This document shows positions 1 through 32,000 of a stretch of DNA of 32,000 nucleotides, piece after piece (position 1 is the first letter of the stretch; each line of letters begins with the position of its first letter). Both the position numbers and the translations under genes were made by a program. The notes below the pieces were generated by a model. The model saw nothing but the letters and a program-made list of their open reading frames with translations, did no database searches and was not told where the DNA came from. The DNA is from an uncultured Kingella sp. (lineage in GTDB: Bacteria; Pseudomonadota; Gammaproteobacteria; Burkholderiales; Neisseriaceae): positions 10,704 to 42,703 of the forward strand of contig CAUVGV010000001.1 in assembly GCA_963551505.1 (NCBI GenBank), given 5' to 3'.

Positions 1-132
1 GCGCGTGAAAACGGCTATACGCCGCGCGATGTTTATTTGGTGATCGGCGGGCAGCGCAAAGGGCGTTATGGCAAAGGGCATGAAATCGCTGTAAAGCTAG
101 GCTTAAAGGAGCAGCCCAATGGCAACCAGTAA
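1..132 (+). CDS. 3' end of an unidentified ORF (partial)
   Basis: Frame 1 is open from the window edge to TAA at 130-132 (...GKGHEIAVKLGLKEQPNGNQ*). It overlaps the ATG of the next gene by 14 nt, suggesting coupling. No recognisable motif. Confidence 0.35.
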   Translation, partial: ARENGYTPRDVYLVIGGQRKGRYGKGHEIAVKLGLKEQPNGNQ

Positions 133-409
133 AAAAGGCAGCCGCATTTTGCGCGTGTTTAAGGCTTTGGAAGCGCACCCGATTATCGGCATCAGCAATA
201 AAGAATTGGCGGTGGGGTTGGGCATATCAGCGGTTCATGTGAGCCGTGATTTGGAAGATTTAATCGCCGAAGGGCTGGTTACCCGTTTGGAAAACGGCAA
301 CTTTGCGTATAGCGTAAAAACCCTGCAAATCGCCGAGCGGTTTCGCCAGCAGCAGGAACGGCTGCAAAGCAGGATTGCCGAGATTGGCAGACGGGTTGGT
401 GTTGATTGA
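119..409 (+). CDS. Small winged-helix (MarR/IclR-like) DNA-binding regulator
   Basis: 96 aa. The segment ISNKELAVGLGISAVHVSRDLEDLIAEGLV resembles an HTH followed by a wing. It lies directly upstream of the transposition operon and of two palindromic hairpins. Confidence 0.6.
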   Translation: MATSKKGSRILRVFKALEAHPIIGISNKELAVGLGISAVHVSRDLEDLIAEGLVTRLENGNFAYSVKTLQIAERFRQQQERLQSRIAEIGRRVGVD

Positions 410-416
410 TGGATTT

Positions 417-506
417 CTAATTTCCTGACGTAAGGAAATTAGGAACGTTTGAAAAGTCCTGACGTAAGGACTTTTGGGAAATTTTGAAATGTGCCGACGT
501 TGGCAT
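417..506. promoter_or_regulatory. Cluster of three CC-(T)GACGT-GG palindromes; operator or terminator candidates upstream of the early operon
   Basis: Hairpin 417-442 is CTAATTTCCT-gacgta-AGGAAATTAG (10-bp perfect stem). Hairpin 452-475 is AAAAGTCCT-gacgta-AGGACTTTT (9-bp stem). A weaker TGCC-gacgtt-GGCA lies at 492-505. Confidence 0.4.
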
Positions 507-523
507 GTTTGGAGAGTGAAAAA

Positions 524-1393
524 ATGGAAGTATTAGACAAAGAACAAACAATGCTGGCGGATGTAACCGCCAATCAGAATTATCAAGCCGCGCATAGCCT
601 GATGGTGATGGAACAATGGGCAAACGGTGAAATTTATGACGAAGCCACATGGATTGAGCGCGGTCGCCATGCGGTTCGGCAAACAATGGAGGGAATGTTT
701 GAGCTGGGGCGTGCTTTGATTGTATTGAAAGAACACACGGAGCGCGGGAGGTTTATGGAAATTGTGAAGCGTGAGTTTGGTATTGGGCATAACGAAACCG
801 CCCGCCTAATGGCTGCCACCCAGCGCTTTGCCACCCCGCAAATGCAAAAAGCCGCGCCCAAACTGATGGATTTGGGCAAAAGCAAGCTGTTGGAACTGTT
901 GGTAGAGGAAGACGTTACCTTAATCGGGCTGGCGGAAGGCGAGGAAGTGAACGGCATGACGCTGGACGATGTGGACAGGATGACGGTGCGCGAGCTGCGC
1001 TTGGCGCTGCGCGAGAGCCGCGAGGACGCGAAAGCCAAAGATGAAGTGCTGGCGGGCAAAAATGCCAAGATTGATGAGCTGGCAGAAAAGCTGGAAAAGG
1101 CGAAAAAGAAAGGCGGCGTGAAAGAGCCTAGTCCTGCCGATGTGGGCAATGAATTGAATATGGCGGTGGGCGCGAAAGAAGTCGCCATCCGCAGCCATTT
1201 GGCGCAGCTGGGCGATTATTTCGCGCAGATGGCGGCGCATGGTGAGGCGCATGGTTTATCGCATCAGGCGCGGATGGCGGGGGTGTTGAACCAAATTATT
1301 ATGGATTGCCAGCATCTGCGCGACCAATATGGGCTGCCTGAAAGCCTAAACGATGACGGCGTGCCTGAATGGTTGCAGCCTGAAAGCGAGTAG
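524..1393 (+). CDS. Early protein, DUF3102-like (putative DNA-binding) with a coiled-coil C-terminal half
   Basis: ATG 524 follows GGAGAG at 511-516; the track start 491 is a GTG extension. The segment ELGRALIVLKEHTERGRFMEIVKREFGIGHNETARLM resembles DUF3102-type proteins as I recall them. The stop lies 5 nt before the transposase ATG. Confidence 0.6.
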   Translation: MEVLDKEQTMLADVTANQNYQAAHSLMVMEQWANGEIYDEATWIERGRHAVRQTMEGMFELGRALIVLKEHTERGRFMEIVKREFGIGHNETARLMAATQRFATPQMQKAAPKLMDLGKSKLLELLVEEDVTLIGLAEGEEVNGMTLDDVDRMTVRELRLALRESREDAKAKDEVLAGKNAKIDELAEKLEKAKKKGGVKEPSPADVGNELNMAVGAKEVAIRSHLAQLGDYFAQMAAHGEAHGLSHQARMAGVLNQIIMDCQHLRDQYGLPESLNDDGVPEWLQPESE

Positions 1394-1397
1394 CCAA

Positions 1398-3185
1398 ATG
1401 AATGCGGTGTTAAACGAGCGTTTGCACGCCATTGCCGCGCAGCTGGACACCTTGCCGCGCGGCGGCAAAACCGAGTTTATTCGGGCGCAGGCAGCCAAGC
1501 TGAATATGAGCGCGGCGACGCTTTATAAAGAGCTTGACCGTGTGCGGGTGAAACCGATGCGCAAACGCCGCGCCGATGCAGGCAAAACGGCGTTGAGCGA
1601 GCGCGATGCGCAGATGATTTCCGCGCTGCTGATGGAAACCATGCGCAAAAACGGCAAACGGTTGATGACCGTGGAAAGGGCGGTAGAGATGTTGATAGCC
1701 AATAAAGAGATTGATCCTGTGCGCATAGACAGGGAAACGGGCGAAGTGAGCACGCTGTCGGTAAGCACGATTACGCGCGGTTTGCGCAATTACAAGCTGC
1801 ACCCCGACCAGCTGTTGCAGCCTGCGCCTGTAACCCGATTGCAAAGCCTGCACCCGAACCATGTGTGGCAGATTGATGCGAGCGTGTGCGTGTTGTTTTA
1901 CCTGCCGCGCACGGGCAAGGACACGGGGCTGCGGATTATGCGCTCGGATGAGTTTTACAAAAACAAGCCGAAAAACGTGGTGAGCATTGAGCAAGATCGC
2001 GTGTGGCGGTATGTGGTAACCGACCATTGTTCAGGCTGCCTGTTTGTTTGGTATGTGTTTGGTGGCGAGAACAGCGAGAACCTGTGCGAGACCTTTATCC
2101 AAGCGATGCAGCCGAAGGCGGACAGGCTGAAAGACCCGTTTTGCGGCGTGCCCAAATGCGTGATGCTTGACCCTGGTTCGGCGAACACGGGGCATGGGTT
2201 TAAACACCTAAACAAGCAGCTGGGTGTGGAAGTCATCATCAACAAGGTGGGCAACCCCCGCGCCAAGGGGCAGGTGGAAAACGGCAACAATCTGGTGGAA
2301 ACGCTGTTTGAAAGCAGCCTGAAAATGGTGCAGGTGCAGTCTATTGACGAGCTGCAAGCCTACGCCAACCGCTGGATGCGTTATTTCAACAGCGAGCGCA
2401 AGCATAGCCGCCACGGCATGAGCCGTTATCAGGCTTGGCAGAAAATTGCCGCCGATGAGCTGTTAATCCCACCGCCTGCGGATTACTGCCGCGAGCTGGT
2501 GTTGAGTATGCCGCAGGAGCGCAAAGTGAAAGCGGAGCTGGAAATTGAGTTTGAAGGACGGCTGTTTGATGTAAGCCATGTGCCGTTTGTGCTGGTGGGC
2601 GAGAAATTGATGGTTGCCAAAAACCCGTGGAAGCAATACTCGGCGCAGGTGCGCTGCTATGACGAGACGGGCAAGGAATACTGGCTGGAAGTGCCCGAAG
2701 TGGTACGCAATGCGTTTGGTTTCCGCGAGAACGCCGCTGTGATTGGCGAAAACTACCACGCCCACGCCGACACCGCCGCGCAGAGCAACGCCAAGCAACT
2801 GGAAAAACTCGCCATGCAGGCAGACACGCTGGATGAAGCGGCGCAAAAACGCAAAGCCAAAACCCTGCCCTTCGGCGGGCGAATTGACCCATTTGCCCAT
2901 CAAGAGAAAGCGTTAGAACGCAATCAAAAAATCGGCTACGTACCCAAGCGCGGTCGGCAAATGGATTACAACCGCATGGATGTGCAGGTGGCGATGTTGA
3001 ACAAAGTGGAACTCGCCAAGATGCTCAAACCGCGCATTGAAGCGCAAGGCGGCGATTGGACGACGGCAGCACAGCGGCTGCAAGAGCTGTATCCCAACGG
3101 TGCGGCGGAAAGCGAGCTGGAAGAGGTGCTGGAACGCATCACCTACGCGCCGAAGTTGCGATTACTGACGGGGACACACGGATGA
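1398..3185 (+). CDS. MuA-like DDE transposase (rve/RNaseH-fold integrase core)
   Basis: Catalytic context WQIDAS...(D), MLDPGSAN (D), AKGQVEN (E), with an N-terminal HTH region. The internal ATG at 1398 lies just after the upstream stop at 1391-1393. The stop overlaps the next ATG (ATGA at 3182-3185). Confidence 0.9.
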   Translation: MNAVLNERLHAIAAQLDTLPRGGKTEFIRAQAAKLNMSAATLYKELDRVRVKPMRKRRADAGKTALSERDAQMISALLMETMRKNGKRLMTVERAVEMLIANKEIDPVRIDRETGEVSTLSVSTITRGLRNYKLHPDQLLQPAPVTRLQSLHPNHVWQIDASVCVLFYLPRTGKDTGLRIMRSDEFYKNKPKNVVSIEQDRVWRYVVTDHCSGCLFVWYVFGGENSENLCETFIQAMQPKADRLKDPFCGVPKCVMLDPGSANTGHGFKHLNKQLGVEVIINKVGNPRAKGQVENGNNLVETLFESSLKMVQVQSIDELQAYANRWMRYFNSERKHSRHGMSRYQAWQKIAADELLIPPPADYCRELVLSMPQERKVKAELEIEFEGRLFDVSHVPFVLVGEKLMVAKNPWKQYSAQVRCYDETGKEYWLEVPEVVRNAFGFRENAAVIGENYHAHADTAAQSNAKQLEKLAMQADTLDEAAQKRKAKTLPFGGRIDPFAHQEKALERNQKIGYVPKRGRQMDYNRMDVQVAMLNKVELAKMLKPRIEAQGGDWTTAAQRLQELYPNGAAESELEEVLERITYAPKLRLLTGTHG

Positions 3186-4324
3186 GAGCCAGCGACGTTT
3201 TAACTCAAATTGGCAAAAGCTCGCGCCAAGCGGCGGCGGAAATCGGCATCAGCAAAACCATGCTGCTTAATTTCTTAAACCACGGCAAGCCGCCGCAGCG
3301 GCGCAGCGCAACCATTTGCCAGCAGATACAAGATTATTTCCAACACAAGGGCGTGGACGTTTCAGGCTGCCTGAAACCGCCCGCCACACAGAATAAATCT
3401 AAACCCGAAAAGGACAATCAAATGCTTTTAAGAAAATCGGCTTTATCACTCGCCACACGGCAACACTTTGGCTTAACGCGCGACCCATTCCATGACGAAA
3501 TCCGCACCGCGCAAGATGTGTATTTAACCCCCGATGCGCGTTATGTGCGCGAGGCAATGTTTCAGGTGGCAACACAGGGCGGATTTATGGCGGTGGTTGG
3601 CGAAAGCGGCGCGGGCAAATCCACCCTGCGCGAAGACTTGCAAGACCGCATCAACCGCGAAAACAAGCCTGTGATTTTGATTGAGCCGTATGTGCTGGCG
3701 ATGGAGGATAACGACCAGAAAGGCAAAACGCTGAAAGCGGTGCATATCGCCGAAGCGGTGCTGGAAGCGGTATCGCCCAACACATCGCCCAAGCGCAGCC
3801 CCGAAGCGCGGTTCCGCCAAATCCACAACGCGCTGATTGAAAGCGCGAAGGCGGGCAACAAGCATGTGTTGATTATTGAAGAGGCGCACGGCTTGCCGCT
3901 GCCCACGCTGAAACACTTGAAACGCTTTTTTGAACTGAAAAACGGCTTTGAACGGCTGATTGGCATTGTGCTGATTGGGCAGACCGAGCTGGCGCAGAAG
4001 CTCTCGGAGAACAATCCGAATGTGCGCGAGGTGGTGCAACGCTGCGAAGTGGTAACGCTGCAACCGCTGACCGACGGCAAGCTGGCGGGCTATTTGAAGC
4101 ATAAGTTTGAGCGCGCGGGCGCGGATGCCAGCTGCATCTTAACCGATGATGCCATTGATGCCATCGCCGCGCGGCTGACGGTTACATCACGTGCCAGCAA
4201 AGGGCTGGAACAGCACAGCCTGCTGTATCCGCTCGCGGTAAACAATCTGGTGTCCGCCGCCATGAATGAAGCTGCGCAGCTTGGCTTTGCTAAGGTGGAC
4301 GCGGATATTGTGAAGGGGGTGTGA
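3182..4324 (+). CDS. MuB-like AAA+ transposition ATPase (target DNA activator)
   Basis: N-terminal HTH (SSRQAAAEIGISKTMLLNFLN), Walker A GESGAGKST, Walker B LIIEEAH. Immediately downstream of and coupled to the transposase. The track start 3056 is an overlap extension. Confidence 0.85.
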   Translation: MRASDVLTQIGKSSRQAAAEIGISKTMLLNFLNHGKPPQRRSATICQQIQDYFQHKGVDVSGCLKPPATQNKSKPEKDNQMLLRKSALSLATRQHFGLTRDPFHDEIRTAQDVYLTPDARYVREAMFQVATQGGFMAVVGESGAGKSTLREDLQDRINRENKPVILIEPYVLAMEDNDQKGKTLKAVHIAEAVLEAVSPNTSPKRSPEARFRQIHNALIESAKAGNKHVLIIEEAHGLPLPTLKHLKRFFELKNGFERLIGIVLIGQTELAQKLSENNPNVREVVQRCEVVTLQPLTDGKLAGYLKHKFERAGADASCILTDDAIDAIAARLTVTSRASKGLEQHSLLYPLAVNNLVSAAMNEAAQLGFAKVDADIVKGV

Positions 4325-4325
4325 G

Positions 4326-4658
4326 ATGAGAAGCTACACATTGGGCGAATTGTGCTCGGCGGCATTTGCCAGCGCAGGTGTGTTTTTCTACCTTGGCACA
4401 ATGGCGGCGCACAGCGCACAGGCGGCGCCCGCCACGCCTGCACGACAGCCTGAAATCGTAGTTTACACCTGCGACAACCTGCACCATGCGCCGCCCGCCA
4501 GCCAATACCCCGCCGACCACGCCGCCCGCTACGCGCTGCAACGTTTGCACAATGCCTGCCAAGCACAAAGCGAAGCCTTTGCCCTAGCAAAGTTATGGCA
4601 GCAAGACCCCAGCGCAGGCGAAGTTTTAGAACCCCAGCCCGAGAAAGAACAGCTATGA
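4326..4658 (+). CDS. Hypothetical early protein with a hydrophobic, signal-like N-terminus
   Basis: 110 aa. Starts 2 nt after the MuB stop. N-terminus LCSAAFASAGVFFYLGTMAAHSAQA. ATGA overlap with the next ORF. Confidence 0.55.
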   Translation: MRSYTLGELCSAAFASAGVFFYLGTMAAHSAQAAPATPARQPEIVVYTCDNLHHAPPASQYPADHAARYALQRLHNACQAQSEAFALAKLWQQDPSAGEVLEPQPEKEQL

Positions 4659-4855
4659 GCCTGCACTATACCATTTACCTGCCCAGCCACACCCACGACC
4701 CGCTGCCGATTGGTGCGATTGATTACCGCCCCGCTGCCAACCAAGCCGTGTTGCAGTTAGACGGCAGCAAGGAAGAGACGTTTTACAGCGTCGCCGCCGC
4801 CATGAGCCGCGTGCAACGCCGCTACCCGACCGCGTTTTTGGAGGAAGGCGAATGA
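4655..4855 (+). CDS. Hypothetical early protein (66 aa)
   Basis: ATG 4655 forms an ATGA overlap with the upstream stop. Its own stop overlaps the next ATG at 4852. Confidence 0.5.
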   Translation: MSLHYTIYLPSHTHDPLPIGAIDYRPAANQAVLQLDGSKEETFYSVAAAMSRVQRRYPTAFLEEGE

Positions 4856-5061
4856 ATATCATCAAAGAGTACAGCCTAGAAATCCGCATTACGCGGCAAG
4901 ACGGCAAACTCGGCTGCGATATTACCAACCATGATGGCGTGTTGCTCTACGGTGCAATACCCGAATACAGCCACGAAAACGATGCGATTTACGCCGCGCT
5001 ACATGGCTTGGCAACGGCAAACAACTTTTCAGGCTGCCTGAAAGAAGCGGAGGCAGTATGA
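4852..5061 (+). CDS. Hypothetical early protein (69 aa)
   Basis: ATGA coupling at both ends. No recognisable motif. Confidence 0.55.
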   Translation: MNIIKEYSLEIRITRQDGKLGCDITNHDGVLLYGAIPEYSHENDAIYAALHGLATANNFSGCLKEAEAV

Positions 5062-5537
5062 AAACCCGTTGCCCCTGCTGCGGCGCAGAAAACAGCCTAG
5101 ACGCGCTGATTGCCCATGAAGGCGCACGCCAAGCGGTGTGGGCGGCGGCGCAGGTGGGCGGCGAAGTGGGCAAGCTGGCGGTGCAATACATTGCGCTGTT
5201 TCGCCCCGCTAAAACCGCGCTGACCTTTGAGCGCATGGCAAAACTGCTGGGTGAGCTGCTGCCCGATATAGAGCGCGGCGCAATCAGCCGTAATAGGCTG
5301 GAATACCCTGCCCCGCCCGAAGCATGGATTTATGGCTTTCGCGAGCTGCTGGCGCGGCGCAACGCAGGCAGCCTGAAACTGCCGCTGAAATCGCACGGCT
5401 ATCTCTACGAAGTCATCAGCGGCTGGCAGGGACAAGGCTTGCAGACCGTGCCCGCCGCACCCGAGCAAAGGCAGCCTGAAAACCCAAACAGCCAAACGCT
5501 CAACGCCGCCATGACCCTGCAAGGAATGCGCCGATGA
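5058..5537 (+). CDS. Hypothetical early protein with an N-terminal CxxC
   Basis: 159 aa beginning MKTRCPCCGAENS. Coupled at both ends. Contains two in-frame DUS copies (5366, 5469). Confidence 0.6.
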   Translation: MKTRCPCCGAENSLDALIAHEGARQAVWAAAQVGGEVGKLAVQYIALFRPAKTALTFERMAKLLGELLPDIERGAISRNRLEYPAPPEAWIYGFRELLARRNAGSLKLPLKSHGYLYEVISGWQGQGLQTVPAAPEQRQPENPNSQTLNAAMTLQGMRR

Positions 5538-5929
5538 CTGCCCCGACCAAAATGCCCGACTGGGCATACAACCAAATGATAGACGGCTTGCAAAAGCTGT
5601 TGGTGCTGCGGCTGCAAGGCTCGCCGCCTGCCGACACCATCGGCGCGCTGGCGATGGTGTGGGAGGAAGCGCTCACGCCGATAACGTGGGCATGGCAGCC
5701 TGAAACCGACGGCGCACGCTTGCCCGCAGCCTTTCGCAGGCTCATCAGCCAAGCGGAAAAATGGGCGCAGCCCGCGCAGTTGATTAAGCAGATACCGCCG
5801 CGCACCGAGCCGCCCGTATCCGCCCTGATAGGAAACAAGCGCAGCCCGCCGAGCGCAGCCGAGCGCGAACTCGCCAAGGCGCAGGTGGCGCAGATGTTGA
5901 ACCGATTAACCCGAAGCAAACGATTTTAG
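5534..5929 (+). CDS. Hypothetical early protein (131 aa)
   Basis: ATGA overlap with the upstream ORF. No motif recognised. Confidence 0.6.
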   Translation: MTAPTKMPDWAYNQMIDGLQKLLVLRLQGSPPADTIGALAMVWEEALTPITWAWQPETDGARLPAAFRRLISQAEKWAQPAQLIKQIPPRTEPPVSALIGNKRSPPSAAERELAKAQVAQMLNRLTRSKRF

Positions 5930-5938
5930 GAGAACCCT

Positions 5939-6553
5939 ATGCAAGACTTAGATTTAACCCAATACCGCCAAGACGCACGCGGCAACCTTGTGCCGATTGC
6001 CAATATCAAGCCGATTGATTTGGCGCGCGACGAGCTGGTGCAGGAGATATTTTTTGCCGTAGAAACCGCCATGCACGATTTGGAGCAGGCGCGGCGCGGC
6101 GGCATTGAAGATGTGCGCGCCTTTGTGGAGCTGGCGGCTGAAAAATACGGCGTAAAACCCAGCAAAAAAGGCAATGTAACCCTGCACAGCTTTGACGGCA
6201 GCCTGCGCGTAACCGTGGCGATGGCAGACGTTTTAACCTTTGACGAGCGGCTGGTTGCTGCCAAAGCCCTGATAGACGAGTGCCTAGCCGAGTGGACGCA
6301 AGACAGCCGCCAAGAGTTGAAAACCATTGTGCAGCAGGCGTTTGACGTAAACAAAGAAGGCAATATCAGCACCGCCAAAGTGCTTGCCCTGCGCAGCTAC
6401 AAAATTGACGACGAGAAATGGCAGCGCGCCATGAAAGCCATAGACGACAGCCTGCACACCCAAACCACACGCGAATACATCCGCATCCACAGGCGCAACG
6501 AGCAGGGCAAATATGTTCAGGTGGGCGGCGAGCTTGGCTTTAAGGCAGCCTGA
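5939..6553 (+). CDS. DUF3164-family Mu-like early protein
   Basis: The N-terminus LDLTQYRQDARGNLVPIANIKPIDLARDELV matches my memory of DUF3164 proteins of Mu-like phages. GGAG lies upstream. The stop TGA is supplied by a DUS (6543-6554). Confidence 0.7.
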   Translation: MQDLDLTQYRQDARGNLVPIANIKPIDLARDELVQEIFFAVETAMHDLEQARRGGIEDVRAFVELAAEKYGVKPSKKGNVTLHSFDGSLRVTVAMADVLTFDERLVAAKALIDECLAEWTQDSRQELKTIVQQAFDVNKEGNISTAKVLALRSYKIDDEKWQRAMKAIDDSLHTQTTREYIRIHRRNEQGKYVQVGGELGFKAA

Positions 6554-6581
6554 AATCCAATCGCCCCACAAAACCCGCAAC

Positions 6582-6606
6582 GGCGGAGCGGCAAATCCGC
6601 CCCTTT
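6582..6606 (+). terminator. Weak intrinsic terminator candidate
   Basis: GGCGGA-gcggcaaa-TCCGCC stem followed by CCTTTT. Confidence 0.3.
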
Positions 6607-6633
6607 TAAAACTTTACCAACAGGAGTAACACC

Positions 6634-6906
6634 ATGAATAAATCCGAACTGATTAAACAAATCGCCGACCGTGCAGGGCTGTCGCAAGCCAAAGCGGGCG
6701 ATGCGCTGGATGCGTTTTGCGCCAGCGTGATTGACGCCTTGGCGCAGGGCGGCGAAGTAGCCATCATCGGCTTTGGCACGTTTAGCACAGTAGAACGTGC
6801 CGAGCGCAAAGGGCGCAACCCGAAAACAGGCGAGCCGCTGACCATTGCCGCGCATCGCGTGCCGAAATTTAAAGCAGGCAAGGCGTTGAAAGACGCGGTT
6901 AAATAA
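6634..6906 (+). CDS. HU/IHF-family histone-like DNA-binding protein
   Basis: 90 aa, [11 protein letters not shown]...[44 protein letters not shown]. This is the classical HU fold signature. AGGAG lies upstream. Confidence 0.9.
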
Positions 6907-6911
6907 ACCAG

Positions 6912-6954
6912 AGGCAGCCTGAAACGCATTCCCGCTTTTCAGGCTGCCTTTTTA
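6912..6954 (+). terminator. Inverted DUS pair forming an intrinsic terminator after the HU gene
   Basis: AGGCAGCCTGAA (6912-6923) and TTCAGGCTGCCT (6938-6949) form a 12-bp stem, followed by TTTTT. Confidence 0.7.
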
Positions 6955-6964
6955 GGAGCGAACG

Positions 6965-7387
6965 ATGAGCAACAACACCATTAAACCCCGTTTAATCCGC
7001 CTAATCCACATCGCCAAGCAGCAGGTAGGTATGAGCGACACCGACTATCGCGCCCTGCTGGCGAATGTGTCGCGCGGCAAGACCAGCAGCAAAGATTTAA
7101 GCCGCGAGCAGCTGGAAACCGTGCTGCGCCACATGAAAGCGCAGGGCTTTGTGGTGGCGGTGCAAACGCCCGATGGGCGCGAGCCGTATCGGAATATATC
7201 CGATCAGCAGCAAAAAATCCGCTCGCTATGGCGGGAATTGCACGAAGCGGGCGCGGTGCGAATAGCGGCGGAAAGCGCGATGTTTGCGTTTTGCAAGAAG
7301 CATGGCGGTGAGAAGTGGCATGAAGATACTGATGCTATGCGGGATATTATTGAGCGGTTAAAAAAATGGCGAGACCGTGCGACATAA
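6965..7387 (+). CDS. gemA: GemA (Mu gp16-like, DUF1018) regulatory protein
   Basis: The segment IRLIHIAKQQVGMSDTDYRALLANVSRGKTSSKDLSREQLETVLRHMK is typical of the GemA/DUF1018 family. Its position before mor matches Mu. Confidence 0.75.
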   Translation: MSNNTIKPRLIRLIHIAKQQVGMSDTDYRALLANVSRGKTSSKDLSREQLETVLRHMKAQGFVVAVQTPDGREPYRNISDQQQKIRSLWRELHEAGAVRIAAESAMFAFCKKHGGEKWHEDTDAMRDIIERLKKWRDRAT

Positions 7388-7396
7388 GGTTTTTGG

Positions 7397-7426
7397 GGCA
7401 GCTTTTCAGGCTGCCTTTGTTGTTTT
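7397..7426 (+). terminator. Intrinsic terminator after gemA
   Basis: GGCAGC-ttttcag-GCTGCC stem (contains a reverse DUS at 7405-7416) followed by the T-rich TTTGTTGTTTT. Confidence 0.55.
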
Positions 7427-7442
7427 ATAATATTGATATTAT
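7403..7442 (+). promoter_or_regulatory. Candidate promoter of mor with an overlapping AT palindrome (operator candidate)
   Basis: TATAAT at 7426-7431, with TTTTCA 17 nt upstream. The 16-bp palindrome ATAATAT-tg-ATATTAT at 7427-7442 overlaps the -10. This is the most AT-rich stretch of the prophage. Confidence 0.35.
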
Positions 7443-7483
7443 TATGATTTTTGCAACAACATTTCAAAAATGAAAGGACACGC

Positions 7484-7831
7484 ATGGCAGACAGCCGCAT
7501 CCCCGAGCTGATTGCCGATTTGGAAGACCAAGCCTGCGCCTGCCTGCTGGCGCACGTTCCCCAAATCAGCCGATGCACCGCCATCCAAATCAGCAAGCAG
7601 CTCTCGCGTCACATCACCGACAACTGGCGCGGGCAGATTATCTATTTCCCCAAAAACACAGGCGGCGAGCTGGACGAGCGCGACCAGCAAATTTGGGCGG
7701 AATTTGACGGCAGAAACCACCAGCAGCTGGCGAAAAAGTACAACCTTGCAACCCAGCAAATTTATCAAATCATCAAGCGCGCCCGCGCTGCCGATGCGCA
7801 GGCTCGGCAAAGGAGCATTTTTGATGAGTAA
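7484..7831 (+). CDS. mor: Mor/C-family transcriptional activator
   Basis: ATG 7484 follows AAAGGA with a 5-nt spacer. The C-terminal HTH-like segment HQQLAKKYNLATQQIYQIIKRAR and the size (115 aa) fit Mor-family proteins. Position after gemA matches Mu. Confidence 0.8.
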   Translation: MADSRIPELIADLEDQACACLLAHVPQISRCTAIQISKQLSRHITDNWRGQIIYFPKNTGGELDERDQQIWAEFDGRNHQQLAKKYNLATQQIYQIIKRARAADAQARQRSIFDE

Positions 7832-7859
7832 GCATTCCCCCGTTTCCCCAAACCCACAC

Positions 7860-7889
7860 GGCGCGTTTTCCCCACGCGCCGATTTTTTT
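7860..7889 (+). terminator. Intrinsic terminator after mor
   Basis: GGCGCG-ttttcccca-CGCGCC stem followed by GATTTTTTT. Confidence 0.65.
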
Positions 7890-8032
7890 CGCTCCGCAAT
7901 CCGCCGTTAAAGCAAAAATAGCGATTAGACCAAAATAGACCACCCCAGCAGCGCGATGTGCCACTCAAACGAGTGTTTGCCTATCCCGCGCCTTAAACGC
8001 GTTTAAAACGCAACAGAGCGCGATTTCTGCCC

Positions 8033-8058
8033 GCAGCCGTTTTCAGGCTGCTTTTTTT
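8033..8058 (+). terminator. Intrinsic terminator immediately upstream of late promoter box 1
   Basis: GCAGCC-gttttca-GGCTGC stem followed by seven T. Confidence 0.65.
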
Positions 8059-8099
8059 AATGCGCGTTAAAAGTTTTTCAGGCTGCCTATCCGCATAAT
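8054..8099 (+). promoter_or_regulatory. Late promoter 1 (head operon): activator box plus -10
   Basis: TTTTTAATGCGCGTTAAAAG at 8054-8073. CATAAT at 8094-8099 starts 23 nt after the second TTAA. No -35; a DUS (8077-8088) sits in the spacer. The first gene starts at 8130. Confidence 0.6.
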
Positions 8100-8129
8100 C
8101 CACCGCAACCAAACCCACGAGACACCGCC

Positions 8130-9233
8130 ATGCGCCATGAAATCTTTCGCGCTGGCACTCGCACGGACAACAACGGGCGCACGATTACCATTACCCCCGA
8201 ACAGGTTGCCGCGATTGCCAGCCACTATTCCCCAAACAAGCACGAAGCCCCGATTGTGGTCGGACACCCGAGCTTGAACGCGCCCGCCTATGGTTGGGTA
8301 GGCAGCCTGAAAGCCGAGAACGGCACGCTGTATGCCGACTTCGCCCAAGTGGACGACGACTTTGCCGAATTAGTACGCAAAGGGCGATACAAAAAAGTTT
8401 CCGCCAGCTTCTACCCGCCGAACCACCCCAGTAACCCGCAGCCTGAAAATTGGTATCTGCGCCACGTTGGCTTTTTGGGCGCACACCCGCCCGCCGTGAA
8501 AGGGCTGGCGGCGATTGATTTTGCCGATGATGAAGACGGCGTAGTTTCTTTTGGCGAGAGCGATTGGGTATTGGCGCGTGTGTTACGTAATCTGCGTGAG
8601 TGGCTGATTGGCAAAGACGGCTTAGAAACCGCCGACCGCGTGCTGCCCGACTGGCAAATTGAAGCTGTTGTGCCACCGCCCGCGCCTGAACCCGAAGCCA
8701 TGCCGAATAATTTTTCTGAACCCCGTGATAAGGACGACCCCATGACCCCTGAACAACAGTTAGAAGCCGAGCGCAAAGCGCGTGAGCAAGCCGAAGCCGA
8801 AGCCAAGCAAGCCCGCGAAGAATTGGCGAAGTTGCAAGCCGAGCAGGAAAAATCTCTGCGCGATGCGGCACATAAGCAAAACGCCGATTTTGCCGAAGGC
8901 TTGATTAAAGCAGGCAGCCTGAAACCTGCTGACAAAGAGTTAATCGTTGCCGTGCTGGATTTTGCTGATTACCCCGAAGCTGCACCTGCCGATTTTGGCG
9001 AAGGCAAAAAGCTGTCGGACGCGCTCAAAGACTTTTTGCGCGGCGGCGTGCCGATTGTGGCAGCGGGCGAAATTGCTACCGCCGAACGCGCAGGCAGCCT
9101 GAAAACAATCGGCAGCAGCGACTTTGGCGAATACGCCAACCCTGCCGCGCAATCGCACCACGAACGCGCCCTTGCCTTGGCGAAACGCGAAAACATCTCT
9201 TACGAAGAAGCGGCACGCCGCACCGTCCAATAA
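8130..9233 (+). CDS. Head maturation protease / scaffold fusion (Mu gpI/Z-like)
   Basis: The N-terminal half (FRAGTRTDNNGRTITITPEQV...VVGHP...YGWVGSLK) resembles Mu-like prophage protease I proteins. The C-terminal half is charged coiled coil (EQQLEAERKAREQAEAEAKQAREELAKLQAEQEK), typical of scaffolds. It lies directly before the capsid gene. Confidence 0.75.
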   Translation: MRHEIFRAGTRTDNNGRTITITPEQVAAIASHYSPNKHEAPIVVGHPSLNAPAYGWVGSLKAENGTLYADFAQVDDDFAELVRKGRYKKVSASFYPPNHPSNPQPENWYLRHVGFLGAHPPAVKGLAAIDFADDEDGVVSFGESDWVLARVLRNLREWLIGKDGLETADRVLPDWQIEAVVPPPAPEPEAMPNNFSEPRDKDDPMTPEQQLEAERKAREQAEAEAKQAREELAKLQAEQEKSLRDAAHKQNADFAEGLIKAGSLKPADKELIVAVLDFADYPEAAPADFGEGKKLSDALKDFLRGGVPIVAAGEIATAERAGSLKTIGSSDFGEYANPAAQSHHERALALAKRENISYEEAARRTVQ

Positions 9234-9254
9234 CCCCTGCATAAAGGAAACCTG

Positions 9255-10187
9255 ATGAGCACTTCCCATTTACGCAATCTGCGCGGGCAGATTGACCCCG
9301 TTTTAACCAACCTTGCGCTGGGCTACAAGCAAGCCGAGTTTATCGGCGAAAAGCTGTTCCCTGTGGTGTTTACCGATAAAGAAGGCGTGAAAGTGCCTAA
9401 GTTTGGCAAAGGCTCGTTTGTGGAATACGAAACCGCGCGCGCAGTGGGCGCAGCCAGTAATGTGATTACGCTGGAGAGTCCCAGCTATCTGCCGATTGTG
9501 CTGGAAGAGCACGATTTGATGGCGGGTGTGGACTACCGCGAACAAGCCGAAAGCCTGTTTGACGAGCAAGCCAAAGCCACGCGCCGCGCGGTATTGGGCG
9601 TGCAGCTGCGGCAGGAATTGGAAACCGCCGCGCTGCTGCAAGCCAAGCAGTCTTACGAGAGCGGGCATTACAAAGACCTGTCCGCCGCCACCCAATGGAG
9701 CGATGCCAACGCCAACCCTGTGAAAGACGTGGCAGACGCGAAAGAAACCGTCCGCGCCGCTTGTGGCGTAAAGCCGAATGTGCTGGTGCTGGGCGCAAGC
9801 GTGGCGCACGCGCTGTCGTACCACCCTGCGCTGCAAGCGATGCTGGGCAGCGGTGAGCGCAAACTGATTACGCTGGATTTGCTGAAAATCTTGTTTGAAG
9901 TGGATGAAGTCGTTATCGGCAACGCCGTTTCTGCGCCCGCGCCGAACAAGCAAACCCACGACGTGTGGGGCAAATTTGCCGCGCTGATTGTGCGCCCGAC
10001 CGTGCACAGCTCGGGCAACGACGAAGGCGAGCCTGCCTTTGGCTACACCTTCCGCCGCAAGGGGATGCCCGTGGTTGACCGCTTTGAGCAAAACGGCGGC
10101 AAAACGGAATACGCCCGCTATACCGACATCCGCAAGGTGGCTGCCGTGGGCGGCGCGTGCGGGTTCTTGTTTGATAAGGCTGTTTAA
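9255..10187 (+). CDS. Major capsid protein (gpT / capsid protein E-like)
   Basis: 310 aa, AGGAAA upstream, follows the protease/scaffold gene. The N-terminus LRGQIDPVLTNLALGYKQAEFIGEKLFP is characteristic of this capsid family as I recall it. Confidence 0.8.
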   Translation: MSTSHLRNLRGQIDPVLTNLALGYKQAEFIGEKLFPVVFTDKEGVKVPKFGKGSFVEYETARAVGAASNVITLESPSYLPIVLEEHDLMAGVDYREQAESLFDEQAKATRRAVLGVQLRQELETAALLQAKQSYESGHYKDLSAATQWSDANANPVKDVADAKETVRAACGVKPNVLVLGASVAHALSYHPALQAMLGSGERKLITLDLLKILFEVDEVVIGNAVSAPAPNKQTHDVWGKFAALIVRPTVHSSGNDEGEPAFGYTFRRKGMPVVDRFEQNGGKTEYARYTDIRKVAAVGGACGFLFDKAV

Positions 10188-10193
10188 TTGATT

Positions 10194-10226
10194 TTCAGGC
10201 TGCCTGAAACAATGAGGCAGCCTGAA
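10194..10226. repeat. Inverted DUS pair (hairpin) after the capsid gene
   Basis: TTCAGGCTGCCT (10194-10205) and AGGCAGCCTGAA (10215-10226) give a 12-bp stem with a 9-nt loop. No strong T-run follows, so this may be an attenuator or RNA-stability element rather than a full terminator. Confidence 0.6.
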
Positions 10227-10237
10227 AAGGAGTAAAT

Positions 10238-10507
10238 ATGAAAAAGCTAGAAGGCTATCAATTAGCCGCTTTGATTGAACGCGCGGAGTATCAACGCTTT
10301 GGCGCAACCACCACCGTGTGCGCGTTGATTTTGAATAATGGCTTTGTGGTAATTGGTGTTTCAGGCTGCCTGAACACCGCCGATTTTGATGAAGCCATTG
10401 GGCGTGATACCGCCTACAAAGACGCGTTTGCCAAATTATGGGAGCTGCAAGGCTTCCACCTGAAAACCCTATTTGCAGAAAGTGAGGCTTCCGATGACTC
10501 CAACTAA
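10238..10507 (+). CDS. N4 Gp49 / Sf6 gp66-family phage protein
   Basis: The segment TTTVCALILNNGFVVIGVSGCLNTADFDEAIGRDTAYKDAFAKLWELQGF matches the conserved pattern of that family from memory. Confidence 0.7.
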   Translation: MKKLEGYQLAALIERAEYQRFGATTTVCALILNNGFVVIGVSGCLNTADFDEAIGRDTAYKDAFAKLWELQGFHLKTLFAESEASDDSN

Positions 10508-10826
10508 AAAAATCGTGCTGGTAACCACCGCGCAAGCCGCTGCGCCAATTGTGGCGAACCGCTTTATCGGCTTTGATGGCAAACAAGCCAAAGCCGCCGC
10601 GCCTGTGCTGGGCGTATCGCCGCGCGATGCCGAAGCGGGCGACACAATGGCGGTGGAGTGCATCGGCATTGCGCTGGTGGAAGCAGGCGGCGCGGTTGCC
10701 GCAGGCGCGAAAGTCGCGTCCGATGCCAACGGCTGCGCGGTGGCGGGCGAGACCCAAGCCGCAGGCTATGCCGTAACCGCTGCCGCCGCGGCGGGCGATG
10801 TGATTGCTGTGTTGTTGAAAGGTTAA
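10494..10826 (+). CDS. DUF2190-family head decoration-like protein
   Basis: Gly/Ala-rich beta-type sequence (VLGVSPRDAEAGDTMAVECIGIALVEAGGAVAAGAKV). Internal ATG at 10494. Located after the capsid gene. Confidence 0.7.
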   Translation: MTPTKKIVLVTTAQAAAPIVANRFIGFDGKQAKAAAPVLGVSPRDAEAGDTMAVECIGIALVEAGGAVAAGAKVASDANGCAVAGETQAAGYAVTAAAAAGDVIAVLLKG

Positions 10827-10829
10827 GCC

Positions 10830-11141
10830 ATGACGAAATTTTATCTTGCCAACACCCCGCTGATTTTGACTGCCGATGACGGCACGGATTACCGCGTGGA
10901 GCGCGGCGAAGTGGCGGAATTGACAGACGAGCAATACGCGCAAGTCGCAGCGCACGTTACGCCTGCTGGCACGCCTGAAACAACAGGGCAGCCTGAAACG
11001 GAAATCACGCCAACAGGGCAGCCTGAAACCGCACAAACGGCAAGCGAACCCGCAGACAGCGAGCCGCCTGCCGCGCAGCCTGAAACCGCCACCGAGCCGA
11101 CCGAGAAACCCAAACGCGGTAAGGGCGACAAAGCGGAGTAA
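10830..11141 (+). CDS. Hypothetical head-associated protein with a DUS-encoded QPET-repeat tail
   Basis: 103 aa. The C-terminal half GQPETEITPTGQPETAQT...AAQPETATEP is encoded by three DUS cores (10986, 11016, 11073). Confidence 0.6.
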   Translation: MTKFYLANTPLILTADDGTDYRVERGEVAELTDEQYAQVAAHVTPAGTPETTGQPETEITPTGQPETAQTASEPADSEPPAAQPETATEPTEKPKRGKGDKAE

Positions 11142-11147
11142 CGCGCC

Positions 11148-11573
11148 ATGTACATCAACGCCGATGACCTAGCCCGCGCCATGAGCAAAACCGAGCTGGT
11201 GCAGCTGACCAATGACGACCCGCGCGCCACCGAGCCGAACGATGATGTGGTGCAAACCGCCATTGCCTACGCCTGCGATTTGGCAGACGGCTATTTGAGC
11301 GGGCGTTATCCGCTGCCGTTGGCAACAACGCCGACCATTCTGCCACCCTTGTGCATCAACATCGCGCGGCACTTTTTGCACGCGCGGCGGATTAACCGCG
11401 CTGATTTCCCCAAAACGCTGGAAACCGCGTATCAAGCCACGCTCAAAACGCTGGAACAAATCCGCGACGGCAAAATCCACATCGGCATAGATACCGACAA
11501 CAAACCCCGCCAGCCCGAGCGCGGCGCGTATCACGTCCGCGCGGCGGCAAAGCACGATTGGAGCGGCTACTGA
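11148..11573 (+). CDS. Mu gp36-like (DUF1320) head-tail connector protein
   Basis: The segment AIAYACDLADGYLSGRYPLPL...LCINIARHFL is the hallmark DUF1320 pattern. Confidence 0.75.
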   Translation: MYINADDLARAMSKTELVQLTNDDPRATEPNDDVVQTAIAYACDLADGYLSGRYPLPLATTPTILPPLCINIARHFLHARRINRADFPKTLETAYQATLKTLEQIRDGKIHIGIDTDNKPRQPERGAYHVRAAAKHDWSGY

Positions 11574-12073
11574 TGTCTGCCACCCAGCCGATTATTGACG
11601 CGCTGCGCGACCATGTGCAGCAGGCGATTCCGTGGGTGCAGGTGGACGAGTTCCCCGAACGCCCCGCCGATTACCAGTTTATCCACCCCACAGGCGCGGT
11701 GCTGGTGGCGTATCAAAGCAGCCAGTTCACGCGGATTGAAGGCTTGGGGCATATCGCCCAGCAGCGCGACATCACGCTGCAATTAACCGTGATTGGCGCG
11801 AGCCTGCACGGTGAGAGCGGCGCGTTGGCGATTTTGGATGCGGTGCGCCTTGCCGTTGTCGGCTTTGCCCCGCCCAACTGCCTGCCCTGCCATTTAATCC
11901 GCGAGCAGTTTTTAAGCGAGACCGCAGGCGCATGGCAATACGCGCTCACGGTGCAGACCGAAACCCAGCAGGTAGAGCTGCGGCAGCCTGAAAACCTGAC
12001 CACCCTTGTGCGCACACTGCACCGCCAGCGCGGCGCGCCGCTTGACCCCCAGTTAAAACCCAAACAGCCATAG
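11573..12073 (+). CDS. Gp37-like head-tail joining / tail completion protein
   Basis: TGATG overlap with the upstream gene. Its size and its position between the gp36-like gene and the sheath gene fit this role. The family call is weak. Confidence 0.55.
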   Translation: MSATQPIIDALRDHVQQAIPWVQVDEFPERPADYQFIHPTGAVLVAYQSSQFTRIEGLGHIAQQRDITLQLTVIGASLHGESGALAILDAVRLAVVGFAPPNCLPCHLIREQFLSETAGAWQYALTVQTETQQVELRQPENLTTLVRTLHRQRGAPLDPQLKPKQP

Positions 12074-12083
12074 GAGACACCAC

Positions 12084-13481
12084 ATGGCAGCAGCATTCCA
12101 CCACGGTTCAGAAACCATCCGCATTGACGGCGGCTCGTCCCCCGTTTACACCGTTGACGGCGCGATTACCGCCATCATCGGCACCGCACCCGCAGGCGCG
12201 GTCAATGAATTAACCCTATGCCAAACCGCCAAAGACTTTGCCAAGTTTGGCACAGCAACAGGCAAAGGCTTCACTATCCCCGATGCCGCGAACATTTGGA
12301 CGCGCTACCAATCGGGCGTTGCCTATGTGGTCAATGTGTGCGACCCCGCGCGGCACAAATCCAGCGTAACAGGCGAAGCCTTAACCATAGACCCCGACAC
12401 GCTCATCGCCCGCACCGTGCACGGCGCCATCCAAGCGGGCAGCTACACGCTCAACGGCAACGGCGGCGCGTTGGTGGAAGGGCGCGATTATGTGGTAAAC
12501 GATTTGATTACTGGCGAAATTCAATTCAAAACCCTGCCCACCACACCCACCGCCGATTACAGCTACACCGACCCCGCCAAAGTAACCGAAGCCGACATTA
12601 TCGGCGGCTATGTGGCAGCCACGGGCAAACGCACGGGCATGGAGCTGGTGAAAGAAGGCTTTAACCGCTTTGGCGCGGATGCCAAAATCATCATCGCCCC
12701 CGAATTTGACCGCACCGCCACCTGCGCCGCCGCACTGATTACGCTGGCGGACAACCTAAACGCCATCGCCTACCTAGACGCGCCACGCGGTACAACATTA
12801 AGCCAAGCGATTACAGGGCGCGGCAACTTGGGCAGCATCAACTTCAACACATCCAGCGACCGCGTTCAGCTCTTTTTTCCACACGTTGTCGGGCTGCTCG
12901 GCGTAGAAAGTCTCGCCACCCATGCCGCAGGCTTGCGCATGAAAACCGATGTGGAGCACGGCTACTGGTTCAGCATTTCCAACCGCGAGCTATCGGGCGT
13001 AACAGGCTTGGAAATCGGCTTAACCGCCCGCGTGGACGACCCGCAATCGGAAACCAACCGCCTAAACGAAAAAGGCATCACCACCGTGTTCAACAGCTAC
13101 GGCACAGGCTACCGCCTATGGGGCAACCGCTTGGCGTGCTTCCCCAGCGTGTCGCACATCAAAAACTTTGAAACCGCGCAGCGCACGGGCGATGTGATAG
13201 ACGAAAGCCTGCGCCGCTTTGACCTGCAATACATGGATTTGCCGATAGACGAAGCCCTGCTGGATACGCTGTTGGCGGGCTACCGCACCTATTTTGGCAC
13301 GCTGCAATCCATTGTTGGCTTTACCGTGAACTTGGATTACGACTACGACTTGGTGGACGTGTTCAGCAAAGGGCAAGTGCCGATTGTGTACGAATACACG
13401 CCCAAGCTGCCGATGGAGCGCGCCACCAATACCAGCGTGATGACACGCAAATATTTGGCGAACTTGGTATCCAGCAGCTAA
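12084..13481 (+). CDS. Contractile tail sheath protein
   Basis: 465 aa, with an N-terminus FHHGSETIRIDGG typical of P2 FI / Mu L-type sheaths. Followed by the tube gene. Confidence 0.9.
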   Translation: MAAAFHHGSETIRIDGGSSPVYTVDGAITAIIGTAPAGAVNELTLCQTAKDFAKFGTATGKGFTIPDAANIWTRYQSGVAYVVNVCDPARHKSSVTGEALTIDPDTLIARTVHGAIQAGSYTLNGNGGALVEGRDYVVNDLITGEIQFKTLPTTPTADYSYTDPAKVTEADIIGGYVAATGKRTGMELVKEGFNRFGADAKIIIAPEFDRTATCAAALITLADNLNAIAYLDAPRGTTLSQAITGRGNLGSINFNTSSDRVQLFFPHVVGLLGVESLATHAAGLRMKTDVEHGYWFSISNRELSGVTGLEIGLTARVDDPQSETNRLNEKGITTVFNSYGTGYRLWGNRLACFPSVSHIKNFETAQRTGDVIDESLRRFDLQYMDLPIDEALLDTLLAGYRTYFGTLQSIVGFTVNLDYDYDLVDVFSKGQVPIVYEYTPKLPMERATNTSVMTRKYLANLVSSS

Positions 13482-13510
13482 TCGTTTAAATCAACACAAG
13501 GACAATCAAC

Positions 13511-14026
13511 ATGAGCGAAATCAACGCCATTTACAACGCCAACGTCTATCTCAACGGCACCAACCTAATGGGGCAAGCCGCCGAGTTTAAAATGCCCGAG
13601 ATAGAAATCTCCCAAGACGAGCACAAAGGCTTGGGTATGGTGGGCACCATCAAACTGCCCAGCGGCGTGGAAGCCTTGGAAGGCGAGATTACTTGGAACA
13701 GCATTTATCCCGCCGTTGCCGAAAAAGCCTACCATCCGTTTAAAGCCGCCCAGCTGATGGTGCGCGGCAATCTGCAAACCTTTAATGCGGCAGGCTTAAA
13801 AACCGAAGCGCCCGTGGTGGTAACCGCCACCGTGATGTTTAGCAAAAACGCGGTCGGCACGTTTAAGCCCAAGGAAAAATCGGAGCATCCGACCACCTTT
13901 CAGGCGCACGAAATCCGCATGGTCATCGGCGGGCGCGAAACGCTGTACTACAACGCCTTTACCAATGTGTACCGCGTGGGCGGTGTGGACGCATTGAGCC
14001 AGTTCCGCAAAAACATCGGCGCGTGA
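13511..14026 (+). CDS. Tail tube protein (P2 FII-like)
   Basis: 171 aa, NANVYLNGTNLMGQAAEFKMPEIE...LPSGVEALEGEITWNS, the typical Phage_tube pattern. Confidence 0.9.
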   Translation: MSEINAIYNANVYLNGTNLMGQAAEFKMPEIEISQDEHKGLGMVGTIKLPSGVEALEGEITWNSIYPAVAEKAYHPFKAAQLMVRGNLQTFNAAGLKTEAPVVVTATVMFSKNAVGTFKPKEKSEHPTTFQAHEIRMVIGGRETLYYNAFTNVYRVGGVDALSQFRKNIGA

Positions 14027-14060
14027 TAAGGCAGCCTGAAAAAGGCAGCCTGAAACAGCA

Positions 14061-14097
14061 AAACCAATCTTTCCAACAAGGAGAGATTGGTTTTTTT
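14061..14097 (+). terminator. Intrinsic terminator after the tube gene
   Basis: AAACCAATCT-ttccaacaaggag-AGATTGGTTT stem followed by a T-run. Preceded by two tandem DUS copies (14029, 14043). Confidence 0.7.
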
Positions 14098-14138
14098 AAT
14101 GCGCGTTAAAAGCGTTTCAGGCAGCCTGAAAGCATAAT
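14093..14138 (+). promoter_or_regulatory. Late promoter 2 (tail chaperone / tape measure operon)
   Basis: The same 20-mer TTTTTAATGCGCGTTAAAAG at 14093-14112. CATAAT at 14133-14138 lies again 23 nt after the second TTAA. A DUS (14119-14130) sits in the spacer. Confidence 0.6.
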
Positions 14139-14177
14139 CTGCCTTGTTTTTAACCCCTTTGAGATAAGGAAACCATT

Positions 14178-14474
14178 ATGGCAACCACAACCGCCAAACA
14201 ACTGACCCAAAGCCTAAACGGCGAAACCACTATTGAACTTGCCTACCCCGTGCGCTTGGCAACGGGCGCGGTGTTAGACAAAGTAACCGTGCGCCGCCCG
14301 CGCGTGGGCGATTTGCGTGCCGTAGCGCATTTAAACAGCGATGCCGAGCAAGAACTCGCTATGTTTAGCCGCTTATCAGGACTAGTTCCCGAAGATTTAG
14401 ATGAATTGGATATGACCGACTACAAGGCGATTCAAGACTGGTTTCGCACCACACAGCAAGGCGAAGCAGCATAA
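14178..14474 (+). CDS. Tail assembly chaperone (P2 gpE-like / Mu gp41-like)
   Basis: 98 aa, AAGGAAA upstream. Located between the tube and tape measure genes. Its 3' end overlaps an open alternative frame. Confidence 0.75.
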   Translation: MATTTAKQLTQSLNGETTIELAYPVRLATGAVLDKVTVRRPRVGDLRAVAHLNSDAEQELAMFSRLSGLVPEDLDELDMTDYKAIQDWFRTTQQGEAA

Positions 14475-14639
14475 AAGCAGCGCAGAAGTCAATCAGGAAT
14501 TGTTGCGTGCCTGCGCCGATATGGCATGGTGGTTTGGGTGGAGTGTTCAAGAGATTTATGAATTACCCATAGACGAATTTGCCGACTGGCTAGATGAAGC
14601 CAATCGGCAAATAAAAGCGAACTACCGTAGGGGCGATTA
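14416..14639 (+). CDS. GpE'-like extension frame of the tail chaperone. It is either a frameshift product with 14178-14474 or is separately initiated at ATG 14521.
   Basis: The frame is open from 14416. It encodes ...MAWWFGWSVQEIYELPIDEFADWLDEANRQIK, resembling the P2 GpE-family C-terminal peptide. It lies in the +1 (equivalently -2) frame relative to the upstream gene. Confidence 0.55.
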
Positions 14640-14894
14640 AGCGTGTTTGCGCCACAGCCAAGCGATTGCCAAGGCTACGGCAAAACTGGCAGGTGCAAGC
14701 ACCACCGATGCGCCACAGCCTATCAGCGTACCAAAGAAAATAATGGAAAACGCAGATAACCATGCGCTGCCCACGCTACTGAAATCTGCTAAACCCCATG
14801 CAACATAGCCAAAGACCAATGCAAGCGACACAGCAAACAGCGCATAGGCGATGCGGGTAGCTTGTTCTAATAGGGAATGTGGCTGTGCTTGCAT
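14637..14894 (-). CDS. Small integral membrane protein (about 3 TM segments); antisense moron inside the tail operon
   Basis: 85 aa containing IAYALFAVSLALVFGYVAW, LSAFSIIFFGTLIGCGASVVL and FAVALAIAWLW. AGGATAAAACC precedes the ATG on the minus strand. An AT-rich upstream region lies at 14895-14956. The stop triplet is shared with the convergent E' frame. Confidence 0.6.
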   Translation of the reverse strand: MQAQPHSLLEQATRIAYALFAVSLALVFGYVAWGLADFSSVGSAWLSAFSIIFFGTLIGCGASVVLAPASFAVALAIAWLWRKHA

Positions 14895-14956
14895 GGTTTT
14901 ATCCTTTCAGGCTGCCTAAAAATTAAGTTAAACAACTATAAAACAAGAGTATTTTT

Positions 14957-17671
14957 ATGTCAAACGAGTTAGCTATATCGGTCGCGATTGGTGCGGTTTT
15001 GCGTTCTGGTTTTACGGCGGTATTTGGGCGCGCGCGTGATGCTTCGCGTGGCTTGGGTAGAGAAATTGACAATGTGCGCCGCCGACAAGAACGATTGGGC
15101 GCAGCAATGGCGCGTGCGGTTGCTCACCCTGCGCGGAACTTGGGGCAACTTAACCGCTTGTATGTTCGCATGGGCACGGCAATCAATAACGCTACTCGGG
15201 CGCAGGAGCGGTTAAATAATGCGATTGCGCGGCAAGATGCAGCGCGGTTGCACCGCCGCGAGTTACGCAGTCAAATGGGCGAAACCGCAGGTCATGCTAT
15301 GGTGCTGGGTGCGCCTGTTGCAGCGGCAGTTCGCACATTTACGAGACAGGAAGATGCGGAAACAGAGCTAAAAATTACCATGATGAACAAAGATGGGGGC
15401 TTTGGCTTATTTGAGGAAGTTCGTAAAGGTGCTGCTGAACTGGGGGCGCAGTTGCCCGGTACGACAACAGAGTTTTACAACTTGGCAAAGGCATTGAAAT
15501 CGCAAGGCATCTCCGACCAAATGCTGGCAAACGGCGGTTTGCGAACATCGGCAGAGCTAAATGTGTTGATGAATATGGATCAGCAAGGCGGCGGTGAATT
15601 TTTTGCCAAGATGATTGAAGCACGCGGCTTGAAAGAAAGCGAGTTCAGTCAGGCGGCAGATTTGACCCAACGCGCATATTTTGCTTTTGGTTTAAAAAAG
15701 GAAGATATGTTTGAAAGCATGAAATACAGCTCGGCAAATGCGCGAATTTTGAATTTAACAGGCTTGGAAAACTATAAAAAACTGTTGGCGATTGAAGGTG
15801 CAGGGGCGCAGATTGGTTTGGAGGGCAGCCAGTTTGGTACGAATTTTTCCATGATGCTCACCCAACTGGCGCAAGGACCGATAGCCATAAAACAAGCCAA
15901 AAAAGGCATGAAAATAGAAGCCAAAGCCTATATGGAAGAAGCGGGCGTTTCGTTTGAGTTTTTTGATAAAAAGGGCAAGTTCAAAGGCTTGGATGCGATG
16001 ATAGGCGAAATAGAAAAGCTCAATATCATCAAAGAAAAGCTGGGCGAGGAAAAAGCCAGCATTGTGGCAGATGAGTTTTTTGGTACGCAAGCCAGCCGTG
16101 CCGCTATGGCAATTGCACTTAAAGGGCGAGCGGGCATACAAGCAAATATAGAATTGATGCAGCAGCAGGCGGATATGCAGGCACGTATCAAGCTGAAAAC
16201 TGCCACATTGAGTGCGGCATTGGAAAGTTTGGGCGGCGTGGCAGAAGCAACTGCCGCCACGTTTGGCAGCATATTTGCCGATGATATTAAAGCCTTTGCT
16301 GCCGTTGCCAACCGCTTTTTGGAAAATACTTTGCAGCCTTGGCTGGCTCAAAATAAAGGCTTGATTAAAAGCGTATTGGGTGTATTAGGTGGGTTTTTTG
16401 CCGCCAAAATGGGGGCGTTGGCATTGTCTTATGGCATCAGCATGGCTTTGATGCCGCTTCGCGCTATGGTGGTGGGCGTGAACAAAGTAGCTGCGGTGTG
16501 GCGCATGGCGCAGTTGATTATGCTGGGCGGCTCGCGCGCTTTGGTTACGGCTTTGCGATTGGTGGGGTTTTCAGCGCGTAGCGCAGCTGGGGTTGCTCGG
16601 TTTTTTTCAGGCAGCCTGCGCCTGCTCGGCTCGGGCTTGGGCTGGGTGCTGCGCGGCTTTACGGCGCTGACGGGCTATGTGCCGATTTTAATACGGGGTT
16701 TTGCTAGCTTGGGCGGTAAGCTGATTTTGGGTTCACTGAATTTAATCACACGGGCATGGGGCGTGTTTATGCAGGTTGGGCGCGTTGTAATTGGTTTTTT
16801 GCCCGCAATCGCCAATGCTTTTATGGCACTAGGGCGTTTTTTATTGATGACCCCAATTGGTATTGCGCTTACATTGATGGCAACCGCCGCTTATCTACTC
16901 TACACGCGCTGGGACGGCGTGGTCGGTGGGGCGAAATTGCTGTGGCAGGATTTGTGCAATGTAGTGGGTACGGTGGCTAATGCGATTACAGGCTTTTTTG
17001 CCAACGCGTGGGCAAACGTGCAAAGCGCGTTTAACGGCGGCTTGTCGGGCATCCTGGCATTGATTGCCAACTGGTCGCCGCTGGGCGTGTTTTATCAGGC
17101 GTTTGCCGCTGTGATGAGCTGGTTTGGCGTTACCCTGCCCGCGCAGTTTACAGGCTTCGGCGGTATGCTGATTGACGGCTTGGTCAACGGTATTCAGGCT
17201 GCCGCAGGACGCGTGATGGCGGCGATTCAGAACTTGGCGCAGCGGGCTAAAAACGCCTTTGCCAGCGTGATGGACATCCATTCCCCCAGCCGTGTGTTCC
17301 GTGCGTTCGGCGGCTATATCACGCAAGGCTTGGCGATTGGTGTGAACCAAGGTGCTGATTTGCCGGTAAACCGTGTCGCGCAGTTGGCGGGCAGCCTGAA
17401 AAACCGTTTTGCCGAACGCATGGGCGGTTTCCGCAGCGATTTGTCGGCGCGGCTGTCCGCCGGCGCGGAAGGTTTGCGCCAAGCGCGAAGCGAGCGGCAG
17501 GCGCAGCAGCAGGGCGCGGGCAGCGGCAGCATGGTGGTGCATTTTTCGCCCACCATTAACGCCGCGGGCGGCAATCGGCAAGAAATTGAAACGGCGTTGC
17601 AAATGGGGCTGCGAGAATTTGAACAACTGTTCCGCCGCATGATGGCGGAGCGCGAGCGGAGAGCGTATTGA
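14957..17671 (+). CDS. Tail tape measure protein
   Basis: 904 aa with a helical N-terminal part and a long hydrophobic Gly/Ala/Leu-rich central region. Canonical position after the chaperones. Confidence 0.9.
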   Translation: MSNELAISVAIGAVLRSGFTAVFGRARDASRGLGREIDNVRRRQERLGAAMARAVAHPARNLGQLNRLYVRMGTAINNATRAQERLNNAIARQDAARLHRRELRSQMGETAGHAMVLGAPVAAAVRTFTRQEDAETELKITMMNKDGGFGLFEEVRKGAAELGAQLPGTTTEFYNLAKALKSQGISDQMLANGGLRTSAELNVLMNMDQQGGGEFFAKMIEARGLKESEFSQAADLTQRAYFAFGLKKEDMFESMKYSSANARILNLTGLENYKKLLAIEGAGAQIGLEGSQFGTNFSMMLTQLAQGPIAIKQAKKGMKIEAKAYMEEAGVSFEFFDKKGKFKGLDAMIGEIEKLNIIKEKLGEEKASIVADEFFGTQASRAAMAIALKGRAGIQANIELMQQQADMQARIKLKTATLSAALESLGGVAEATAATFGSIFADDIKAFAAVANRFLENTLQPWLAQNKGLIKSVLGVLGGFFAAKMGALALSYGISMALMPLRAMVVGVNKVAAVWRMAQLIMLGGSRALVTALRLVGFSARSAAGVARFFSGSLRLLGSGLGWVLRGFTALTGYVPILIRGFASLGGKLILGSLNLITRAWGVFMQVGRVVIGFLPAIANAFMALGRFLLMTPIGIALTLMATAAYLLYTRWDGVVGGAKLLWQDLCNVVGTVANAITGFFANAWANVQSAFNGGLSGILALIANWSPLGVFYQAFAAVMSWFGVTLPAQFTGFGGMLIDGLVNGIQAAAGRVMAAIQNLAQRAKNAFASVMDIHSPSRVFRAFGGYITQGLAIGVNQGADLPVNRVAQLAGSLKNRFAERMGGFRSDLSARLSAGAEGLRQARSERQAQQQGAGSGSMVVHFSPTINAAGGNRQEIETALQMGLREFEQLFRRMMAERERRAY

Positions 17672-18570
17672 TGTTTGCACAACTGGGCGATGTAACGTTT
17701 GAGCTGCTGGGCAGCTTTGCCAGCTTGGAGGAAACCCACGCGGCGCAGTTTGCCCAGCATGATGTGCTGGCGGGGCGACCGCGTTTGCAAGCGATGGGCA
17801 ATGCGCTGACCGAGCTGCGGTTTAGCCTAAAACTGCATTGGAAGCTGGGCGATGTGGATGCGGCGTATCACGGGCTAATTGCCGCCAAAGAGGCTCAGCA
17901 GGCGGTGTCGCTGGTTTACGGCACGGGGCGGTTTGTCGGCTGGTTTGTGATTGAGCGGCTCACGGCGCGCACCTTGCAGATGGATAAAAACGGACGTACC
18001 GCCGCGCGGGAAATAGACGTAGAACTAAAAGAATTTGTCGGCGACCCGAACAACCCGCTGCCTGCGCCTGCGGTGGTTGCGGGCGAACAAAACCCGCTGC
18101 TGGCAATGCTGCCTGAAAGTATGCAAAACGCGCTGAATCCCATTGCGGAAAAAATCGGCACGGCGGTCAAAATCTATCGCGCGGTGGAAGACGACATCGG
18201 CGCAATGCAAAACCTGATTCAGGCGGCGCGGGAGATTAAAAACGACCCCGCAGGCGTGTTGAACTTGGTGGGCGATGTGCTGGGCGTGGCGGGCGGCGCG
18301 CTTGACCATTTAAACGGGCTGCCTGAAATCGTGCAGAGCTTGGACGATTTGGCGGGCGCGGCGCAGTTTGCCGCCCAAGCGGCGCAGGCGGCGCAGCAGA
18401 TGGGCAGCGCGGTGGGCGAATTTCGCGCGGGGATAGAGAGCGGCAGCGTGGGCGGCTGGTTTGGCGCGGGCGTTGCCGCGCTGGATGCGGCGGCAGATGG
18501 TTTGGGCAACGGCGCGGCGGCGGTGCAAACGCTGACCGCCTTTGTGGCGGCAAGGAGAGACGGCGCATGA
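17671..18570 (+). CDS. P2 gpU-like tail protein with a C-terminal Ala/Gly-rich extension
   Basis: The N-terminal segment FAQLGDVTFELL...GRPRLQAMGNALTELRFSLKLH...GRFVGWFVIERL follows the GpU pattern. TGATG overlap with the tape measure stop. Confidence 0.7.
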   Translation: MFAQLGDVTFELLGSFASLEETHAAQFAQHDVLAGRPRLQAMGNALTELRFSLKLHWKLGDVDAAYHGLIAAKEAQQAVSLVYGTGRFVGWFVIERLTARTLQMDKNGRTAAREIDVELKEFVGDPNNPLPAPAVVAGEQNPLLAMLPESMQNALNPIAEKIGTAVKIYRAVEDDIGAMQNLIQAAREIKNDPAGVLNLVGDVLGVAGGALDHLNGLPEIVQSLDDLAGAAQFAAQAAQAAQQMGSAVGEFRAGIESGSVGGWFGAGVAALDAAADGLGNGAAAVQTLTAFVAARRDGA

Positions 18571-18794
18571 GCATCAACGGCATTTTGGTTTACACCACGC
18601 AGGACGGCGACCGCTGGGACACCATCGCCCACAAGCATTACGGCAACGCGCTGGCGATTAACCGCCTGATTGCCGCCAACCCGCATCTGCCGCTTGCCGA
18701 GCAGTTTGCCAGCGGCTTGACCGTGTTTGTGCCTGTGGTGCGGCAGAGCGAAACGCAGCGGCAGGATTTGCTGCCGCCGTGGTTTGAAAATTAA
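18567..18794 (+). CDS. P2 gpX-like tail protein X (LysM-like)
   Basis: 75 aa, YTTQDGDRWDTIAHKHYGNALAINRLIAANPHLP. ATGA overlap with the upstream gene. Confidence 0.8.
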   Translation: MSINGILVYTTQDGDRWDTIAHKHYGNALAINRLIAANPHLPLAEQFASGLTVFVPVVRQSETQRQDLLPPWFEN

Positions 18795-18812
18795 CAGATT
18801 GGAGCGCACACC

Positions 18813-19943
18813 ATGTTAGACAGCCTATTAGACCGCCTTTCAGGCAGCCTGAAAAAACCTTTGCCCGCGCCGCCGCCCACATCGCACCCTGTTACCCGCC
18901 CTAACTTTGTGCTGACCTACGAGCAAAAAGACATCACCGCCAGCGTAGAGCCGTATTTGCTGTCGTTTAGCTACACCGATTATTTGGGCGAGCAGTCCGA
19001 TGAGCTGCAGCTGCACTTTGAAGATGTGGACGGACGCTGGCTGCGCACATGGTTTCCCGAGCAGGGCGACAAATTAAGCATCGGCTGCGGCGACCAGTTT
19101 ACAGGCTTAATCAACTGGGGCAGCTTTGAGCTGGCGGAGATTGAGTGGCAGCGCAATATGCAGGGCGGCGATGTGGTATCGCTCAAAGCCTTGTCCACAG
19201 GCATCCGCCGCGCCAACCGCACCTTGCAGCCCAAAGCCTACGAAAACATGATGCTCTCGGATATTGTCAAAATCATCGCCGCACGGCTGAAACTCACGGT
19301 TTCAGGCAGCATCAAGCCCATCAAAATCCAACGCATCACGCAGTATCAAGAGCGCGACGTGGAATTTCTCACCCGCTTGGCGCGGCAGTATGGGCACACG
19401 TTTAAGATTGTGGACAAAAAACTGGTGTTTACCCGCAACGATGCGCTCTCGCAGCAGGAAGCGGTGCTGGTGATGCAGCCTGAAAACCTGCTCTCCATCC
19501 GCATCCGCGACCTGATTAAAGGCGCGCCCGACAAGGCTGTGATTACGGGCTACGATGCGAAAAAGAAACGCGCCATCCGCGCCGAGCGCAAAACCAAACC
19601 GCTGCGCCCCAAAGCCCGCCGCAAAACATCCGCCGACACGCTTAAAATCACGCAGAGCAAGGGCGAGAGCCAAGCCGAAACCAACGCCCGCGCCGATGCT
19701 GCGCTGCAAGACGCGCAAGAGGAACGCTGCGCGGGCAATATCACGCTGTTTGGCAATGCGCTGTTGGTGGCGGGGCAAGTGATTGAATTGCAGCGCATCG
19801 GCAAATTCAGCGGCAGATATTTGGTCAAACAGGCGCGGCACGATTACAGCCAATCGCGCGGCTACATTACCGATTTGGAAATCAAAATGGTTGAATACAT
19901 TGCAGAAGAAAGTGAAAACGATGCGCCCCCAGCCCACCCATAA
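18813..19943 (+). CDS. P2 gpD-like late control / baseplate hub protein
   Basis: 376 aa. The segment FVLTYEQKDITASVEPYLLSFSYTDYLGEQSDELQLHFED is the typical Phage_GPD N-terminus. Confidence 0.85.
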   Translation: MLDSLLDRLSGSLKKPLPAPPPTSHPVTRPNFVLTYEQKDITASVEPYLLSFSYTDYLGEQSDELQLHFEDVDGRWLRTWFPEQGDKLSIGCGDQFTGLINWGSFELAEIEWQRNMQGGDVVSLKALSTGIRRANRTLQPKAYENMMLSDIVKIIAARLKLTVSGSIKPIKIQRITQYQERDVEFLTRLARQYGHTFKIVDKKLVFTRNDALSQQEAVLVMQPENLLSIRIRDLIKGAPDKAVITGYDAKKKRAIRAERKTKPLRPKARRKTSADTLKITQSKGESQAETNARADAALQDAQEERCAGNITLFGNALLVAGQVIELQRIGKFSGRYLVKQARHDYSQSRGYITDLEIKMVEYIAEESENDAPPAHP

Positions 19944-20499
19944 TTTTGCCGCCACCTTGCAGTTTGGCACCGTCGCCGCCGTGGACGCGGCAAAGCACAG
20001 CCTGCGCGTTACCCTGCCCGCGCTGGAAAACCTGCAAACCGACTGGCTGCCGATGATTACCCCCGCCGCGCTGGGCAACCAGTTTTACAGCCTGCCCGAT
20101 GTCGGCACGCTGGTGGTGTGCCTGCTGGACGCGCAGGGCGAAGGCGGCGCGGTGCTGGGCGCAATCTACAACGACGCCGACCCCGCGCCCGCCAGCAATG
20201 CCGATTTGCACGTTTTGCAGTACGGCAACGGCACGCGTATTGAGCACGACCGCAGCACGGGCAATGTGCTGGTTAAAACCAGTGGCAAAGTGTTGGTGCA
20301 GGCGGGCGAGGTTACCATTGACGCGCCCGAAACCACGACCACAGGCAATTTGCTGGTGCAAGGCAGTTTGACCTACCAAGGCGGTATGACGGGCAGCGGC
20401 GGTGCGGGCGCGGCGGCGCAAATTAACGGCAGTATCAATGTTACAGGCAATATTGATGCGGGCGGGGAGATTACGGGGGCGAAGCTGAACGAGCGGTAA
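19921..20499 (+). CDS. Baseplate assembly protein V / central spike (gpV-like)
   Basis: Internal ATG at 19921. The segment FGTVAAVDAAKHSLRVTLPALENLQTDWLPM is the gpV OB-fold pattern, followed by a C-terminal Gly-rich beta-helix-like tail. Confidence 0.85.
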   Translation: MRPQPTHNFAATLQFGTVAAVDAAKHSLRVTLPALENLQTDWLPMITPAALGNQFYSLPDVGTLVVCLLDAQGEGGAVLGAIYNDADPAPASNADLHVLQYGNGTRIEHDRSTGNVLVKTSGKVLVQAGEVTIDAPETTTTGNLLVQGSLTYQGGMTGSGGAGAAAQINGSINVTGNIDAGGEITGAKLNER

Positions 20500-20560
20500 A
20501 GAAAAATCGCCCCATCTGTTCCAATTCACAAAACAGCCGACACCAATACATTATCAAACA

Positions 20561-20606
20561 GCCGCGCAAAATTCCTGACGTCAGGAACTTTGCGCGGCAT
20601 TTTTTA
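20561..20606 (+). terminator. Strong intrinsic terminator after gpV (38-bp near-perfect palindrome plus T-run)
   Basis: GCCGCGCAAAATTCCTGAC / GTCAGGAACTTTGCGCGGC gives 19-bp arms with 1 mismatch, followed by ATTTTTT. The core TTCCTGACGTCAGGAA lies at 20572-20587. Confidence 0.75.
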
Positions 20607-20646
20607 ATCCGCATTAAAAGCCCCACGCAGCCTGAAACCCTATCAT
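20601..20646 (+). promoter_or_regulatory. Late promoter 3 (baseplate/fibre operon)
   Basis: TTTTTAATCCGCATTAAAAG at 20601-20620. TATCAT at 20641-20646 lies 23 nt after the second TTAA. A DUS core (20625-20636) sits in the spacer. The first gene starts at 20653. Confidence 0.55.
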
Positions 20647-20652
20647 CGCCGC

Positions 20653-21027
20653 ATGACTACCCCCACCCCACGTTCCCAACACTGGCAGCTCGTCCCCGAC
20701 GGCGCAGGCATCACGCAGGGCGCGGACGATATTGATTTGTGCATCCGCCATATTTTGTCCACGCGCAAGGGCAGCGATGTGTTGCGCCCTGATTTTGGCT
20801 CCAACCATTTTGATTATTTGGACACGCCCGAAGATGTGTTCCGCCCCAATGCGGTGCGCGAAATCGTGCTGGCGGTGCAGACTTGGGAAAAACGCGCGGT
20901 GGTGGAGCGCGTGCTGTTTGACGGCAGCGCGCCGCACATCAGCATCAAGGTGGTATGGCGCATTGCCGACGGTTTGGGCGGCGCATTGCTGTCTAGCCCC
21001 GTTTACACCACAGGATTAAGCACATGA
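20653..21027 (+). CDS. Baseplate wedge protein gpW (T4 gp25-like)
   Basis: 124 aa. The segment DIDLCIRHILSTRKGSDVLRPDFGS is the typical GPW_gp25 motif. Confidence 0.85.
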   Translation: MTTPTPRSQHWQLVPDGAGITQGADDIDLCIRHILSTRKGSDVLRPDFGSNHFDYLDTPEDVFRPNAVREIVLAVQTWEKRAVVERVLFDGSAPHISIKVVWRIADGLGGALLSSPVYTTGLST

Positions 21028-22163
21028 ACCCTGCCGAATTAAGCCGCGAAGCCGTCAAGATTGTGGACGACAGCCCCGATACGGTACTCGCCGAGATGGT
21101 TGCCGATTACGAGCAGCGCACAGGCAAAACCTTGCAGCCCGCCCATATTGAACGGCTGCTGATTAACACTTTTGCCTACCGCGAGACCCTGCTGCGCGCG
21201 CAGATTAACGAGAGTTTCCGCCAGCAGCACCCGCGCTTTGCCACGGGGCTGATGCTGGATCTGTGCGGCGACGATGTGAACACGCCGCGCCTGAATGCGT
21301 CTGCCGCGCGTTGCACGATTCGTTTTCAGGCTGCCGATTTTCACAGCGAAGTGAACATTCCCGTGGGCACATTGGTGGGCGCGGGCGATGTGCTGTTTGC
21401 CACCATTGAGCAGGGGCAGCTGACCGCAGGGCAGTCTGAAACCGCGCTGCTAGCAGAGTGCACGACTACGGGCACGCGCGGCAATGGCTGGTCAGTCGGG
21501 CAAATCAATGCGCTGCAAACCCCGCTGGCGGGCGCGGCGCAAATCAGCGCAGCCAATATCAGCGTGCCGACAGGCGGCGCGGAAGTGGAAAGCGACGAAG
21601 CCTACCGCGAGCGTGTGCTGCTTGCGCCTGAAAGTTTCAGCGTGGCGGGCAGCGTGGGCGCATACCAATACTGGGCGCGGGCGGTGTCGCCTGCGATTTG
21701 CGATGTGCACGTTGCCAACGCCACCGATAACGCGGGTAACCCCATCGGCGGCACGGTGGCGGTAACCGTGCTCACCAAGACAGGCGCACCTACCGCTGAG
21801 CTGATTAGCCAAGTGCAGCGTGAGCTGTCGGGCGAAAGCAAACGCCCGCTGTGCGACACGGTGCTGGTTTACGCCCCCAAAGTGGTGGACTACACCGTAA
21901 ACGCCGATTTGGTGCTGTTTACCGGCGCAAACGCCGCCGAAACCAAAGCCGCTGCCGAAGCTGCATGGGCAGCGTTTGAAGCCGCGCGACGGCAGAAGCT
22001 CGGGCGCGACATTGTGCCGCTGGATATTTCAGGCTACCTGAAAGTAGCGGGCGTTTATAACGTGATTCTGCACTCGCCTGCCCACACCATTATCAAGCCC
22101 GACCAATGGGCGCGCTGTGTTGCGCTGAATCTGCGCGTGTTGCCTGAACAACAGGACGGCTAA
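21024..22163 (+). CDS. Baseplate protein gpJ-like
   Basis: 379 aa. ATGA overlap with gpW. Canonical W-J-I order. Confidence 0.8.
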   Translation: MNPAELSREAVKIVDDSPDTVLAEMVADYEQRTGKTLQPAHIERLLINTFAYRETLLRAQINESFRQQHPRFATGLMLDLCGDDVNTPRLNASAARCTIRFQAADFHSEVNIPVGTLVGAGDVLFATIEQGQLTAGQSETALLAECTTTGTRGNGWSVGQINALQTPLAGAAQISAANISVPTGGAEVESDEAYRERVLLAPESFSVAGSVGAYQYWARAVSPAICDVHVANATDNAGNPIGGTVAVTVLTKTGAPTAELISQVQRELSGESKRPLCDTVLVYAPKVVDYTVNADLVLFTGANAAETKAAAEAAWAAFEAARRQKLGRDIVPLDISGYLKVAGVYNVILHSPAHTIIKPDQWARCVALNLRVLPEQQDG

Positions 22164-22164
22164 C

Positions 22165-22740
22165 ATGAAATTGAGCTACGCCCAAATTATAGAACGCGAC
22201 CAGCGTTACAAAATCCTTGCCGATTTAGGCTTGCGGCTGTCGCTGCTGGACACGCCCAAGCTGATGCCGCGCTTGGTGGATTTGCTCGCCCCCGAGCATC
22301 TGATTTTGCTGGCAGAAAGCCGCAGCATCTTGAACGAAGACGGCTACTGGCTCGCCGAGAGCGACAGCGCACGCCGCCGTTTGATTAAAGGCGCGTATGA
22401 GCTGCACCGCAAAAAAGGCACACCGTGGGCAATCCGCGAGATTGTGCGGCGGCTGGGCTTCGGGCAGGTGGAGCTGATTGAGCGCATGGGCAATAAAACC
22501 CATAACGGCGAAATCAGGCGCGACGGCACATACAGCCACGGGCACAGCGACCGCTGGGCGCACTACCGCATCATCATGAACGCACCGATTACCAACGACC
22601 AAGCCGCCCTGCTGCGGCGCACGCTGGCTGCCTTTGCCCCCGCCCGCTGCGTACTCGCCGCGCTGGATTACCAAACCGCTAGCCTGCGCCACAACGGGCA
22701 AGCCACACGCGATGGCGCGTTTAACCGTGGCACGGCGTAG
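22165..22740 (+). CDS. Baseplate / tail protein gpI-like
   Basis: 191 aa. The segment LLAESRSILNEDGYWLAESDSARRRLIKGAYELHRKKGTPWAIRE follows the P2 gpI family pattern. Confidence 0.8.
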   Translation: MKLSYAQIIERDQRYKILADLGLRLSLLDTPKLMPRLVDLLAPEHLILLAESRSILNEDGYWLAESDSARRRLIKGAYELHRKKGTPWAIREIVRRLGFGQVELIERMGNKTHNGEIRRDGTYSHGHSDRWAHYRIIMNAPITNDQAALLRRTLAAFAPARCVLAALDYQTASLRHNGQATRDGAFNRGTA

Positions 22741-22778
22741 GCAGCCTGAAAACCCAACCCAACACACAAGGAAAAGCA

Positions 22779-23735
22779 ATGGCAAACCTAAAAGAAACCG
22801 CCCAATGGGAAGAAGGTATCTACCAATGGGAAACCACCGACCCCGTGCTGGGCGGCGAAAACGGCGTAGACAACAAACCCACGCGCCAGCTTGCCAACCG
22901 CACCGTTTGGCTAAAACAAGAATTGGAAGCCGCGCAGCAAAGCCTAGCCAACCGCTTGATAAGCGCAGGCGCAGGGCTAACGGGCGGCGGCAATCTTTCC
23001 GCTGACCGCAGCATTGCGCTGGCTACGCCGTCCATGCTGTCAGGCAGCACCGCCAACTGGGCGGGCAATGGCGCGGTGGGGCATACGCATGAACTCGCCG
23101 CTGCCACGGCAACACTGGCGGGCGTGGTCAAGCTGATTAACACGCTCAACAGCACCGCCACCGATGCCGCACTATCTGCCGCGCAAGGCAAAGCCTTGAA
23201 CGATGCTATTGCCCAATTAAACACGCTGCTCACAGGTTACACCGCCAACAGTTTCTGCCCCAGCGGCATGGTGATGACCTTTGCAGGCGATTTTGCCCCC
23301 GCAGGCTGGCTTAAAGCCAACGGCGCGGCGGTGTCGCGCACTGCCTATGCCAAGTTGTTTGCCGCGATTGGCACGCGCTTTGGTGCGGGCGATGGTTATT
23401 CCACTTTTAACCTGCCCGATTTGCGCGGCGAGTTTGCGCGCTTTTGGGACGATGGGCGCGGTGTGGATGCGGGACGCGGATTGGGAACTTGGCAGAATGA
23501 TGCGGTGCAAAACTGGGAAGCGGTGTTTACCTATCAGCGCGCGCAAGTGCATGGCGTTGAAAAACGCGAAGGTGCTTTTATGCTGGAATCGGAACATGAC
23601 AGAGGTACGGCGCTCGAAGGCAGCAGCTGGGCAACTTCGCATGCGCATATCGGTCCATCGGTAAACAACGCCGCCCGCACTGCACCTGAAACCCGCCCCC
23701 GCAATATCGCGTTGTTGGCGTGCATCAAAATTTAA
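22779..23735 (+). CDS. Tail fibre protein with a C-terminal phage tail-collar domain
   Basis: The N-terminus ETAQWEEGIYQWETTDPVLGG...NKPTRQLANRTVWLK is P2 gpH-like. The C-terminus GWLKANGAAVSRTAYAKLFAAIGTRFGAGDGYSTFNLPDLRGEFAR is the collar motif. Confidence 0.85.
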   Translation: MANLKETAQWEEGIYQWETTDPVLGGENGVDNKPTRQLANRTVWLKQELEAAQQSLANRLISAGAGLTGGGNLSADRSIALATPSMLSGSTANWAGNGAVGHTHELAAATATLAGVVKLINTLNSTATDAALSAAQGKALNDAIAQLNTLLTGYTANSFCPSGMVMTFAGDFAPAGWLKANGAAVSRTAYAKLFAAIGTRFGAGDGYSTFNLPDLRGEFARFWDDGRGVDAGRGLGTWQNDAVQNWEAVFTYQRAQVHGVEKREGAFMLESEHDRGTALEGSSWATSHAHIGPSVNNAARTAPETRPRNIALLACIKI

Positions 23736-23752
23736 TCTGAAAGGATAAAACG

Positions 23753-24499
23753 ATGAGTGATTTACCCCAAAGCAAACCCGTATGCCAATTAGATGCAGAG
23801 GGCTTTTACCTTTGCCAAACCGTTGCCGATGCCGACCCGATGCAGCCTGAAAACTGGTTAATCCCTGCGGGCTGCGTGGAAACCGAACCGCCCGAAGTCA
23901 AACCCGAGCAGGCGGCAAAATGGCAGCCTGAAAGCAAAAAATGGGCATATCTGCCCGACCATCGCGGCAAAACCGCCTACCGCACCGACAATGGGCAGCC
24001 TGAAACGGTGCAAACGGTGGGCGAATTGCCCGCGCATTTAACCCTAATCGCCCCGCCCAGCGAACTGCATCAATGGAATGGCAAAGCATGGGCATTAAGC
24101 AAAGAAGCCGCAGCAGCCGTTAAAGCCGAGCAGCAGGCAGAAATGTGGGAGCGCATCAAAGCCAAACGCGCCCAATCCTGCCACGCAGGCATTTACATTA
24201 AATCGCTAAAAAAATGGCTACACAGCGATGCCGACAGCCGCCAGCAATACACGTTTTTACGCACACTGGATAAGCTGCCTGAAAACCTAATGTGGAAAAC
24301 GGTGGATAACAGCTTTGTGCCGATGACCCGCGAGCTGCTGGACGAGTTGAGCTTAAAACTGATTGCCGATGAGCAGCACGATTTTCAAAACGCCGAGCGG
24401 CATAAAGCCGCCATGCTAAAAGCCGAAAACCCGTTGGACTACGATTATTCAGACGGTTGGAGCGCAGCTGAGTTAATGAAGGAGGCAAGCAATGGATAA
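23753..24499 (+). CDS. Tail fibre assembly chaperone
   Basis: Follows the fibre gene. The segment HQWNGKAWALSKEAAAAVKAEQQAEMWERIKAKR is typical of the tail fibre assembly family. Confidence 0.7.
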   Translation: MSDLPQSKPVCQLDAEGFYLCQTVADADPMQPENWLIPAGCVETEPPEVKPEQAAKWQPESKKWAYLPDHRGKTAYRTDNGQPETVQTVGELPAHLTLIAPPSELHQWNGKAWALSKEAAAAVKAEQQAEMWERIKAKRAQSCHAGIYIKSLKKWLHSDADSRQQYTFLRTLDKLPENLMWKTVDNSFVPMTRELLDELSLKLIADEQHDFQNAERHKAAMLKAENPLDYDYSDGWSAAELMKEASNG

Positions 24500-24995
24500 T
24501 CCACGCATCGCCCTTGCGCTGTACAAAGGCAACCGCAGCGGCAGATGGTACAGACCCAGCGTATTACAAGCGCGGCTGGGCGATTGGCTGATTCGCACGT
24601 TTACCCGCAGCCCTTACAGCCATTGCGAAATCGCCGTGTACAAAGGCGGCGAGCAATACGACTGCTATTCCGCCAGCCTACGCGATGGCGGCGTGCGCCT
24701 GAAAACCATGCCGCTGCCAGCGGACAAGTGGGATTTAATCCCCATCAACCAACTTGATGCCTATATTGATGTGCTGAACTATTTTGCGCAAACGCGCGGC
24801 AAGCCTTATGACTTTATCGGCGCGTGTGGGGTTATTCTCGGCATTAAAGGCAGCCTGAAAAAGTGGTTTTGCAGCGAATGGTGCGCGGCGGCGTTGGGGT
24901 TGCAATATCCCGACCGATACAGCCCGCAAGCGTTGGCGGATTGGTTTAGGCAGCCTGAAAAGGCAATAGAAAATTACCGACGTCGAGAAATTTGA
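24492..24995 (+). CDS. Permuted papain-fold (YiiX/YaeF C92-like, NlpC/P60 superfamily) peptidase or amidase
   Basis: A His motif (SPYSHCEIAV) precedes a Cys motif (PYDF...KWFCSEWCAAAL), the order seen in the permuted papain family. The call is made from memory only. Confidence 0.5.
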   Translation: MDNPRIALALYKGNRSGRWYRPSVLQARLGDWLIRTFTRSPYSHCEIAVYKGGEQYDCYSASLRDGGVRLKTMPLPADKWDLIPINQLDAYIDVLNYFAQTRGKPYDFIGACGVILGIKGSLKKWFCSEWCAAALGLQYPDRYSPQALADWFRQPEKAIENYRRREI

Positions 24996-25071
24996 GCAAT
25001 GAGAAAGGCAATTTATGCAACAAAATTTAGAAAAACCGTTTGACAAGGAAAAACAGCGTGCAACAATTTTT

Positions 25072-25091
25072 ACAGACAGACAGACAGACAG
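25072..25091 (+). repeat. Tetranucleotide repeat (ACAG)5
   Basis: Five perfect tandem ACAG units read directly from the sequence. The tract ends 12 nt upstream of the dam ATG (25103) and lies inside the longer in-frame ORF that could start at GTG 25058. Confidence 0.95.
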
Positions 25092-25102
25092 ATACTAAAC
25101 CC

Positions 25103-25861
25103 ATGCCCATTATCGCGTGGATGGGCGGCAAACGCCGTTTAGCCAAGCATTTGCTGCCGTTATTTCCCGAGCATAGTTGTTATGTGGAGCTGTTTGCAGG
25201 CGGAGCGGCTTTGTTTTTTCTGCGCGACAAACCTGCCCGCTGCGAAGTGTTGAATGACATCAACGGCGATTTGGTGAATCTTTATCGCGTGGTGCAGCAT
25301 CATTTTGACGAATTTGTGCGCCAGTTCGCATGGCAGTTGAGCAGCCGCCAAATCTTTGTCCAACTGCAAGCCACGCCGCCCGATACCTTAACCGACATTC
25401 AACGCGCGGCGCGTTTCTTTTATCTGCAATACAATACATTTGGTAAAAAACCATTTGGGCGACACTATGGCACAGCCACCACCAGCAAAGCATGGAATGC
25501 CGCCACCGTGGCACAAAGATTGCACGCCGCGCAGCAACGGCTCGGCGGGGTGTTTGTGGAAAACGAAACATGGCAAAGCTGCCTGAAACGTTATGACCGC
25601 CCGCACACCTTTTTCTACGCCGACCCGCCTTACTGGCAAACCGCAGACTATGGGCGCGGGTTTGATTGGTCAGAATACGAACAGCTTGCCCAAGCCATGC
25701 GCAGTATGCAGGGCAAAATGATGTTAAGCATCAACGACCACCCTGATATTCGTGCTTTATTTGCTGAATTTAAGGTGGTGGAATTGGAGCTGGCGTATTC
25801 GGTGGGCAGGCAAGCTGAAAGCAGAGGCAAGCGCGGAGAGTTGGTGATTATGAATTATTAA
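25103..25861 (+). CDS. dam: N6-adenine DNA methyltransferase (Dam / D12 class)
   Basis: The segments MPIIAWMGGKRRLAKHLLPLFP, FAGGAALFF and the catalytic FFYADPPYW. An alternative upstream start, GTG 25058, is preceded by AAGGA (25045-25049). Confidence 0.9.
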   Translation: MPIIAWMGGKRRLAKHLLPLFPEHSCYVELFAGGAALFFLRDKPARCEVLNDINGDLVNLYRVVQHHFDEFVRQFAWQLSSRQIFVQLQATPPDTLTDIQRAARFFYLQYNTFGKKPFGRHYGTATTSKAWNAATVAQRLHAAQQRLGGVFVENETWQSCLKRYDRPHTFFYADPPYWQTADYGRGFDWSEYEQLAQAMRSMQGKMMLSINDHPDIRALFAEFKVVELELAYSVGRQAESRGKRGELVIMNY

Positions 25862-25870
25862 GACAGACAT

Positions 25871-25905
25871 AAAAAAAGGGACGGTGAGCGTCCCTTTGGT
25901 TTTTG
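25871..25905. terminator. Bidirectional intrinsic terminator after dam
   Basis: An A-run, the stem AGGGACG-gtgag-CGTCCCT, then TTGGTTTTT. Confidence 0.75.
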
Positions 25906-25944
25906 TAATGGCGTTGCAATAGGTGCAATAAAATTTAAGCGTAT

Positions 25945-26301
25945 TTATCGTGCAATTTGGCTTTGAATTTCGGGCGCGGCATCATTAACCAGCCCGTTGA
26001 CAAAGCGTTTGTTCAGCACGAACAAACCCGTCAGCGCATACGGCATGTGCATCATGGTGCCCGGCAGGGTGTTGCGCTTGAATTTGACGTACTGGTAGGA
26101 CATCCATACCCCCAGCGCAATCCCCGCCAGCATGCCAAACGCCGTGCGCAGCGCGTATTGCAGCACCACCCCAATCATCAAGCCGACGATAAACACCGAA
26201 ATATCGTCCGATTCTAAAAACAGAAACTGGGGCAGGGTATCGACGTATTCGGGAAAAACGACGGCACGGTTGTTGTCGCTCAGTGTGTTCTCCATTCGCA
26301 T
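25945..26301 (-). CDS. traL: TraL-like type IV conjugative transfer protein
   Basis: 118 aa. The segment FPEYVDTLPQFLFLESDD, then two TM helices, then KFKRNTLPGTMMHMPYALTGLF parallel the F TraL layout (FP..L....DE / TM / KKGRG...W..P). Confidence 0.6.
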   Translation of the reverse strand: MRMENTLSDNNRAVVFPEYVDTLPQFLFLESDDISVFIVGLMIGVVLQYALRTAFGMLAGIALGVWMSYQYVKFKRNTLPGTMMHMPYALTGLFVLNKRFVNGLVNDAAPEIQSQIAR

Positions 26302-26798
26302 AAATCGCTGTCGGGCAGACGGGTTTCGCCGAAAATGCAGCGGCGGTTGACCCTTACGCCCAATCCGTCCAGATAACGCGCCACGCTCTCGGCGCGACGG
26401 GCGGCCAGTCGGTTGTTGTATTCCACTCCGGCACGCGAGTCGGCATAGCCGGAAAGAGTTACGCCCTGCTGCCGCAGCATCGGGGCGGCACGCCGCAGTG
26501 CCTGTTTTTCATACGCGGACAAAGCGGCCGAATCGGTGCGGAAGTACACCGTGTGCAGCACCTTGTGCTCTCCTGAGGCCGTCTGAAAAGACAAGGCAAT
26601 GCCCGCAGGGCTGACCGCCTGCGGCAGCCAGAAATAGCTGCCTTCCTCTTCGTCCAAAATAGCGGCATCACTGTATCCGGTGCGTTTCAGCACCACGATT
26701 TCGGTGCGCCGTGCAAGCGGCGGTTCGGGCGGCGGTGTGCTCGTGCACGCCGCCATCAGGCAGCCTGAAAGCACCGCCGTCAGAATTGTTTTGGCCAT
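26280..26798 (-). CDS. OmpA-family lipoprotein (peptidoglycan-associating)
   Basis: Signal plus lipobox AVLSGCLMAAC; the SGCL is encoded by a DUS. The C-terminal OmpA-like motif is VYFRTDSAALS...LSGYADSRAGVEYNNRLAARRAESV. Confidence 0.8.
   Translation of the reverse strand: MAKTILTAVLSGCLMAACTSTPPPEPPLARRTEIVVLKRTGYSDAAILDEEEGSYFWLPQAVSPAGIALSFQTASGEHKVLHTVYFRTDSAALSAYEKQALRRAAPMLRQQGVTLSGYADSRAGVEYNNRLAARRAESVARYLDGLGVRVNRRCIFGETRLPDSDLCEWRTH
26576..26587 (+). repeat. Neisseria-type AG-DUS AGGCCGTCTGAA; further copies at 31813-31824 and 31987-31998
   Basis: Exact 12-mers read from the sequence. I found this dialect only in the conjugative-element part of the window. Confidence 0.9.
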
Positions 26799-27174
26799 AT
26801 TTCCCTTTCTTGTCTGTTACCCTCAGCCACCGGATCAGGCAGCCTGAAAACAGCAGCAGTAAAACCGCATACGCCTTACGCCACGCATCAAACGTGCGGT
26901 AGGCATGGGGGCGCAGCATCTGTGCTGCATACACCGTCCAGCCGTCGCGTGCGGCGGGTTTCAGGCTGCCGAAACACTGGGGCAACTGCCCCGCGCTGAT
27001 GGCAAAAGACCATGCTGCCTCTGCCGGATTGCGAATGTCCGCGCTGCCGTAGAGCAGGTTTTCCTGCTGAGGCAGCGGACACAGGGGCGGCAGCGGTGCC
27101 GTCCACAGCCACAATGCCCACAGCACAGGCAGTGCTGCGGTCAGACACCTAGCGGTGCGTACTCTGCAACACAT
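26668..27174 (-). CDS. Hypothetical exported or membrane protein (possibly frameshifted)
   Basis: Hydrophobic N-terminus LTAALPVLWALWLW and a later TM segment AVLLLLFSGCLIRWL. The ORF tail overlaps the OmpA lipoprotein gene by 131 nt in another frame. Confidence 0.4.
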   Translation of the reverse strand: MCCRVRTARCLTAALPVLWALWLWTAPLPPLCPLPQQENLLYGSADIRNPAEAAWSFAISAGQLPQCFGSLKPAARDGWTVYAAQMLRPHAYRTFDAWRKAYAVLLLLFSGCLIRWLRVTDKKGKYGQNNSDGGAFRLPDGGVHEHTAARTAACTAHRNRGAETHRIQ

Positions 27175-27820
27175 CGGATACCAGCCCATTCATCAGCTGT
27201 ACCAGCACGCGGTAGTCGCCGCCGGTAAAGCCGGCGTGGGTGGTGTAGCGGCCGCCGACGGCGAAAAACGGCGTGGCGGTAACGCGGTAGCGGCGCACCA
27301 ACAGCATTGCCCGTGCTATCCGGTTCTGCGTCTGTTTGTCGGCAGCGGCAGCGGCGATTTGGCTGCGGGAAAACCCCATGCGGTGCAGCACTTGGGCAAA
27401 ATCGGCACTGCTGCGTGCCGTTTTCGCCGCTTCAAAGGCCAGCCGCTGATATTCGGCAATCCGCTGCGGCGCAAGGCTGCGTACGATATAGAAACCGGTG
27501 GCTGCCGCGTCCAACCGTTTGTTGCCGGTATAGAGCGGCACATACACAAAGCGAAACGGCTCGGGCAGCGTGCGCCCCCATTCGCCCATGCCGTACCACG
27601 TCTGTTCGCAGTAGGGGCATTCGTAGCTCATAAACATGAACACGCGGGACTGGTCGTCGGCATAAGGGCCGACCGCCAGATAGGGTTTGACAATATCCGG
27701 TTTGGCGGACTGTTCGAGTAACGCCCCGCTGTTTTCCGGCAAAGCAAACGGGTTGTCTGCCCGCGCTGCCAGCGAGGCGGACAATGCGGCAAATGCAGTC
27801 AGAAAACGGCGGCGGTTCAC
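27149..27820 (-). CDS. DsbA-like thioredoxin-fold oxidoreductase with a twin-arginine-like signal peptide
   Basis: CPYC active site (SYECPYCEQ). N-terminus MNRRRFLTAFAALSASLAARA. Confidence 0.8.
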   Translation of the reverse strand: MNRRRFLTAFAALSASLAARADNPFALPENSGALLEQSAKPDIVKPYLAVGPYADDQSRVFMFMSYECPYCEQTWYGMGEWGRTLPEPFRFVYVPLYTGNKRLDAAATGFYIVRSLAPQRIAEYQRLAFEAAKTARSSADFAQVLHRMGFSRSQIAAAAADKQTQNRIARAMLLVRRYRVTATPFFAVGGRYTTHAGFTGGDYRVLVQLMNGLVSDVLQSTHR

Positions 27821-29118
27821 GGTTGTTCTCCTGATAACAGCTTATCCACTACCATGCTGCCGATGGCGCAGGCATCGTCAAAATCAACCAGCCCCTGCGC
27901 CGACATTTCCAGCGCAGCTTCGGTCAGCGTGCGGTATTGCGGCTGCGCGTACAGGGCTTCGCGTACCGCCGCCATGTCGTGTGCCAGCAGAGCTTGGCGC
28001 ACCTGCGGCGAATTGAGGGCGAACTCGATGACCGGAATCCGCCCCGTATAGCCCGAGCGGCAGTTGTCGCACCCGTTTGGATTGCGGCGGTAGCAGGCAG
28101 CCTGAAAAAAGCGGGACGGCGGTTGTTCCGCCTCAGAAAGCGTAATTGCTTCGCGACAGTGCGGACACAGCCGGTTAAGCAGCCGCTGCGAGAAAAAGGC
28201 GAGCAGCACATCGGCAAGCATATAGCCTTCCACGCCCAGCCCCATCAGCCGGTACAGCAACAGCGGCGCATCGTTGGCATGAATGGTGGTCAGCACCAGA
28301 TGGCCGGTATTGGCAGCATTGACCGCCATTTCGGCGGTTTCGCCATCGCGCACTTCGCCGACCAGAATCACATCAGGGTCGTGGCGCATAAAGCTGCGGA
28401 TAACTTTGGAAAACGGGCGATAAACCGGATGAATGCTGATTTGGTTCGCGCCTTTAACCGGATATTCCACCGGATCTTCGGCGGTACAGACATGAATGTC
28501 TGGACGGTTGACATGGTTGAGACAGGCATTGAGCGTGTGCGATTTGCCCGATCCGGTCGGGCCGCAGCACAAAATCAGACCTTCGTTCACGGCCAAAACC
28601 TTTTCCAAAGCGCGGCGCACGCCGTCAGGCATATGGACGGCATCTAGTCCGAAATACGCGTTTTCCTGATTCAGAATGCGGCATACCGTGCTTTGGCCGT
28701 AGCGGTTAGGCAGAATACTGACCCGCACGTCCACCATCGTTTGGCTGGTCTGGTCCAGCAGCCAGAACGATCCGTCCTGTGGCGATTCGCGGTCGCTGTT
28801 GCCGATGCAGCATTTGGCGCGGATTTTCTCGTCCACTGCCTGCGAGGCGGCGCGGCTGAACAGCCAGCGGTCGGACAAGGCCATATCGCGGCCGCGCAGC
28901 CTGACCATGCAGCCGTTTTCCTGATCGCGGAAATGGATGTCGGACGCTTTGACCGATGCGGCATAGGGAAACACCCAGTTCAAAAAATCCACCACCGGCT
29001 TGTCGCCGTTCGAGGTGGAAATAAAACGTGCCGCCACGCCCAAATCAAAGGCTTTGCCCTCGTCCTGCAACAGCAGTGAGAGGGAGGCGGGTTCGTCGGT
29101 GTCGGCGGTATCGTGCAT
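27817..29118 (-). CDS. GspE/PilB-family secretion or pilus assembly ATPase
   Basis: Walker A GPTGSGKSHT, Asp box/Walker B DVILVGEVRD, His box TGHLVLTTIHAN and a tetracysteine CPHC...CDNC. The ATG at 29118 (MHDTAD...) is preferred over the 29196 extension. Confidence 0.85.
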   Translation of the reverse strand: MHDTADTDEPASLSLLLQDEGKAFDLGVAARFISTSNGDKPVVDFLNWVFPYAASVKASDIHFRDQENGCMVRLRGRDMALSDRWLFSRAASQAVDEKIRAKCCIGNSDRESPQDGSFWLLDQTSQTMVDVRVSILPNRYGQSTVCRILNQENAYFGLDAVHMPDGVRRALEKVLAVNEGLILCCGPTGSGKSHTLNACLNHVNRPDIHVCTAEDPVEYPVKGANQISIHPVYRPFSKVIRSFMRHDPDVILVGEVRDGETAEMAVNAANTGHLVLTTIHANDAPLLLYRLMGLGVEGYMLADVLLAFFSQRLLNRLCPHCREAITLSEAEQPPSRFFQAACYRRNPNGCDNCRSGYTGRIPVIEFALNSPQVRQALLAHDMAAVREALYAQPQYRTLTEAALEMSAQGLVDFDDACAIGSMVVDKLLSGEQP

Positions 29119-29435
29119 GGTTTCCCCAAAATGCCGGTGGGCATACTTTCGGGTTCGGACAGTCGGCAGTGCGGTGCGATGGCACTGCTGACGCAATACT
29201 TCTCAATATATTGCGGCGCACGAATGTGCTGACTGCCCGAACCGGAAAATACGCGGCCGGACGGATTGTCTGACAGTTTTTTGACAGGCTTTCGGTTTGA
29301 GATGCCCCCATCCTTACCCGGCTGCCTCGGTTGGCGATTCGCGGCAGGCAGTCCTGCCGCACTCAATAACCATTGTTCACAAAACATCATGAAAAATCAC
29401 GCAACAAAAGAAAAAAGTCCGATTTCCTTTGTTGC

Positions 29436-29465
29436 TTGACAATACAGAGCATTTTCCTGCATATT
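29436..29465 (+). promoter_or_regulatory. Sigma70-like promoter candidate in the divergent region
   Basis: TTGACA at 29436-29441, an 18-nt spacer, then CATATT at 29460-29465. Confidence 0.4.
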
Positions 29466-29471
29466 TCGCGG

Positions 29472-29599
29472 TTCGCCTGTTTGCCGCAGTGCATTCTCAA
29501 AACCGTTAATGCTTTGTTTTACCGTAATAAAGTAAGGGTAAGGGCGATTATCCAAAAGCCAAAAAGCGGGATGCTTAAAGCACGCATCCCGCTTTTTTT
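29472..29599 (+). ncRNA. Candidate small RNA of about 125 nt (promoter to intrinsic terminator, no credible ORF)
   Basis: Bounded by the promoter candidate above and by a terminator: stem GCGGGATGC / GCATCCCGC at 29566-29592 plus seven T at 29593-29599. The only internal ATG gives 8 codons. Confidence 0.3.
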
Positions 29600-29600
29600 C

Positions 29601-29797
29601 AACAGCCCCAAAGGCAAAGGGAACAGCCCAAAGGTCAAAGGAAAAAGGATTTAAGGGCAAATGCCAAAAGGCGTTAAAGGCAATAGGCTTGTTATTCTTT
29701 GAATAACAAGCCTTTAAAACACCATAAAGCCGCAGCATAGGCAGCCTGAAAACGCAAGCAACAATGCAAAAAAACCGTTTTTCACTTTGTTGCTTGC
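29601..29797. promoter_or_regulatory. oriT-like / regulatory repeat region between the divergent tra operons
   Basis: An imperfect 21-bp tandem repeat AACAGCCC(C)AAAGGnCAAAGG at 29601-29642. A 29-bp perfect palindrome AGGCTTGTTATTC-ttt-GAATAACAAGCCT at 29685-29713. Inverted repeat GCAAGCAACA / TGTTGCTTGC at 29754-29797. Direct repeat CTTTGTTGCTTG at about 29427 and about 29786. Confidence 0.45.
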
Positions 29798-29854
29798 CTG
29801 TGCGCGTTTTTGTCCGAAATACTCGCGACATTTGTCCGACGGAGCCGAAACGCC

Positions 29855-30292
29855 ATGCAACCAGAACACTTTATGCAACTGCACCGCAGCATCGAGCGTC
29901 TGCATGGCGTTTCGCCGCTGTGGTCGGCGGTGCTGGCCTACCGCATCGCGCAGTGCGGCGGCTTTATGGAGCAGCTGACGCTCGGCGAAGCAGACAGCAG
30001 CAGTGTGCTGGTGGCGCAAACTGCTGCCCTTTTGGACGCGCTCCCTGCCGACAGCAGCGACCGAACGCTGGCACAGGCACTGACCACTGGTTTTGACGGT
30101 TTCTACTGGCATGCCTGCAGTACGGCCGCAGGACGCACCGTACACTGGAACAGCCTGCACGAACCTTTTTTCGTCTTCTGCGCCCGCACCGCCGTGTCCG
30201 AACTGGCGCAGTTGTCCGTCTCCCATGCCGATGAAGCTGAGGCAGCATCTTGGCTTCTGGCCACTGCAACAGGGGGCGCATTATGCCGTTGA
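29855..30292 (+). CDS. Hypothetical protein upstream of and overlapping traI
   Basis: ATG 29855 lies 10 nt after GGAG. 145 aa, no motif recognised. The stop overlaps the traI start by 10 nt. Confidence 0.5.
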   Translation: MQPEHFMQLHRSIERLHGVSPLWSAVLAYRIAQCGGFMEQLTLGEADSSSVLVAQTAALLDALPADSSDRTLAQALTTGFDGFYWHACSTAAGRTVHWNSLHEPFFVFCARTAVSELAQLSVSHADEAEAASWLLATATGGALCR

Positions 30293-32000
30293 CGTGGTCT
30301 GCGGCCGCTGCCGCCGCCGTCATTCTGATTCTGCTCTATTTCTTCTACCACCCCGAAAAACACCCGCCCGCCGCCGTCCAAACCCGCGAACGCCTGCCCG
30401 ATACCGCCAACGGCAGGCTGCGCGTGCTGGAAGCAGAGGAACTCATCCGCCTGCTCAAACTGGAACCGGTGCTGGCCAACATTAAGGTCAACCTCGGGCT
30501 GTCCGACGAAAACTGGCGGCGCGACGCACTGCCGACGCTGTATGCCTACATTGCTTTCGTGCAGCGGCTGCCCGCTTCCGAATCACACCACCACGCGGGC
30601 GACGGCGGGCTGGTGCGCCACACGCTCGACGTTGCCGTGCTTGCGCTGACCGCAGCTGTCGCTCGCAGCTGGCCGCCTGGTGCGAAAACCGAAGATATTG
30701 CCCGCTTGGGTGCGCCGTGGCGTTTCGGCATTCTGACCGCTGCGCTGTTGCACGACATCGGCAAAACCCTGACCGGCGTAAACGTGGAACTGTTTGAGCA
30801 CGCCGAAGATGCGCAGGGCAGTTTGTGGCTGCCCGATGCGGGTAATATGGCACAAAATGGCGGCCGCTGGTACCGCGTGTCCTTTCCCGAACACAAAGCA
30901 TCCTACACCCTGCATACCGAACTGGCGTGGACGTTTTTTGCCGCCATCGTGCCCGCTTCCGTACGCCGCTGGCTGGCTGCGGACGACCCGAAACTGCTGC
31001 CCGTGCTGAGGCAGTATCTGAGCGGGCAGCACGAAGGCAGCCCGTTTGCCGACATTATCCGCAAGGCCGACATGGCTTCCACCGCCCGCGACCTGAAAAG
31101 CGGTTCCCGTCAGCGTTTCGCCACCGCCAGACGCACGCCGCTGATTGAAACCGTGATGGAAACCCTGGTTGAAATGCTCGCCGAACGCGGCCGCTGGTTC
31201 AGCACCGCGTCCTCCGCCGGAGGCGACCTGTTTCGGCAAGGCGGCACGGTGTACATGGTGTCCAAACACGTCCCCGACCGCATCCGCGAGTTTCTGAAGC
31301 AGACCAAACACCCCGCTGCACCGTCCTTTCCCTCCGATAACCAGCGCGTCTTCGACACCTTGCTGGAATACGGCGCGGTGCTACCCAATCCCGCCGACGA
31401 ACGCCGCGCTGTTACCGCCGTCGATATTGCCTTTACGCGCAGCGACGGCGAAACGCGCAGCCAGCGTTTTACCATACTCGCTTTCAAACTGGAAACCCTG
31501 TACCCCGACGGCAACTACCCCGCCGAGTTCGCAGGTAGTCTGAACGTCAGCAGCGACCAAAGCCCCGCCCAACGGCAGGACAGGGCCGACACCGCAGCGC
31601 AGGAAACTGAGGCAGAGACCGCGCCGCAGGCAGCCGAAATCATTATTCCCGCCGATATTCCGCCCCCGCCGCGCAAGCGTCAGGACACGGAAACAGAAAA
31701 CCGAATTGGCAACGAAACTGAGGCAGCGTCCGTACCGCAGGCACGCTTTATGGCTGCCGCCGAAGATTTGTCCGAATACCGCGAAGCACCAAGGCAGCCT
31801 GAAAACACACACAGGCCGTCTGAAAAACTACCCGCAGGGCAGCCTGAAAACGTAGGCAGTCCCGCCGACACTTCCGGCGGCATCGACGCGCTGCTGGCCA
31901 AACACGGGCTGCTTGATGACGATGAAGAAATTGGGACAGAAAACGAAACCGCCGCTGCACAGCAGGCAGCGGCAGGGCAGACCGAAAGGCCGTCTGAAAA
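30283..32000 (+). CDS. traI: MobH-family (HD-domain) conjugative relaxase TraI; partial, continues beyond the window
   Basis: Not in the ORF track because no stop is reached. The frame is open from ATG 30283 to 32000. It has an N-terminal hydrophobic helix (AAAAAAVILILLYFFY), the motif LPASESHHHAGDGGLVRHTLDV and then LLHDIGK (HD domain), as in TraI of SXT/R391-type elements and the gonococcal genetic island. Confidence 0.85.
   Translation, partial: MPLTWSAAAAAAVILILLYFFYHPEKHPPAAVQTRERLPDTANGRLRVLEAEELIRLLKLEPVLANIKVNLGLSDENWRRDALPTLYAYIAFVQRLPASESHHHAGDGGLVRHTLDVAVLALTAAVARSWPPGAKTEDIARLGAPWRFGILTAALLHDIGKTLTGVNVELFEHAEDAQGSLWLPDAGNMAQNGGRWYRVSFPEHKASYTLHTELAWTFFAAIVPASVRRWLAADDPKLLPVLRQYLSGQHEGSPFADIIRKADMASTARDLKSGSRQRFATARRTPLIETVMETLVEMLAERGRWFSTASSAGGDLFRQGGTVYMVSKHVPDRIREFLKQTKHPAAPSFPSDNQRVFDTLLEYGAVLPNPADERRAVTAVDIAFTRSDGETRSQRFTILAFKLETLYPDGNYPAEFAGSLNVSSDQSPAQRQDRADTAAQETEAETAPQAAEIIIPADIPPPPRKRQDTETENRIGNETEAASVPQARFMAAAEDLSEYREAPRQPENTHRPSEKLPAGQPENVGSPADTSGGIDALLAKHGLLDDDEEIGTENETAAAQQAAAGQTERPSE

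What the first reader, a model, noticed from the sequence alone, without database searches (positions are those of the whole stretch)
8054..20646. Three late operons share a TTAA-N6-TTAAAAG box at identical spacing to a -10: putative regulon of the single Mor-family activator
Seen: TTTTTAATGCGCGTTAAAAG occurs at 8054-8073 and identically at 14093-14112, and TTTTTAATCCGCATTAAAAG at 20601-20620. In all three cases the second TTAA ends exactly 23 nt before a -10-like hexamer (CATAAT 8094, CATAAT 14133, TATCAT 20641). None has a recognisable -35. Each box directly abuts the T-run of an intrinsic terminator and precedes the first gene of the head (8130), chaperone/tape-measure (14178) or baseplate/fibre (20653) block. 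Each spacer also contains a DUS core (8077, 14119, 20625). Established: Mu Mor and C are paralogous activators that bind imperfect dyads centred near -43.5 of promoters lacking a -35. Here the dyad centre lies about 30 nt upstream of the -10 start, i.e. about -42 to -44. Inference: the one Mor/C-family gene present (7484-7831) activates all late promoters directly. This would be a one-tier cascade rather than Mu's two-tier Mor then C cascade.
Basis: partly seen in the sequence, partly recalled or inferred. Interest (0 to 1): 0.7.

Follow-up and report, generated by a model that had tools for sequence, protein, structure and literature searches.

The report
Mor-type boxes at prophage late promoters
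A 20-bp palindromic box placed exactly where phage Mu's Mor/C activators bind marks the late-gene promoters of a BcepMu-like transposable prophage of an oral Neisseriaceae bacterium; it is a well-supported new example of a known type of phage switch, not a new mechanism.

Summary
The box TTTTTAAT[G/C]CGC[G/A]TTAAAAG occurs three times, each 20 nt before an xAxxAT hexamer, each after a terminator hairpin and each before a late operon (scaffold/head, tail chaperone/tape measure, baseplate gpW).

The core TTTAA-N6(G/C-rich)-TTAAA has the same anatomy as Mu's mapped Mor site in Pm: 5-bp inverted repeats, a 6-bp G/C-rich spacer and a 22-nt gap to the -10.

In about 170 related loci the box, spacing and -10 are conserved while the flanks diverge. 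These span Neisseria, Bergeriella, Conchiformibius, Pasteurella phage AFS-2018a and Burkholderia phage BcepMu.

Only one Mor-family gene is found in the window and in near-complete relatives, so a single-activator late regulon is the best reading.

- Relatives have a fourth late operon (lysis/terminase/portal, transcribed leftward) with the same box; it lies just left of the window.
- mor has its own terminator and σ70-type promoter.
- BcepMu's single Mor homolog is already annotated "late transcriptional activator".

The spacer DUS is real, sits at a fixed offset and follows the host's DUS dialect. All regulatory claims rest on sequence comparison; nothing was tested experimentally.

The parts
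7395..7431 (+). Terminator hairpin after gemA (7395-7417, built on a DUS). It overlaps a sigma-70-like promoter, TTTTCA-17-TATAAT (7403-7431), upstream of mor.
   Evidence: dG -13.7. The promoter hexamers and spacing are conserved in L005 (TTTTCA-17-TATTAT) and L101 (TTTTCA-17-TAGAAT), read from the sequences printed.
7484..7831 (+). mor: the single Mor/C-family activator gene (115 aa).
   Evidence: PF08765, E = 3e-30. PDB Mor 1rr7 E = 7e-7 and C 9l0x E = 2e-6. Family residues G50, Y54, P56, R66, D67, F74, G76, N78 and Y94 are conserved with Mu Mor and C. It is the only Mor-family ORF in the window.
7859..7889 (+). Intrinsic terminator after mor.
   Evidence: dG -14.7, z = -3.7.
7974..8013 (.). 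Conserved non-coding block GTTTGCCTATCCC...TTAAACGCGTTTAAAACGC. It contains the degenerate box-like palindrome at 7991-8006. Function unknown.
   Evidence: Conserved across all clades in alignment A4. No -10 follows it at the canonical gap.
8033..8058 (+). Terminator hairpin (8033-8051) plus T-run. The T-run merges into the left flank of box 1.
   Evidence: dG -12.
8054..8073 (+). Box 1 (core dyad TTTAA-TGCGCG-TTAAA, 8056-8071): predicted Mor operator of the head promoter.
   Evidence: Identical or nearly identical at the orthologous position in relatives.
8077..8088 (-). AG-kingDUS 12-mer inside the promoter spacer.
   Evidence: Fixed offset and host dialect in relatives.
8094..8099 (+). -10 hexamer CATAAT of the head promoter. 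Predicted start near 8106; the scaffold/protease-like gene starts at 8130.
   Evidence: The start site is inferred, not mapped.
14060..14097 (+). Terminator hairpin plus T-run after the tail tube gene.
   Evidence: dG -20.3, z = -8.2.
14093..14112 (+). Box 2 (core 14095-14110): predicted Mor operator of the chaperone/tape-measure promoter.
   Evidence: Conserved at about tube + 0.57 kb in 27 of 28 complete loci.
14116..14130 (.). Overlapping simDUS/kingDUS dyad in the spacer.
14133..14138 (+). -10 hexamer CATAAT. The tail assembly chaperone gene starts at 14178 and has an AAGGAA Shine-Dalgarno sequence.
20561..20605 (+). Terminator hairpin (20561-20598) plus T-run after the spike (gpV) gene.
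   Evidence: dG -28.5, z = -7.8.
20601..20620 (+). Box 3 (core TTTAA-TCCGCA-TTAAA, 20603-20618): predicted Mor operator of the baseplate/fibre promoter.
   Evidence: Conserved at tube + 6.5 to 7.6 kb in relatives.
20628..20636 (+). DUS 9-mer core CAGCCTGAA in the spacer.
20641..20655 (+). -10 hexamer TATCAT (20641-20646), followed 6 nt later by the gpW ATG (20653). This predicts a leaderless mRNA.
   Evidence: The ATG lies 6-7 nt after the -10 in 13 non-redundant relatives and in BcepMu and the Pasteurella phage.

Best explanation
The window holds most of a BcepMu-like transposable (Mu-type) prophage of a Neisseriaceae host that uses the AG-kingDUS dialect.

Proposed mechanism:
- Mor (7484-7831), the last protein of the early region, binds as a dimer or tetramer to the dyad TTTAA-N6-TTAAA(AG).
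- The dyad is centred about 42.5-43.5 bp upstream of the start site. It overlaps the missing -35 and recruits sigma-70 RNA polymerase to a -10 hexamer 22 nt downstream of the core.
- This switches on the head, tail chaperone/tape-measure and baseplate/fibre operons.
- In the complete element it also switches on a fourth, leftward lysis/terminase/portal operon that lies outside the window.
- A strong intrinsic terminator directly upstream of each box insulates each operon from read-through, so late expression depends on Mor alone.
- The gpW operon is probably expressed as a leaderless mRNA.

Shown here:
- The motif, its statistics, its geometry and its conservation.
- A single Mor-family gene.
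- The identity of geometry with Mu's mapped Mor site.

Inferred, not shown:
- That Mor binds the box.
- The transcription start sites.
- Recruitment of RNA polymerase.
- The insulating role of the terminators.
For: 1. Three exact boxes and no other copy within 3 mismatches, against 0.01 expected.
2. The anatomy matches the published Mor/C operator: two 5-bp inverted repeats, a G/C-rich 6-bp spacer, a 16-bp element centred at -43.5 that replaces the -35 (PMC4390567, PMC2582627, PMC4287176). Across 195 non-redundant sites the N6 spacer is 70% G+C.
3. On the Mu sequence the Mor site AGTAA-AGCCGG-TTAAT ends 22 nt before TATCCT. The window cores also end 22 nt before their hexamers.
4. Over 2.6 Mb of related loci, an .A...T hexamer follows the relaxed core at a gap of 22 in 175 of 480 non-redundant matches, against 4-40 at any other gap.
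5. Positions that the search did not constrain are still conserved at 1.1-2.0 bits. Flanks carry 0.1-0.3 bits.
6. Of 28 complete tube-anchored loci, 26 have box plus -10 at all three positions. Shuffles give about 1 hit per 574 kb.
7. The same architecture precedes the lysis, protease, chaperone and gpW genes in Pasteurella phage AFS-2018a (Mor 43% identical) and in BcepMu (39%). BcepMu's TAAAGCCGATTAA nearly equals Mu Pm's TAAAGCCGGTTAA.
8. There is one Mor-family ORF per element.
9. The gpW ATG lies 6-7 nt after the -10 in several clades. This fits a real start site at that position.
Against: - There is no experimental datum for this element: no start-site mapping, no binding assay, no expression data.
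- Many related loci are close relatives, so counts overstate the number of independent observations. The argument rests on the divergent clades (tube protein 64-71% identical) and on the two cultured phages.
- The half-sites do not covary with the Mor recognition helix, so there is no specificity-swap evidence linking this protein to this site.
- By half-site sequence the box is about equally near Mu's Mor site (7 of 10 positions) and Mu's C site in Pmom (6 of 10).
- The window Mor has R instead of the first G of the conserved GG motif.
- The AlphaFold model was poor (pLDDT 66).
Confidence: 0.8

Rival explanations
1. The box is bound by a different protein, not by Mor. Candidates are the prophage repressor or a Ner-like protein keeping late operons off, or a host nucleoid or regulatory protein.
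For: A palindrome overlapping the -35 region could equally serve a repressor. No covariation ties the box to Mor's recognition helix. The element encodes other HTH proteins: a 96-aa wHTH protein and a repressor in relatives.
Against: The promoters lack any -35, so they need activation, not only repression. The 5-6-5 geometry and the 22-nt gap equal the mapped Mor site of Mu. The box co-occurs with Mor homologs in phages of three bacterial families whose repressors and host factors differ.
Confidence: 0.08
2. There is still a two-tier cascade. Mor activates only some promoters, or an unrecognised non-Mor-family second activator is needed for some of them.
For: Several small ORFs in the early region have no family assignment. 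Box 3 has a different central spacer (CCGC rather than GCGC) and a weaker -10. mor has its own promoter/terminator module.
Against: All late promoters share the same half-sites, AG extension and spacing. In Mu, Mor and C sites differ in half-site sequence. No second Mor/C paralog is detectable.
Confidence: 0.07
3. The repeats have no regulatory role. They would be by-products of a duplicated terminator/DUS intergenic cassette, or of the terminator T-run.
For: Each box merges with a terminator T-run, and DUS elements are common in intergenic DNA here: 15 of 55 cores lie in 1.8 kb of intergenic sequence.
Against: The hairpins upstream are unrelated in sequence. Neisseria-clade head promoters keep the box without an adjacent hairpin. 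The box and the -10 are conserved while the flanks are not. Spacing to the -10 is fixed.
Confidence: 0.03
4. TTAAAAG acts as a -35-like element for an alternative or phage-modified sigma factor, with the hexamer as its -10.
For: The right half plus AG is the most conserved part. Mor gives a faint Sigma70_r4 hit (E = 0.006, below the cut-off).
Against: No sigma-factor gene was found among the ORFs scanned. The left half-site is as conserved as the right, which indicates a symmetric binder. A 20-nt gap between the proposed '-35' and the -10 is atypical (my own knowledge of sigma-70 promoters).
Confidence: 0.02

Closest known systems
Phage Mu middle promoter Pm and its activator Mor
   Same: The activator gene lies right after gemA at the end of the early region. 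The promoter has a -10 and no -35. The 16-bp dyad has 5-bp inverted repeats and a G/C-rich 6-bp spacer, and it ends 22 nt before the -10. The half-sites share xxTAA...TTAAx. The Mu site also overlaps a terminator hairpin (PMC4390567, PMC4287176).
   Different: In Mu, Mor drives only one promoter (Pm, leading to C), not the structural genes. Here the Mor-type site heads the morphogenesis operons. The protein is only 27% identical to Mu Mor and lacks about 25 N-terminal residues.
[quoted passage not shown]
   Same: The functional role is the same: several late operons (lysis, head, tail) are switched on by one Mor/C-family protein through a dyad near -43.5 in -35-less promoters. There are four such promoters per genome (PMC2582627).
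   Different: The C half-sites are of the ATTAT/ATAAC type (Pmom ATTAT-GCCCCA-ATAAC), not TTTAA/TTAAA. The operon boundaries differ: here they fall at chaperone and gpW, whereas Mu has P. The methylase gene at the right end has no box here, unlike the C-dependent mom. Identity to C is 26%.
Burkholderia phages BcepMu and phiE255 (Bcepmuvirus) and KS10
   Same: The gene modules are the same: rve transposase, AAA transposition protein, DUF3164, HU, GemA, Mor, Mu-type TerS, portal and F, and a P2-type tail. There is a single Mor homolog, annotated 'late transcriptional activator'. KS10 has the same GemA-Mor-protease order. Box-like sites with the same spacing lie before holin, gp32, gp41 and gp49. 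Neisseria prophages similar to BcepMu have been reported (PMC9238386).
   Different: Relative to BcepMu, the block running from Mor to gpG is inverted. The BcepMu left half-site is weaker (GCTAA). I found no paper in the searchable library that describes these promoters.
P2/186 late promoters activated by Ogr/Delta/B zinc-finger proteins
   Same: The tail and baseplate genes here are P2-type (FI, FII, E, T, U, X, D, V, W, J, I) and are organised in several late operons.
   Different: From my own knowledge, P2 late promoters use a TGT-N12-ACA dyad centred near -55 and an Ogr-type activator. Neither that motif nor an Ogr/Delta-family protein appeared in the ORFs scanned. The regulation here is Mu-type grafted onto P2-type tail genes.

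Membership tests
[quoted passage not shown] | Significant match to the family profile above the curated cut-off. | tested here: met
   104.8 bits against a cut-off of 24.9, E = 3e-30, covering profile positions 1-106 of 107.
[quoted passage not shown] | Small protein (about 100-150 aa) with a C-terminal HTH, and sequence similarity to the solved Mor and C structures. | tested here: met
   115 aa. PDB 1rr7/9l0y (Mor) E = 7e-7; 9l0x (C) E = 2e-6. The HTH region aligns with both.
[quoted passage not shown] | Conserved beta-strand linker residues (GG..Y.P.G in C, per PMC2582627). | tested here: inconclusive
   G50, Y54 and P56 are conserved. The first G is R49 in the window protein (relatives have GG), and the last G is not conserved in the BcepMu-like clade.
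[quoted passage not shown] | Acidic N-terminal half and basic C-terminal half. | tested here: not met
   pI is 6.7 for the N half and 6.8 for the C half, with equal acidic and basic counts. This is a descriptive tendency of the family, not a strict criterion.
[quoted passage not shown] | Mor-like fold: dimerisation domain, beta linker and HTH domain. | tested here: inconclusive
   The AlphaFold2 monomer model has mean pLDDT 66 and pTM 0.44, with the C-terminal half merged into one long helix. It was too poor for a fold search.
Mor/C-dependent promoters (Mu Pm, Plys, PI, PP, Pmom class) | Recognisable -10 and no usable -35. | tested here: met
   The hexamers are CATAAT, CATAAT and TATCAT. The sigma-70 scan called nothing at these sites.
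Mor/C-dependent promoters (Mu Pm, Plys, PI, PP, Pmom class) | 16-bp dyad: two 5-bp inverted repeats separated by a G/C-rich hexanucleotide. | tested here: met
   TTTAA-TGCGCG-TTAAA (twice) and TTTAA-TCCGCA-TTAAA. The N6 spacer is 70% G+C over 195 non-redundant sites.
Mor/C-dependent promoters (Mu Pm, Plys, PI, PP, Pmom class) | Dyad centred at about -43.5 relative to the transcription start. | tested here: inconclusive
   The geometry relative to the -10 is identical to Mu Pm (22-nt gap). That gives -42.5 to -43.5 for a start 7-8 nt after the -10. The start sites themselves are not mapped.
Mor/C-dependent promoters (Mu Pm, Plys, PI, PP, Pmom class) | Transcription strictly dependent on the activator, and activator footprint on the dyad. 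| not testable with these tools
   This needs EMSA or footprinting and reporter or RNA assays.
BcepMu-like transposable phages | Mu-type transposition and early module plus Mu-type packaging and portal genes plus a P2-type contractile tail. | tested here: met
   rve transposase, AAA_22 protein, DUF3164, HU, GemA and Mor. P2-type tail genes. Gp27, TerL, Portal_Mu and Mu_F in the left arm of the close relative L091. Module-for-module match to BcepMu.

The most novel reading that the evidence does not exclude
The host-dialect DUS at a fixed offset inside the promoter spacer may not be a passive passenger. It begins 5-6 nt after the core in 108 of 195 non-redundant promoters, as TTCAGGCTGCC in AG-kingDUS hosts and as TTCAGACGGC in Neisseria proper.

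One possibility is that it is a working part of the Mor-dependent promoter. In Mu, the bases just downstream of the Mor/C site are needed for activation. A second possibility is that the prophage keeps it there so that its regulatory junctions, and with them the prophage, are taken up efficiently by natural transformation. In either case the same 12 bp would be under dual selection and would be re-tuned each time the phage lineage changes dialect group.
Probability: 0.12. Interest if true: 0.6.

Novelty: new member of a known kind. Interest (0 to 1): 0.4.

Why it matters
- It gives a concrete, testable operator consensus: TTTAA-N6-TTAAAAG, then 20 nt, then the -10. It also gives a promoter map for a prophage family that is widespread and barely studied. 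The family occurs in Neisseria, Kingella-type hosts, Bergeriella and Conchiformibius, with relatives in Pasteurella and Burkholderia.
- The Mor/C mechanism has been worked out only in coliphage Mu. This result indicates that it operates with the same geometry in Betaproteobacteria, with a single activator doing the job of Mu's Mor plus C.
- The consensus can be used to annotate late operons and to tell intact prophages from decayed ones. It can also be used to build Mor-inducible expression cassettes for Neisseriaceae.
- The orthologous spacer DUS in different dialects is a clean natural example of DUS turnover at a fixed site.

Tried and rejected
- The single Mor protein used as a query on genome contigs confirmed no relative. 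The tube-protein alignment worked instead.
- Megablast of 7400-21100 against the phage records found nothing. Only protein-level relatives exist there.
- I first suspected a recent deletion of the lysis, terminase and portal genes, and possibly of a C paralog, between mor and the scaffold gene. I rejected this because the Mor-then-scaffold order is conserved in all relatives and in KS10, and the missing genes sit in a leftward arm left of the repressor.
- The AlphaFold2 model of Mor was low-confidence, so I ran no fold search.
- Rfam at gathering threshold found no known RNA family in the window.
- I looked for an operator shared between the mor promoter region and the early control region of L091. 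Only one 8-mer is shared, which is not informative.
- I compared the conserved 7974-8013 block with Mu's strong gyrase site. Only a 10-nt match (TTTAAAACGC, E = 0.06) was found, which is suggestive at most.
- Extra composite hits in the early region of Neisseria-clade loci (TTTAACCGAGTTTCAAAG) lie inside coding sequence and carry a mismatch. I treated them as chance or cryptic sites.
- The library searches found no paper describing these boxes. The BcepMu genome paper itself (Summer et al. 2004, from my own knowledge) did not come up in the library searches, so I could not check it.

Full report
**Observation**

TTTTTAATGCGCGTTAAAAG lies at 8054-8073 and at 14093-14112, and TTTTTAATCCGCATTAAAAG lies at 20601-20620. 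Each ends 20 nt before CATAAT, CATAAT or TATCAT.

No further copy exists within three mismatches. The six matches are the three near-palindromic sites read on both strands, against 0.01 expected in dinucleotide shuffles. The sigma-70 consensus scan calls nothing at these positions, so none has a usable -35.

Each box is preceded by a stable hairpin whose T-run runs into the box. The energies are dG -12, -20.3 and -28.5 kcal/mol, with z-scores of -2.9, -8.2 and -7.8. The three hairpins are unrelated in sequence.

**Context**

Pfam scans show that the window holds most of a Mu-type transposable prophage.
- The early region carries a Ner-like gene end, a wHTH protein, DUF3102, an rve transposase, an AAA_22 MuB-like protein, DUF3164, HU, GemA and Mor (7484-7831; PF08765, E = 3e-30).
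- The late region carries a scaffold/protease-like gene (8130), capsid, cement, Mu gp36 and gp37, sheath and tube. After box 2 come the chaperone and tape measure, then gpU, X, D and V. After box 3 come gpW, J, I, a fibre and a fibre chaperone, then a Dam-type methylase.
- The element ends near 25.9 kb. Beyond that lies a minus-strand conjugation/T4SS cluster.

No lysis, terminase or portal genes lie between mor and the scaffold gene. I first suspected a deletion that could also have removed a C paralog. That is wrong.
- The Mor-then-scaffold order recurs in every relative found and in Burkholderia phage KS10 (PMC2628397).
- The close relative L091 shows where the missing genes are. Left of the repressor sits a leftward arm with a CHAP endolysin, gp27, TerL, Mu portal, Mu F and a morphogenesis protein.
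- The modules match Burkholderia phage BcepMu one for one, with the block from Mor to gpG inverted.

**Comparative evidence**

I anchored on the tail tube gene and on the DUF3102 gene and collected about 170 related loci. They come from a Conchiformibius MAG, Neisseriaceae bacterium B1, N. lactamica, N. sicca, N. polysaccharea, Bergeriella denitrificans and many IMG/VR contigs.

- The box recurs on the coding strand before the scaffold, chaperone and gpW genes, always 20 nt before an xAxxAT hexamer.
- The upstream hairpins and downstream leaders differ between clades.
- With a relaxed core (..TAA-N6-TTAA.), an .A...T hexamer follows at a gap of exactly 22 nt in 175 of 480 non-redundant matches. 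Every other gap from 15 to 30 gives 4-40.
- Over 195 non-redundant promoters, positions that the search did not constrain are conserved. Core position 1 carries 2.0 bits, position 15 carries 1.9, the following AG 1.5 and 1.3, a C in the spacer 1.5, and the -10 AA 1.1 and 1.6. Flanks carry 0.1-0.3 bits, and the N6 spacer is 70% G+C.
- Of 28 loci that span all three positions, 26 have all three composite sites. Shuffling gives about 1 hit per 574 kb.
- A fourth site with the same architecture (TTTTTAAAGCGCATTAAAAG, 20 nt, GATAAT) heads the leftward lysis/terminase/portal arm in relatives. It lies about 2 kb upstream of the DUF3102 gene, which places it about 1.5 kb left of window position 1.
- Pasteurella phage AFS-2018a (Mor 43% identical) has TCTTTAAAGCGCTTTAAAA 22 nt before a -10 upstream of its lysis, protease, chaperone and gpW genes.
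- BcepMu (Mor 39% identical) has box-like sites with the same spacing before holin, gp32, gp41 and gp49.

**Comparison with Mu**

The literature describes the Mor site as two 5-bp inverted repeats separated by a G/C-rich hexanucleotide. This 16-bp element is centred at -43.5 and replaces the -35 (PMC4390567), spanning -51 to -36 (PMC4287176). The C sites of Plys, PI, PP and Pmom share that geometry (PMC2582627).

I placed Pm on the Mu sequence. With +1 at L173:725, the published -57G and -54A fall on a G and an A. The Mor site is then AGTAA-AGCCGG-TTAAT, and it ends 22 nt before TATCCT.

The window cores TTTAA-TGCGCG-TTAAA and TTTAA-TCCGCA-TTAAA end 22 nt before their hexamers. The geometry is therefore identical. 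BcepMu's TAAAGCCGATTAA is almost the same string as Pm's TAAAGCCGGTTAA.

Mu's C site in Pmom reads ATTAT-GCCCCA-ATAAC. By half-site sequence the box is not clearly nearer to Mor's site than to C's.

The protein is equidistant as well, at 27% identity to Mor and 26% to C. It keeps G50, Y54, P56, R66, D67, F74, G76, N78 and Y94.

**One activator**

An HMM built from the Mor homologs found exactly one Mor-family ORF in the window and one in each of the relatives that returned a hit (20 loci scanned; N. polysaccharea L014 gave no significant hit). This includes L091 plus L019, which together cover almost a whole 36-kb element. The next-best hits have E > 0.2. Unassigned small ORFs gave no Mor hit in Pfam.

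A single-activator late regulon is therefore the best reading. It is not unprecedented, because RefSeq already calls BcepMu gp01 a 'late transcriptional activator'.

In this clade mor is not simply the tail of the early operon. A DUS-based terminator (7395-7417) follows gemA and overlaps a sigma-70-like promoter (TTTTCA-17-TATAAT). The hexamers and spacing of that promoter are conserved in L005 and L101. A timing step may therefore sit at mor itself.

**Accessory features**

DUS:
- The window is rich in DUS. It has 29 AG-kingDUS 12-mers (dialect identified from PMC7371117).
- The spacer DUS is more than background. In 121 of 195 non-redundant promoters the spacer holds a DUS core.
- In 108 of them TTCAG[AG]C begins 5-6 nt after the core, in one orientation, and in the host's dialect. 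It reads TTCAGGCTGCC in this clade and TTCAGACGGC in Neisseria proper.

Leaderless gpW:
- The gpW ATG lies 6 nt after the -10 in the window.
- It lies 6-7 nt after it in 13 non-redundant relatives, in BcepMu and in the Pasteurella phage.
- This predicts a leaderless mRNA and independently supports the -10 assignment.

**Rivals**

- A different binder, such as a repressor or a host factor, is disfavoured. The promoters lack a -35, the geometry is Mu-identical, and the box co-occurs with Mor across three bacterial families.
- A passive terminator/DUS cassette is disfavoured. The hairpins are unrelated, and Neisseria-clade head promoters keep the box without an adjacent hairpin.
- A hidden second activator cannot be excluded without experiments.

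**Verdict**

This is a new, well-footprinted member of the Mor/C-dependent promoter class. It is useful for annotation and easy to test, but mechanistically ordinary. All binding, start-site and activation claims are inferences from sequence.

Noticed in passing
L091 7570-7615 (minus strand); equivalent to about 1.5 kb left of window position 1: Relatives have a fourth late promoter with the same box (TTTTTAAAGCGCATTAAAAG, 20 nt, GATAAT). It drives a leftward arm: CHAP endolysin, gp27 TerS, TerL, Mu portal, Mu F and a morphogenesis protein. These genes are absent from the window because the window starts inside the Ner-like gene.
   Followed up: yes
Relatives, e.g. L091 7536-7570 (minus strand), L005 10532-10560, L009 4826-4857; not present at the three window promoters: In many relatives a stable hairpin plus T-run lies between the -10 and the start codon. 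This holds for 42 of 44 lysis-arm promoters, 30 of 43 scaffold promoters and 21 of 22 long-leader gpW promoters. The 5' arm begins right after the -10, so a transcript started 7 nt downstream would lack most of it. My idea is that this is a terminator embedded in the promoter: it would stop read-through transcripts but not Mor-initiated ones. Start sites are unmapped.
   Followed up: partly
window 20641-20655: The gpW (gp25-like) start codon lies 6 nt after the -10, which predicts a leaderless mRNA. The same arrangement is seen in BcepMu (CAACAT ggccgc ATG) and in Pasteurella phage AFS-2018a (TAATAT cagggct ATG).
   Followed up: yes
window 7395-7483: mor has its own control region. It holds a DUS-based terminator after gemA, an overlapping sigma-70-like promoter (TTTTCA-17-TATAAT, conserved in L005 and L101), and AT-rich palindromes (ATAATATTGATATTAT in the window; TGAAACAGCGTTTCA in L005, with a degenerate counterpart in the window). 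In Neisseria-clade relatives gemA runs straight into mor instead. No operator shared with the early control region was found.
   Followed up: partly
window 7974-8013: The non-coding block GTTTGCCTATCCC...TTAAACGCGTTTAAAACGC is conserved across all clades upstream of the head-promoter box. It sits at about the centre of the ~35.5-kb element, the same place as Mu's strong gyrase site between G and I. The only match to the Mu site is TTTAAAACGC (E = 0.06). Its function is unexplained; it could be an auxiliary Mor site, a gyrase site or something else.
   Followed up: partly
window 14637-14963 (minus strand): An 85-aa ORF with no family match lies on the opposite strand in the gap between the chaperone and tape-measure genes. 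A near-consensus sigma-70 promoter precedes it (TTGACA-17-TATAGT, 11 of 12 matches, 14963-14935). A gene is also called there in a related contig (82 aa). It may be a moron expressed in the lysogen.
   Followed up: no
window 25040-25900: The D12-class adenine methylase at the right end occupies the position of Mu mom. It has a sigma-70-like promoter (TTGACA-16-AACAAT with TG) and no Mor box, unlike the C-dependent mom of Mu.
   Followed up: no
window 25945-32000 (minus strand): Directly right of the prophage end lies a conjugation/T4SS-type cluster: TraL, an OmpA-domain protein, a DsbA-like thioredoxin and a T2SSE/VirB11-type ATPase. It carries both AG-kingDUS and three Neisseria-type GCCGTCTGAA copies (26578, 31815, 31989). 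That mix hints at an ICE that has moved between DUS dialect groups.
   Followed up: no
L106 5322, L114 2229, L135 7896, L143 8260, L150 7309 (Neisseria-clade loci): These loci have an extra rightward composite site (TTTTTAATGCGCTTTAAAAT, 20 nt, TAATAT) about 1.2-2.1 kb upstream of the DUF3102 gene, near the repressor/early control region. It is not present in the window, and its target gene was not examined.
   Followed up: no
window 7628-7633 (Mor residues 49-50): The window Mor and its closest homologs have RG where more distant relatives, Mu Mor and Mu C have the conserved GG of the beta-strand linker.
   Followed up: no
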